DNA of 50,973 nt from an uncultured Erysipelotrichaceae bacterium. GTDB lineage: Bacteria; Bacillota_I; Bacilli_A; RFN20; CAG-826. The translations under genes were made by a program, and so were the position numbers. The stretch lies in contig CADCLZ010000002.1 of NCBI GenBank assembly GCA_902802365.1, forward strand, positions 1-50,973. Reading direction: 5' to 3'. The notes beneath the pieces were generated by a model that ran no database searches, was not told where the DNA came from, and saw nothing but the letters and a program-made list of their open reading frames with translations. Positions 1 through 50,973 of the stretch are shown here, piece after piece; position 1 is the stretch's first letter, and each line of letters opens with the position of its first letter.

Positions 1-1358
1 TCATCTAATAAATGAGAGATCTCTTCGTTTGATTCGACCGAGGTGGTGCCGATCAAGATCGGCTGACCTTTCTCATGACGTTCTTTGATCTCTTTGATCA
101 AGGCGTTGAGTTTGGCTTGCTTGGTGCCGAAGATGAAGTCAACCGCGTCTTCGCGGATGACCGGGCGGTTCGTCGGGATGACGATGACGCGCATGTTGTA
201 GATCTTCTCGAATTCTTCTTCTTCGGTCTTGGCCGTACCGGTCATGCCGGAGCACTTCTTATAAAGGCGGAAGAAGTTCTGATAGGTGATCGTGGCCAAG
301 ACGGTGGTTTCCTGTTTGATCTCCACGCCTTCTTTGGCTTGGATGGCTTGCTGGAGGCCGTCATTATATTCGCGGCCCTTCATGATACGGCCGGTGAACT
401 GGTCGATTAATTGGATGGTCCGTTCGGCATCGACCATGTATTCGACGTCGCGGGACATGATGTAATTGGCTTTAAGGGCCTGGTGGATACGGTGAACGAG
501 GTCCTGGTTCTCAGGATCGTAGAGGTTGCGGATACCGAACATCCTTTCGGCGCGTTTGCTGCCTTCATCGGTGAGCGAGCAAGACTTTGTCTTGATATCG
601 ATCGTGAAGTCGCGTTCCTTCTTGAGGGTTTTGACGAAGCGGTCGGCAACCTGATAAGCGCTTGCCGCGGTGCGGGCGCCGCCGGAAATGATAAGCGGGG
701 TACGGGATTCGTCGATCAAGATCGAGTCGGCTTCGTCGACGACGCAGAACTTCAAGCCACGGAGGACGCGGCCGGAAAGCGACGGGGCCATGTTGTCGCG
801 GAGGTAGTCGAAGCCAAGTTCGGAGTTGGTCGTGTAGGTGATGTCGCAAAGATAAGCTTCACGCTTTTCCCGCGCGGTTTTGGAAGCGAGGTTGACGCCG
901 ACGGTTAAGCCGAGGAAGCGGTAGACTTCGCCCATCCACTCGGCGTCACGGGCGGCGAGGTATTCGTTGACGGTGACGACGTGGACGCCTTCGCCCTTAA
1001 GGGCGTTGAGGTAAACCGCCATGGTAGCGGTCAAGGTTTTACCTTCGCCGGTCCTCATCTCGGCGATGAAGCCTTTGTCTAAAACCAAGGAGCCGATGAT
1101 CTGAACCTTGTATGGGAACTGGTGCAAGGTGCGACGCGCACCTTCACGCGCGACAGCGAAGGCTTCGTATTTGATGTCTTCGGTCGTGACTTTGCCTTCC
1201 TTTAATTGCTCTTGGAAGAACTTGGTCTTTCCCCGGAGCTCATCATCGGAAAGCTTTTTCATGTCTTCTTCGTAAGCGATAACCCGGTCGGCCTCGTGGG
1301 CAAACCGGTTCAACTCGCGTTTTTCAAAGTGGAATATTTTTTCAAAGATATTGGCCAT
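1..1358 (-). CDS. secA: Preprotein translocase ATPase SecA, N-terminal part (gene runs off the left edge)
   Basis: Edge-truncated minus ORF, absent from the ORF track. My translation from the ATG at 1358 reads [19 protein letters not shown]...[58 protein letters not shown]. This is the SecA motor domain with the Walker A motif [12 protein letters not shown] lies 7 nt upstream of the ATG. Confidence 0.93.
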
Positions 1359-1380
1359 GAGATCTCCTAAAATCTGGTAA

Positions 1381-1409
1381 ATCATACCATTTCAAGAAAT
1401 GGTAGGCAA
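1381..1409 (-). promoter_or_regulatory. Putative sigmaA promoter of secA (TTGCCT-17 nt-TATGAT with an upstream TG)
   Basis: Read on the minus strand: TTGCCTaccatttcttgaaaTGgTATGAT, followed by a 22 nt leader containing AGGAG and then the ATG. Confidence 0.5.
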
Positions 1410-1435
1410 CGAAGGGAAGAACCCAACGCGATTTT

Positions 1436-2140
1436 TTAGCCCCTATGGGGCTTTTTTGGCGGGTCCAATGTCTTGCTCATCACCAGAATTTCCAGCTTCT
1501 TCGGATGGCGTTTTTGGAGCAGGCGGAGACAGGCTTTCATCGTCGCTCCTGTCGTGAAAACATCGTCAACCAGCAGGAGTTTTCGGCCAGAAAGGCTTTT
1601 TGGTCCCACATAAAAGATGCGTTTCCCAACCTCCTGCCTCTGGGCATAATCCAACTCGGTTTGCTTGGTATCGCAGTTCTTCTTAAACGCCATCAGGATC
1701 GGAAGCCCCAAACTCGCGAACATCGCCTGCACGTGGTTGAACCCACGCGTTTGGTTATGGGCATCGCTTGAAGGCGCAGGTATGACGGTATATCCATGGA
1801 ACCTCATCCGAAGGAACGGGGCGGGGTAAGACAAAAAGGCGTCTTTTAGTTCGTAATCAAAGCAACCTTTGAATTGGAAAAGCAAGGAGCGGATCTTCTC
1901 TTCGTAGGGATAGATTGCGGTCGCTTGAACTCCAAGGACCTTAAAACGAAAGAACTGAGGCTTCATTTCCTCATAGCAGCGGCGGCAGATCGGGACATTC
2001 TCCCCTAAAAGAGGCCGCCAGCTATTTCCGCGAATGCTTTCGAAGCACACCCGGCAAAAAAGCGTTGGAGCGCTTGATGCTTTTGATGGCCTTTTCCATG
2101 GAAGGCGTTTTCTTATCTGCGAGAAAAATGACGTCGCCAT
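1436..2140 (-). CDS. comFC: ComF family phosphoribosyltransferase-fold competence protein (ComFC)
   Basis: N-terminal double CxxC (CRVC...CRRC) and a C-terminal PRTase motif LLLVDDVFTTGAT. It lies directly after comFA. The start is uncertain: ATG at 2140 or GTG at 2149. Either start overlaps the comFA 3' end by about 120 nt. Confidence 0.8.
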   Translation of the reverse strand: MATSFFSQIRKRLPWKRPSKASSAPTLFCRVCFESIRGNSWRPLLGENVPICRRCYEEMKPQFFRFKVLGVQATAIYPYEEKIRSLLFQFKGCFDYELKDAFLSYPAPFLRMRFHGYTVIPAPSSDAHNQTRGFNHVQAMFASLGLPILMAFKKNCDTKQTELDYAQRQEVGKRIFYVGPKSLSGRKLLLVDDVFTTGATMKACLRLLQKRHPKKLEILVMSKTLDPPKKPHRG

Positions 2141-3197
2141 CGGTGGCACCTACCTTTCTTCCGACTCGGCCGGATATTTGAATGAGCGCTGCGGAATCAT
2201 AGATCTTCGAATCCGCACCAAACACAATGACCTGAATATCTTTCACGGTGACCCCGCGTTCTAAGACCGCGGTTGTGATGAGATAGGAGTACTTCCCTTT
2301 TCGAAACGCCTCGATGATCTCCGCCCGTTTTGCCCTTTTGCTCGAAACAAAGTTTCCCCGCATCAAAAAGAGGGAAACAAAGTGAAATAGGGATCTGGCT
2401 TTGGCCACGGTCGGGACGAAAACAAAGCAAGGTTTGCCCTTTTTTCGATATTCGTTTAATCGTTTTAGAAGGGAAAAATATTTGATAAACAAAGGGGCGA
2501 TCGAAACTTTTGGGACCGGAATCGGTTTTCCATGGAAACGCGTATGGAGCTCGAGAATCGCATGACCTTTTTGGGAGAATTCTTTGCGGATCTTCGCGCT
2601 TGGGGTTGCGCTCATCATGACGCAATGTCCGCGCAACGAGCGCCGAAAAAGCGAAACCAGGACATCGCTTCCCTTAAAAGGGAACGCATCGATCTCATCC
2701 ATAACCAATAAATCAAAGTATTTGGGGTAACGATATAGCTGATGGGTCGTCAAAATGATGATGTCCCCGACTTTTTCCTCGGTGTGGCCGCCATAAACCG
2801 CCACCACCTTGTTATGCGGGAAAGCCGCCTTCAATCGCCAATAAAGCTCGACAACGACATCGCGCCTAGGCAAAGCAAAGCCCACGTGAAGGCCTTTTGC
2901 CACGCATTCCCCGATGATTCCATAACTGATTTCCGTCTTTCCCGAACCACAAACCGCATAAACCAGAGTATCGATGCCGTTTCGATAGTTCTCGATGACC
3001 CCATCGGAAATGGCTTTTTGCTCCGGAGAAAGCGAATATTTCAAATCCAAGATGACGTTTTTCGGTCTTAGGGGCGAATCTTCGGCCTCATCCCCACGAA
3101 AAGAAATGCACCGCCGGCAATATGGCTTTCCTTTCAGGTATCCGATGTACTGCGGATCCTGATTTCCGCAGGTTGGGCAAACAAAAGAAACACTCAC
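2022..3197 (-). CDS. comFA: ComFA-like DEAD/DEAH-box helicase (competence DNA-uptake ATPase)
   Basis: N-terminal zinc finger CPTCG...CRRC, Walker A AVCGSGKT, DEAD-like box LLVMDEID, and the helicase C-terminal motif QISGRVGR. The start codon at 3197 is GTG with no clear SD. Confidence 0.82.
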   Translation of the reverse strand: MSVSFVCPTCGNQDPQYIGYLKGKPYCRRCISFRGDEAEDSPLRPKNVILDLKYSLSPEQKAISDGVIENYRNGIDTLVYAVCGSGKTEISYGIIGECVAKGLHVGFALPRRDVVVELYWRLKAAFPHNKVVAVYGGHTEEKVGDIIILTTHQLYRYPKYFDLLVMDEIDAFPFKGSDVLVSLFRRSLRGHCVMMSATPSAKIRKEFSQKGHAILELHTRFHGKPIPVPKVSIAPLFIKYFSLLKRLNEYRKKGKPCFVFVPTVAKARSLFHFVSLFLMRGNFVSSKRAKRAEIIEAFRKGKYSYLITTAVLERGVTVKDIQVIVFGADSKIYDSAALIQISGRVGRKVGATDGDVIFLADKKTPSMEKAIKSIKRSNAFLPGVLRKHSRK

Positions 3198-3221
3198 ATT
3201 AAGATATAGTCAGCAAACGCA

Positions 3222-3254
3222 AAAAACGGGCAAAAAAAGCGCCGACTTTTTTGG
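3222..3254 (-). terminator. Rho-independent terminator after rpiB
   Basis: AGCGCC/GGCGCT stem flanked by an A-run and a T-run (aaaaaaagcgccgacttttttggcgcttttt). On the minus strand the hairpin is followed by TTTTTTT. Confidence 0.65.
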
Positions 3255-3275
3255 CGCTTTTTGTTTTGGATTGGC

Positions 3276-3722
3276 TCAACGACCGAGTTTTTCGATCTCC
3301 ATGATTTCGTCGACACGCCGCTTATGACGCCCGCCTTCGAAAGGTGTGTTCAAAAAGATATCAACCCGCCTGATCACATCTTCCTCCGCCATATATCCTT
3401 GGCCGAAAGCAATCATATTGCAGTCATTATGCTCGCGCATTTTCGCCGAAACTTCATCGGTATAACCAATCCCGCACCGGATGCCTTTCACCTTGTTCGC
3501 GGTGATGGCTACGCCTTCCGCCGAGGTGCAGCAGACAATGCCGAAATCCGCGCGGTTTTCCGCAACGTCATCCGCGGTTTTCCTCGCAAAAAGTGGATAA
3601 TCGACCGAGCTTTTGTCAAACGGCCCTTGATTGATTACTTCATGGCCGAGGCTTTTTAAATGCTCGGCGATCTTCTCTTTTAGATCGTATCCGCCATGAT
3701 CGGAAGCAATTGAGATCTTCAT
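3276..3722 (-). CDS. rpiB: Ribose-5-phosphate isomerase B (RpiB/LacAB family)
   Basis: MKISIASDHGGYDLKEKI...CCTSAEGVAITANK is a typical RpiB N-terminus and active-site region. TAAATG junction with tsaC; GGGAGGG SD. Confidence 0.9.
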   Translation of the reverse strand: MKISIASDHGGYDLKEKIAEHLKSLGHEVINQGPFDKSSVDYPLFARKTADDVAENRADFGIVCCTSAEGVAITANKVKGIRCGIGYTDEVSAKMREHNDCNMIAFGQGYMAEEDVIRRVDIFLNTPFEGGRHKRRVDEIMEIEKLGR

Positions 3723-4340
3723 TTACTTTCCCTCCCAAACTTTTTGGATTTCTTCGAATGGAATTGGTCCTTGTCTGACCAACGAAATCTGGTTTTCCGA
3801 GACAATGTTCACAATAGTGGAAGCCGTTTTCGAAACGCAATTTCCCTTCACGATCGCAAACACTTCCTCGCCAAAGATTTTCTGCGTTTCTTCAAAAGAA
3901 GTCGAGGTCGGCTCTCCCGAATGATTGGCGGACGTAACCAGTAGCGGTGCCCCCACTTTCTCAATCAATCGGAGAATGAACGGCATCGCGGGGATCCTGA
4001 CCCCAAGGACCGGTGTACCTAAAGTCACCCATTTAGGAAGTCCCTCTTTCGCTTTTCCCAAGACGGTGATCTCCCCGGGCATGAAGGTTTCCATAACACG
4101 TTTTCCTTTTTCGCCAACCTCAAGATAGTGGCTCGCCTGTTCTAAAGAGGCAACCATCATGGAAAAAGGTTTTTCTGGCGACCTTCTTTTGGCGGCGACA
4201 AGCTTATCAAAAGCCGCTTTTTGGGTGGCGATCACGCCAATCCCGTAAACCGTTTCGGTCGGAAAGCAAATCACTTCGCCGGCCAATAAGGCTTCCGCGG
4301 CCAAATCGAGATCTTTTTCTTCCCAAATCAATGCTTTCAT
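3723..4340 (-). CDS. tsaC: L-threonylcarbamoyladenylate synthase, YrdC-domain only (TsaC type)
   Basis: The segment ICFPTETVYGIG...LLVTSANHSGEP is the YrdC/Sua5 signature. At 205 aa it has no Sua5 C-terminal domain. Confidence 0.85.
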   Translation of the reverse strand: MKALIWEEKDLDLAAEALLAGEVICFPTETVYGIGVIATQKAAFDKLVAAKRRSPEKPFSMMVASLEQASHYLEVGEKGKRVMETFMPGEITVLGKAKEGLPKWVTLGTPVLGVRIPAMPFILRLIEKVGAPLLVTSANHSGEPTSTSFEETQKIFGEEVFAIVKGNCVSKTASTIVNIVSENQISLVRQGPIPFEEIQKVWEGK

Positions 4341-5182
4341 TTCAAATAAACGAAGAGGAAGCGGAGCCTTTCGTCCAAATCCTCCATAAATTCGTATTCG
4401 TAATCGACCAGATATTTCTTCATCAGGCCTTCCAGGTACTCTTTTAGGTCATACCCGATTTCAAGCGCCATGAACAATGCGCCTTTTTTCACTTTCTTCA
4501 CGTCGCGGAAGATCGCTTCATAAACCGAATGCTCTTTATCGAGATATAAGGCGGAATCTGGTTCGAAATCCTTCACCGAATCCTGGACTTCATCATGGTT
4601 AAGGATATAAGGCGGGTTGCTCACGATGATGTCCAGATTCATCTTCGCTTCGATATATGGCTCCAAGGCAGAACCTTCGAGAAGGTTGACATTCACGCCG
4701 GCATTATTGAAATTGATCTTCGCGACTTCCAAAGCGCCTTTGGAGATGTCGCTCGCGGAAAGCAGCCAGTTCGGGAAGAAGCGTTTCAACGCCAAGGCGA
4801 TGCATCCGCTCCCGGTCCCGATATCCGCCGCCACCAAATAGTTCCGGGGATCGAAATAAGCGGAAATGACTTCGGTGATCTTCGAAACGAGTTCCATGGT
4901 CTCTTGGCGCGGGATCAAAACCCGTTCATCGACATAGAGTTTCTGACCCAAAAAGTCAGCTTGATGGATCACATATTCAACCGGTTCGTTGTTCTTCAGC
5001 TTCTCGAAGCCTTCTTTGAAGGCTTTAAGATCTTTGATTTCGTCTTCGCCATGAATCACGACGTCGATCGGCTCCGCATAGCCCTGAAGATACGCCAAAA
5101 GCGCACGGATATCCTGAGACGGGACATCAAAGCCTTTGGCTTCGGATACGGCTTGCTGATAAACCTCTTTGACGTTAGGCAT
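4337..5182 (-). CDS. prmC: Release-factor glutamine N5-methyltransferase PrmC/HemK
   Basis: SAM motif DIGTGSGCIA and catalytic IVSNPPYI. Start taken at ATG 5182 (MPNVKEVY), which overlaps the prfA stop by 8 nt. The longer track ORF from 5242 would run inside prfA. Confidence 0.88.
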   Translation of the reverse strand: MPNVKEVYQQAVSEAKGFDVPSQDIRALLAYLQGYAEPIDVVIHGEDEIKDLKAFKEGFEKLKNNEPVEYVIHQADFLGQKLYVDERVLIPRQETMELVSKITEVISAYFDPRNYLVAADIGTGSGCIALALKRFFPNWLLSASDISKGALEVAKINFNNAGVNVNLLEGSALEPYIEAKMNLDIIVSNPPYILNHDEVQDSVKDFEPDSALYLDKEHSVYEAIFRDVKKVKKGALFMALEIGYDLKEYLEGLMKKYLVDYEYEFMEDLDERLRFLFVYLK

Positions 5183-6257
5183 TCTCGGCCTCCAGCATCT
5201 TCTGCTCTTCATCGAAATGGATGAGGGCGGCAACGATCTCATCGAGATCCCCTTCCATCACTCGGTCAAGCTTTTGGATCGTGAAGCCGATGCGATGATC
5301 GGTCACGCGGTTTTGCGGATAGTTATAGGTGCGGATTTTCTCTGAACGCTCGCCGGTGCCGACCTTAAGCTTGCGCTCGGTGGCGCGTTTTTGATCTTCC
5401 GCCTCCTGAAAATGGGCAAAAACCTTAGCGCGGATCATCTGCATCGCGATTTCTTTGTTCTGAAGTTGGGCTTTCTCGGTTTGGCAGGCGACCACAATAC
5501 CCGTGGGAATGTGGGTAATGCGGACGGCGGATTCAGTCTTGTTGACATTTTGGCCGCCGGCACCCTGCGAATGATAGGTATCGATCTTTAGATCGGAAGG
5601 ATTGATTTGGACATCGACTTCCTCAGCTTCAGGCATCACCAAAACCGTCGCGGTGGAGGTATGAATACGGCCAGAGGCCTCAGTCTTTGGGACGCGTTGG
5701 ACGCGGTGAGCGCCCGATTCGAATTTGAGTTTGGAATAAACCATATCGCCTTTGATCATGAAGGAGATCGAGCTGTAGCCGCCTGAAGGTCCTTCGGAAG
5801 CATCGAGCAATTTGGTCTTCCAGCCTTGTTTGTCGGCGTAACGGAAATACATCCTGGCCAAATCGCCAGCGAAGATATCGGCTTCATCGCCGCCGACCGC
5901 GCCGCGGATTTCGACGATAATGTTTTTGTCGTCATTGGGGTCCTTCGGAAGCAAAAGGATGCGGAGCTCCTGTTCAAGGGTCTCCATTTCGCTTAAGGCC
6001 GCCCGGCGTTCTTCTTTGGCGAAATCCGCCAATTCCGAATCGTCGGAATCCGCCATCGCCAAAGCGTCTTCGGCATCGCGTTCCTTTTTAAGGAACGTTT
6101 GAAACTTTTCCACGGCTTCGCCCATCCCCGCCCGCTCTTTGGTGAGCTTGGTGAGCTTTTGAATGTCGCTTCCGACATCGGGAGAAGAAAGCTCTTCTTC
6201 GATGGCGTTGTAGCGGTCTAGCATCGCCTCTAGGCGTTTGCGCATGCTTTCTTCCAT
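5175..6257 (-). CDS. prfA: Peptide chain release factor 1
   Basis: GGQ motif (HSQGAGGQNVNKTESAVRITHIPTG) and the RF1-type tripeptide context RVQRVPKTE. SD GAGGG upstream; TGaTATAAT promoter-like box at 6277-6285. Confidence 0.95.
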   Translation of the reverse strand: MEESMRKRLEAMLDRYNAIEEELSSPDVGSDIQKLTKLTKERAGMGEAVEKFQTFLKKERDAEDALAMADSDDSELADFAKEERRAALSEMETLEQELRILLLPKDPNDDKNIIVEIRGAVGGDEADIFAGDLARMYFRYADKQGWKTKLLDASEGPSGGYSSISFMIKGDMVYSKLKFESGAHRVQRVPKTEASGRIHTSTATVLVMPEAEEVDVQINPSDLKIDTYHSQGAGGQNVNKTESAVRITHIPTGIVVACQTEKAQLQNKEIAMQMIRAKVFAHFQEAEDQKRATERKLKVGTGERSEKIRTYNYPQNRVTDHRIGFTIQKLDRVMEGDLDEIVAALIHFDEEQKMLEAENA

Positions 6258-6375
6258 AGTTTTCCCTCGCGAAGCGATTATATCATTTTCGCCCCCTTCT
6301 CACTTCAGAAAGTGCATAGCTGGGCAAAACTTGAAAATAGCCGAGGTTTTGACTATTCTCGAAACTGGTCTTCCT

Positions 6376-7296
6376 ATGGAATGGTATTGGATTCTCTTAA
6401 TCGTCCTAGCCGGCCTTTTCGGTTTGGCCCTTTTGCTGACGCTCGGCATTTCGATCGGCTTGATCCATTACCTTTCCTATCCCAAGCATTATGAAGCCGC
6501 CTACTGCAACGAAAGCGACGTCAAAAAAGGGCTGATCCAGGATCAAAGCATCTTTAAACGCGAGCCGCTGAACCTCACGATGCGCGATGGTTATGTGATT
6601 CACGGGGATTATATCCCCGCAGAGAACTCAAAGGGGCTTATTATCTTCACCCACGGCTACACTTGGTGCCGAGAAGGCGACCTTAAATACGTCGAGATGA
6701 CGTTGCCTCTTGGCTATGATGCCTACATCTATGATGACCGCGGCCACGGGGAGAATAAGCGCGTCGCTTCCACGATGGGTTATAAAGAGTCGAAGGACCT
6801 CCAGGAAATCATCTCCTATTTCCGAAAGAAGCGCGGCGAAGACGCGATCATCGGCCTTCTGGGCGAATCGATGGGCGCGGCGACTACTCTGGAGGTCCTT
6901 AAATACAAAGAAAAGATCGCTTTCGTCATGGAAGATAGCGGTTATTCTTCTTTGAAAACCGAATTGGAGTTCCAGCTAAGAAAATGGCCGATTCTTCAAA
7001 AGCTTTTGCCGCTTTGCGATCTCTTCTTGAGACTTGCTCACGGCTATTCTATGAGGGGCGTTGATGCGTTATTGGCCGAAAAAGACTACCACGGCCCCCT
7101 TCTAATCATGCATGGAGAGGCGGACACTTTCGTCTCCCCGGAATGCGCGAAAAAGATCGCCGCGGGCCATGATGGCTATCATGAAATCCATTTTTACCCC
7201 GGTTGCGACCATACCTTGGCCCCAGGGATCCTGAATAAGGAATACACCGCCGACCTTCAGGCGTTCCTCAAGAAGATCGAACCCAGCCTCAAATAA
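6376..7296 (+). CDS. Membrane-anchored alpha/beta-fold hydrolase
   Basis: N-terminal TM helix (MEWYWILLIVLAGLFGLALLL), nucleophile elbow GESMG, and late HGEAD...CDH residues. Start set at ATG 6376. TTGAAA-17 nt-TATTCT at 6331-6359. Confidence 0.7.
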   Translation: MEWYWILLIVLAGLFGLALLLTLGISIGLIHYLSYPKHYEAAYCNESDVKKGLIQDQSIFKREPLNLTMRDGYVIHGDYIPAENSKGLIIFTHGYTWCREGDLKYVEMTLPLGYDAYIYDDRGHGENKRVASTMGYKESKDLQEIISYFRKKRGEDAIIGLLGESMGAATTLEVLKYKEKIAFVMEDSGYSSLKTELEFQLRKWPILQKLLPLCDLFLRLAHGYSMRGVDALLAEKDYHGPLLIMHGEADTFVSPECAKKIAAGHDGYHEIHFYPGCDHTLAPGILNKEYTADLQAFLKKIEPSLK

Positions 7297-7314
7297 GCGC
7301 GCTCACCTATAGAG

Positions 7315-7341
7315 GTCTTGGCTCGCCAAGACGGATTTTTT
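7315..7341 (+). terminator. Rho-independent terminator after the hydrolase gene
   Basis: gtcttgg-ctcg-ccaagac stem-loop followed by ggaTTTTTT. Confidence 0.75.
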
Positions 7342-7412
7342 CACGCTTCTTGCTCTAATCTTTGATTAGCGATGGAAGGAAGGGGCCATCAAAGGTATAA
7401 TCTTTTTAGTTT

Positions 7413-9149
7413 ATGGCTTACCGAGCACTTTATAACAAATACCGTCCGCAGACCTTCGAAGAAGTCGTTGGCCAAGCTGGCATCGTCCGAACCCTCGAAA
7501 ACGCGATCAAAACCGGGAAGATCGCCCATGCTTATCTTTTTTCCGGCCCGCGCGGGACCGGCAAAACCACGATGGCCAGGCTTTTCGCCAAAGCCCTCAA
7601 TTGCGAGCATGGCATCGGCGAGCAATGCAACGATTGCTCCAACTGCCGCGCGATTACCGAAGGTAACCATCCTGACGTCATTGAAATCGACGCGGCTTCT
7701 AATAACGGCGTGGACCAGGTCCGTGACTTAATCGACAAAGTCCGTTATGCCCCGATCAAGGGTCGATTCAAGGTCTACATCATCGACGAAGTCCACATGA
7801 TGAGCCAAGGCGCTTTTAACGCCCTCCTCAAGACGTTGGAAGAACCGCCGGAGCAAGTCATCTTCATCCTCGCAACCACCGAACCATACAAAATCCTCCC
7901 GACCATCCTTTCCCGTTGCCAGAGATTCGACTTCTCGAAGATCGATGACCTCGATTTAAAAAATCGTTTGTTCAAGGTCCTGGAAGAAGAAGGCGTGGAT
8001 TTCGAAGAAAAGGCGGTCGATGAAATCGTCGCCCTTTCCGATGGCGGCATGCGCGACGCCCTCTCGATTCTGGAGCAGGTCCTCGCTTATAGCGGAACCA
8101 AATTGGAGCAAGCCGACGTCCTAACCTTGTTTGGTTTGGCCTCCAATGCCCAGAAGATCGACCTTCTGAAATTGGTGAAAGCCGGCGATGTCTCCGGCGT
8201 CCTTTCTAAGCTCGAGGAGTTCTTAGCAGGCGGCATCGACATCAAACGCTTGAACAGCAATTTGCTCGATATTCTGAAAGACCTTTTGATTTATCAAAAG
8301 ACCGGCGATGCTTGGCTGATTTCGGCGATCGACGAAGAGGAGGCCAATGAGCTTTCCGAAACCATCGATTCCCGCGCCGCATCTAAGATGATCGCCGTGC
8401 TTTTGAAGGCGCAGTCCGAGTTCCGCAACGTCAATAACGTCCGCTCCCTGTTTGAACTCACCTTGTTGCAGCTTTGCTCGCTTGAGGAGACCGAGCCCGC
8501 CGCGCAGCAAGTGGTCGTTCAAGCCGCGCCCTCTCCGCGCCAGGCGCCCGTTCAGACCCAACCGCAGGTGCAACCTGTCCCCGCGCCCAAACCCGCTGCG
8601 CCTACGGCCGCGGACGTCCCGCAATTCGTAAGCGAGCAAATGCCAAAGCCACAGCCCAAACCCGAGCCGGAACCTGAACCCGAGCCTTCCGTCGATATCA
8701 GCCAGATCGAAAAAGCGGACATCATCAATGAAGGCGATTCCTATTCCCTCGAAGATCAGCAAGTCATCAATATCCTTGTCCTTGGCAAAGATAACCGCGA
8801 TGAACGGCGGGAACTCACAAAGCGCTGGAAGCAGATCGAAGATCTAAAAGGCCATCCGGTTGTCGGGAACCTCGCCACCTTGCTCTCCGATGGCCACCCC
8901 TTCTGCCTCTGCAAAGAAGTCCTGCTCCTCACCTATAACTTCACGAGGCTTAAGAACAAAGCCAACATCAAGAGCAATCAGCCAGCCATCGCCAAGATGG
9001 TGGAGCAATTGCTCGGCCGCAAGGTGTTCGTCTATGCTTTGGACCGCTTGGACTGCAACAAGTACTACATGACCTTCTCGAACCTTGAGCAGCTGAATAA
9101 GCTGCCGCATAAAAACGACATCGAATTGAAACTTCCAAAAGGAGAATAA
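7413..9149 (+). CDS. dnaX: DNA polymerase III subunit gamma/tau
   Basis: MAYRALYNKYRPQTFEEVVGQ, Walker A GPRGTGKTT, IIDEVHM, and SRCQRF. It has a Pro/Gln/Glu-rich linker (PKPQPKPEPEPEPEPS). TATAAT at 7396-7401 is only 11 nt from the ATG, with no SD. Confidence 0.95.
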   Translation: MAYRALYNKYRPQTFEEVVGQAGIVRTLENAIKTGKIAHAYLFSGPRGTGKTTMARLFAKALNCEHGIGEQCNDCSNCRAITEGNHPDVIEIDAASNNGVDQVRDLIDKVRYAPIKGRFKVYIIDEVHMMSQGAFNALLKTLEEPPEQVIFILATTEPYKILPTILSRCQRFDFSKIDDLDLKNRLFKVLEEEGVDFEEKAVDEIVALSDGGMRDALSILEQVLAYSGTKLEQADVLTLFGLASNAQKIDLLKLVKAGDVSGVLSKLEEFLAGGIDIKRLNSNLLDILKDLLIYQKTGDAWLISAIDEEEANELSETIDSRAASKMIAVLLKAQSEFRNVNNVRSLFELTLLQLCSLEETEPAAQQVVVQAAPSPRQAPVQTQPQVQPVPAPKPAAPTAADVPQFVSEQMPKPQPKPEPEPEPEPSVDISQIEKADIINEGDSYSLEDQQVINILVLGKDNRDERRELTKRWKQIEDLKGHPVVGNLATLLSDGHPFCLCKEVLLLTYNFTRLKNKANIKSNQPAIAKMVEQLLGRKVFVYALDRLDCNKYYMTFSNLEQLNKLPHKNDIELKLPKGE

Positions 9150-9151
9150 AC

Positions 9152-9454
9152 ATGAATCAGATGCAACAAATGCTCATGCAAGCCCAGAAGATGCAGCGTG
9201 AGCTCCAAAAGGCCCAAGCGGCGTTGGCGGAGAAAGAATTCAAATTCAGCAAGAACGGCATGGTCGAAGTGACCGTCCTCGGCTCGATGGAGATCAAGGA
9301 AATCAAAATCGACAAGGATGCCCTCGATCCCGAGAATGCGGAGATGCTCGAAGAGGCGATCCGCTTGGCGATCAATGAAGCCTCCGCGACCATCGCCGAG
9401 GAAAAGGCCAAAATCGAAGAGCAAATCACCGGCAGCAGCCGCGGACTATTCTGA
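9152..9454 (+). CDS. ybaB: YbaB/EbfC nucleoid-associated DNA-binding protein
   Basis: A 100-aa protein starting MNQMQQMLMQAQKMQRELQKAQ..., conserved in position between dnaX and recR. Confidence 0.9.
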   Translation: MNQMQQMLMQAQKMQRELQKAQAALAEKEFKFSKNGMVEVTVLGSMEIKEIKIDKDALDPENAEMLEEAIRLAINEASATIAEEKAKIEEQITGSSRGLF

Positions 9455-10050
9455 TGAAAGATCTCGCCACCTTAACCACCCTCATCGATTCCTTCAGCAA
9501 GCTCCCCGGCGTCGGCGCGAAAACCGCCGAACGGATGGCTTACGCGGTTTTGGAGATGGATCAGGAGGACGCTTTGCAGTTCGCCGAAGCGATCAAAAAC
9601 GCCAAGAAGCTGGTCCATAAATGCCCGGTTTGCGGTTTATACGCCGAGAAGGACGTCTGTGACGTCTGCCTCGACCCAACCCGCGATCATACGACCTGCG
9701 TCGTGATCTCTTATCCGAAGGATGCCCTCGCTTTTGAGCGCCTCAACGAATTCCATGGCGTCTATCATGTCCTCGGGGGCGTGATCGCGCCCAGCAAGGG
9801 CTATGGGGCCGCCGAACTCGATATCGACCATTTATTGGAACGGATCGCTAATGAGGGGATCAAGGAGATCATCCTCGCCACCAATCCGACCTTAGAAGGC
9901 GAAACCACCGCCTTATTCATCGCCAAACTCCTCGAAGGGAAGCCGGTGACCGTCACGCGGTTAGGCTATGGTCTGCCGATGGGCGCCAGCTTGGATTACG
10001 CCGATTCTTTGACCCTTGAAAAAGCGTTGGAGGGAAGGAGAAAACTATGA
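9454..10050 (+). CDS. recR: Recombination protein RecR
   Basis: HhH segment LPGVGAKTAERMA, zinc finger CPVCGLY...CDVC, and a Toprim segment EIILATNPTLEGETTA. Confidence 0.95.
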   Translation: MKDLATLTTLIDSFSKLPGVGAKTAERMAYAVLEMDQEDALQFAEAIKNAKKLVHKCPVCGLYAEKDVCDVCLDPTRDHTTCVVISYPKDALAFERLNEFHGVYHVLGGVIAPSKGYGAAELDIDHLLERIANEGIKEIILATNPTLEGETTALFIAKLLEGKPVTVTRLGYGLPMGASLDYADSLTLEKALEGRRKL

Positions 10051-10667
10051 GCCTATTCATCACCTTTGAAGGCGGGGAAGGATCGGGGAAATCCTCGGTC
10101 ATGAAGATCGTCGCCGAACGCTTGGAGAAAGATGGCTATTCCATCGTCACTTCCCGTGAGCCCGGCGGAACGCCAATCGCCGAAGAGATCCGCGATGTCA
10201 TCCTCGATAAAAAGAACACCGCGATGGATCCGCGCACCGAAGCTTTGCTTTACGCGGCTTCAAGAAGGCAGCACCTCGTCGAGAAAGTCTGGCCCGCCCT
10301 CAAAGAGGGCAAGCTCGTCTTATGCGACCGCTATCTCGATAGCTCTTTGGCCTATCAAGGCGGGGCGCGGCATTTAGGGATCGATGAAGTCCTCTCCATC
10401 AATCTCTTCGCCACCGAAGGAAGCTATCCCGACCTCACTTTGCTTTTCGACATCGAGCCCGAACTGGGCTTAAAGCGCATCGCCGCCAACAAAGGCCGCG
10501 AGGTCAACCGCCTCGATTTGGAGAAACTCAGCTTCCACCACGCGGTCCGCGATGCTTTCCATACCCTTGCCAAACGCTACCCCGACCGCTACGTCGTGAT
10601 CGATGCCAGCCAAAATCTGGATGCGGTCGTCGAGGATGCTTATTCCGCGATCAAAAGCCGCCTATGA
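10047..10667 (+). CDS. tmk: Thymidylate kinase
   Basis: P-loop FITFEGGEGSGKSS and the DRY motif (CDRYLDSSLAYQG). Confidence 0.95.
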   Translation: MSLFITFEGGEGSGKSSVMKIVAERLEKDGYSIVTSREPGGTPIAEEIRDVILDKKNTAMDPRTEALLYAASRRQHLVEKVWPALKEGKLVLCDRYLDSSLAYQGGARHLGIDEVLSINLFATEGSYPDLTLLFDIEPELGLKRIAANKGREVNRLDLEKLSFHHAVRDAFHTLAKRYPDRYVVIDASQNLDAVVEDAYSAIKSRL

Positions 10668-11653
10668 GAATCAAAGGATACGTCGAGAATAAACAGCCGA
10701 TCCTTTATCGGACGTTTTCCGGCGCCCTCGAAAAAGGGGTGGTCACCCACTCTTATCTCCTTTTAGGCGAAGCGGGCATCCCGTTGAAAGAAGTCGCCCT
10801 CTATTTGGCGAAATCCTTGCTTTGCGATCACCCCCATCCGCTTGCGGATGAAGAATGCGTCTATTGCCAAAGGATCGAAAACGGGGACTATCCCGATTTG
10901 GTGATCCTCGATGGCGAAAACCAATCGATTAAAAAAGATGACGTCCTCGATTTGGTCAGCGATTTCCAAAAGACCCCATTAGAAAAGAAGGGGATCATGA
11001 TCTATATCGTGAACCTCGTCGAGAATATGACCGTCGAAGCGGTCAACTCTTTGCTCAAGTTCCTGGAGGAGCCGACCCCGAACACCTATGCGATCCTGAC
11101 CAGCCAAAACGAGGCCAAGGTCCTCCCGACCATCGTCTCGCGCTGCCAAAGCATCCGGCTGCGCCTTTCCCCGATCTACGAAGTCATCCAGGAAGCGATT
11201 GAGCTTGGGGTCGCCCAAGATGACGCTGAGATCCTCGCCAATTTCTATAACGATGGGTCGCTGGTGAAAGAACAGGCGCAAAACGCCGCTTATCAAAGCG
11301 CCAAGAAAAGCGCGGATGCCTTCTTCGATGCCTTAAACCAGGGCTTCGATTATGGCCGCTACATCATGGAAAAGGCCATCACCCCCGTCATCAGCGCCCG
11401 CGAAGCCGGAAAAAGCGGAGCGCGTTTCTTCTTCGATGTCCTCGTTTTGTTTTTCCAGGATATCTGCCGAAAGAAAGTTGGGGATGAGATTAAACTCACA
11501 TCGTATGCTAAACTAATCGACGACCTCGCGAACAAATTGCCGCATCCTGAGCAGTCTCTGCTCAAGATCATGACCGCGCGGGGCGACATTGACCGGAATG
11601 TTAACATGGGTCTATTGCTGATCCATGTTGCCAATATCATCACCAAGGAGTGA
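10664..11653 (+). CDS. holB: DNA polymerase III delta-prime subunit
   Basis: AAA+-like clamp-loader fold with SRCQSI, and the conserved tmk-holB-ricT position. Confidence 0.85.
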   Translation: MRIKGYVENKQPILYRTFSGALEKGVVTHSYLLLGEAGIPLKEVALYLAKSLLCDHPHPLADEECVYCQRIENGDYPDLVILDGENQSIKKDDVLDLVSDFQKTPLEKKGIMIYIVNLVENMTVEAVNSLLKFLEEPTPNTYAILTSQNEAKVLPTIVSRCQSIRLRLSPIYEVIQEAIELGVAQDDAEILANFYNDGSLVKEQAQNAAYQSAKKSADAFFDALNQGFDYGRYIMEKAITPVISAREAGKSGARFFFDVLVLFFQDICRKKVGDEIKLTSYAKLIDDLANKLPHPEQSLLKIMTARGDIDRNVNMGLLLIHVANIITKE

Positions 11654-11657
11654 TCGC

Positions 11658-12809
11658 ATGGAAGAGAAAACTTATTTCGTCGGCGTTAAATTTCTAGGCA
11701 CCAGCAAGTCCTATTATTTTTCGACCGACATGGACGATCTGAAGATCGGCGACTATGTCGTCGTGGAGACGATCGCCGGATACGAGATGGGGAAGATCTC
11801 CACTCGTCTGATGGATACCGCGGATTATAAATCCTCGTTGGCGTTGAAGCCGATTCTACGCAAACCCACCAAGAGCGACCGCGACGATTACGCGTTCAAC
11901 CTCGCCGAAAGCAAGAAGGCGATTAAAATCGCCGAACGGGAAATCGCCAACCTCGGCCTCCCGATGAACCTTTTGGAAGCCAATTACACCTTAGACGGCA
12001 CGAAGGTCACCATCACCTACACCGCGGATTCCCGCGTCGATTTCCGTGAGCTGCTCCGCATTTTGGCTCCGCAGCTCCACTGCCGCATCGAATTGAGGCA
12101 GATCGCCCCGCGCGATAAGGCCAAGCTCGTCGGCGGGATCGGCTCCTGCGGATTGCCGCTATGCTGCTCGACCTTCCTCGATCAATTCGACGGCATTTCG
12201 ATCTCCCGGGCGAAGAATCAGATGCTCACCTTGAACATCCCGAAACTTTCCGGCGCCTGCGGGAAGCTGATTTGCTGTCTGCTTTATGAAGATGACATGT
12301 ATACCGAGGCGAAGAAGGAATTCCCGCGCTTAGGAACCGTCGTCCATCTCGATGACGGCGATTACACGGTGACCGGCATGAATATCCTCTCCAAGCAGAT
12401 CAAACTCTCTGGCGAGGCTTCGGTTCGTTTCCTTTCCCTCGAGGACACCCTCGATGCCATCAAAGGCATCAAACGCCCGAAGAAAAAGGTGGAAGATATG
12501 CCGCAGGCCACCTTCAAAAGCGACCTCGTCGCCGAAGAAAAAAGCCATGGTTTTGAGGATAACCGCAACGATCGGAACCAAAACCGCAACAACAACCAAC
12601 GCGGCAACGATCGGAATAGGAACCAACATCAAAACCATAACCAGAACCGGAACCAGAACAACCACAACCGGAACAACCAACGCAATAACAACCAGAATAA
12701 CCGCAACAACCAGCAAAACAGTGGCCAGGGTGGCCAGAACCATAACCGCAACCGCCACCGCCATGGCCATAACCGCCCGAACAATAACGAGAATAAGAAA
12801 CCGCAATGA
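11658..12809 (+). CDS. ricT: PSP1-domain protein RicT/YaaT with a roughly 84-aa Asn/Arg/Gln/His-rich C-terminal tail
   Basis: PSP1 core with a Cys cluster (GSCGLPLCCSTFL...GACGKLICCLLYE). Start at ATG 11658, behind AAGGAG at 11645-11650. Conserved holB-ricT-rsmI order. Confidence 0.85.
   Translation: MEEKTYFVGVKFLGTSKSYYFSTDMDDLKIGDYVVVETIAGYEMGKISTRLMDTADYKSSLALKPILRKPTKSDRDDYAFNLAESKKAIKIAEREIANLGLPMNLLEANYTLDGTKVTITYTADSRVDFRELLRILAPQLHCRIELRQIAPRDKAKLVGGIGSCGLPLCCSTFLDQFDGISISRAKNQMLTLNIPKLSGACGKLICCLLYEDDMYTEAKKEFPRLGTVVHLDDGDYTVTGMNILSKQIKLSGEASVRFLSLEDTLDAIKGIKRPKKKVEDMPQATFKSDLVAEEKSHGFEDNRNDRNQNRNNNQRGNDRNRNQHQNHNQNRNQNNHNRNNQRNNNQNNRNNQQNSGQGGQNHNRNRHRHGHNRPNNNENKKPQ
12555..12806 (+). 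repeat. Low-complexity coding tract (AAC/CGC/CAG/CAT-rich) encoding the N/R/Q/H tail of RicT
   Basis: Translation: EDNRNDRNQNRNNNQRGNDRNRNQHQNHNQNRNQNNHNRNNQRNNNQNNRNNQQNSGQGGQNHNRNRHRHGHNRPNNNENKKPQ. Confidence 0.9.
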
Positions 12810-13666
12810 ACCCGCGTGAGCTAAATTTCTCAGGGAACGCCCCGTTGCTCTATTTGATCGCCACCCCAATCGGGAATCTTGGCGAGCTTTCCCCGCGGGC
12901 GCTCAAGGTGATTGAGGAGATGGATTTCATCGCCGCTGAAGATACCCGCCACTCTGGCGAGCTCCTCGCCGGTTTCGGCCTGAAGAAAGCGATGATCTCC
13001 TGCCATGAGCATAACGAAGAAGAAGCCGCTTCGAAGATCATCGCCTTGCTTAAACAAGGAAAGAAGGTTGCCTATATGTCCGATGCCGGTTATCCAGCGA
13101 TTTCCGATCCTGGTGAGCGGCTGGTCCGCCGCGCGGTCAAAGAAGGCATCAAGGTCACGACCGTTTCCGGCGCCAACGCCGCCTTGAACGCTTTGGCTTC
13201 CTCGGGCTTAGCGAGCCGCCACTTCTATTTCCACGGCTTTTTGCCGGTGAAAGATGGCGACCGGAAAAAAGAGCTCTCCGCGCTTCTTCGCCATGAAGAA
13301 ACCCTCATCTTCTACGAAGCCCCCCACCGCATTGGAAAGACCCTGCGCGATCTTTATGAGGCGTTTGGGGACCGCAAGGCCACTCTTGCCCGGGAATTGA
13401 CCAAAACCCATGAAGAATTCATCCGCGGGAGCCTCCAAGAACTCTGCGCTCTTGATCCGGAAACCCTAAAAGGCGAGATGGTCATCGTGGTTGAGGGCTG
13501 CCAAGACAAGGGCCCAACCCTCAGCGAAGAAGAGATTCTCCAAGCGATGCAGGAAAAGATCGCCTCCGGAGCGAAAGCCAAAGACGCGGCGAAGGAAATC
13601 GCCGAGGAGCATGGCTTATCGAAGAATAAAATCTACGCCTTATATCTTTCTAAGAAAGAAGCTTAA
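12806..13666 (+). CDS. rsmI: 16S rRNA (cytidine1402-2'-O)-methyltransferase
   Basis: LYLIATPIGNLGELSPRAL...IAAEDTR...SDAGYPAISDPG is the tetrapyrrole-methylase-fold RsmI signature. ATGA overlap with ricT. Confidence 0.93.
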   Translation: MNPRELNFSGNAPLLYLIATPIGNLGELSPRALKVIEEMDFIAAEDTRHSGELLAGFGLKKAMISCHEHNEEEAASKIIALLKQGKKVAYMSDAGYPAISDPGERLVRRAVKEGIKVTTVSGANAALNALASSGLASRHFYFHGFLPVKDGDRKKELSALLRHEETLIFYEAPHRIGKTLRDLYEAFGDRKATLARELTKTHEEFIRGSLQELCALDPETLKGEMVIVVEGCQDKGPTLSEEEILQAMQEKIASGAKAKDAAKEIAEEHGLSKNKIYALYLSKKEA

Positions 13667-16600
13667 TCAGGCCGCTTGCCCAAAGCGGCCTCTTCTTTTG
13701 CCTTCTTATAGGCAAGCTCAATGCGGATATAGTCATAAGCCACATAGCTCAAATACAGGAAGAAGCCAACCGAAGAGATGGCGAGCGCGCCTTTTAGCTG
13801 CGGGGTTTCGTAAACCAATGAATAGCTTCTTTCGCCCGCGGGGGCAACAAAGCCAACGAAACCGCCGTCAACCCGATAGGTTTTCGTCTCTTCGCCATCG
13901 ACTTTGATCTTCCAACCTTCATCGTAGGCAAGTTGAGTAACCACCAATTGATCTTCGGAATAATAAGTCTTAAAGGTGAAGGAATCCCCATTTTTCGTTT
14001 TGACGTCATGGAGGAGATAATCGTCGGTTGGATCTTCCGGATCGTTTTGCCTGATGTAGGTGCTCCTGGCCTCTAAAGAATCGCCAAGGCTATTCGCTGA
14101 CGAATAAGCTTCGCGCCGTTCCTGCATATAAAGCCGGATTTGGCTGGTCGAGGGGAAATCTTGGAAATAGCCAGACGGGCCGTCGGTTTCGAAGACGACG
14201 TATTTGACCCTTCCTTCCGGATAGAAGCCGAAATAGCCGTGATACGAATTGGCATTGCCCGGCAGCGCATCAATCGCATGGAATTCAAACGCCAACAAGG
14301 CATCGGTCTTATCCAAAGTGCCATCTTCATGGAAAGTATCGCCGATCATGAAGATGCGGATCGGGTTGTCCTCGCCGTGGCTATTCCCGTAATACATCGT
14401 GAAATACGCCCCAGTAGGATCGGAGTTGAAATAGGTGCCTCCGGCAGGCTGCAAAACAACATGGCCGCTATCTTTGGGGATCCGGTAATAGCTCTTATTC
14501 TCGACCCGGAAGTCCTCGAGGTCTTGCGGGCTATAGTGATGGAGGAAATAACCGGGTCCTTCATCATAATGTTCGCCATGGACGAAGTAGCGGGAGCCAT
14601 CCTCGCGGTAAGCATAATCGAAGTCGAGGAACAGATCGGCATCTTCGGCGTCGGTGACGTAGATGCTGGTGCGGTATGGGGCTTGCCGATGATGCATCCT
14701 CAGCGAATCGGCCGTGCTGAATGGGGCTTCTTTTTTGATTTCGAAGCCCGCGGGAAGCTCCACCCCATCATCGAGGATCGCGCCGCTTAGCATGAAGTCT
14801 TCGTTGCGCATCACCTCTAAGCAACCGCCCACGCCGAAGTTGCTGGCATAGAAAGCGGTCTCCCATTCGGACCAAGGATATTCTTCGGCGCGCTGCAAAT
14901 AATAAAGCTGGTTCTTGTTGACCGCGTGCCCTAACTCGGGAAGATTCTCGTTTTGATAGATCTCGTAGCGATAGGAGAAGTCCTCGCTCTTCTCACTGAG
15001 GATCCTTTTGCTGCCAAACGGAACATTGTGGCCCTGGAACTCTCCATAGCCATCCATTCGGATCGCGTAATACTTCACGCCGAGCTGGGTATCGGTGGCA
15101 AAACGCTTGTTCTGATACCAGCCCGACCAGCTCGCGTTGTAATAATCCTGACCATAGCTATTGCCCGAAGACCCCCAAGAGGAGATATGCATCATCCGGC
15201 AATAATCCATGACGTGGAAGTTGGCCAAAGAATGGAAGGTGGAGGTTCCGTTATACCCGACGCCTTCCGCGTAGTTTTTCGTATCGTTCGGGGCATCGAA
15301 ATAAGTGCGGTAGAAAGCCTGATCCGCTTCTTCGATCGCCCGGTTCACCGCGATGGCCTGATTATGCCATTCCGGTCCGCCCAAGAACCACTCTAGGCCA
15401 TAAGAGCTGCCATAGGCAAAAGAAGCGTTGCCCATGACGATCGCCTCGACCGCCATCACCGCGAACAGCGGGATCTTCACCCATTTCTTGCGGTTGGCGA
15501 AGATCAGCAAAATCCCTTCCGCGGCAACCAAGGCGATTTGGTAATAGACGAACCACATCCTGGAATCCACGAAGCGGATCCAGCTTCCCCCGACGATCTC
15601 CCCGTTGGCGGAGGTCTCGCCCGCGGTCAGGTAGAAATGCGGCCAATAAGTCAAGCCGTTCTCATTCACAAAGACTTTGTCTTTGAACACCCAAACGGTG
15701 AGGAGATAAGTGAAGATCGTGCCAGCCAAAGTCAAAAGCGAGGCGGCCAGCATGAACCAATGCGGTTCGTTCTCGCGGTCATCGAACGCCCAGCAGCCGT
15801 AATAGATGATCACCGGGATCAAGACGAAGAACCAACGGCCATATCCGTTCCCGGAGAAGAGGAAGAAGAAATAGTAGGCCGAGGTGGTGAAAAGCAAAAA
15901 GGCGATCAAGGCGACGGCGATCAAATGGCTCCACTTCTTCCTGCGGATCGAGTTCATCAACGCGAGGAAGAAGAGGATGGCAAATAAGGTGTAGCAGAAG
16001 ATCGACGCCGTCCAAGCATCGTAATGATAATCCGCGCCGCCGATGGATCCCGGATAGGCCAACGGGAGATAAAGATAGTTGCAGGTCGGATAGAAGAACG
16101 AGATCAAAGCCATCATCTCGCGGCCAGGGTTCCCGCCGACCGGTTCAAAAATCAGATGGAAGAATTGGCCGATATCTGCCGACTTTAACGCGGCAAGGAC
16201 GGCATCGAGGTAGAAACGGCCGATTGAGACGGTTCTTCCCGAAAGGGAAGATTCTCTGACGGAGGGCAGCAGTACCCAGGCCGAGGTCATGATGCCGATC
16301 GCAAAAGCGGCGACCCCTAAGCCCATCACGAAGAGATTCTGCTTCCAGTTTCTGGTTTTAAGCGTCTGGAAGAAACGGAACAAGGCGTACATCACGCCGA
16401 AGACGCACATCGGAACAAGCAAGAAGAAGCAAGTGATGCCTTCAAAGAAGAGGCCCCAGACAAGATGGTGGATCTTCCGTTCGCGGATGACCTTTTCAAG
16501 CCCCCAAAGCACCAATGGCATATAAGTGACGGCCGAGACGAAGCTTGGGAAGCCGACCATGAAGTTCATGAACCCCGAGAAAGCGCAGGCGACCGCGCCT

Positions 16601-17136
16601 AAACGCGCCGTCCACTCCTGGATGCCCATGTACTTGAGATACCCGCGCATCAAAAGAGCGCAGGTGATTAGCTTGGCGAATGTCATCACCGCCGTCATCT
16701 GGGGAATCCAGCTGCGCGGGAAGAGGATCATCGCGATGACGAAGGGGTCAAATAGGCCATAATAGGCATTCGAACCGATATTATCGGTTCCAAGGAAGGT
16801 CTGATGGTCGTAAAGCTTAAAATGCCCGCTGGCGAAGAAGTCGTGCCAAGTATCCCAATAGTCATAGTAGAAGGGCACGTACTGAAGCTCGTAGTCCCAG
16901 CCATAAAGTTGGGTGAAATGATTGGTGAATAACGAATAAGCCGCCCAGCCGATCGATAAGATCAAAAGGAACAAGACGAAGTAGAAAAGCGATTGCGCGC
17001 TGAAAAGGAACGGAACGTGTTTCCGCAGCCAACCCTTCAATGGGCCGTCTGGTTTACGTATTTTGGAGCCCGAATTCGCGTCAATGGGTGCCTCGGATTC
17101 CTTGGCGACTACTATCTTCTCTTCTTCGACGGACAT
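13663..17136 (-). CDS. Very large YfhO-family polytopic membrane protein (putative extracytoplasmic glycosyl/polymer transferase), 1157 aa
   Basis: About 14 hydrophobic helices lie in the N-terminal half to two-thirds. A large Tyr/Trp/Gly/Asp-rich soluble region and one C-terminal TM helix (ALAISSVGFFLYLSYVAY) follow. This matches the YfhO family layout. The call rests on architecture only. Confidence 0.6.
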   Translation of the reverse strand: MSVEEEKIVVAKESEAPIDANSGSKIRKPDGPLKGWLRKHVPFLFSAQSLFYFVLFLLILSIGWAAYSLFTNHFTQLYGWDYELQYVPFYYDYWDTWHDFFASGHFKLYDHQTFLGTDNIGSNAYYGLFDPFVIAMILFPRSWIPQMTAVMTFAKLITCALLMRGYLKYMGIQEWTARLGAVACAFSGFMNFMVGFPSFVSAVTYMPLVLWGLEKVIRERKIHHLVWGLFFEGITCFFLLVPMCVFGVMYALFRFFQTLKTRNWKQNLFVMGLGVAAFAIGIMTSAWVLLPSVRESSLSGRTVSIGRFYLDAVLAALKSADIGQFFHLIFEPVGGNPGREMMALISFFYPTCNYLYLPLAYPGSIGGADYHYDAWTASIFCYTLFAILFFLALMNSIRRKKWSHLIAVALIAFLLFTTSAYYFFFLFSGNGYGRWFFVLIPVIIYYGCWAFDDRENEPHWFMLAASLLTLAGTIFTYLLTVWVFKDKVFVNENGLTYWPHFYLTAGETSANGEIVGGSWIRFVDSRMWFVYYQIALVAAEGILLIFANRKKWVKIPLFAVMAVEAIVMGNASFAYGSSYGLEWFLGGPEWHNQAIAVNRAIEEADQAFYRTYFDAPNDTKNYAEGVGYNGTSTFHSLANFHVMDYCRMMHISSWGSSGNSYGQDYYNASWSGWYQNKRFATDTQLGVKYYAIRMDGYGEFQGHNVPFGSKRILSEKSEDFSYRYEIYQNENLPELGHAVNKNQLYYLQRAEEYPWSEWETAFYASNFGVGGCLEVMRNEDFMLSGAILDDGVELPAGFEIKKEAPFSTADSLRMHHRQAPYRTSIYVTDAEDADLFLDFDYAYREDGSRYFVHGEHYDEGPGYFLHHYSPQDLEDFRVENKSYYRIPKDSGHVVLQPAGGTYFNSDPTGAYFTMYYGNSHGEDNPIRIFMIGDTFHEDGTLDKTDALLAFEFHAIDALPGNANSYHGYFGFYPEGRVKYVVFETDGPSGYFQDFPSTSQIRLYMQERREAYSSANSLGDSLEARSTYIRQNDPEDPTDDYLLHDVKTKNGDSFTFKTYYSEDQLVVTQLAYDEGWKIKVDGEETKTYRVDGGFVGFVAPAGERSYSLVYETPQLKGALAISSVGFFLYLSYVAYDYIRIELAYKKAKEEAALGKRPD
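13669..13699 (+). terminator. Rho-independent terminator of rsmI, embedded in the 3' end of the convergent yfhO-like gene
   Basis: A 9-bp stem aggccgctt/aaagcggcct with a 4-5 nt loop, followed by cttctttt. Confidence 0.6.
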
Positions 17137-17139
17137 TGA

Positions 17140-17904
17140 TTATTTTGCTGCTTCCCCATTATCGGCCAAGCCAACTACGTCATCGACCGGCATCGCGAAG
17201 ACGATCCCTTGGCCTTTGCTATCGATCCCAGCTTCCTTATTGATGTTCGACATCACGGTGTCAGAAAGCTCCGCGGGGATCAAAATCATGGCGATTTCCT
17301 TCTCCGGAGTGATGACGACCCCAAAGAACTTCTCAATATCTTTGTTGCCCGTGCCGCGGCCCTTGATGATCGTGCCGCCGCGGGCGCCACCGGCTCTAGC
17401 GGCATTCATGACCAAGTCCGAATAGCCGTTATTCACGATGGCGAAGACACAGACATACTCTCTCTTCACGGCGTTGGTTACAGTGTTCATAGCAAGGGCC
17501 TCCTTACGGTCTTTCTTTTTGACGATGCGGTCATATGTTTGCTTATTAGCAAGCATTTTATAGATGGAGACGCCGGCGATGGCGTTAATGGGAACGAAGA
17601 AGGAGACGCCGCGGGCATAGACCGAGACGCGGAAACGCTCCTCAAGTTCGTGGCGGAGCCCCCACCATTGGTCCTTGCGGAGGATCCCGAACAAGATGTG
17701 CTTCTGGCCGTCATCGATGCCGAGGGCTTCGTAGAATTCGCTGGGCGAGGTGCCGCGACCATGGGTGCGCACCACGATCGCGCACTCGTGCTTCTTGAGT
17801 CGCTCCTCGATCGCAGGGGCTTGACCCTGGCTTACGACCGTAACGGTCAGGCCGAGGCGGATCAACTCATGGTTCTCTTCATAAGGCGTGAAGAATTCGG
17901 CCAT
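17140..17904 (-). CDS. Tandem PII-like (GlnB-fold) domain protein
   Basis: There are two beta-alpha-beta-beta-alpha-beta modules. The second reads VCVFAIVNNGYSDLVMNAARAGGARGGTIIKGRGTG...EKEIAMILIP...GQGIVFAMPVDDVVGL, which is typical PII. The first is more divergent (LTVTVVSQGQAPAIEERLKK...VVRTHGRGT). TAATG overlap with the upstream membrane gene; SD GGAAGGAGG. Confidence 0.65.
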   Translation of the reverse strand: MAEFFTPYEENHELIRLGLTVTVVSQGQAPAIEERLKKHECAIVVRTHGRGTSPSEFYEALGIDDGQKHILFGILRKDQWWGLRHELEERFRVSVYARGVSFFVPINAIAGVSIYKMLANKQTYDRIVKKKDRKEALAMNTVTNAVKREYVCVFAIVNNGYSDLVMNAARAGGARGGTIIKGRGTGNKDIEKFFGVVITPEKEIAMILIPAELSDTVMSNINKEAGIDSKGQGIVFAMPVDDVVGLADNGEAAK

Positions 17905-19490
17905 TACGCAACCTCCTTCCCGAAGTGAATGATCTGGTCATCGTTCTCTTCGACGATTCTGCTCCGCGCCCTCCGATAGAGAATCGCGGTTTTGACTTGG
18001 ACATATAGTCCAACGAGCTGCAAAACGATAAGCGGCATCATCGCGACCATCGCGACAAGGCCAAAGCCGTATTGATAGACATGCCCGGTGTTCACGGAGT
18101 CACCGCCGCTAAGCTCGCTATAAGCGAAGCCGATGCAAAAGGGCAAAACGAAGGTCGAAGTCATTGGACCGGAGGCGACGCCGCCGGAGTCAAAAGCCAT
18201 TGCGGTGTAGATCTTCGGAACGACGAAGCTCAAAGCCATCGCGATGATGTAACCCGGGATCAGGTAATACATAAGATCAAACTGGAAATAAGAACGAATG
18301 ACCGACAAAACGACAGCGGCTCCAATGGAAAGCGCGAGAACAACCAAAACCATGTTGCGTTTGATCGCGCCTTCGGAAACCGTTTCAATCTGCTTGGCCA
18401 AAACATGGACGGCAGGTTCGGCGAAAACGCCGAATAAGCCGAAGAGGCCGGCTAGAATCAACGCGGCCGGGAAGAGCTCTTGGTGCCCGCCCAAGGATTC
18501 ACCGACTTTGGAAGCTAAAGGCTTAAAGCCGGCATTGACCGCGGCCAAAAGAGCGACCAAGCCAACATAAGCGTAAATCAAGCCGATGAAGATTCGAGCA
18601 AGCTTCAAGGGCGGGAGGCGAAGGAAGATCAAATCGTAAACCAGGAAGAAGATGGCGATCGGTAAGATGGCAAGGCCAACATCCAAGAGGCAGTCGATGG
18701 CAATAGAACCAAGGTTCGGCCAAAAATCGCTATTGATCGCGGTAAGCATATGGTGGGATTCGAGGATCTCTGGATTGACGAAACGCGCCAAAACCATGAC
18801 CGCGAGGATCGGGCCGATGCTGCAAAGGGCGGTCAAACCGAAGGAATCGTCGCCCGAACGGGCACCTTGTCGGTTGGCGGCGATGCCAACGCCAAAAGCG
18901 AGAATGAACGGAACGGTGACTGGGCCGGTCGTGACGCCACCGGAATCAAAGCAGATCGGAAGTAGCCGCGGATCGACCAAATAAGCCAGCATGAAGACCA
19001 GGCCATAGAAGACGATGAAGAAAATGTTGAGGGGCTTGCGGAAAATGATGCGGAGGACGCCAATCACCAAGAAGAGGCCGACCCCAAGGCCGATGGTCCA
19101 AATGACAAGCGGAGGAGAGATGCCGTCTAATTGGCCGGAAAGAACCGTCAAATCGGGTTCGGCGACCGTGACGAATACGCCGAGGACAAAAGTCATCGCG
19201 ATGACGAGAAACAATTTGCGTTTTTTCAACACCGACCCGCCGACCAATTCGCCGATCTGGGTCATCGATTGATCCGCACCGGCGGTAAATAAGCCAAGCC
19301 CGATGGCGATGAGGACCGCGCAAACGGAGAAAGCGATGAATTCCTGATCGGTTATATAACTTCCTTCGGGCAGCCCCGCGAACACCCAAACACCGAATTT
19401 TTCCAGCAGGTATAGGACTAAAACAACCAAAAAGATCGGCAAAGTCGACAAGAAGGAATCAAGGAATTTCCCGAACCAATACCTAACCAT
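17904..19490 (-). CDS. DUF1538-like polytopic membrane protein with an internal duplication
   Basis: The signature repeats: CFDSGGVTTGPVTVPFILAFGVGIA and AFDSGGVASGPMTSTFVLPFCIGFA, each preceded by AEPD/AEPA segments. About 12-14 TM helices. The family name is recalled from memory and was not searched. Confidence 0.6.
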   Translation of the reverse strand: MVRYWFGKFLDSFLSTLPIFLVVLVLYLLEKFGVWVFAGLPEGSYITDQEFIAFSVCAVLIAIGLGLFTAGADQSMTQIGELVGGSVLKKRKLFLVIAMTFVLGVFVTVAEPDLTVLSGQLDGISPPLVIWTIGLGVGLFLVIGVLRIIFRKPLNIFFIVFYGLVFMLAYLVDPRLLPICFDSGGVTTGPVTVPFILAFGVGIAANRQGARSGDDSFGLTALCSIGPILAVMVLARFVNPEILESHHMLTAINSDFWPNLGSIAIDCLLDVGLAILPIAIFFLVYDLIFLRLPPLKLARIFIGLIYAYVGLVALLAAVNAGFKPLASKVGESLGGHQELFPAALILAGLFGLFGVFAEPAVHVLAKQIETVSEGAIKRNMVLVVLALSIGAAVVLSVIRSYFQFDLMYYLIPGYIIAMALSFVVPKIYTAMAFDSGGVASGPMTSTFVLPFCIGFAYSELSGGDSVNTGHVYQYGFGLVAMVAMMPLIVLQLVGLYVQVKTAILYRRARSRIVEENDDQIIHFGKEVA

Positions 19491-20538
19491 GGTTCACCTG
19501 GCCTTTCTGGCGATAAGGGGCGCGCTTTTGGGCTTTCTTGATTTTGGTGACCGCCTTGGACTCGCGGGCATAGGAATGCGGTTTGCTCACTTGCTTCTCC
19601 ACCGCTTTCGCGCCCTTCCCATAGAACATTTCCTTAAAGGAGGAGGGCATCGGGGCGACGAACTTCATTTGCTTCCCGTTGAGCGGGTTGGTCAGCGCGA
19701 GCTCATAAGCATGAAGGCCAAGCCTCCCTAAAGGGTTGGATGGCTCGCCATATTTGTCATCGCCGATCACATAATGGCCGCGGTGACCGAGCTGGACGCG
19801 GATCTGATTCTTTCTTCCAGAGTCGATATTAACGTCGAGCAACGAATAATCGCCTTTTTCTTCCATGACCTCATACGAGGTGATCGAAAGTTTGCCTTTG
19901 ACTTTGTTCTGGCTGACATAGACCAAGTTCAAGGAGTTCTGCTCTAGATAATCCTTAAACGTCGCCTTCTTCTGCTCCATTTTGCCTTCGACGATCGCGT
20001 AGTAGCCGCGTTTATGGACGATTTCCTGCCAGGCTTTTTGATAAGCTTCCTTGACTTCGAAGCGTTTGGCGAACATCAAAACGCCGGAAGTGTCCTCGTC
20101 CAAGCGGTGGACGACGAAGATCCGGGCTTTAGGATCCTTTTGGCTGACATATTCGGAAACCATTCGATAGGCCGTTTTCCCTTTTTCGCGGTCCGAGGCA
20201 ATCGAAAGCAAGCCTGACGGCTTATTGATGACCAAGATGTCGTCGTCTTCGTAGATGATCGGCAAATCGGCACGGCTTCTTTTCATGATCCGCCTCTTAG
20301 AAACCAAAACCTCATCTTCTGGATAAAGCTTGAAATTGAATTGGGTAATCGGGGCGCCGCCGACGGAAACCTGCTGATTGGCGAGGATCCGCTTTACGGT
20401 GTTCCGCGATTCATTCGGCATCTTCTCCAGTAAAAAAAGCAGAAGCTCCGTCTCCTTCTTCACCTGGAATGTCTTGACCTGGCTTGGGTCGATGAGGCCT
20501 TTTTGCGGCCGATTTCTCTTTTGATCGTTACGATTCAT
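19483..20538 (-). CDS. RluA-family pseudouridine synthase with an N-terminal S4 domain and a basic C-terminal tail
   Basis: Catalytic motif HRLDEDTSGVLMFAK and an S4-like segment NTVKRILANQQVSVGG. Start taken at ATG 20538; the track start 20562 is TTG. Confidence 0.85.
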   Translation of the reverse strand: MNRNDQKRNRPQKGLIDPSQVKTFQVKKETELLLFLLEKMPNESRNTVKRILANQQVSVGGAPITQFNFKLYPEDEVLVSKRRIMKRSRADLPIIYEDDDILVINKPSGLLSIASDREKGKTAYRMVSEYVSQKDPKARIFVVHRLDEDTSGVLMFAKRFEVKEAYQKAWQEIVHKRGYYAIVEGKMEQKKATFKDYLEQNSLNLVYVSQNKVKGKLSITSYEVMEEKGDYSLLDVNIDSGRKNQIRVQLGHRGHYVIGDDKYGEPSNPLGRLGLHAYELALTNPLNGKQMKFVAPMPSSFKEMFYGKGAKAVEKQVSKPHSYARESKAVTKIKKAQKRAPYRQKGQVNHG

Positions 20539-20558
20539 AAAGACTATTGAATGATAAT

Positions 20559-21419
20559 TCAAAAGTCTTCTTTAAGATAGTCGAGAAGTTCCAAAAAGTG
20601 CGTTTTCGCATCTTTTTGACCCAAATCATACAAAGAGTTAAGAGCCTTCTTGCTGCGCGTGGCCACGCTGACGCGGGGCGGACGGGAGGGATAGAGCACG
20701 AAAGCCTGGCCGGTTTCGCCTAAGCGATCGACTTCATCCATGTCGGCATTATAGGTGGCATGCCATTTGCGGAAGGCCTCCACGAATTCGGGGTATTTCT
20801 CGACATAACGTTGCATATAAAGCGGGAGTTTCTCGGAATCGGGGTCTTTTCGATACCCTTTTGGCTGGGTGCAGATGATGACGATCTTCTTAAAACCGTC
20901 TTCCAAGGGTTTGCGGAACGGGATGGCGCAAGCCACGCCGCCATCGCAATAAGGCTCCCCGCCGACCATGACGGGTTTGCGGATCATCGCCGGCAAAGAT
21001 GCCGAGGCGGCAACGCCGTCTAAGAATTCTTCCTGGCTTTTTTCGAAATACGCCGGCTTGCCGCTTTTAAACGAAGTGCAGGCGCAAAAAAGGCGAACCT
21101 GCGCGGAATAAAAGGCATCCCAATTGAACGGAAGTTCTTTTGGAATCTCGTGGAATAGGTACTTGAAATCGAAGAACGTCCCGCGGGTCAGATAGTTGGT
21201 CAAAGATGCAAAGCGGATGCGCTGCATATGGACCATCGTGATCTGCTTGTTCCTTCCTTTGTCGCCCGAAATATAGCCGCAGGCATTCAAAGCGCCGGCA
21301 GAAGTTCCAATGACATACGGGAAAGAAATGCCCTTTTCCATAAAGACGTCCAAAACACCGGAAGTATAGATCGCACGCGTTCCGCCGCCTTGAAGAACAA
21401 GGGCTACATTTTTGTTCAT
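20559..21419 (-). CDS. Patatin-like phospholipase
   Basis: Oxyanion motif LVLQGGGTRAIYTSG, nucleophile GTSAGA, and a late DGG motif (CDGGVACAIP). Start at ATG 21419; the alternative is TTG 21449. Confidence 0.85.
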   Translation of the reverse strand: MNKNVALVLQGGGTRAIYTSGVLDVFMEKGISFPYVIGTSAGALNACGYISGDKGRNKQITMVHMQRIRFASLTNYLTRGTFFDFKYLFHEIPKELPFNWDAFYSAQVRLFCACTSFKSGKPAYFEKSQEEFLDGVAASASLPAMIRKPVMVGGEPYCDGGVACAIPFRKPLEDGFKKIVIICTQPKGYRKDPDSEKLPLYMQRYVEKYPEFVEAFRKWHATYNADMDEVDRLGETGQAFVLYPSRPPRVSVATRSKKALNSLYDLGQKDAKTHFLELLDYLKEDF

Positions 21420-21455
21420 AGAACAATTATAAACGATATCCCCCAACAAGGGCGA

Positions 21456-22058
21456 TTAAATGTAGGATTCAACGACAACCTTGATGGCTAAGCCGAGCAA
21501 AACCAATCCGCCGATGATGTCGGCGATCTCGTATTTGCCGCGGAATAGTTTCTGAATCCACTTGCCGCCGAACAACCCGACGAGGGAAACCAAGAAAGAC
21601 ACCAAGGTGATGATACCGAAGCAAATATAAATCTGATAATCGAGGCCAGCGGCGGCTTCGATTTCCAAGGTAGAACGGATGGCGATACCCACCGCAAAAG
21701 CGTCGATGGAATCCGCAACGCCTTGAAGAAGCACCGAACCAACCGTGAAGTTTTTGGGTTTGCTGGTCTCCGGTTTCACCAAGGCGCGGATGCCGTCGAA
21801 GATCATCTTGCCGCCAATCAAGACCAATAAACCAAACGCCACCCAGTGGTCGATGTCCTTGATGTACTCATAGAAGGTCTCGCCGAGCAAAAAACCAATC
21901 AGCGGGAACAGGCCTTGGAGAACACCGAAGACGCCGGCGATGAAAAACGCCTTCCGTTTATTGAGGTCTTGGAAAGTCAGCCCGTCAGCGATGGAAAGCG
22001 CGAGGCAATCCATCGATAATCCGAGGCCTAAAAGGGATGCGGTTAAGAGCCACCCCAC
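21456..22058 (-). CDS. mntP: Manganese efflux pump MntP
   Basis: A six-TM, 200-aa protein with the duplicated motifs LSMDCLALSIADG and DSIDAFAVGIA. GTG start overlaps the aguB stop by 1 nt. Confidence 0.85.
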   Translation of the reverse strand: MGWLLTASLLGLGLSMDCLALSIADGLTFQDLNKRKAFFIAGVFGVLQGLFPLIGFLLGETFYEYIKDIDHWVAFGLLVLIGGKMIFDGIRALVKPETSKPKNFTVGSVLLQGVADSIDAFAVGIAIRSTLEIEAAAGLDYQIYICFGIITLVSFLVSLVGLFGGKWIQKLFRGKYEIADIIGGLVLLGLAIKVVVESYI

Positions 22059-22924
22059 TATTTATCTTCCCCCGAGAATTTGAGAATATCCCCGTAAAGA
22101 TCCACTCTTCTATCGCGAAATACGCCCCAATCGACGCGTTCTTTGTTGATGGTTTCTAGGTCGAAGGAAGCGAGCAGGATGTCCTCGTCTTCCCTACCAA
22201 GTTCAGCGACTTTTTCGCCATGCTGATCGGCAATGAAGCTGGAGCCAAAGAACTTCATCGAGCTCTTTCCTGCCTTTTCAACGCCGACGCGGTTGGAAGC
22301 CAATAACGGCATGATGTTGGCCGCCGCATGGCCGCGCATCGTATTCTGCCAATGGACCTTGGAGTCCTTCGGGAGGATCGGTTCGGAGCCGATCGCGCTC
22401 GGGTAAAGGAGAATCTCCGCCCCATGGAGGGCCATGATCCTCGCGGCTTCCGGAAACCATTGATCCCAGCAAATCGCGCAACCAACCATCCCGGCCGCGG
22501 TCTTGAAGACCTTGAAGCCGGTATCGCCAGGGCTGAAATAGAATTTCTCTTCGTAGCATTCCCCGGTCGGGATATGGCTCTTCCGATAAATCCCCAGGAT
22601 CGTGCCATCGGCATCGATCATCGCCAGAGAATTGAAGTAAGCCGGACCGCTCTTCTCAAAGAAAGAAAGCGGAAGGACGATATGGTATTTCTTGGCCATT
22701 TCTTGAAAATGGCGGAGGGTTTTGGAATCTTTGGCGTTTTCCGCGAGGGCAAACTTGTCATAGTCTTCGACTTGGCAGAAATAAAGATTCTCGAACAGCT
22801 CCGGCAAAAGCAGCAAAGCGGCGCTCTCCTTGGCGGCTTTCTCGATCATCCGATCGGCTTTTTCGATGTTATCCTCGTAAACGGCGCTCATGGAGAACTG
22901 GGCCAACGCGAATTTTCTTTCCAT
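22058..22924 (-). CDS. aguB: N-carbamoylputrescine amidase (nitrilase-superfamily C-N hydrolase)
   Basis: LLLPELF...YRKSHIP...GCAICWDQWFPEAAR gives the Glu/Lys/Cys catalytic triad context typical of AguB. It lies directly downstream of the agmatine deiminase domain. Confidence 0.85.
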   Translation of the reverse strand: MERKFALAQFSMSAVYEDNIEKADRMIEKAAKESAALLLLPELFENLYFCQVEDYDKFALAENAKDSKTLRHFQEMAKKYHIVLPLSFFEKSGPAYFNSLAMIDADGTILGIYRKSHIPTGECYEEKFYFSPGDTGFKVFKTAAGMVGCAICWDQWFPEAARIMALHGAEILLYPSAIGSEPILPKDSKVHWQNTMRGHAAANIMPLLASNRVGVEKAGKSSMKFFGSSFIADQHGEKVAELGREDEDILLASFDLETINKERVDWGVFRDRRVDLYGDILKFSGEDK

Positions 22925-25530
22925 TATTCTTCCTCCGGGACTTGCATGGTGATGCAGTGGATGTTCCCGCCGCCCAATAGGATCTCGCGGGTATAGATTT
23001 GATGGATCTTCTTCTCAGGGAAGAGGGCTTCCATCTGCTCATAAGCGAGCTTATCTTCCTTCACGCCAAAGGCGGGGAGGATGACGAAGTCCTTTCCTTG
23101 ATAGAAGTTGACGTAACTGGCCGCCAAGCGGCTGCTTTCCTTGCGTTCCTTAGCTTCATAATGGCCTTTATGGATCGTCTTCGATTCTTCTTTGGTCGAA
23201 TAAAGGGCGGGGGAAGGAACAAGGATCTTATGGATTTCAAACGGCCTTCCTTTGGCATCGGTCGTTTTCTTCAACGCCCGATAGGTCGCTTGACAGTATT
23301 TGTATTGGGGGTCGTCTTTGTCTTTCGTCCAGGCCAAGCAGATGACACCCGGCCGCACGAAAGCGACCATATTATCGATGTGCTCATTCGTCTCGTCGAG
23401 ATAGATTCCGTGCGGAACCCAAACGACTTTTTCGACGCCGAGATAGGTTTTTAAGGTTTCCTCAATCTCCTCTTTGCTGAGGGTGGGGTTGCGGCCAGAG
23501 GAGAGCAAGCAGGCTTCGGTGACGATGCAGGTCCCTTCGCCGTCAACGGCGATCGAACCGCCTTCTAAGACGAAGTCCGAAAGCGAATAGGAAACGTATT
23601 TATAACGCTTGGCGAACACCGCGCCGAGGCGGTCGTCGTCTTTGTAGTTGCGGTAAAGGCCGTCCACTTCGCCGCCCCAAGCGTTAAAACGGAAGTCGAC
23701 CGCGCGGACCGTTTTGCCTTTTTTGACGAAAAGGGCCATGTTGTCCCGCGCCCAAGCGTCGTTGTAGCGGATGTTGAGCAGCTCGAGGTTATTTATGCCA
23801 TCGAATAACGGGGCGACTTTCTCGAAAATCGTCGGATGGATGCCGACAATCACCTTTTCGTGCTCGGCGATCGCCTTGATGACTTCGCGGTAAGCGAGTT
23901 GGGCGGGAAGCCCTCCTTCGCGCCAGGTATCTTTGCGATAAGGCATCAGGATCACGGTTTCTTTGTGCTCCGAGCCTTCGAAAGGCATTCGGAAACCATC
24001 GGCCAACGGCACGGTTTTCCGGTTGGTGTAATAGTCTTCTAAACGTTTTTCGTATTTTGAGAAATAACGCCATTTCTCGTTATCGATGACGTTGTAGCCT
24101 TTCGGGTAACTGCGAAGGATGGTGATCCCCGTCGATTCATAACGCTTCACGCGGCGGATCAACTCTTTCGTCCAGACTTCGCCCGGGCAGATCAAAGGGA
24201 TGCCCGGCGGGTAGATCATGACCTGTTCTTTGGAGATCATGCCGTCGCATTCATCGATCGGCACGACTTTTCCCGTTGCGTGGAAGGCAACACGCGGCCG
24301 AACCAGCATATAGGGGAAGGTGGCGTCGAAACGATGCAGAGGATAAACGACGTTTTTGCGGTAATGCTTCTTTGAGATGTCTTTTAAGGCGGCGATCAAA
24401 GCGTCGACGTGCTTTTTCTTGGTCCCGATCGCGAAAATGCAAAGAACCGCGTAGGTTTCCGCTAATTCGAACTGGACGCCATACTCTTTTTTGGCCAGGT
24501 AATAAAGATCAAAGCCGGAGATATCCAGTTTATCGAGCTCAATAACGATGCGGGTTTCGTCATAATCAAACGCGCCGTGTTTCCGGAAGTGATCGCTGTC
24601 GGCGACCCGGAAGCCAGGGATCTTATTGATTCTTTCTTTGGCGCATTGGGCAAGCTGATACGCCTCTTTCTGGGCCTCTTTCCCTTTGGTGACCATGAAT
24701 TCCCTAGCAGCGTCCAAGGAAGCCATCAATAAGCTGGAGGGAGAAGTGGTATTCAAAATATTCAGGGATTTCTGGATCTTATAACGGGAAAACATCTCGG
24801 TATGGGCCAATAAGACCGAGCTTTGGGTCAAAGACCCACCGGTTTTGTGGAAGGAGACCGCGGCCATATCGGCCCCGGCATCCATCGCGGTGATTGGGGT
24901 GCAGCCGGAATGGAAATAGAAATGGGCGCCGTGGGCTTCGTCCACCAAAACGGCCATATGATGCTCGTGGGCGAATTCGACGACTTCCTTCAGATCGGTA
25001 ACCGCGCCAAAGTAAGTCGGATTGATGATCAAGACCGCTTTGGCGGAGGGGGAGCGGAGAATCGCCCGCTTGAAATCGTCCACCGACGGCTGATTCGCGA
25101 TCTCTAGTTGGCCATCGATCTCCGGCATCACGTATTCAGGAACCGCGCCGGAAAGGATCAAGGCGTTAATGACGGATTTATGGACGTTTCTTGGCAAAAT
25201 GATTTTTTCCCCGGCTCGGCAGGCAGTCATGATCATCGCGATGATTCCGCTCGAGGTGCCGTTGACCAAGAAGAACGCTTCGTCCGCGCCGCAGGCTTCG
25301 GCCATCAGCTCTTCGGCTTCGAGGATGACGCCGCGAGGGTTCGCGAGGTTATCCATGCCGATCGGCGCATTGACATCCAAAAGATAGGCTTGGCGCCCGA
25401 TCAATTTGGTGAAATCGTTCTCGATATTGCCCATATGATGTCCTGGGACATCAAAAGGCGAAACGTTTTCGCTCACGTATTTTTTCAACGCTTCGACAAA
25501 GGGGGCTCTAAGCTGATCGTTTTTTTCCAT
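22924..25530 (-). CDS. Bifunctional fusion, 868 aa: Orn/Lys/Arg decarboxylase (arginine decarboxylase type) plus agmatine deiminase
   Basis: The N-terminal ~490 aa has FDVPGHHMG and the PLP-lysine motif VSFHKTGGS. The C-terminal ~360 aa has GFRMPFEGSEHKETVILMPYRKDTW, NDAWARDN, HIDNMV, and ends GGGNIHCITMQ (AguA catalytic Cys). The reading frame is single and uninterrupted. Confidence 0.85.
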   Translation of the reverse strand: MEKNDQLRAPFVEALKKYVSENVSPFDVPGHHMGNIENDFTKLIGRQAYLLDVNAPIGMDNLANPRGVILEAEELMAEACGADEAFFLVNGTSSGIIAMIMTACRAGEKIILPRNVHKSVINALILSGAVPEYVMPEIDGQLEIANQPSVDDFKRAILRSPSAKAVLIINPTYFGAVTDLKEVVEFAHEHHMAVLVDEAHGAHFYFHSGCTPITAMDAGADMAAVSFHKTGGSLTQSSVLLAHTEMFSRYKIQKSLNILNTTSPSSLLMASLDAAREFMVTKGKEAQKEAYQLAQCAKERINKIPGFRVADSDHFRKHGAFDYDETRIVIELDKLDISGFDLYYLAKKEYGVQFELAETYAVLCIFAIGTKKKHVDALIAALKDISKKHYRKNVVYPLHRFDATFPYMLVRPRVAFHATGKVVPIDECDGMISKEQVMIYPPGIPLICPGEVWTKELIRRVKRYESTGITILRSYPKGYNVIDNEKWRYFSKYEKRLEDYYTNRKTVPLADGFRMPFEGSEHKETVILMPYRKDTWREGGLPAQLAYREVIKAIAEHEKVIVGIHPTIFEKVAPLFDGINNLELLNIRYNDAWARDNMALFVKKGKTVRAVDFRFNAWGGEVDGLYRNYKDDDRLGAVFAKRYKYVSYSLSDFVLEGGSIAVDGEGTCIVTEACLLSSGRNPTLSKEEIEETLKTYLGVEKVVWVPHGIYLDETNEHIDNMVAFVRPGVICLAWTKDKDDPQYKYCQATYRALKKTTDAKGRPFEIHKILVPSPALYSTKEESKTIHKGHYEAKERKESSRLAASYVNFYQGKDFVILPAFGVKEDKLAYEQMEALFPEKKIHQIYTREILLGGGNIHCITMQVPEEE

Positions 25531-25576
25531 TGCGGCAAATAGAATACGCTTCTCGTTTTATCACTACAAGGAAGGC

Positions 25577-26479
25577 TTATGCCTTCTTATTGAGAAAATC
25601 GACCATCGCCCCATTCACTTGCCTCGATTCAGGGAGCTCGGCAGCAATGATGTTGTGGACATGGGCGATTTTCTTATCTCTGGTTTCCAGAAAGACTTTT
25701 TCGTATTCGATGCCGAGTTCTTGGCAATCATCCTCGAGAAGAACAACGTTTTCCTTTAGGAAGTCGTTATAGCAGCTTGAGAAGAATAGCGGGATGCTAA
25801 GCGACTTAAGGTTTGCCCTCGGATCAAGATACGGGATAAGCTCTTTGTCGTTCACCGCTTCGCCAAACATCCGGAGGCGTCCGGCTTTGGTGAAGTTGCC
25901 ATTGATCGCTTTTTGGAAATCGTAGACCGGGCAATTGATCAAAACACATTTTGGCTTGGGCAAATTCGCATCCATGCCCCACTTATTTTTCAAATTTTCG
26001 TCGCAGAGGATCTCCGCGAAAAGCAAAGCGAAGTGCCCGCCGGCGGAATCTCCGGTAATCGCCCAAGAATCCCCGGCGATTCCTAACTCTCCTTCGTGGG
26101 CTTTGATGTAATGAAACATCGCGGCCAGGTCTTGGACCTCGGTCTTAATATCCGTTTTCGCTTTCTTTTCGACGTAGCGGTAGTCCCCGCAAATCACATC
26201 GTAGCCTTCTTCGCGGAAAACTTGGGCGAAGGGATAGTTATTCCTCCGCCAGCCATGGAGATAGGCTCCGCCGTGGATGTCGATGAGCAAAACGTTCTTC
26301 CGCTTTTCCGGATCTGCCCGGAACAAGTCAAAGTGCTGCCTTTCCGCAGGGTTCTCAACATAAGGTACATCGAAAGAAAACAAGGGATTATCTGGCTTTT
26401 TGAATGATTTGAGGAACGGACGTTCCGAACGATCCATCAGCATGATCGTAATGCCGAGCATCGGCGAAGATATTTTCAT
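25577..26479 (-). CDS. Alpha/beta hydrolase, HSL-like (family IV) esterase
   Basis: Oxyanion motif DIHGGAY and nucleophile GDSAGG. Confidence 0.75.
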   Translation of the reverse strand: MKISSPMLGITIMLMDRSERPFLKSFKKPDNPLFSFDVPYVENPAERQHFDLFRADPEKRKNVLLIDIHGGAYLHGWRRNNYPFAQVFREEGYDVICGDYRYVEKKAKTDIKTEVQDLAAMFHYIKAHEGELGIAGDSWAITGDSAGGHFALLFAEILCDENLKNKWGMDANLPKPKCVLINCPVYDFQKAINGNFTKAGRLRMFGEAVNDKELIPYLDPRANLKSLSIPLFFSSCYNDFLKENVVLLEDDCQELGIEYEKVFLETRDKKIAHVHNIIAAELPESRQVNGAMVDFLNKKA

Positions 26480-27261
26480 TTCAGCCCTCCAAAATGCTCA
26501 AATGCGAGTTTGATTCCATCTTTATGCGCCGGGGCGGTGACAAAAGTCGCCTTTTTCTGACAAGCGGGGTCGCCATCGCCCATGATCACGAGCTCTTGGC
26601 AATATTCCCCCATGGAAAGATCGGGTTCTGAATCGCCAAAGGCGATTGCCTCCTCTTTTTTAATGCCATAGTAATCAAGGATCGCTTTGCAGCCGAGGCC
26701 CTTGCTCCGATCAAGAGACAGCGCGATATCCGCGCCGAATTCCTGGAAACGGTTCAGGATCAAAGGGGGAACCGCTCGCCGGACGATCTCATCATATTGC
26801 GCGGGGGCGAAAAGCAAAGCGCCGTTCACTCTTTCGCCGCGATATTGACGAACGCGGGGAAGCGGATCGATAAAAACGGAATGATAGGCGCGAACATAGT
26901 CGTTGACCGGCGTTGCCAAATAACGAGAACGCGGGGCCAGAATCTCCAAACCCAAACCGTTTTCCTTGCATACCTGAATGAGTTTTCTAATCAAAGAAGG
27001 CGGGGTGGTCTCATTTTTGAGGATTTTATGATCGGCAACCGCAAAGCCGCCGCAGAAAGCAATATAGCCATCCCAGCTGATGCCTAGGTGGAAGGTGCCG
27101 AAACTGCGAATCAGGTCGAAACAACGCGCGCTTGAGATGAAAACCTTGCCGCCTTGGGCCTGAAAGGCCTTGATCGCATCAAGGGCAGAGGGGACGAAAC
27201 GCATCGTTTTATAGTCGAAGAGCGTATTGTCGATGTCGAAGAAAGCCGCTTTAAACTTCAT
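26476..27261 (-). CDS. HAD-superfamily (Cof-type) phosphatase
   Basis: Motif I FFDIDNTLF and motif IV AFGDSEPD. ATGA overlaps on both sides. Confidence 0.8.
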   Translation of the reverse strand: MKFKAAFFDIDNTLFDYKTMRFVPSALDAIKAFQAQGGKVFISSARCFDLIRSFGTFHLGISWDGYIAFCGGFAVADHKILKNETTPPSLIRKLIQVCKENGLGLEILAPRSRYLATPVNDYVRAYHSVFIDPLPRVRQYRGERVNGALLFAPAQYDEIVRRAVPPLILNRFQEFGADIALSLDRSKGLGCKAILDYYGIKKEEAIAFGDSEPDLSMGEYCQELVIMGDGDPACQKKATFVTAPAHKDGIKLAFEHFGGLK

Positions 27262-29009
27262 TCGTTCACCTCATCATAGGCGTGGACGAGCTTCCGATTG
27301 GCTTCTGCCACTTCTTTTCCATCGACCTTGATGACTGCCCGGTCGTAGGTGATTAAGCCATTTACTTCTTCCTCCACGTCGCTTAACTGGGTCAAAACAG
27401 AAGCTGACAAGCCTTCCTTTACCAAAGGTAAAGCATGCTCAGTCAAAAGCGAAACGATGCCTTTTGAAAGCGAAGGGAGATCTTTGAATCCGCGATAACC
27501 AAAGGCTTTCGGGGCGAAAGAATGGTCCTCGACGCGGCAGGAATAACCGCCGAATTCGGTCAAAGACAGGATTCTCCGCCCATCGTTTTTAAGCCGCGGC
27601 TTCTTGAAATAGATGTGATGGGAGCAGAAATCGCCCACACCTTGGTCAAACCAGCCAGAATTGGCATCCACCAAATGGGTGGAATCCAAAAGCATCAGCA
27701 AATCGAGGTTTTTGATCGTATCAAACTGGCCCCAGCCCTCATTGAATAACGTCCAAATGGCGATGCAGGGGTAATTCACCAACGCATTAACGGTTTCGGG
27801 AATCTCGTTGACGAAATGCTTCCTGGAATCCGCGTTTCCGCGGCCAAGGATTTTCTGCTTTTTGGGGTCTTTATCATCTTCTTGCCAAACGATGAAAGGC
27901 CGCAGGTTGATAAAGAGTTTTTTATAGGGCGAGCCACCATTCACAAAGTCTTGGATCACGACGATTCCAAGGCGGTCGCAATGATAATACCAACGCCGTA
28001 ATTCAAGTTTGATGTGCTTGCGGATCATATTGAAGCCAAGACGCTTGATCAACTCGATGTCGTCGACCATCGCTTTCTCGCTGGGCGGGGTTAATCCACC
28101 ATCTGGATAATAACCCTGATCCAAGACACCGGAAAGGAACAATGGACGGTTGTTCAAAGCGAAAATCTTATGTCCGTTCACTTCCGTAGAAGAAATCTTT
28201 CGCATCGCAAAATAGCTCTTGGCCTCATCCTCGTTGACCCGGATCTTCAAATCATAGAGGAACGGGTCGTCGGGGCTCCATGGATGGAAGGAATCCGCGA
28301 GGTCGATCGTCACATCGCCTTTCTCGTCCAGTTGGCCTTCTCCCACAAGGGAGCCATTGGCAAAGGCCTGAACCTTGGAAGAGGATATAAAACCTTTAAA
28401 ATTGACATGGATAAAGACGTTTTTGCGGTCAAAATTCGGAATTGTGCGGAATCCTAAGATATATTCTTCAGGAATCTTTTCCATCCAAACCGGCTGCCAA
28501 ATTCCTGAGGTCGGCGTATACCAGATACCGCCGTTTTGATTCATTTGCTTGCCGCGCGGATAGATTTCACTATCGGTGTCGTCCATCACTTCGACCCACA
28601 ATTCGTTGTCGCCGGGGACGAGGTTCTTCAGGATTCCAGAAAAGGGCGTATAGCCGCCTTCGTGGTGGCAAACAAGCATTCCGTTCAAATAAACATAGCA
28701 AATCTGATCCACCGCATCGAAATGGAGCAAATAGAGCTCTCCGTTATAGTTTTCGGGCATCGTGATGATGCGGCGATAATGGAGATGATCGTTCTTCTTT
28801 ACGCGCCTTTCGATGCCGGAAAGCGGGGTCTCAACCGCAAACGGAACGACGATTTTTAAGTCGTATTTCGCCGGCGGATTTTGGTTCTGATCGATCGCGA
28901 AATCCCATTCGCCGTTGAGGCTGATGAAACCGGGGCGCTCAAAGATCGGATTTGGGTGCTCTGGCAAGACGGAGGCGGGGTCTAGCTTAAGGCCTTCTTC
29001 GGTAAACAT
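27258..29009 (-). CDS. Glycoside hydrolase family 2 (beta-galactosidase/glucuronidase-like)
   Basis: Sugar-binding N-domain (NGEWDF...LHFDAVD...VYLNG), TIM-barrel segment FNMIRKH, and acid/base region IAIWTLFNEGWG. Confidence 0.75.
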   Translation of the reverse strand: MFTEEGLKLDPASVLPEHPNPIFERPGFISLNGEWDFAIDQNQNPPAKYDLKIVVPFAVETPLSGIERRVKKNDHLHYRRIITMPENYNGELYLLHFDAVDQICYVYLNGMLVCHHEGGYTPFSGILKNLVPGDNELWVEVMDDTDSEIYPRGKQMNQNGGIWYTPTSGIWQPVWMEKIPEEYILGFRTIPNFDRKNVFIHVNFKGFISSSKVQAFANGSLVGEGQLDEKGDVTIDLADSFHPWSPDDPFLYDLKIRVNEDEAKSYFAMRKISSTEVNGHKIFALNNRPLFLSGVLDQGYYPDGGLTPPSEKAMVDDIELIKRLGFNMIRKHIKLELRRWYYHCDRLGIVVIQDFVNGGSPYKKLFINLRPFIVWQEDDKDPKKQKILGRGNADSRKHFVNEIPETVNALVNYPCIAIWTLFNEGWGQFDTIKNLDLLMLLDSTHLVDANSGWFDQGVGDFCSHHIYFKKPRLKNDGRRILSLTEFGGYSCRVEDHSFAPKAFGYRGFKDLPSLSKGIVSLLTEHALPLVKEGLSASVLTQLSDVEEEVNGLITYDRAVIKVDGKEVAEANRKLVHAYDEVNE

Positions 29010-29056
29010 GATGCCTAATTTTAACCTTTACGCGCGTATTAGGGTACAATTAGACC

Positions 29057-30243
29057 ATGAATCTTCCATCAATCCAAAAATATGTTGGCTTAGAGAAAGC
29101 CGATGCCTGGATCCTCGTCGATTATGAGTGCAAGAATCCGGTGATGAATGCCTTGCTCGGGCCGAAAATGCTGACCAGGAAAATCTTCATGGTCATTCCG
29201 GCGACCGGAAAGCCCTATCTCATCGTCCATTTCATCGATACCGTCTATCTAAAAGATGAGGAGACCCAGAGAAACTTCGATTTAAAGGTCTATAAGACCT
29301 GGCGCGAGATGCTCGCGTTGGAAAAAGAGCTCTTCTCCGGCTACAAAACCGTATTAATGGATATCTCCGAATATGGTTTGCTGCCCCGCGTTTCCCTCGC
29401 GGATTGGGGTTCCGTGGAGTATGTCCGCTCTTTAGGAACGGAAATCAAACCAAGCGCGAACGTCCTTCAGCGCATCACCGCGGTTTATTCGGAACGCGCC
29501 TATAAACTTCAGCTTCAGGCGGACGAAATTGCTCTAAGGATCAAAGACGAGGCGTTTGCCAAGATCAAAGAGCTCATCGAAAAGCATGGGGAGACCGATG
29601 AATTCGAAATGCAGCAGTTCATCGCCAAGCGTTTCCATGAAGAAGGCATGGTTTATGACGACCCACCTTTGGTGGCAATCGGCAAAAATGCCAGCGACCC
29701 CCACTACTCCCCCAGTGAAAAGATCCACGACAAGATCCATGAAGGCGATCTCGTTTTGATCGATATGTGGGCGAAAATGGACGATCCAGAAGGAGTTTAT
29801 GCCGACATCACCTGGATGGGCTATGTCGGAAAGGAAGTCCCCGCGGTCTATGTCGACCGTTTCAATATCGTAAAAGCCGCGCCGCCAGAGACGCGGTTAT
29901 CGCGTTCTTGAAGAAAGAGATTCCCCTTCGCCCCGTCATGGCTTATGAAGCCGATGACGTTGCGAGAAAAGTGATTAGCGATGCCGGCTTTGGCGATTAC
30001 TTCGTACACCGCGTAGGTCACAACATCGCGGTTGATGTCTCGCCGCATGGCCCGGGCGCCAATTTGGACGATTTCGAATCAAAGGATACCCGCTTGCTCT
30101 TAGAGGGAACGAGTTTCTCGGATGAGCCAGGGATCTACGCGCCAGACTTCGGGGTTCGGAGCGAAACCAATCTCCACATCCGCAATGGAAAACTCGAGGT
30201 TGTCGCGGGGCTACAAGACGCAATCATTCCTATCCTAAAATAA
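29057..30243 (+). pseudogene. M24-family Xaa-Pro peptidase interrupted by a frameshift near 29880-29895
   Basis: The ORF 29057-29911 ends ...DRFNIVKAAPPETRLSRS*. The -1 frame continues ...AARDAVIAFLKKEI...HRVGHNIAVDVSPHG...SDEPGIY to 30243, which is the M24 metal-ligand region. The break lies in the tract gccgcgccgcc. Confidence 0.8.
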
Positions 30244-30262
30244 AGGCCTTAAAGGCCTTTTT
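30242..30262. terminator. Shared hairpin terminator between the convergent M24 and csoR genes
   Basis: aaaggcc-ttaaa-ggccttt, flanked by T/A runs. Confidence 0.6.
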
Positions 30263-30524
30263 AATTGCTCATCCGTTTCAGGATCTGGCTGACTTCCGCC
30301 ATCTTTTCGTCGAGCTCCGCTTGGCCTTTGGCTTCACGGACGCAGGATTCAAGGTGGGCGGTAATGACATCATTATTGGCTTTCTTCAGTCCGGAGATCG
30401 CCGCAAGCAATTGATTGGAAACATCAATGCAATAAGCGTCATCGTCAATCATCGCCAAAATACCATCGAGTTGACCCTTAACGATCGCAATCTGGTGTTT
30501 AACCTTCTTATGGTCCGCTTTCAT
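30261..30524 (-). CDS. csoR: CsoR-family copper-sensing repressor
   Basis: DUF156 fold: HQIAIVKGQLDGILAMIDDDAYCIDVSNQL...HLESC (C-H-C ligand pattern). Start taken at ATG 30524; the track start 30542 is TTG, inside copZ. Confidence 0.88.
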   Translation of the reverse strand: MKADHKKVKHQIAIVKGQLDGILAMIDDDAYCIDVSNQLLAAISGLKKANNDVITAHLESCVREAKGQAELDEKMAEVSQILKRMSN

Positions 30525-30525
30525 T

Positions 30526-30741
30526 TTATTCAAGTCCCTCAAACCGATAGCCCGCTTCTTCCAACGCTTTGGAATAAGTCTCAGCAGAAAGCGGTTCTTC
30601 GACTTTTAAAACCGCCTCGTTTTTCTTTAAAGAAACGTCCGCTTTCAAAACGCCGGGAAGATTTCCTAAGACTTTGCCCACCATGCGGACGCAGCCCTCG
30701 CACATCATCCCGCCGACTTTGATTGTTTGCTTTTTGCTCAT
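30526..30741 (-). CDS. copZ: Copper chaperone CopZ (HMA domain)
   Basis: A 71-aa protein with the GMMCEGC metal-binding motif. ATGA overlap with copA. Confidence 0.9.
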   Translation of the reverse strand: MSKKQTIKVGGMMCEGCVRMVGKVLGNLPGVLKADVSLKKNEAVLKVEEPLSAETYSKALEEAGYRFEGLE

Positions 30742-33044
30742 TGTGCAACCTCCTGTTTCTCAGTCTTTTTAAAGAAACGCAAACGCAGTGCGTTCAAAAC
30801 AACTGTGACGGAAGAGATCGACATCGCGATCGACCCATACATCGGCTGCATCGAAACATAGGGGTACGCTACCCCCGCAGCAAGGGGTATTAAGAGCACA
30901 TTATAAAGGAACGCCCAAAGAAGATTTTCTTTAATGTTCATTACAACTTTATGGCTGAGCCTTAAAGCAGCCGCAACATCGGAGACATCGCTTTTCACCA
31001 AGACGATATCCGCGGCGTCGATCGCCACGTCGACCCCTGCTCCAATGGCGATGCCAACGTCGGCTTGCGTGAGTGCTGGAGCGTCATTGACTCCATCTCC
31101 GACAAAGGCGACCTTCTTGCCCTGCTCCTGGAGTTTCTTCACTATATCCGCCTTATCTTTGGGCAAGACTTCGGCGAATAGATCATCGATTCCAAGCTGA
31201 TTGGCAATCGCTTGAGCGGTTTTCTTATTATCGCCAGTGACAATCGAAATTTTCTTTCCTTGATTCTTTAGGGTTTCTAAGCCGGTTTTCGTGCTTTCCT
31301 TGATTGGATCTCCAACTGCGAAGATAGCGACGAGTTCCTTGCCTTTTGCAAAATAGACGACGGTTAATCCCTGTTCAGACAACCGGTTGAAATCTTCGTC
31401 TGCAAAGCCAACCTCAACCCCTAAGCCTTCCATCAATAAACGGTTCCCAATCGCGTAGTCATTTCCTTGAATCCCTTTGCCAGGAACGTCTTCAAATCCC
31501 GGGACTGCAAAGAGGTCTAAACCACGTTCTTTTGCCAGGGTTAAAAATGCATTAGAAATGGAATGTTCAGAATATTGTTCTAAAGAAGCGGCCATTTGGA
31601 TCGCTTCCGCCGCTCCCCCGTGGAAAACGCGGCTATCGACCACTGACATTTCACCCTTGGTGAGCGTCCCTGTTTTATCGAAGAGAACTAGGCCGATTTT
31701 CTCTAATCGTTCAAAAGCTTCTGCCGACTTGATCAGGATGCCGTTTTCCGCGCCTTTTCCCGTTCCGACCATGATGGCGACCGGCGTAGCCAAGCCAAGC
31801 GCACATGGGCAGCTGATGACCAAAACGGTGATCGCAAACCGTAACGACATTGAAACCGCGTTGCTGTTTGTAGGCGTGGCAACCGTTCCCGTCTCAAATA
31901 GAATCATCCAAATCGCAAAGGTCACGATGGAGAGACCGATGACCGCTGGAACGAAGATCAATGAAATGCGGTCCGCCAGTCTGGCGATCGGTGCTTTGGA
32001 TTCGCTGGCTTCCTCCACCAAGCCAATGATCTGGCTGATGGTCGTGTCTTTTCCAACCGAAGTAACCTTGAAGCGGAATGAGCCATTCCGGTTAATGGTT
32101 GCCCCAATTACCTTATCCCCGGCAGTTTTATGGACTGGCAAGGATTCACCAGTAATCGCGGATTCATCGATGTTTCCGCTTCCTTCGATGATGACTCCGT
32201 CGGTTGGAATGCTTAAGCCCGGCTTCACCATCACGATATCGTCGACTTGAAGGGTATCCGTGAGGACTTCTTTGACTTCGTCGCCCACCACCAAATACGC
32301 GGTGTCGGGCGTTAAGGCCATCATGTCGGCAATCGAGGCGGTTGTTTTGTTCGTGGCCTTCTTTTCGAAGTATTTTCCTATGGAAACGAACACCAAAATC
32401 ATAGCCGCGCTTTCGACGTACATGTTCATCCAATACATGTGGACCGCTTCGTGGTTGCCCTGGACGGCGCCCACGATCATCATCAGGTAGCCAAAAACGC
32501 TGTATAGGAGCGAAAGCGTGCTGCCTAAGGCAATTAGGCTATTCATGTTCGGATGAAGCTTAAACAGGCTTTTAAAGCCCGAAACGAAGTAATGGAACTG
32601 CAAGATCGCGATGGGGATGAAGAACGCGAACTGAAGCGCGACCGAAATCAAAGCTTCCGTCACAAAATTCGGGTCGGAGGCGGACATGAAGCCGTTTCCA
32701 TATTCATGAAGCAGCATGCCGCCCATCGAAACGACCATCAAAACAACCAGTAAACCCAAGGAAACCAATAGGCGGACTAAGCGGTTATGAAGTTCTCGCT
32801 CCCGCATCTGCTGGATTTTTTTGATCGACTCGTTGACGAAAATGCTCGCGCCATAACCGGCGTTCTTCACGGCTGAGATGATCTGCTCATCGGAGGCTTT
32901 CTGCTCATCGAACTCAACGACCATATTGTTCGCTAAAAGCGAAACGTTGGCCTCTTTGACCCCGTCCACCTTGCACACAGCCCGCGTGACATTGGCCTGG
33001 CAGGCCGCGCACATCATTCCCGTAACGTTGTATTTGCGTTTCAT
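30738..33044 (-). CDS. copA: Copper-translocating P1B-type ATPase
   Basis: N-terminal HMA motif (GMMCAACQ), transmembrane CPC (SCPCALGLATP), DKTGTLT, and GDGVNDAP. Start set at ATG 33044 (MKRKYNVTG). Confidence 0.95.
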   Translation of the reverse strand: MKRKYNVTGMMCAACQANVTRAVCKVDGVKEANVSLLANNMVVEFDEQKASDEQIISAVKNAGYGASIFVNESIKKIQQMRERELHNRLVRLLVSLGLLVVLMVVSMGGMLLHEYGNGFMSASDPNFVTEALISVALQFAFFIPIAILQFHYFVSGFKSLFKLHPNMNSLIALGSTLSLLYSVFGYLMMIVGAVQGNHEAVHMYWMNMYVESAAMILVFVSIGKYFEKKATNKTTASIADMMALTPDTAYLVVGDEVKEVLTDTLQVDDIVMVKPGLSIPTDGVIIEGSGNIDESAITGESLPVHKTAGDKVIGATINRNGSFRFKVTSVGKDTTISQIIGLVEEASESKAPIARLADRISLIFVPAVIGLSIVTFAIWMILFETGTVATPTNSNAVSMSLRFAITVLVISCPCALGLATPVAIMVGTGKGAENGILIKSAEAFERLEKIGLVLFDKTGTLTKGEMSVVDSRVFHGGAAEAIQMAASLEQYSEHSISNAFLTLAKERGLDLFAVPGFEDVPGKGIQGNDYAIGNRLLMEGLGVEVGFADEDFNRLSEQGLTVVYFAKGKELVAIFAVGDPIKESTKTGLETLKNQGKKISIVTGDNKKTAQAIANQLGIDDLFAEVLPKDKADIVKKLQEQGKKVAFVGDGVNDAPALTQADVGIAIGAGVDVAIDAADIVLVKSDVSDVAAALRLSHKVVMNIKENLLWAFLYNVLLIPLAAGVAYPYVSMQPMYGSIAMSISSVTVVLNALRLRFFKKTEKQEVAQ

Positions 33045-33046
33045 TG

Positions 33047-33072
33047 ATACCCCCCTGGGGTGTCTTATTATA
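33047..33072 (-). promoter_or_regulatory. CsoR-type operator (GC-rich pseudo-palindrome) immediately downstream of the copA -10 box
   Basis: Minus strand: TATAATaagACACCCCAGGGGGGTATca-ATG. The TACCCC...GGGGTA-like inverted repeat resembles known CsoR boxes. TTGCTT lies 18 nt upstream of TATAAT. Confidence 0.6.
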
Positions 33073-33103
33073 GGCGCGAACGGGCCCAACAAGCAAACGA
33101 TAT

Positions 33104-33130
33104 GAAAAAAGGAGGCAAAGCCTCCTTTGC
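33104..33130 (-). terminator. Rho-independent terminator after hsp20
   Basis: Minus strand: caAAGGAGGCtttgCCTCCTTTTTTcat. Confidence 0.8.
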
Positions 33131-33155
33131 GATGCAAAATCCAAACTAAGCAATC

Positions 33156-33572
33156 TTAGTCAATGGAAATCGCGTGGGATGCAGCGACCTTTTCGGGGTT
33201 TTCTTTCGGGAAAGTGATGGTGAGAACTCCGTTCTCGTAAGCGGCCTTAACCGCTTCTTTTTCGACGTCGCCGACATAGTAGCTGCGGAAAGCTTTGCCG
33301 GAGAAACGCTCACGGGAGATGAATTCGCCTTTTTCTTCTTTGCTGCGGTTGACTTCCGCAGAGATGGTCAGATAACCGTCTTCCAGGTTGAGGTGGATGT
33401 CCTTCTTGTCGAAACCAGGGAGTTCCACGGACATTTCATAATTGTCCTTGAGCTCTTTGATGTCGGTCTTCATCTGAAGGCTTCCGAAATTCTTGCTCGC
33501 TTCAAAGAACGGGGCGAAGAAAGGATCCCAAAGATTGTAGGTCCTGCAGTTGTTGGTAAGTTCACGATTCAT
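33156..33572 (-). CDS. Small heat-shock protein, Hsp20/alpha-crystallin family
   Basis: Alpha-crystallin domain: DIKELKDNYEMSVELPGFDKKDI...ENGVLTITFPK. SD AAGGAGG. Confidence 0.92.
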   Translation of the reverse strand: MNRELTNNCRTYNLWDPFFAPFFEASKNFGSLQMKTDIKELKDNYEMSVELPGFDKKDIHLNLEDGYLTISAEVNRSKEEKGEFISRERFSGKAFRSYYVGDVEKEAVKAAYENGVLTITFPKENPEKVAASHAISID

Positions 33573-33590
33573 AGTTTTGCCTCCTTGTGT

Positions 33591-33617
33591 TTGGCACTCT
33601 GCACACCTAAGTGCTAA
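33591..33617 (-). promoter_or_regulatory. CIRCE (HrcA operator) inverted repeat in the hsp20 leader
   Basis: Minus strand: TTAGCACTT-aggtgtgca-GAGTGCCAA, against the consensus TTAGCACTC-N9-GAGTGCTAA (8/9 in each arm). It sits between the -10 box and the SD. Confidence 0.85.
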
Positions 33618-33621
33618 TCCT

Positions 33622-33663
33622 ATGATAGTTCACTTTTTAGCACTGTCAAGCGTTGACTGCTAT
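33622..33663 (-). promoter_or_regulatory. hsp20 sigmaA promoter (TTGACA-16 nt-TATCAT) overlapped by a second, degenerate CIRCE-like repeat
   Basis: Minus strand: ATAGCAGTC-aacgcttga-CAGTGCTAA at 33637-33663. The -35 TTGACA (33644-33649) lies inside it. The -10 TATCAT is at 33622-33627. Confidence 0.6.
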
Positions 33664-33738
33664 TTTTTTCAAAAATGTAGTGTTTATCGAAGATAATTTT
33701 TCAAACTTTTTTATATTCTATGGTGCTTTTTACCCGTT

Positions 33739-34161
33739 TCAACACCCGATTGACGGGGTCAAATAGCTCTCCAATTCCTGCTGTTTTCCGCTGAATTGAG
33801 GCACCAATATATACCCGCGCACCCCTTTAGACAGCGCGGATTCCTCAATGAGTTTCTCCACTTCGTTGGCGTAGTCATAAAAACAGCCTGAGGGATCGTC
33901 GGAGAACCGATCAAAGTAATAAATGATCTTCTGAAAGTCGTCCTGGTCCATCCCCAAATCAAAAGCCACATCCATCGTCGGCTCCTTCGCTTTCCTTTTT
34001 AAATAGAATGCCGCGGATAGGATAGAACTCTTTTGAAGGAGGCTCCCATCGACCGGGAATTCGCTGCGGAAACGGTAATAGATCTTCGTGGTTTCGTGAA
34101 TTAATGAGTTGGCCCGGCTTACAAAATAACAAAGCCCGGCATTTGATTGTTTATTAAGCAT
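33739..34161 (-). CDS. Hypothetical protein (140 aa); no motif recognised
   Basis: ORF with GGGAGG 8 nt upstream of ATG 34161. It is visibly more AT-rich than its neighbours. No family assignment is possible by eye. Confidence 0.5.
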   Translation of the reverse strand: MLNKQSNAGLCYFVSRANSLIHETTKIYYRFRSEFPVDGSLLQKSSILSAAFYLKRKAKEPTMDVAFDLGMDQDDFQKIIYYFDRFSDDPSGCFYDYANEVEKLIEESALSKGVRGYILVPQFSGKQQELESYLTPSIGC

Positions 34162-34167
34162 TAAAAA

Positions 34168-34191
34168 GCCTCCCATCACTTAATAGGAGGC
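34168..34191 (-). terminator. Hairpin after ybaK whose 3' arm contains the SD of the next gene
   Basis: Minus strand: GCCTCC-tattaagtgatg-GGAGGC-TTTTTA-ATG. It looks like a terminator (stem plus U-run) and at the same time sequesters GGGAGG. Confidence 0.5.
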
Positions 34192-34210
34192 AAAACGCTT
34201 TTTTGGGCAG

Positions 34211-34675
34211 TTATTTGGCCAGTTCGGCAAATTTCCCTTGAACATATTCGGCCAGTTCAAAGGGATTTAGCCCAATCTGAAACCCTCTTCTTCCGCCGGA
34301 AACATAGATTATATCGAACAATTGGGCGGTTTCTTCGATGAAGGTAGGGAAAGGCTTCTTCATGCCGATCGGCGAACAACCCCCATGGATATAGCCCGTC
34401 AAAGGCAAGAGTTCTTTCTGAAGGATCATCGTGATCGCTTTCGTCCCCGCCGCTTTCGCGGCTTTCTTTAGATCCAGTTCGCGGTTCACCGGAACAACAA
34501 AGACGAAGTGATTCCGCCTTTCGTCTTGGCAGACCAGCGTTTTAAAGACGGAATCGGGGTCTTCGCCCACTGCTTTGGCGACTTCTTCGCCATTTGTGAT
34601 TTCCGGGTCGTATACCTTTTCGGTATATACCAGCTTTGCGGCGTCCAATAACCGCATGACGTTCGTTTTATCCAC
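34211..34675 (-). CDS. ybaK: Cys-tRNA(Pro)/Cys-tRNA(Cys) deacylase YbaK/EbsC
   Basis: KTNVMRLLDAAKLVYTEKVYD...FKTLV...GGCSPIGMKK is the YbaK-family pattern. The track start 34675 is GTG. Confidence 0.85.
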   Translation of the reverse strand: MDKTNVMRLLDAAKLVYTEKVYDPEITNGEEVAKAVGEDPDSVFKTLVCQDERRNHFVFVVPVNRELDLKKAAKAAGTKAITMILQKELLPLTGYIHGGCSPIGMKKPFPTFIEETAQLFDIIYVSGGRRGFQIGLNPFELAEYVQGKFAELAK

Positions 34676-34694
34676 GAGAACAACTATAGGACGA

Positions 34695-34727
34695 AGAAAA
34701 AAGCCCCGCTAGTGCAAGCGAGGCTTT
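34695..34727 (-). terminator. Rho-independent terminator after the small membrane-protein gene
   Basis: Minus strand: aAAGCCTCGCttgcactaGCGGGGCTTTTTTcttc. Confidence 0.75.
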
Positions 34728-34744
34728 CATTCTTAAGGGAAGGC

Positions 34745-35239
34745 TTATTTCTTGCCAACGAGGCCGAGAACCGGTTCGCAGGCCGCGCAAAGACCGCCAA
34801 GGATGGCAAGGATGCCGCCGATGATCCAGCCAGCGCCAACCCCAACGCCGTCGGGAATGTTATTGACTCCATTCGCGGCGAACCAAGTCGGAACGACGAT
34901 GAACATGAAGACGCCAGCGACGATGAGCAAACCAGCGGAGCAGAGTTTGATCAATTTGGAGAATTTCTCCAAAGCCTTGATCTTGAGGAGCGGGAGAACG
35001 CCATCGCAGATCAAAGCGACGAAGGCGACGAGGACGAAGATCCAGGCGAGAAGAGCGGCCCAAGAGAGGGTGGCGTCTTCGGTGCCGAAGATGGCACTGG
35101 TGCCAGCGACGTTGCTGCTGAGATCCCAGCCACCGATGCTTGCGTTATAGACAACGGCGGGGGAAGCAAGTTGGAGGATGAAGGCGATGAGCGCGAAGAC
35201 GGCCGCGATCAGACCGGAGAACTTAATACCTTTCTTCAT
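34745..35239 (-). CDS. Small integral membrane protein (about 164 aa, 4 predicted TM helices), function unknown
   Basis: Start at ATG 35239 (MKKGIKFSGLIAAVFALIAFIL) with AAAGGAA upstream. Four hydrophobic stretches. TTGCGC-16 nt-TAAAAT upstream. Confidence 0.6.
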   Translation of the reverse strand: MKKGIKFSGLIAAVFALIAFILQLASPAVVYNASIGGWDLSSNVAGTSAIFGTEDATLSWAALLAWIFVLVAFVALICDGVLPLLKIKALEKFSKLIKLCSAGLLIVAGVFMFIVVPTWFAANGVNNIPDGVGVGAGWIIGGILAILGGLCAACEPVLGLVGKK

Positions 35240-35332
35240 TGGAAGATTTCCTTTCTGTTCTATGGTGTTAATTTTACGGATTGCACGCATACGCGCAAGA
35301 TAAGAACGCCAAAAAACGCAAATTTTGCGATT

Positions 35333-37186
35333 TTAAGACATAAGGCCGATCATTCCCTTAAGAGCGTCGGCATTGTACTTCAGTTTGCTGGCTTCTTCCG
35401 GCTTCAAAGCGCGGACGAGCTCCAACTGAGTTTTTAGATCCTGTAGTTTGGATTCTTTGGGGTAATTTCCATTGGAAAGCACGCTGAGGAGACGGGCTTC
35501 GGACTTCCGGGCCTTCTCGAAAGCGCTGGACTCGGCGGGTTTCTCCTGTGGTTTCTTCGCTTCCCTCTTTTTCTCGGGCTCTTTTTTCTTCTCCGCAGGT
35601 TTCTTGGCCTTTGGGGCGGCCTTCTTGGGCTTTTCGGGCTCCGCCTTCTCCGCGGGTTCCGCCGTTTTGGCTTTGCTCGCCTTCTTCGGTGTGGCTTTTT
35701 TCGGCTCTTCGGGCTTCTTTTCGGGCTCCGGTTTCTTCTTCGGGGCGGCTTTTTCTTTTTTCGGTTCGGCCTTTGGGGCTGGTTTTTCCGCTTTGGCCTT
35801 CGTTTTGGCGGGCGCGGCTTCCTTCCGCGCCTTCCTTTCGATCGCCGCCTTGGTTTTCTCGTCGTCAGGAACGGCGACGAGCAACGTGCCTTGCACCGAT
35901 TCGGTCTGCGGGGTCAGCTTTTCCGCTTTCTTCTTCGGGGCCTTTTTCGGTTCTGCCTTCTTGGGCTTCTCCGGCTCTGGAGCCTTCTCTTCAGCCTTTG
36001 GTTCCTCAACAACCTTTGGTTGCGGCTTCAAGAGGGCCAAAGAGACCCGGAAACCTTTGAAAGCGGGTTCTGGCCGCACAAAGAGGCGTTCTTTGTAGGT
36101 AACGCCTTCCTTGGAGCCTTCTTTGACCGCCTTGATCAGCAAGGGAAGATCGCTGGAGGTGACATCCATATCGCCGTGGATCTGGGGGATATATTCCACC
36201 GAGGGGTCACGGAAAAGGATGCCTTGATAACGCGCGGCGTCGACGATGGCCGCTTCCAAAGAGGGGCCGCTGCCAAAGAAGCCGCGGACCTCTGGTTTCG
36301 GCTGAGGTTTTGGCTCTTCTTTTTTAAAAGGAACCTGCTTGGGTTTTTCATTGGTTTTGGATTCGCTCGGCTTTGCCTCGACCGGGGCATCGGCCTTCCT
36401 CATTTCCTCCAATAATTGCGCGCTGGAGTATTTGAGGGTGAGCTTCTTTTTGTTTTCGTCTGAAATCTTCCCTAAGAGGGAAAGCTGCGCGGAAATATCG
36501 TCCTTTTTCCGCTTGGCAGGACAGTTGGGGTTATGAAGGATCGTCCAAAGCTTCTCATCATGAGACTTGGCTTTGGCGATCAATTCATTCTGGGTATCTT
36601 TTTTGGCGGGTTTGGCTTGATAGCCCTGGGCGCCGCCGTCCCGCTGCTCTTGGCGTTGACGATAAGAGGGATATTTGATCTTTTCCCCGCGGTTCACATC
36701 GAGAACCCCGGTGGAAAGGATTTTGTAAGTCGCGACTTTCCTTCCGCGTTGGGAATCGAGGAAATTCAACTTGCCCAGATCCTCGGCTAATCCTTTATCT
36801 TGCGTAATGACAAGAACCTTCTTGGTGATTCGCATTTGCGACACCGAGACGTAAATCACGTTATCGGCAAAATTCTGATCTTTTTCTTTCTTGGTGAACT
36901 CGAATAGTTTGCTGCGCTTGGCTAACTTCAGAATTTTCAATGCCCGCTTCGCCGCGATCCTGAGATCGTCATTGGCCTTGTTCTTGGAATGTTTTTTCAA
37001 TTCGTCCAGGCATTTGTGATAAACGGTGATTCGAACGTCTTCCCGAAGGTAATCTTTGGCATTGACCAAGATGTCCAAGAATAAGGGGAATCCGTCTTCC
37101 ATCAGAGAGCAGGTATCCATGATCACGAAGTCGAAACCATTTAAGAGTTTCGCCAGTGATGAGGATTTGTTCTCATCGCTATACAT
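35333..37186 (-). CDS. Modular protein: N-terminal PIN-like nuclease domain, duplicated helical motif, central globular domain, and a roughly 165-aa Lys/Pro/Ala/Glu-rich region
   Basis: Acidic residues spaced as in PIN domains: IMDTCSL, LDELKK, FADNVIYV, VLVITQDKGLAEDL. The tail reads EPKKEKAAPKKKPEPEKKPEEPKKATPKKASKAK.... Start taken at ATG 37186. AAAGGAGG lies an unusually long 22 nt upstream. Confidence 0.6.
   Translation of the reverse strand: MYSDENKSSSLAKLLNGFDFVIMDTCSLMEDGFPLFLDILVNAKDYLREDVRITVYHKCLDELKKHSKNKANDDLRIAAKRALKILKLAKRSKLFEFTKKEKDQNFADNVIYVSVSQMRITKKVLVITQDKGLAEDLGKLNFLDSQRGRKVATYKILSTGVLDVNRGEKIKYPSYRQRQEQRDGGAQGYQAKPAKKDTQNELIAKAKSHDEKLWTILHNPNCPAKRKKDDISAQLSLLGKISDENKKKLTLKYSSAQLLEEMRKADAPVEAKPSESKTNEKPKQVPFKKEEPKPQPKPEVRGFFGSGPSLEAAIVDAARYQGILFRDPSVEYIPQIHGDMDVTSSDLPLLIKAVKEGSKEGVTYKERLFVRPEPAFKGFRVSLALLKPQPKVVEEPKAEEKAPEPEKPKKAEPKKAPKKKAEKLTPQTESVQGTLLVAVPDDEKTKAAIERKARKEAAPAKTKAKAEKPAPKAEPKKEKAAPKKKPEPEKKPEEPKKATPKKASKAKTAEPAEKAEPEKPKKAAPKAKKPAEKKKEPEKKREAKKPQEKPAESSAFEKARKSEARLLSVLSNGNYPKESKLQDLKTQLELVRALKPEEASKLKYNADALKGMIGLMS
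35531..36025 (-). repeat. Low-complexity coding tract (K/P/A/E-rich, histone-H1/AlgP-like)
   Basis: Degenerate reiteration of AAG/AAA/CCG/GCC/GAA codons. Translation: PKAEEKAPEPEKPKKAEPKKAPKKKAEK...KPKKAAPKAKKPAEKKKEPEKKREAKKPQEKP. Confidence 0.85.
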
Positions 37187-37222
37187 GTTGTTTTGCTTCT
37201 TTTCGAAACCTCCTTTGCCCGC

Positions 37223-37230
37223 ATTATACA
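37223..37230 (-). promoter_or_regulatory. Extended -10 box (TGTATAAT) upstream of the PIN/K-rich gene
   Basis: Minus strand: cattcgTGTATAATgcgggcAAAGGAGG. No convincing -35. Confidence 0.45.
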
Positions 37231-37268
37231 CGAATGCGCAAAGAGGCGCGTGAAAAAGAAAAGGGCCA

Positions 37269-38243
37269 TCAGGCCCCATATTTCTTCAAGAAACGTTCAT
37301 CGAAGAGCAAATCGCGGTGCTCGGCGGCGGCTTTTTTCTCCGCTTCTTCTTCGATTCTTTCTTGTTTGATCTTTCGATCAAGGCGGGCGCTTTCTTCTTC
37401 GTAATGATCGAGGAAAGTATGCATTTCCCCGTGGTTTTTATGGCCGAGAACCATATCGACATTCACATTGGCCCCGGCCTTAAAAAGATTCTTCTCGATG
37501 TAGGGCGAATATTCTTCCTTCAACCGTTTGATGAGTTCTTTGGTCATCGCCCGCTTGGAGCCTTCAAGATCCTCCGCGGCGTTTTCGGTGAAGCGGCAGG
37601 CACAGCGAATGAAGGTGAGGTCGTTCTCTTTCGCCCAGGCTTTCACATACTCTTCGCGAACCAAATAGAGCGGACGGATCAATTCCATCCCGGCGAAATG
37701 ATCGGAATGGACCTTGGGGAGCATCGTCTGGAAGCTTCCGGCATTGAGCATATTCATCAATGTCGTCTCGATCACGTCGTCGTAGTGGTGGCCCAAGGCG
37801 ATTTTGTTGCACCCAAGGCGTTTGGCGATCCGATAAAGCGCCCCGCGCCGCATTTTGGCGCAGAGATAGCAAGCGGGGACGACCGATTCATTGGAAATCG
37901 CGAAAATATCGGTCGAAACGATCACCGCGGGTATCTCAAGAATCTCTAGATTCTTCTCAATCTGAGCACGGTTGGCTTCGTTATAGCCAGGATCCATGAC
38001 CAAATAGGTCACATCGAACGGGAATTTGGTGTAGCGGTGGAGGTGCTTGAACAGCAAAGCAAGCATCATCGAGTCCTTGCCGCCGGAGATGCAGACGCAG
38101 ACCTTGTCGCCAACTTTTAAAAGCTCGTAGATCGTCAAAGCTTCCGTGAACTTCCGGTAAAGCCCATGCTGAAAAGTCGTATAAAGCGACCGTTCGATGA
38201 GCGCGGCGCGGGAGAGGGTTTTCTTCGTCTTCTTTTCCTTCAC
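37269..38243 (-). CDS. TtcA-like PP-loop ATPase (tRNA thiolation family) with a charged C-terminal extension
   Basis: PP-loop VCVCISGGKDSMM and Cys pairs (ACYLCAKMRRG, IRCACRF). The start is uncertain. GTG 38243 is preferred because the track start 38351 and ATG 38315 would overlap or abut the divergent mutY gene and its promoter. Confidence 0.7.
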   Translation of the reverse strand: MKEKKTKKTLSRAALIERSLYTTFQHGLYRKFTEALTIYELLKVGDKVCVCISGGKDSMMLALLFKHLHRYTKFPFDVTYLVMDPGYNEANRAQIEKNLEILEIPAVIVSTDIFAISNESVVPACYLCAKMRRGALYRIAKRLGCNKIALGHHYDDVIETTLMNMLNAGSFQTMLPKVHSDHFAGMELIRPLYLVREEYVKAWAKENDLTFIRCACRFTENAAEDLEGSKRAMTKELIKRLKEEYSPYIEKNLFKAGANVNVDMVLGHKNHGEMHTFLDHYEEESARLDRKIKQERIEEEAEKKAAAEHRDLLFDERFLKKYGA

Positions 38244-38292
38244 GGGCAAAAGTCTACCACGCGGGGAGCGAAAGGAAAATGAAGCGGGCGTT

Positions 38293-38320
38293 TTGAAACA
38301 AAACGCGGAAGTCATACAAT
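38293..38320 (+). promoter_or_regulatory. mutY promoter TTGAAA-16 nt-TACAAT, ending 7 nt before ATG 38328
   Basis: ttTTGAAAcaaaacgcggaagtcaTACAATgttcgggATG, with no SD. The geometry predicts a leaderless transcript. Confidence 0.55.
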
Positions 38321-38327
38321 GTTCGGG

Positions 38328-39356
38328 ATGAATCGCGAAGAGGCCATCCAACTTCTATCCTGGTACGAGGAAAGCCGCCGCGTTCTTCCCTGGCGGCAAG
38401 AACCGACCCCTTATCACGTTTGGCTGAGCGAGATCATGCTTCAGCAAACGCGAATCGAGGCGGTGAAACCCTACTACGCGCGGTTTCTGGCCGCTTGTCC
38501 AACGATTAAATCGTTGGCGGAAGCCCCGGAAGAAAAGGTTTTGAAGCTTTGGGAAGGGCTTGGTTACTACTCAAGGGCCAAGAATCTTCATAAAGCCGCG
38601 AAGGAAGTTTGGGAACGCTTTGACGGAAACCTGCCCGGCAATCCCGAGCAGCTCGCCAAATTGCCCGGCATCGGGGAATATACCCAAAAAGCCATCCTCG
38701 CGATTGCTTTTCAAAAGCCGTATATCGCCGTCGACGGCAACTTGCTCCGGGTCTATGCCCGTTTAAATGCCAAGCGTTTCTCGGCGATCGACCAATCGCT
38801 TAAAAAAGAAGCAGAAAGCTTCTTCCAAAAAGCCTTCCCGCTCCATAGGCCAGGCGATTATAACCAAGCCTTGATGGATCTGGGCGAGATCGTTTGCCTT
38901 CCTAACGGCGTCCCGCTCTGCGAAGAATGCCCCTGTAAGGGATTTTGCCTCGCCCACCGGAATGGGGATGAGGCTTCTTACCCGGGCGAACGGGCCAAAA
39001 AAGCGAAAAAGAGCGGGGACATTGATGTGTTTTTGCTCAAAAAGGATAATCGTTACGCAATTCGAAAAAGAGGCGAAAACGGGCTTCTGGCCGGGCTTTA
39101 TGAGTTCCCGAACCATCAAGGGAGGACCAAAAAGGCTAAACGGAAGGCTTTGCTGGAAGAAATCGGCTTAAAAGTCGTCTCAGAAACCCCGGTCGGGGAA
39201 GCGACTCACGTCTTCACTCACCTGATTTGGCATATGAAAGGTTATCTAATTGAGGTAGAAGGCGATGGTGAAGGCTTGCTCTTCCTCACGCCGGAGGAAA
39301 TCAAAGAAAGGTATTCGATCCCCTCGGCGTTCTCCTATTATCTGAATCTCATTTAA
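38328..39356 (+). CDS. mutY: A/G-specific adenine DNA glycosylase MutY
   Basis: LPWRQEPTPYHVWLSEIMLQQTR, HhH motif LPGIGEYT, Fe-S cluster CLPNGVPLCEECPCKGFC, and a NUDIX-like C-terminal domain. ATG 38319 is rejected as the start because it overlaps the -10 box. Confidence 0.9.
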   Translation: MNREEAIQLLSWYEESRRVLPWRQEPTPYHVWLSEIMLQQTRIEAVKPYYARFLAACPTIKSLAEAPEEKVLKLWEGLGYYSRAKNLHKAAKEVWERFDGNLPGNPEQLAKLPGIGEYTQKAILAIAFQKPYIAVDGNLLRVYARLNAKRFSAIDQSLKKEAESFFQKAFPLHRPGDYNQALMDLGEIVCLPNGVPLCEECPCKGFCLAHRNGDEASYPGERAKKAKKSGDIDVFLLKKDNRYAIRKRGENGLLAGLYEFPNHQGRTKKAKRKALLEEIGLKVVSETPVGEATHVFTHLIWHMKGYLIEVEGDGEGLLFLTPEEIKERYSIPSAFSYYLNLI

Positions 39357-39378
39357 AAAGCCCGGATCGCCGGGCTTT
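39357..39378. terminator. Bidirectional hairpin terminator between the convergent mutY and M13 peptidase genes
   Basis: aaagcccgg-atcg-ccgggcttt, with flanking A-run and T-run. Confidence 0.75.
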
Positions 39379-39380
39379 CT

Positions 39381-41837
39381 TTACCAAACCGTGACTCTGT
39401 CCTTCGCGGGCAAATACATCGCGTCGCTTTCTTTGGTATCGAAGGTCTCGTGGAATTTATCCAAGAGATGGAAGCAGGTGTTGACCCTGGCTCTTCCGAA
39501 TGGATGCTCATCGCCGGCGATATTCTCCACGTAGGTGCGTTGTGAGGCAAAGGCGCCCATATCCTGCGCCACGGCGATGAAGAAGGCGCGGTAATCGAAG
39601 GAGGGATGCTCTTTCGATGCCATATCAAGGCAAAGCGCGGTTCCGGTGATGTCGGCTATCGCTTCGTTGATGACGCCGAACCCATCGGTTTCCTCACCCG
39701 GCATTACTTCGTAATGATCATAGCTGACTGCGACCGCCGCCGCCCGATTCCAGTACTCGGTCGCTTCTTTATCGGTGAGCAGGGCTTCGGAATATCTCCC
39801 GTTTTTATCAAAGTTCACGCCGCCGGTGTCAAAGGCATGGCTTAGTTCGTGGGCGATGGTATGCCCGAAAGTCGCGTAGAAGGATTCGGCGGTCAACGTC
39901 CTGGGGTCGTCATAAGCGGCCAGAAAGCCGGTGTAGATGTCCATCCCGTTCGCGCTCGGCATATAAAAGGCATTTGCCGTTAAGGGGTCTTCCGCCTGGC
40001 AATATCCGAAGAAATCCAGCGAAGGGTTCGCTCCGCTATTAGAAGAGGCCCAGTCGCTTCCGATCAAAGCGGCTTTTTCATCGAAATTCGCATTCTCTTC
40101 GATGGCCAAATTATCAAATAGTTCGGCATCCGCCTGATAGGCGGGCTCTGAATAATGGAGGAAAGTCCCATCGCTATTGGAACCGCCGATCGAATAACGG
40201 AGGTTATCGAGTTTCTCCTTCAGTGTGCTCTTGCTGGACGGGGATAGCCAGTCCTGGCTCTCGATCCTTGAACGCATCGCGTTCTTAAGGTCGCCCAATA
40301 AATCGACTAAGGCCGAGATCTGCTCATGATAGCCTTCGGTCTTTTCGAATTCGTTAGCCAAGATGCCGCTGATATGCGGGAGGCAGTAAGCGCCCCAAAG
40401 CCGATCATCGGATAGGCCGGCTTCGTCGTTGCCATAACGATTGCCGAACGCCCACTTATCGATCGCCGCTCCCTTTGGGAGGCAAGAGGTGTAATGGGCG
40501 AAGAGCTGCCAAACCGCGAAGCCTTTTAAGTAGGGGAGATTCCCCTCGGAAGAGAAAAGCGAAAGCAGCGCCCCACCATAAATCTCGGATTTCCAGAAGA
40601 AGCAGTCGCAGTCAGCGACGCCGATGTTCGTTAAGAAGTCGCGTAATGAGGTGCGGCCAAGATAGATGTTGGCATTTCCATTAAGCTGTCCGCCCCGGTC
40701 CGGGAGTTCTCTCTCCAAGCGCTCCCTAGCCGCGCAGAAAAGGTATTTGAAGTGGGTGTAGTTATACGCAAGGTTATAGGCTTCGGAAGTGGAAGAGGCC
40801 AAACCTTCTTGGAAAATCGGGGTGAAGCGGGCGACCGAGCGTTCAAAGGAATCGCTGGCATCCTCGGCTGTGCCATAGCCGTTTTCATAGATGTAGGAAG
40901 GTTGATCGCTAGAGAAGCAACTGGCAAACGCAGCTCTCTTATAGTAATTCTTGCGACCATCGGAAAGGGTCGCATCGACGAAGGAAAGCCCGTCCCACAA
41001 CGGGCAATAACCGGTTTCGACGGCTTCTTGCTGCATCGCAGCCACAAACTCATCCAAGGTCTCCGCACCCAATAAAGCGTTCAGGGTTGGCCTTAAACCG
41101 GCCAGGTTACCGTTTTCCCGCGACTGGACGTCCATGAAGGAATCATTAAAGGCCTTGGCGCGGGGCGCCTGCTCCAAAAGCGATTTCGCCCAGCTATTGA
41201 TGTGGCTCTGCGGGATCATCCTCGATTCATAGACCATCGTCTCGCTTAAAGGGTCCTCGGATTGAATCGGGCAGGCATCATAGAGGAAATCGTGGTTGGC
41301 GGCGCTGAAGAAATCGTCCACATAAGAGGTGCCGATATAGGCGTGGAAGCGGTCCAGCATTTTTTGGGCGCGTTTCTCGTTGATCGGCGCGACTTGGAAA
41401 TAGACTTGGCTCTCGGCATAAAGGCCGCGGTTGAGCAAAAAGCGCAGCGCTTCTTCGCTTTGCTCATCGAGCGGGGTCTCCACCAATCGGTCATAAGCCA
41501 TTGGGAATCCTTGGAAGGTGCGCGCCCCGATATGGGCGGGTATGACGTCTTTGAAAGCCTCGTGGGCCATCAAGACGAAATCGTTCATCGTCGCCGAAAC
41601 CCGGTCTTCTTGGCTGGAGCTGCTCAAGAGTTCGGCATAAGGCCTAGAACGCGAAATAAGCGACTCCGCGTTGACGGAAGAGCCATAACGCGTGGCCGCG
41701 TTGGCGATCTTCTCCGCCAAAGCATAGGCATTAAAGCCGTTAAACCGCAGCCCTGGGATCAAATTTTCGCAAGAAGATAGGCAAAAACCGCTGATCAAGG
41801 CGAGGAAAGTAAATAGATGTATCCGTCTCTTTTTCAT
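39381..41837 (-). CDS. M13-family zinc metallopeptidase (PepO/neprilysin-like) lipoprotein
   Basis: Signal peptide plus lipobox MKKRRIHLFTFLALISGFCLSSC. HExxH motif (TIAHELSHAFD), NEAIADITG, and HPFGRARVN. At about 818 aa it is long for the family. Confidence 0.85.
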   Translation of the reverse strand: MKKRRIHLFTFLALISGFCLSSCENLIPGLRFNGFNAYALAEKIANAATRYGSSVNAESLISRSRPYAELLSSSSQEDRVSATMNDFVLMAHEAFKDVIPAHIGARTFQGFPMAYDRLVETPLDEQSEEALRFLLNRGLYAESQVYFQVAPINEKRAQKMLDRFHAYIGTSYVDDFFSAANHDFLYDACPIQSEDPLSETMVYESRMIPQSHINSWAKSLLEQAPRAKAFNDSFMDVQSRENGNLAGLRPTLNALLGAETLDEFVAAMQQEAVETGYCPLWDGLSFVDATLSDGRKNYYKRAAFASCFSSDQPSYIYENGYGTAEDASDSFERSVARFTPIFQEGLASSTSEAYNLAYNYTHFKYLFCAARERLERELPDRGGQLNGNANIYLGRTSLRDFLTNIGVADCDCFFWKSEIYGGALLSLFSSEGNLPYLKGFAVWQLFAHYTSCLPKGAAIDKWAFGNRYGNDEAGLSDDRLWGAYCLPHISGILANEFEKTEGYHEQISALVDLLGDLKNAMRSRIESQDWLSPSSKSTLKEKLDNLRYSIGGSNSDGTFLHYSEPAYQADAELFDNLAIEENANFDEKAALIGSDWASSNSGANPSLDFFGYCQAEDPLTANAFYMPSANGMDIYTGFLAAYDDPRTLTAESFYATFGHTIAHELSHAFDTGGVNFDKNGRYSEALLTDKEATEYWNRAAAVAVSYDHYEVMPGEETDGFGVINEAIADITGTALCLDMASKEHPSFDYRAFFIAVAQDMGAFASQRTYVENIAGDEHPFGRARVNTCFHLLDKFHETFDTKESDAMYLPAKDRVTVW

Positions 41838-41884
41838 GGTATCGACGCTAAGCATCGGGCACTATTGTACACCGATAAAAACGC

Positions 41885-43021
41885 TTAGAGGATTTCCTCC
41901 CATTTATGCAGGATCGACTCCCCGGAGAACAAAAGCGAACGCTGATAGGCTTTCTCTTTGGCGTCCGCGAGCCCGTTGGGATCCTCAAGATAGGCGCGGA
42001 TCGCCGCCGCGAAAGCCTTTGGCTCTTTACCGGGAACGATCGTCCCGTTTTCCCCGCTTTCGATCATCTCGTGGACGGTGGGGCCGAACTCGCTGGAAAC
42101 AACCGGGCGAGAAAGAGCGTTTGCTTCGCCGATGATCAAAGGCCAGCCCTCATATTCGCTTGTGAGCAAAAGGAGGTCGGAGGAAAGAAGCACGCCTTTG
42201 GCGTCTTTGCTGGCTTCGTGGACGCTCACAACATCGGAAAGCTCGTTTTTCTCAACATAGCGGTCCATCTCTTGGCGGAGATTGCCGTTTCCATGCATAT
42301 TGAGATGGAAGGCAAAGCCTTCTTCCTTCAAAACCCGCGCGGTTTCTAACGCCAAGAAGGGGTTCTTCTGCGGCATATAGCGCCCTAAGAAAGCGATGTT
42401 ATTCCCGCAAGGCTCTTTGTGGAGCTCGCTCGGGAAGCGGATCGGGTTATAAATATAAGTCGACTTGCCGTTTAGTTTTGGATAATGGGCTTGGACCTCA
42501 TCGAGGGTGGCTTTGGATAAGAACACCCAGCAATCGGGCTTTCTGGCTCCAAGCATCGCCATCCGGAAGAAAAAGTTCTTAAACGCCGGGAGGTCGAAGT
42601 GAAACTCATTGATGACTTTGCCCTTTTTCGGCGCATAACGATAAGAATCAAGCGAGGTGCAGACCATCGTCCCGCCGTCTTTGATCTTTTCATAGAGCCT
42701 TTTCCGATAAATCCCCCGTTTCCAGAACGAATGATGGCAGAATCGGAAGAAATAACCGATGAATGAGAAGATCCGGAAGCGTTTTAGCAAGGCGGGAGCG
42801 TGGTTTTCGAAGCGGAGAACCGAAAAAGGAATCTCCAAAGAAGAAAGTTTTATCTTCTCGGAAAACGCATATACGGGTGGCCTGGATTTCGTTTCCGACA
42901 TCGAAACGACCTCCACCTCATGGCCGGATTCCGCCAAACGGTTGGCGAGGTCGATGCTGACTTGTTCGGTGCCCCCTAGCTCAAAGAGCTGCTGCACGCA
43001 AAAAACGATTTTCTTCATCAT
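41885..43021 (-). CDS. GT4-family (GT-B fold) glycosyltransferase
   Basis: C-terminal EX7E-type motif SEYEGWPLIIGEANALSRPVV and N-terminal FELGGTEQV. Tandem ATG ATG at 43021/43018. Confidence 0.8.
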   Translation of the reverse strand: MMKKIVFCVQQLFELGGTEQVSIDLANRLAESGHEVEVVSMSETKSRPPVYAFSEKIKLSSLEIPFSVLRFENHAPALLKRFRIFSFIGYFFRFCHHSFWKRGIYRKRLYEKIKDGGTMVCTSLDSYRYAPKKGKVINEFHFDLPAFKNFFFRMAMLGARKPDCWVFLSKATLDEVQAHYPKLNGKSTYIYNPIRFPSELHKEPCGNNIAFLGRYMPQKNPFLALETARVLKEEGFAFHLNMHGNGNLRQEMDRYVEKNELSDVVSVHEASKDAKGVLLSSDLLLLTSEYEGWPLIIGEANALSRPVVSSEFGPTVHEMIESGENGTIVPGKEPKAFAAAIRAYLEDPNGLADAKEKAYQRSLLFSGESILHKWEEIL

Positions 43022-43062
43022 GGGAATTATAAACGAGGGAATAGATAGAAAGAAGGAACGGC

Positions 43063-44235
43063 TTATTTCTTGGCGAAAAGCCTTTGCTTGGCCTGATAAA
43101 GCTCCTGGTCGGCGCGACCAAGAACGTCCTCAAGGCGTTCTTTCGGATCGGAAACATAGGCACAGCCAGCGGATAGGGTGATGGGGAAATCGATTTCTTT
43201 GCTTTCTTCGACAAGTTTGGCGATCTTGGCGTTGACCTGCGCAAGCATGGCCTCCGGCTGGGCGACTTTCTTTTGATAGACGAGGACAAATTCGTCTCCG
43301 CCATAACGGGCGGCAAAGCCCATCGTCTCTTGGGCGGCTGCCATGAAGGCCTTGGCGACGAGCTGCAAGGTCTTATCGCCGATCAGATGGCCGTATTCGT
43401 CGTTGATCATCTTGAATTTGTCGATGTCGAAGAGCATCAGAACATAAGTTTTCTCTTCGCTGACTTGCTCGAGGAGATCGCTCACATATTCGTCGAGCCT
43501 CCGGCGGTTGTTAAGCCCCGTAAGAGCGTCGCTATAGATGCGCTCATCGTGCAAGAAAACCACCAGGACCGAGGCAAGGACGATGATGGAGCCCATTTCC
43601 ACCGGTTGCCCGTTGGCGACCGTGTTCTGCAGCAAAGTGGCAAGAATCATCAGCGGCCCAAAGCAAAGCAGGATGATGTCTTTCCTCCGGTTCCTCTTTG
43701 AGGAGCCTTTGAAGAAGTGATAGATGCAAGCCCCGAGGCAGACGATGACGTAGAGGGCGTCAAGGGCCATAGCCAGGTAGAAGAGGTTCCCGATTTGATA
43801 GATCCCGTCGGCGTCAAAGGCGAATATCCAGCCGGTCCACATCGAAACGAAGTCAAGGGTTCCGACGACCAGCATCGGCAGGCTGATGACGAAACGCGAC
43901 CACGTATGGTCGAGCGCGAGAGGGATATAGGATTCGCAAATGAACAAGCACCAGAAATAAACCAGCAGGTTAAAGGAGGCGTACGAGACGAAATTGTCGA
44001 TTTTGTTGGCCCAAACGCCCCAAGGCAGCAACCCGCCTTCGCCAAATCCCCAGACCACGTTGGCGAGGCAATAGCCGATATAGGAGATCATCAACCCGCG
44101 GAGGAAGGTCGCTTGGCTTTTGGTGACGAGGCTCCGGCTAAGCTGCAGCAGAAAGACCCCCGCGCATAAGGCGCAGATGATCCCGACGAGGATGTAGGAA
44201 TGGTAGTTCCAGGTTGTTTCCAGGGCCCTTGGCAT
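43063..44235 (-). CDS. Membrane-anchored diguanylate cyclase (about 7 TM plus GGDEF)
   Basis: DALTGLNNRR...FDIDKFKMINDEYGH...ARYGGDEFVLV. No RxxD I-site lies 5 residues upstream of GGDEF. Start at ATG 44235; the track start is TTG. Confidence 0.88.
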   Translation of the reverse strand: MPRALETTWNYHSYILVGIICALCAGVFLLQLSRSLVTKSQATFLRGLMISYIGYCLANVVWGFGEGGLLPWGVWANKIDNFVSYASFNLLVYFWCLFICESYIPLALDHTWSRFVISLPMLVVGTLDFVSMWTGWIFAFDADGIYQIGNLFYLAMALDALYVIVCLGACIYHFFKGSSKRNRRKDIILLCFGPLMILATLLQNTVANGQPVEMGSIIVLASVLVVFLHDERIYSDALTGLNNRRRLDEYVSDLLEQVSEEKTYVLMLFDIDKFKMINDEYGHLIGDKTLQLVAKAFMAAAQETMGFAARYGGDEFVLVYQKKVAQPEAMLAQVNAKIAKLVEESKEIDFPITLSAGCAYVSDPKERLEDVLGRADQELYQAKQRLFAKK

Positions 44236-44307
44236 AAAAACCAACCAAATGATAGCATGTTTGCGAGGTTTTCCGTAGGAAAGCCGACGAAATTATAGGG
44301 TTGTCGG

Positions 44308-44841
44308 CTAGCGATATCCGTGGATTTTCTTTTGCTTTTCCAAAATACCGGTCGCCATGATGCGATCGACCGCGATTCCGACCAATACGCCGGTCGCCAA
44401 AGAAATCAGCATCATGAATGGATAATAGAAGAACACGGCGGGGGAACCCATGAAGATCGCCCCGACGGCGACTTGGGCGAAGGAATGCATAATGCTCCCC
44501 AAAGTGGAGACGCCGACGACAGTCAGCATCCGTAAGACGTATTTTCCGAACACCATCACCAAAAGCGACGCCATCGCCCCGGCGAACGACATCCAGAAAC
44601 CCATCTGGAGGAAGCTGCCGCGGAGCAGCGCGACCACCAAAACCCTGGCGACGTTGATCAGCAACGCTTCGATGATCCCGAACTCATAGAGGACCAAGCA
44701 GATGACGATATTCGCAAAACCCGGCTTTAAGCCAGGAATCCAGGCGGAGGGGATAAAGCTTTCGGCGATGCCCAAAGCGATGGCCAAGGCCAACAGAATC
44801 GCCATCAAAGTCATTTTATGGAGATTGAACCGCTTGCTCAT
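44308..44841 (-). CDS. Gx transporter family membrane protein (PF07456-type, formerly 'heptaprenyl diphosphate synthase component I')
   Basis: A 177-aa, 5-TM protein with LKPGFANIVICLVLYEFG. It has the usual partnership with a NusG-domain-II gene (ATGA overlap). Confidence 0.65.
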   Translation of the reverse strand: MSKRFNLHKMTLMAILLALAIALGIAESFIPSAWIPGLKPGFANIVICLVLYEFGIIEALLINVARVLVVALLRGSFLQMGFWMSFAGAMASLLVMVFGKYVLRMLTVVGVSTLGSIMHSFAQVAVGAIFMGSPAVFFYYPFMMLISLATGVLVGIAVDRIMATGILEKQKKIHGYR

Positions 44842-45278
44842 CCGATCACGATCTCCCCGTTGGGTTCGCCAACGATTTCAATGACGACTTGGTTATAGGC
44901 GCAGACGATCGGGAGGCCCGGCTCGCTGATATAGCCGCGGTGCTCGCAATCATGCCCCGGGCAATGCCCATCCACGACGCGGATCGCGTTAAATTTGACG
45001 CCGATCTCCATTTAGGTCACCGCCCCTTGGATGGTGAAAACCCGTTCTTCTTTCGGCTCTAAGGATAGATCTAGTTCTTCAAGAAACATCCCGGCCACCG
45101 AGATCTGGGCGATATGCCCTTGGTTCGGTTTGGGGAGCGCCACCCAGATCGAAAGCCCGGCCGCCGCGATCGAAAAGGCGCCGATCACGATGAAATCCCA
45201 GAGGTGCTTCAGCCAAAAAGAGGGCTTCTTGGTCGCTTCTTCGGGGACTTTCTTTTCCAAGGTTTCGGGTTCGTTCAT
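44838..45278 (-). pseudogene. NusG-domain-II (DUF1312) membrane-anchored protein split by an in-frame TAA at 45012-45014
   Basis: The 88-aa ORF ends ...ERVFTIQGAVT*. The next codon, in the same frame, is ATG 45011. It opens MEIGVKFNAIRVVDGHCPGHDCEHRGYISEPGLPIVCAYNQVVIEIVGEPNGEIVIG*, a 57-aa ORF below the track cutoff. Together they form one 146-aa DUF1312-like protein. Confidence 0.7.
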
Positions 45279-46339
45279 TGGAAGACGACTCCTTGGTTTT
45301 TGACGATTTCGCCATCGTTATAGAAAACATATGAGACGTTGTATTTGCTGGCTAAGGCGTTCACCTTGTCGAGGTTCTCGTTCACGCCCATCAAGATGAA
45401 GGCGGTGGAAAGCACGTCCAAAACCCCGGCGTCTTGACCCAATAGGGTCACGCCGAAATAATCCACGTGGGCGCTCCCGGTGAACGGGTTGATGATATGC
45501 GAATAGGAAACCCCGCCGATATCCGCTTCCTGGGCATCGATGCCCGAGGTGCCGACGCAGACGTTTTTGAGTTTCATCTTTTGGCTGATCCCGCGAATAT
45601 TGACCGTCCAAGCGCCGCCGTCGAGGTCTTGTTCGCCAAGCAGGATGCTGCTGGTCCCGGCATCGACATAATAAGCGGTGAAGCCGTTATCCTTGATCCA
45701 TTCCCAGGCTTTCTGGGCGGCGTAGCCTTTGGCGATCGCGCCTAAATCGATCTTCGCTGTTCCGATGCGGCGGACGGTATATTTGCCCTCTTCTTCCTTA
45801 AGGACCAAGTCGGAATTCTCCATCTCGCTCAGGCAGGCGCGGATCTCTTCCTGGCTCGGAATGCTGGGGTCAGGGGTCTTCGAACCCGAAGGGGTAACGC
45901 GTTCGGGATGGAGATGGTCTTTCCATAGATCGGAGAGGTTCCCGATCAAGGGATTCACATAACCATAGGACTCTTTTTCCATCTGGAGTGAGAAGCTGAG
46001 CAGATCATAAAGCTCTTTCTCGATGGTGACGGCTTGGTTGGTTTGGTTGATATCGTAGACGTTCTTGTGGTTTGTCACCGACTGGGTGTTATCGGCCAAA
46101 GAGTCATAAAGCGAGAAGATCTTCCCGACTTCAAACTCCGGCTCACCAAGGGTTTCGTCGGCGGACCTAAGCGAAACCCGAATCCGGCTATTCATCGCAA
46201 AATAGTCGGCCTTATAGTCGTGGTAGGGGGTCTTCTGCTCCCCGCAGGCAAGCAAAAGAAAAACGACGGGGGCCACCCCGAAAAAGATGTGGCCTCCACG
46301 TTTCTTAGATAGTGGGAATGTGCTTCGTTCCGTCCTCAT
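45275..46339 (-). CDS. apbE: FAD:protein FMN transferase ApbE (lipoprotein)
   Basis: Lipobox VVFLLLACGE and ApbE motifs DLGAIAKGYAAQKA and GTSGI...SHIINP. Confidence 0.88.
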   Translation of the reverse strand: MRTERSTFPLSKKRGGHIFFGVAPVVFLLLACGEQKTPYHDYKADYFAMNSRIRVSLRSADETLGEPEFEVGKIFSLYDSLADNTQSVTNHKNVYDINQTNQAVTIEKELYDLLSFSLQMEKESYGYVNPLIGNLSDLWKDHLHPERVTPSGSKTPDPSIPSQEEIRACLSEMENSDLVLKEEEGKYTVRRIGTAKIDLGAIAKGYAAQKAWEWIKDNGFTAYYVDAGTSSILLGEQDLDGGAWTVNIRGISQKMKLKNVCVGTSGIDAQEADIGGVSYSHIINPFTGSAHVDYFGVTLLGQDAGVLDVLSTAFILMGVNENLDKVNALASKYNVSYVFYNDGEIVKNQGVVFQ

Positions 46340-46622
46340 CCGGATGATCCATCATATAGACGATGATCGGATCGTAGGTCCTTTCTCCCTTGCCGCCTTT
46401 GCACTTGCTGACTTTCGTCTCCTCGCCTTTGACCAAAGCTTCGGCCAAGGCGCGGCAGCCGGCATAGCCGCAGCCGCCGCAATTGGCGCCGGGCAATAGT
46501 TTTTCGACATCGTTGATGCGGTGGTCTTCCTTGACGGCGAGAAAGACGGCCGCCAGGGCAAGGCCCAATCCGAAGACGGCGCAGAGGCCGAGCATCAACA
46601 AGATTCCCCATAATACGTTCAT
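46305..46622 (-). CDS. RnfB-like N-terminal module only (TM helix plus CX2CX4C...C Fe-S domain); no ferredoxin domains
   Basis: MNVLWGILLMLGLCAVFGL..., then LLPGANCGGCGYAGCRALAEALVKGEETKVSKCKGG, which is the RnfB N-terminal signature. The protein ends after 105 aa with no CxxCxxCxxxCP motifs. Confidence 0.7.
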   Translation of the reverse strand: MNVLWGILLMLGLCAVFGLGLALAAVFLAVKEDHRINDVEKLLPGANCGGCGYAGCRALAEALVKGEETKVSKCKGGKGERTYDPIIVYMMDHPDEDGTKHIPTI

Positions 46623-46840
46623 TCTTTTTCCTCCTTCCCGTCTTCATCGCTTTTCTCGATGCCCCAGCGGATCGGGCAACCAGCTTTTTTGCAGCTGCCG
46701 CAGACTTCTTCGCTCGGTTCGAGGTTCTCGCAGCCCTTCGGAGCCGGCGTCCTCCGATAGAGGACGAAGCTCGTGACGAAGATGGCGAGCAAGACGACGA
46801 TGATGACGATGGTAAGCGTTATCGCTAATTCTTTGCTCAT
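46619..46840 (-). CDS. Cys-rich single-pass membrane micro-protein (73 aa) between rnfA and the rnfB-like gene
   Basis: ATGA overlaps on both sides. MSKELAITLTIVIIVVLLAIFVTSFVLY, then GCENLEPSEEVCGSCKKAGCPI (C-x11-C-x2-C-x5-C), then an acidic tail. The longer track ORF start (46960) lies inside rnfA. Confidence 0.55.
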   Translation of the reverse strand: MSKELAITLTIVIIVVLLAIFVTSFVLYRRTPAPKGCENLEPSEEVCGSCKKAGCPIRWGIEKSDEDGKEEKE

Positions 46841-47445
46841 GCACCGATCCCTTGGAAGCCCATGAAGGCGAGCGCCATAAGGGCGGCGGTGATCAGGGCG
46901 ATCGGAAGGCCTTTGAACGCCTTCGGGGTGTTGGCCGCTTCTAAGCGGGTGCGGATGCAAGCCATCAGCACGATGACAACCAAGAAGCCGACCGAGGTGC
47001 CGAGGGCATTGGCCATCGCGGTGCCGAAGTCCGCCGCCGCATAGGCGTAGGAAGCGCCTTTGGCGGTGTTCTCCTGCACGACGCCGAGGACCGCGCAGTT
47101 GGTGGTGATAAGCGGGAGATAGATGCCCAAAGCCTTATAAAGGCTCGGGGAGAATTTCTTGACGACGAGACCGACGACCTGGACCAAGGAAGCGATGACC
47201 AAGATATAGACGATCGTATCCATGAAGGTCAACTCGGCCGGCACCAAGATGAAGACGTAGATCGGCCAAGAGACCAAGGCCGCCAAAACGATGACGAAGG
47301 TGACGGCGATGCCCATCGAGGCCGCGGATTTGACGCGGTTGGAGACGCCGACGAAGCTGCAGATGCCATAGAAACGGCTGAGCACGACGTTATCGACCAA
47401 GAAGGACGAGACGATCGCGAGCAAGAAGGTCACGAAGTAGTTCAT
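46837..47445 (-). CDS. rnfA: Rnf complex subunit A
   Basis: A 202-aa, 6-TM protein starting MNYFVTFLLAIVSSFLVDNVVLSRFYGICSFVGVS, which is the RnfA/NqrE family pattern. Confidence 0.9.
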   Translation of the reverse strand: MNYFVTFLLAIVSSFLVDNVVLSRFYGICSFVGVSNRVKSAASMGIAVTFVIVLAALVSWPIYVFILVPAELTFMDTIVYILVIASLVQVVGLVVKKFSPSLYKALGIYLPLITTNCAVLGVVQENTAKGASYAYAAADFGTAMANALGTSVGFLVVIVLMACIRTRLEAANTPKAFKGLPIALITAALMALAFMGFQGIGA

Positions 47446-48203
47446 TATTTGTCACCTCCCACGGCGGCCTGCGCTTGTTGCGCTTTGAGGGCGGCCTGCC
47501 GTTTCTTTTCTTCCAAAGCTTTTGCTTTGGCAATCGCGGCCTTGTGGTTGTTGACCGCGGCGATGATCGCCATGATCACGCCGAGGGTGATGAAGCCGCC
47601 GGCGGGATTGGAGAACAGCGAGATCGAGAAGTCATAGGAGCCATCGACCGCCTTTAAGATCGGAAGATGGATGGCTTCGCCATTGACCTGAATGAAGGTG
47701 AAGATGTTGCCAAGGGTGAGCATCCCGGTGCCCAAGATCTCGCGGACGAGGCCGATGATGCAGAGGGCGAGGGTGAAGCCGACGCCGTTTCCAAGGCCAT
47801 CGAGCAACGAATCGCCGACGGTGTTCTTGTTGGCGAAGGCTTCCGCGCGGCCGAGAACGATGCAGTTGACGACCAATAAGGCGAGGAAGACGCCGAGGGA
47901 GCTATAGAGCTCCGGCAAGAAGGCTTCGGTCATCATCTTGGTGATGGTGACGAAGGTGGCGATGACGACGATGTAGCAGGGGATATGGACCTCATCGGGG
48001 ATGATCTTCCGAAGAGCGGAGATGATCACGTTCGAGAAGACGAGGACGAAGGTGAACAAGATGCCCATGCCAAGGCTGGCTTCGAAGGTCTTGGTGACCG
48101 CCAAAGCGGGGCAGGTGCCGAGCACCAACACAAAGAGCGGATTCTCTTGCCAGATCGGCTTGAGGAAGCTTTCTTTATGGAAATAACGTTTCTTTTCTTC
48201 CAT
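47445..48203 (-). CDS. rnfE: Rnf complex subunit E, with a roughly 35-aa Ala/Lys/Gln-rich C-terminal extension
   Basis: WQENPLFVLVLGTCPALAVT is the RnfE/NqrD signature. The C-terminus reads KAAIAKAKALEEKKRQAALKAQQAQAAVGGDK. Confidence 0.9.
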   Translation of the reverse strand: MEEKKRYFHKESFLKPIWQENPLFVLVLGTCPALAVTKTFEASLGMGILFTFVLVFSNVIISALRKIIPDEVHIPCYIVVIATFVTITKMMTEAFLPELYSSLGVFLALLVVNCIVLGRAEAFANKNTVGDSLLDGLGNGVGFTLALCIIGLVREILGTGMLTLGNIFTFIQVNGEAIHLPILKAVDGSYDFSISLFSNPAGGFITLGVIMAIIAAVNNHKAAIAKAKALEEKKRQAALKAQQAQAAVGGDK

Positions 48204-48205
48204 GA

Positions 48206-49627
48206 TCAGGCTCCTTTCTTGAGGTTGCTGTAATGTTCAGCGGCCTTCAGAGTCAATTGCTGCGAAGCGGAAGCGGAGATGGTCGCGTTGGCGGTCAGCT
48301 CCACGTCGCCGCTCGGATTGGCGTTGTAGTTGGCGACATAGGATTCCTCCCACTGCGGGCCGCGGCTCATCGTGTCGGTCAAGACCTGCATCTTGCCGAA
48401 CTTGACGGTTTCGGACTCATAGGAGAAGGAGACCAGATAGGTCGCATCGCCATGGGCCTCGAGGTATTGCTCCGGTTCGGAGAAATGGAGGGTCATGGAG
48501 CAGAGATAGACTTCGCCAAGCTCCGCGGAGGCTTCGTCAAAGACGGTCCAGTGCTCGACGAGCTCGCCGGTGCCGGTATTTTCAAACGGCTTATCGCGAT
48601 ACTGCGGGAGCAAGGCGCTGGTCACGATGCTCACGTCATCGATCTTGGTGGCGTCCGAAGTCGATTTCGCCGTGCTGAAGAGATTCTTGCTCTTCGCGGC
48701 GAGGTTATCCAAACCATTGGCCTGGTAGTGGGCCTTCGCTTCGTCGACCAAGGTGGTGTAGATGCCCGAGAAGTCGGCGGTGCTGACTTCACCGGTGGTG
48801 CCGTTTTCGACCAAGGTGTTCTGGAGGACGTAGGCCTTTTCGGCGAGGACGGGGTTCTCTTGATCGCCAGAGAGGCCGATCGCAAGGCCGAGCTTGCCAT
48901 CGTCTCCGCTATAGCGGAGAGAGTAGATCCTGGCGGCCTCGTTGAGGTTGCCGGCGTCGTTATAGAGCGGATAGTACTTCTTGAGGTAGGTGCCGCCATC
49001 GACGGAACGGTCATCCTTGTCGGCGTAGGTGTAGGTGGTGCCGAAGATCGTGCTGATCTCGATGGCGAAATCCTCGCTCACGCCGCCGGAGATGCCGGCG
49101 TACATGTCTTTGGCTTCCTTGACCATGTCGCGGAAGAGCCCGCAGCTAAGCGTCGCGCCCGTGCCCTTGTAGGCTTCGAGGTTGGCGTCGCTCGGATCGG
49201 CGGCGAAGGCATCGTAGTAAGCCTTGAAGGTGGTGTCATAACCCGGGGTCATCTCCTGCTCGACGATCGCGACCTTCGCGATGGAAGGATCGTCGCCGTC
49301 GCCGGTGATGCCGATCATCAGGTTATAGGAGGCGCGGGAGTTCTGACCTTCCGCGCGGATGATTTTGCCGAGCTCCTCGCTGCCTTCATAGGCAACGCGG
49401 TACTCTTTGACGTATTGGCCGGCCATCAGGGTGGCGTCAGAGACCTCGGTCAAAGTCGGGAAGACTTCTTTGAAAGCCGCCGACTGGGCTTGTTCCCGGC
49501 GTTCCTGGATGACGGGTCCCGTCAAGAGGTTGAGGCTGGTGATGAGGGCGGCGCTGACCACGCCGATCGCGGTCAAAACGCCGACGGTCTGGAGGTAATA
49601 CTTGATCGGTTTCTTCTCGAAGCTCAT
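48206..49627 (-). CDS. rnfG: Enlarged RnfG-like subunit (473 aa) built from three FMN-bind-like repeats
   Basis: N-terminal TM anchor. Repeat 1 carries a canonical flavinylation motif (YKGTGATLS, Thr159). The aligned positions read STADFS in repeat 2 and ANATIS in repeat 3. Position between rnfD and rnfE. Confidence 0.75.
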   Translation of the reverse strand: MSFEKKPIKYYLQTVGVLTAIGVVSAALITSLNLLTGPVIQERREQAQSAAFKEVFPTLTEVSDATLMAGQYVKEYRVAYEGSEELGKIIRAEGQNSRASYNLMIGITGDGDDPSIAKVAIVEQEMTPGYDTTFKAYYDAFAADPSDANLEAYKGTGATLSCGLFRDMVKEAKDMYAGISGGVSEDFAIEISTIFGTTYTYADKDDRSVDGGTYLKKYYPLYNDAGNLNEAARIYSLRYSGDDGKLGLAIGLSGDQENPVLAEKAYVLQNTLVENGTTGEVSTADFSGIYTTLVDEAKAHYQANGLDNLAAKSKNLFSTAKSTSDATKIDDVSIVTSALLPQYRDKPFENTGTGELVEHWTVFDEASAELGEVYLCSMTLHFSEPEQYLEAHGDATYLVSFSYESETVKFGKMQVLTDTMSRGPQWEESYVANYNANPSGDVELTANATISASASQQLTLKAAEHYSNLKKGA

Positions 49628-50721
49628 AACACACCTCCCAACAAAGCGATCTCAGCGACCGGGTTGGCTTTGCCATAAGCGGCCCAGAGAACGATGCCCG
49701 CGGCGACGAGGATGATCGCGCCATAGGCGATGAAGTGCCGCTTGTCGAAGCGGTTCTTCCATTTGAAATAATCGAGGGCGGGGGCGACCAAGTTGGCGAT
49801 CAAGATGCCATAGCCAACACCCTCGGGGGCGCCGGCGAAGAGGCGGATCAAAACCGCGGCGATCGCGCCGACCATGCCATAGTAGATCCTGCTCGGGGCG
49901 GTGATCGGCATCGTGACCGGATCGGTGATCATGAAGGCCAAGCCGTAGAGGAAGCCGCCGGCGAGCACGTGATAAAGCGTATAGGTGAGGGCATTGTCGG
50001 AAAGGAAGATGCCCGCGACGAGGATCAAGACGATGAAGGTGCCGGCATAGCTGGCCACCACGCGCCAATCGGCGACGCGGCGGATCAATAAATACGCCAG
50101 CCCGACCAAGATGGCGATCTTGCAGACCTCGCCCATCGCGCCTTGGGTGGTGCCGATGAGCAGGTGGAGAAGATCGGCGTCCCCGCCTTGGAGCGAGGTC
50201 GCCCCGGCGGTGATGCCTTCGGAGAGGTAATTGACGTATTGGCCGTTCATCTGGGAGGCAAAGCAGGCCTTGGCGAAGATGAAGCCGGTCGCGGCGGGGT
50301 TGAAGATGTTCTGACCAAAGCCGCCGAAGAGCAATTTGCCGACGATCATGCCGAACAATGCGCCGATCGGAAGGATGTAGAAGTACATCGCGCCTTCCTG
50401 AGCCGGGAACATCAAGCCATAGATGAGGCCGGAGATGATCGCGGAGAGGAGGTTATACATCTTGAAGCCGATGACTTTCGGCTGGAAGAGCATCTGGAAG
50501 GTCTTTTTGCCTTCTTTCGGTTTGAAGCGGATGAAGACGAAGATATATTCCGCCAAAAGCATGACCGCCACGGGGATGGCGAGATTGCGAAGGGCATAGA
50601 GGCGGAACGCGATATAGGAGAAGATCACGACCGGAGCCAAAGCGATGATGACATCGAGGAGCATCCAGGTCAGGTTGTCTTTGCGCCGGATATGGGGCGA
50701 ATTTTCAGTGATGAAGTTCAT
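49624..50721 (-). CDS. rnfD: Rnf complex subunit D
   Basis: A polytopic 365-aa protein starting SPHIRRKDNLTWMLLDVIIALAP, with a flavinylation-type motif GITAGATSLQ. SD GAAAGGAGG. Confidence 0.9.
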   Translation of the reverse strand: MNFITENSPHIRRKDNLTWMLLDVIIALAPVVIFSYIAFRLYALRNLAIPVAVMLLAEYIFVFIRFKPKEGKKTFQMLFQPKVIGFKMYNLLSAIISGLIYGLMFPAQEGAMYFYILPIGALFGMIVGKLLFGGFGQNIFNPAATGFIFAKACFASQMNGQYVNYLSEGITAGATSLQGGDADLLHLLIGTTQGAMGEVCKIAILVGLAYLLIRRVADWRVVASYAGTFIVLILVAGIFLSDNALTYTLYHVLAGGFLYGLAFMITDPVTMPITAPSRIYYGMVGAIAAVLIRLFAGAPEGVGYGILIANLVAPALDYFKWKNRFDKRHFIAYGAIILVAAGIVLWAAYGKANPVAEIALLGGVL

Positions 50722-50737
50722 TCTGGATCCTCCTTTC

Positions 50738-50973
50738 TCACGGCAGCCTCGCCACGATCTTCGCGCGGCGGACGTAATCGGTCACTTTGATCTTGCTGGT
50801 GCAGGAATAGGTGCAGAGGCCGCATTCCATGCAGGCGAGCGGGTTGAGTGCCTTGACCCGATCTTTGTCGACCGGCATGACCTTCATGGCATTCATGATG
50901 TCGACCGGACGGAGATGGACGGGGCAGCTGAGGACGCAGGAGCCGCAGCGGATGCAGGGCTCTTCCTCGTATT
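50738..50973 (-). CDS. rnfC: Rnf complex subunit C, C-terminal part (gene runs off the right edge)
   Basis: My translation: ...EEEPCIRCGSCVLSCPVHLRPVDIMNAMKVMPVDKDRVKALNPLACMECGLCTYSCTSKIKVTDYVRRAKIVARLP*. The two 4Fe-4S ferredoxin motifs are typical of the RnfC C-terminus. Confidence 0.88.
   Translation of the reverse strand, partial: YEEEPCIRCGSCVLSCPVHLRPVDIMNAMKVMPVDKDRVKALNPLACMECGLCTYSCTSKIKVTDYVRRAKIVARLP

Follow-up and report, generated by a model that had tools for sequence, protein, structure and literature searches.

The stretch of DNA analysed here (the window, 50,973 nt) comes from an uncultured rumen bacterium and carries an Rnf ion pump operon that looks functional. It most likely encodes an ion-translocating ferredoxin:NAD+ oxidoreductase (Rnf) of a minimal-RnfB subtype, along with genes for maturing its cofactors. 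An undescribed small protein accompanies the mini-RnfB; the remainder is known flavin-attachment and FAD-export kit. The verified gene order, starting from the partial rnfC, is as follows:

50738..50973, minus strand: rnfC, 3′ end only, the gene running past the window edge (translation, TIGR01945, Fer4 families)
49624..50721, minus strand: rnfD, 365 aa (PF03116, E 1.8e-67)
48206..49627, minus strand: rnfG, expanded, 473 aa (PF04205 and TIGR01947, weak, module 1 only)
47445..48203, minus strand: rnfE, 252 aa (PF02508, E 2e-62; NF009070/TIGR01948 above cutoff)
46837..47445, minus strand: rnfA, 202 aa (PF02508, E 3e-52; TIGR01943, 229.1 bits)
46619..46840, minus strand: small Cys-motif membrane protein, 73 aa from the ATG at 46840
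46305..46622, minus strand: rnfB, minimal form, 105 aa (PF04060, E 2.1e-13)
45275..46339, minus strand: apbE (FAD:protein FMN transferase), 354 aa (PF02424, E 4.7e-44)
45012..45278, minus strand: eetA/NusG_II N-terminal fragment, 88 aa, with TM anchor, ending at an in-frame TAA
44838..45011, minus strand: eetA/NusG_II C-terminal fragment, 57 aa, its ATG immediately following the TAA
44308..44841, minus strand: eetB homolog (PF07456 "Hpre_diP_synt_I", Gx transporter family), 177 aa (PF07456, E 2e-33)

All frames are co-directional, as the sequence-only reading had stated, and tight or overlapping junctions support its view of a single translationally coupled unit. Judged from coordinates and sequence, 16 nt separate rnfC from rnfD and 2 nt rnfG from rnfE, while rnfE and rnfA overlap by 1 nt and rnfB and apbE by 35 nt. 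ATGA overlaps join rnfD to rnfG, rnfA to the small-protein gene and the latter to rnfB, as well as apbE to NusG_II and NusG_II to the PF07456 gene. The order and strand of the ten reading frames counted earlier stand, but there are 11, since NusG_II is split by an in-frame TAA. HMM searches found all six Rnf families in the canonical CDGEAB order, and the earlier assignments of the Rnf, ApbE, NusG_II and PF07456 products hold.

The 3′ end of rnfC encodes two C-terminal 4Fe-4S motifs and matches TIGR01945 (rnfC) positions 361-430; in L001 (same contig), RnfC is full length (436 aa) with RnfC_N, Complex1_51K and SLBB. The catalytic residues are kept: RnfD retains its flavinylation motif AGAT (residues 172-175), RnfG its TGAT and RnfA its Cys pair (Cys29 and Cys117), and RnfE Cys31 and Cys114 occupy [2Fe-2S] ligand positions. 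By sequence, the NAD+ side and the Rnf core are intact.

RnfB consists of a TM helix, a PF04060 single-[4Fe-4S] domain (C48, C51, C56 and C74) and a short conserved tail. TIGR01944 covers it over positions 8-78 of 190 only, HMM searches found no C-terminal ferredoxin domains within the 105 aa, and the RnfB profile aligns with residues 1-100 of the solved chains 7zc6_B, 9eri_B and 8ahx_B. In this alignment, the protein corresponds to the N-terminal TM helix and flexible one-cluster domain of the solved RnfBs, the domain that shuttles electrons to RnfA/E (2025 review, PMC12174285). The locus had been described as having a pair of small Cys-rich proteins in place of RnfB; two small proteins are present, but one of them is RnfB itself. 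The reported absence of the polyferredoxin part was borne out. RnfB matches PF04060 only, and when the entire 51-kb window was scanned in all six frames, CxxCxxCxxxC[P] motifs turned up in RnfC alone, so no polyferredoxin remnant lies in any frame of it; this agrees with the earlier failure to see CxxCxxCxxxCP motifs in other frames near the short rnfB. A truncation artefact, raised as a possible objection, was rejected: the short RnfBs form a conserved family of 101-127 aa with four invariant Cys and a conserved C-terminal tail, DPI..Y..HPDEDGTK (family alignment A1). Single-cluster RnfB is already known from Thermotoga maritima, where RnfB has 10.56 kDa and one predicted 4Fe-4S cluster, and where the purified Rnf is active as a Na+ pump that oxidises clostridial ferredoxin and reduces NAD+ (PMC7414866).

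The 73-aa protein encoded next to rnfB has an N-terminal TM helix followed by RRTPAPKGCE, the motif C47-x2-C50-x4-C55 and an acidic/basic tail. Pfam and NCBIfam searches gave no hit above threshold for it, no PDB relative was found, and we found no published description in the literature; it represents an undescribed family. Throughout the family, the pattern has the TM helix followed by (K/R)TPxPKGCE and then by CxxCxxxxC, and its 162 clusters at 50% identity all span 40-101 aa; 14 close clusters were found. In 16 locus-derived members, P34, G36, C47, C50 and C55 are invariant, and the upstream Cys is absent from L005, L006 and L013. With only three invariant Cys, a conventional four-Cys cluster is not guaranteed. 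The Cys motif is predicted to lie on the cytoplasmic side because basic residues come after the TM helix. The protein bears a weak resemblance to the RnfB N-terminus (hhalign, 88% probability, CxxCxxxxC in register), and one member matches TIGR01944 (rnfB) at E 0.0044; after removal of the TM helix, this likeness is mostly gone and the 10-residue Cys motif alone aligns (17% probability).

The order rnfCDGEA-small protein-short rnfB recurs in about 20 distinct loci of uncultured Bacilli and Erysipelotrichaceae-type MAGs, usually with ApbE-NusG_II-PF07456 coming next, and also in distant members reached via the small protein. The comparative synteny proposed in the sequence-only reading shows this non-canonical order, with the small protein and short rnfB, to be conserved in related and distant loci. 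Of 26 loci with a short RnfB, 22 have the small-protein gene between rnfA and rnfB; among 48 loci with a long RnfB, none has it. Three of four distant members sampled (L097, L098 and L100) have it in the same position; the member P0200 (L099) was found outside any Rnf context. The locus is a conserved non-canonical Rnf subtype and not an artefact, a variant of a known system, and with its small protein this subtype is little-noticed. We propose that the small protein is an Rnf-specific accessory of the minimal-RnfB subtype. It may act beside mini-RnfB as an additional subunit that binds a metal or cluster or, alternatively, be an NqrM-like factor inserting Fe-S.

Two features might also point to a cytoplasmic partner other than free ferredoxin: the tight linkage between small protein and short RnfB, and the clade-specific RnfB tail that the Thermotoga form lacks. 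Another donor or acceptor, e.g. a flavodoxin or a dedicated Fe-S flavoprotein, would then dock on the mini-RnfB/small-protein pair, the small protein serving as a docking or entry element that replaces the polyferredoxin. In L018, the short rnfB precedes a gene for a 934-aa protein in which several 4Fe-4S motifs are combined with a GGGPSG dinucleotide-binding motif. However, neither the window nor most loci have this neighbour, the 51-kb window encodes no candidate, and the one-cluster RnfB of T. maritima takes ferredoxin. We regard such a partner as doubtful.

RnfG, previously called tripled, is so in its fold but not in its cofactor sites. An N-terminal TM helix is followed by three RnfG/FMN_bind-like modules (about residues 56-185, 186-320 and 321-473). 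An HMM from the clade's short RnfGs matches three separate stretches, and the AlphaFold2 model (mean pLDDT 74) contains three sheet-plus-helix modules, with RnfG (7zc6_G and 8rb9_G) and then NqrC as best Foldseek matches. Modules 2 and 3 are conserved about equally with module 1. The canonical [S/T]GA[S/T] site occurs in module 1 only (TGAT, 156-159). In the window, module 3 has a noncanonical ANAT (446-449), shared with the two closest relatives; other relatives have TGAT/xGAT (xGAT is kept in L012, L018-L020 and P0004-P0007), and a motif census found no flavinylation site in module 2 of any member. With one canonical site only, this genome offers no support for a multi-flavin relay; modules 2 and 3 would be conserved extracytoplasmic additions, probably flavin-free here or with one more flavin at most.

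These constrained extra modules, and the module-3 sites retained in relatives, speak for the earlier proposal, in which the complex would not be a standard ferredoxin:NAD+ oxidoreductase but a trans-membrane electron conduit derived from Rnf. As in flavin-based extracellular electron transfer, a three-module RnfG flavin relay would carry electrons out to an external acceptor, and they would not follow a closed ferredoxin:NAD+ loop. Méheust et al. suggested that multi-flavinylated RnfGs provide a second path to extracytosolic acceptors (PMC8238504), and the operon holds ApbE and EetB. But ordinary Rnf operons in hundreds of genomes also have these two genes, RnfC is complete and the core intact, only RnfG module 1 has a canonical site, and T. 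maritima provides the precedent of a working pump. The RnfG of L100 is likewise long (474 aa) with one site, and in most members of this subtype RnfG has its ordinary size (173-216 aa), so short RnfB and the small protein are not tied to RnfG expansion. A conduit is unlikely on this evidence, and we did not retain the proposal.

Downstream, the N-terminus of the translated apbE product ends in a lipobox-like LLLAC; ApbE is likely an extracytoplasmic lipoprotein. PF07009 corresponds to EetA and PF07456 to EetB, which acts in FAD export; eetB sits beside Rnf in hundreds of Firmicutes genomes, the count for Clostridia being 572 (PMC9973259). By analogy, the eetB homolog is the ECF-S-type component of a FAD exporter supplying ApbE. 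Flavin-attachment and FAD-export genes beside Rnf are an already known kit: the co-location of ApbE with the NusG-II/Gx pair in the operon was correctly seen, but it is the known FmnB/ApbE-EetA-EetB module and not an exotic fusion.

The in-frame TAA (45012-45014) divides the NusG_II frame into 88 and 57 aa. Reading through the stop gives a 146-aa product that aligns with PF07009 over the full length (E 1.8e-16), and the sister species L092 has GAA at this codon and an intact gene of 145 aa. The split is present in the independent assemblies L001 and L002, where PF07009 is assigned to the C-terminal fragment. Together with the eroded module-3 motif of RnfG, TAA in place of GAA could signal a decaying locus and loss of the system in this lineage. 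We consider this very improbable: the core genes and their catalytic residues are intact, the junctions are still translationally coupled, the RnfG modules are 55-91% identical to their counterparts in relatives without frameshifts, and the operon sequence, with SNPs, was assembled from several independent samples. Moreover, a Listeria ΔeetA mutant shows no EET phenotype (PMC9973259); eetA is dispensable there, which fits the splitting or inactivation of EetA by a nonsense codon.

In the ferredoxin:NAD+ oxidoreductase that we favour, the single [4Fe-4S] cluster of the 105-aa, membrane-tethered RnfB would take electrons straight from reduced ferredoxin, a step demonstrated only for the RnfB of T. 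maritima, which is comparably small. Electrons would pass over the RnfA/E intramembrane [2Fe-2S] to the FMN of RnfG module 1, then via the FMN and riboflavin of RnfD and the Fe-S clusters and FMN of RnfC to NAD+, coupled to Na+ or H+ export, or in reverse. The lipoprotein ApbE would put FMN onto RnfG Thr159 and RnfD Thr175 at the outer face, drawing on FAD that EetB exports together with ECF T and A components whose genes lie elsewhere; EetA would be split or inactivated in this species. Because the 51-kb window contains no ferredoxin, flavodoxin or PFOR genes and no ECF T/A genes, the donor and the exporter partners are assumed.

Among known systems, the T. maritima Rnf (Kuhns et al. 2020, PMC7414866) shares with this locus the operon order CDGEA-B, a complete RnfC and an RnfB made of a TM helix and one predicted [4Fe-4S] domain. 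As a ferredoxin:NAD+ Na+ pump, it is proof that a single-cluster RnfB complex can work in this way. The Thermotogota loci differ in that no gene lies between rnfA and rnfB (gap 9 nt), RnfB (95 aa in L081 and L089) lacks the DPI..Y..HPDEDGTK tail, RnfG is of normal size and ApbE/EetA/EetB genes do not follow. Since this precedent does without the small protein, the two minimal forms may work differently. The Rnf complexes of C. tetanomorphum (7zc6) and A. woodii (9eri) have the same six subunit families and order, and their RnfG fold and RnfB N-terminal module align directly with this locus, but their RnfBs (274-333 aa) carry a C-terminal multi-[4Fe-4S] ferredoxin-accepting domain that is absent here.

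In Listeria monocytogenes, the FmnB (ApbE)-EetA-EetB genes (PF02424, PF07009 and PF07456; Rivera-Lugo et al. 2023, PMC9973259) are likewise adjacent and co-directional, and colocalisation of this module with Rnf was reported before. Here, in contrast, eetA is stop-interrupted, the window has no FmnA-like ECF-T gene, and function in this clade is predicted from genes. The multi-flavinylated RnfGs of Méheust et al. (2021, PMC8238504) also place more than one FMN_bind-like module in an Rnf cluster, whereas this genome has one canonical flavinylation motif, no relative has such a motif in the middle module, and RnfG lacks a cytochrome domain. For the 73-aa protein, the closest parallel is NqrM (DUF539), the four-Cys maturation factor of Na+-NQR (PMC12174285): it is similarly small, with a single N-terminal TM helix before a cytoplasmic conserved Cys cluster, and its gene lies within the homologous pump operon near apbE. 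The 73-aa protein, however, gave no match to a Pfam family, and the two differ in Cys spacing; the NqrM gene follows apbE, while the small-protein gene lies between rnfA and rnfB, and, unlike NqrM, the small protein is tied to the short-RnfB subtype only and not to Rnf in general.

The Rnf operon lies on the minus strand of the window, and its genes follow in transcriptional order as listed below.

Genes of the Rnf operon in the window
50738–50973, minus strand: rnfC, 3′ end (partial, the window stops within the gene)
49624–50721, minus strand: rnfD, 365 aa
48206–49627, minus strand: rnfG, 473 aa
47445–48203, minus strand: rnfE, 252 aa
46837–47445, minus strand: rnfA, 202 aa
46619–46840, minus strand: small ORF starting with the ATG at 46840, 73 aa
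46305–46622, minus strand: rnfB, 105 aa
45275–46339, minus strand: apbE, 354 aa
45012–45278, minus strand: NusG_II fragment 1, 88 aa
44838–45011, minus strand: NusG_II fragment 2, 57 aa
44308–44841, minus strand: PF07456 gene, 177 aa

Using Pfam and NCBIfam, all six Rnf subunit families (C, D, G, E, A, and B) were matched by these clustered genes. The rest of rnfC was taken from L001, the same contig as recovered from rumen metagenomes (96.8 kb), which encodes a normal 436-aa RnfC with RnfC_N, Complex1_51K, and SLBB domains. The nearest named relatives are metagenome-assembled genomes labeled “Bacilli bacterium”. The conserved catalytic residues are present as well: covalent FMN motifs in RnfD (AGAT at position 172) and RnfG (TGAT at position 156), and the Cys pairs for the intramembrane [2Fe-2S] cluster in RnfE (C31 and C114) and RnfA (C29 and C117). 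Genes are joined by ATGA overlaps, one 1-nt overlap, or gaps of 2–16 nt, with the exception of a 35-nt overlap between rnfB and apbE. The single, tightly coupled unit proposed in the sequence-only reading therefore holds. Inside the operon, our scan for promoters and terminators yielded nothing clearly over background.

Many gut and rumen anaerobes rely on Rnf as their main membrane enzyme for conserving energy and balancing redox. We consider it fairly probable that the product of this operon is a working ferredoxin:NAD+ ion pump, that it belongs to a minimal-RnfB subtype, and that the operon supplies it with genes for flavinylation and FAD export as well as with a small accessory protein that lacks a description.

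The 105-aa RnfB consists of an N-terminal transmembrane (TM) helix and a single-cluster domain, PF04060, which was its sole Pfam match (E 2.1e-13), and it spans the first ~80 positions of the rnfB models. Its profile aligned with residues 1–100 of the solved chains 7zc6_B, 9eri_B, and 8ahx_B, corresponding to the TM helix and the flexible one-cluster domain. Typically, RnfB also possesses a C-terminal ferredoxin-type domain with 2–7 [4Fe-4S] clusters, and in current structural models this multi-cluster domain is the ferredoxin acceptor. As noted from the sequence before, this polyferredoxin part is missing from the locus: Pfam detected no Fer4 family in the 105-aa RnfB, and a six-frame scan of the whole 51-kb window found no ferredoxin-type CxxCxxCxxxC motif outside of RnfC. 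Related short RnfB proteins form a family of 101–127 aa with four conserved Cys residues, of which three never vary and C74 is kept in at least 90% of the sequences, and with a conserved tail, DPI..Y..HPDEDGTK. A truncation artefact is ruled out by this conserved short family with its own C-terminal tail, together with the lack of a ferredoxin motif in any frame. The frameshift in rnfB of L001 is only apparent and due to a scaffold gap of Ns at about 13250–13260, which makes gene callers give an 86-aa product.

The RnfB of Thermotoga maritima, at 10.56 kDa and with one predicted cluster, belongs to an Rnf complex that in purified form used clostridial ferredoxin, reduced NAD+, and pumped Na+ (Kuhns et al. 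2020, PMC7414866). Because T. maritima lacks the multi-cluster domain, this domain is not universal, and because its enzyme works with a one-cluster RnfB, the loss of the polyferredoxin domain alone is no argument for a different partner. A different cytoplasmic electron partner had been suggested from the sequence; we regard a non-ferredoxin partner as unlikely. By analogy with T. maritima, ferredoxin may instead dock directly on the one-cluster RnfB.

To survey related loci, we scanned GTDB with the RnfB Cys motif as seed, yielding 80 loci, and added separately fetched loci; the ORFs of all of these were annotated by searching with the proteins of the window. Among loci where rnfB follows rnfA, 48 encode a long RnfB (260–694 aa) without an intervening gene (median rnfA–rnfB gap 15 nt), 22 have a small ORF of 59–80 aa ahead of a short RnfB, and four encode a short RnfB without the small ORF, a two-by-two split that overstates the statistical support because the loci are not phylogenetically independent. 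The four comprise the Thermotogota loci L081 and L089, which have a 95-aa RnfB, L010, which shares its species with L009, and L077, in which the contig ends within rnfB. The combination of short rnfB and small protein is thus conserved in related genomes, which answers the question of synteny raised in the sequence-only reading. Most of the 22 loci continue with ApbE, NusG_II in intact form (124–145 aa), and PF07456, and have an RnfG of ordinary size (173–216 aa), so that the conservation extends to the short RnfB and the small protein but not, in most cases, to a tripled RnfG. Our literature searches, which paired Rnf with Erysipelotrichaceae and the Rnf complex with Acholeplasma, turned up no description of the minimal-RnfB subtype.

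Several individual loci deviate in their gene content. L018 shares the short RnfB and small protein, has a 490-aa RnfG, and lacks ApbE, EetA, and EetB after the operon. There, a 934-aa protein is encoded after the operon (L018 8651–11455), which carries several motifs for 4Fe-4S clusters as well as GGGPSG for dinucleotide binding and is a possible cytoplasmic redox partner. In L097, a locus of a distant small-protein member, positions 3131–5200 and 7632–10241 hold an RnfD of 689 aa, with a faint FMN_bind match and, close to the C-terminal end, a DGAT motif (residues 664–667), and tandem ApbE genes (424 and 444 aa). In L100, another such locus, the operon is followed by PPDK and not by ApbE. 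In the published Rnf gene list of Peloplasma aerotolerans, a cultured isolate of the Acholeplasmataceae (MDI6452236-38, -40-41, -43; PMC11122141), two gene numbers are missing, and one of these falls between the final pair of genes. A small ORF upstream of rnfB that escaped annotation would fit this gap.

The 73-aa protein has 15 relatives derived from these loci. All 16 members share a TM helix followed by (K/R)TPxPKGCE and then CxxCxxxxC, with P34, G36, C47, C50, and C55 being invariant; three loci (L005, L006, and L013) have another residue in place of the upstream Cys. An exhaustive profile search extended the family to 162 clusters at 50% identity. The 150 matches listed are 40–101 aa long, and none of them is fused to RnfB or any other domain. 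We sampled four distant members, three of which (in L097, L098, and L100) lie between rnfA and a PF04060-only rnfB of 101–108 aa. The fourth, P0200 (93 aa, 321–602 on the 990-nt contig L099), is flanked by an aspS-like fragment and a dCMP-deaminase-like gene, so outside of an Rnf context, and the family is therefore not exclusively Rnf-linked.

Searches with the small protein against Pfam and NCBIfam (E up to 10) and against PDB sequences gave no usable match. Neither the 73-aa protein nor its 15 relatives matched NqrM/DUF539 at E up to 10 among the families listed (25 of 31 in one search). For PF12669, the FeoB-associated Cys-rich membrane protein, no match exceeded the Pfam gathering score; 4 of the 16 members matched at all (best E 0.031), the window protein not being among them. 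Aligned at full length by hhalign with the N-terminus of RnfB, the small protein gave a probability of 88% with the Cys motifs in register, whereas after removal of the TM helix only the 10-residue Cys motif aligned (probability 17%). One member matched TIGR01944 at E 0.0044. Given the outcome of the two alignments, we report this likeness as a resemblance to the RnfB N-terminus, which is suggestive only, and not as membership.

We conclude that the small protein is an Rnf-linked accessory specific to the minimal-RnfB subtype; it may be a subunit or a maturation factor. Its orientation would be cytoplasmic, and the Cys-rich protein is predicted to bind metal. Tentatively, and with somewhat more doubt than confidence, we propose that a distinct Rnf subtype, widespread in uncultured Bacilli/Erysipelotrichaceae-type bacteria, requires it as a seventh component. 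It could then act as a second metal- or cluster-binding electron-entry subunit, paired with the one-cluster RnfB and replacing the polyferredoxin domain, or it could do for Rnf what NqrM does for Na+-NQR and insert the intramembrane [2Fe-2S] cluster. To our knowledge, no dedicated [2Fe-2S]-insertion factor of the NqrM kind has been established for Rnf.

The 473-aa RnfG had been read as tripled, and it does consist of three modules. An HMM built from the ordinary RnfGs of the clade gave three matches, with i-E values of 6e-34, 1e-3, and 9e-6 for modules 1, 2, and 3, counted from the N-terminus; these matches are clearer in L018–L020. The AlphaFold2 model (mean pLDDT 74) contains three sheet-plus-helix modules, and its best PDB matches were RnfG and NqrC; Pfam detected the first module only. 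Modules 2 and 3 are conserved as well as module 1. The flavinylation motif is [S/T]GA[S/T] (PMC8238504), and in the window protein it occurs in module 1 only, as TGAT. In module 3, several relatives have TGAT, SGAT, or xGAT, but the window protein and the two relatives nearest to it have ANAT; module 2 has no conserved flavinylation site in any member. The 474-aa RnfG from the distant short-RnfB lineage of L100 (4223–5647) has one xGAT site only. The flavin status of RnfG would follow from these motifs. With the motif confined to module 1, the extended extracytoplasmic flavin relay envisaged earlier is not supported for the window genome. An Rnf-derived extracytoplasmic conduit would make use of the three modules, and it appears improbable, slightly more so than a non-ferredoxin partner; an enlarged RnfG alone does not imply a multi-flavin wire.

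Downstream of rnfB, ApbE (PF02424) has an N-terminus with a lipobox-like LLLAC and adjoins the PF07456 gene (EetB). The FAD needed by FmnB, an ApbE homolog outside the cytoplasm, is exported by EetB, an ECF-S-type subunit; genomes in which eetB is colocalized number 3,328 for eetA and 2,169 for apbE, and 572 genomes of Clostridia have it colocalized with Rnf (Rivera-Lugo et al. 2023, PMC9973259). NusG_II (PF07009) is labeled EetA in the supplementary table of the same paper; the equivalence rests on this table, as we did not find “EetA” and “NusG” named together in the literature. Since the trio has been described with Rnf (PMC9973259), ApbE–NusG_II–PF07456 is a known cofactor-supply module and does not signal a new function. 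Its presence in the operon stands as first noticed, but it is not the peculiarity it was taken for, and finding this FAD-export/flavinylation kit beside Rnf calls for caution. No ECF T/A components were found among the window ORFs scanned; the relatives L007 and L008 have CbiQ and two ABC_tran genes ~4.6 kb away.

An in-frame TAA (45012–45014, minus strand), unnoticed before, splits NusG_II/eetA into 88 and 57 aa; the stop is immediately followed by an ATG, and an intact EetA (PF07009, about 125–145 aa) is absent from the window. In the sister species (L092), the codon is GAA and NusG_II is intact with 145 aa. An alternative genetic code or a sequencing error is ruled out: the stop is present in independent assemblies differing by SNPs, the sister has GAA, and all genes except NusG_II read normally under table 11. 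A Listeria ΔeetA mutant had no phenotype (PMC9973259), and by this analogy the loss of eetA is plausibly tolerated in the window species. Decay of the locus as a whole would fit the nonsense codon; it is set against the otherwise normal reading frames, and we regard it as highly improbable.

Further observations concern RnfE and neighboring genes. RnfE has a Lys/Ala/Gln-rich C-terminal extension of ~40 aa (…KAKALEEKKRQAALKAQQAQAAVGGDK; 47445–47560, minus strand); RnfE mostly measures 242–281 aa in the short-RnfB clade (209–219 aa in two loci) and ~190–230 aa in most long-RnfB loci. After the operon, on the same strand and across a spacer of ~63 nt in which no terminator-like site was predicted, follows a gene for a GGDEF-domain membrane protein (43063–44307, minus strand), which may be co-transcribed. 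Elsewhere in the window, the gene at 22927–25530 (minus strand) encodes an 868-aa protein in which an Orn/Lys/Arg decarboxylase (PF01276) is fused to an agmatine deiminase-type domain (PF04371), with a CN_hydrolase gene directly downstream (22058–22924). Together, the two genes resemble a putrescine pathway of the agmatine route in fused form.

Within this system, we found no description in the literature only for the small protein and for the way it is linked to the short RnfB. A one-cluster RnfB with a tiny Cys-motif partner in a conserved lineage points to a simpler or differently built entry site, and to a candidate new subunit or assembly factor overlooked by genome annotation. Compared with known systems, the window RnfG has more than one FMN-binding domain, like the multi-domain RnfGs that Méheust et al. 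2021 (PMC8238504) had already recognized as a class, but differs from multi-flavinylated RnfG in that [S/T]GA[S/T] is not present in each domain. The architecture of the small protein recalls NqrM, which is likewise small, has one TM helix and four Cys, and is required to insert Fe-S into the homologous Na+-NQR (PMC12174285), but there is no sequence match to the NqrM family. A further likeness is to the Thermotoga-type Rnf, with a single-cluster RnfB of ~95–105 aa (105 aa with four conserved Cys in the window, 95 aa in the Thermotogota locus L081). There, rnfB lies directly 3′ of rnfA in a six-gene operon with a 9-nt gap, whereas in the window the 73-aa gene stands in between.
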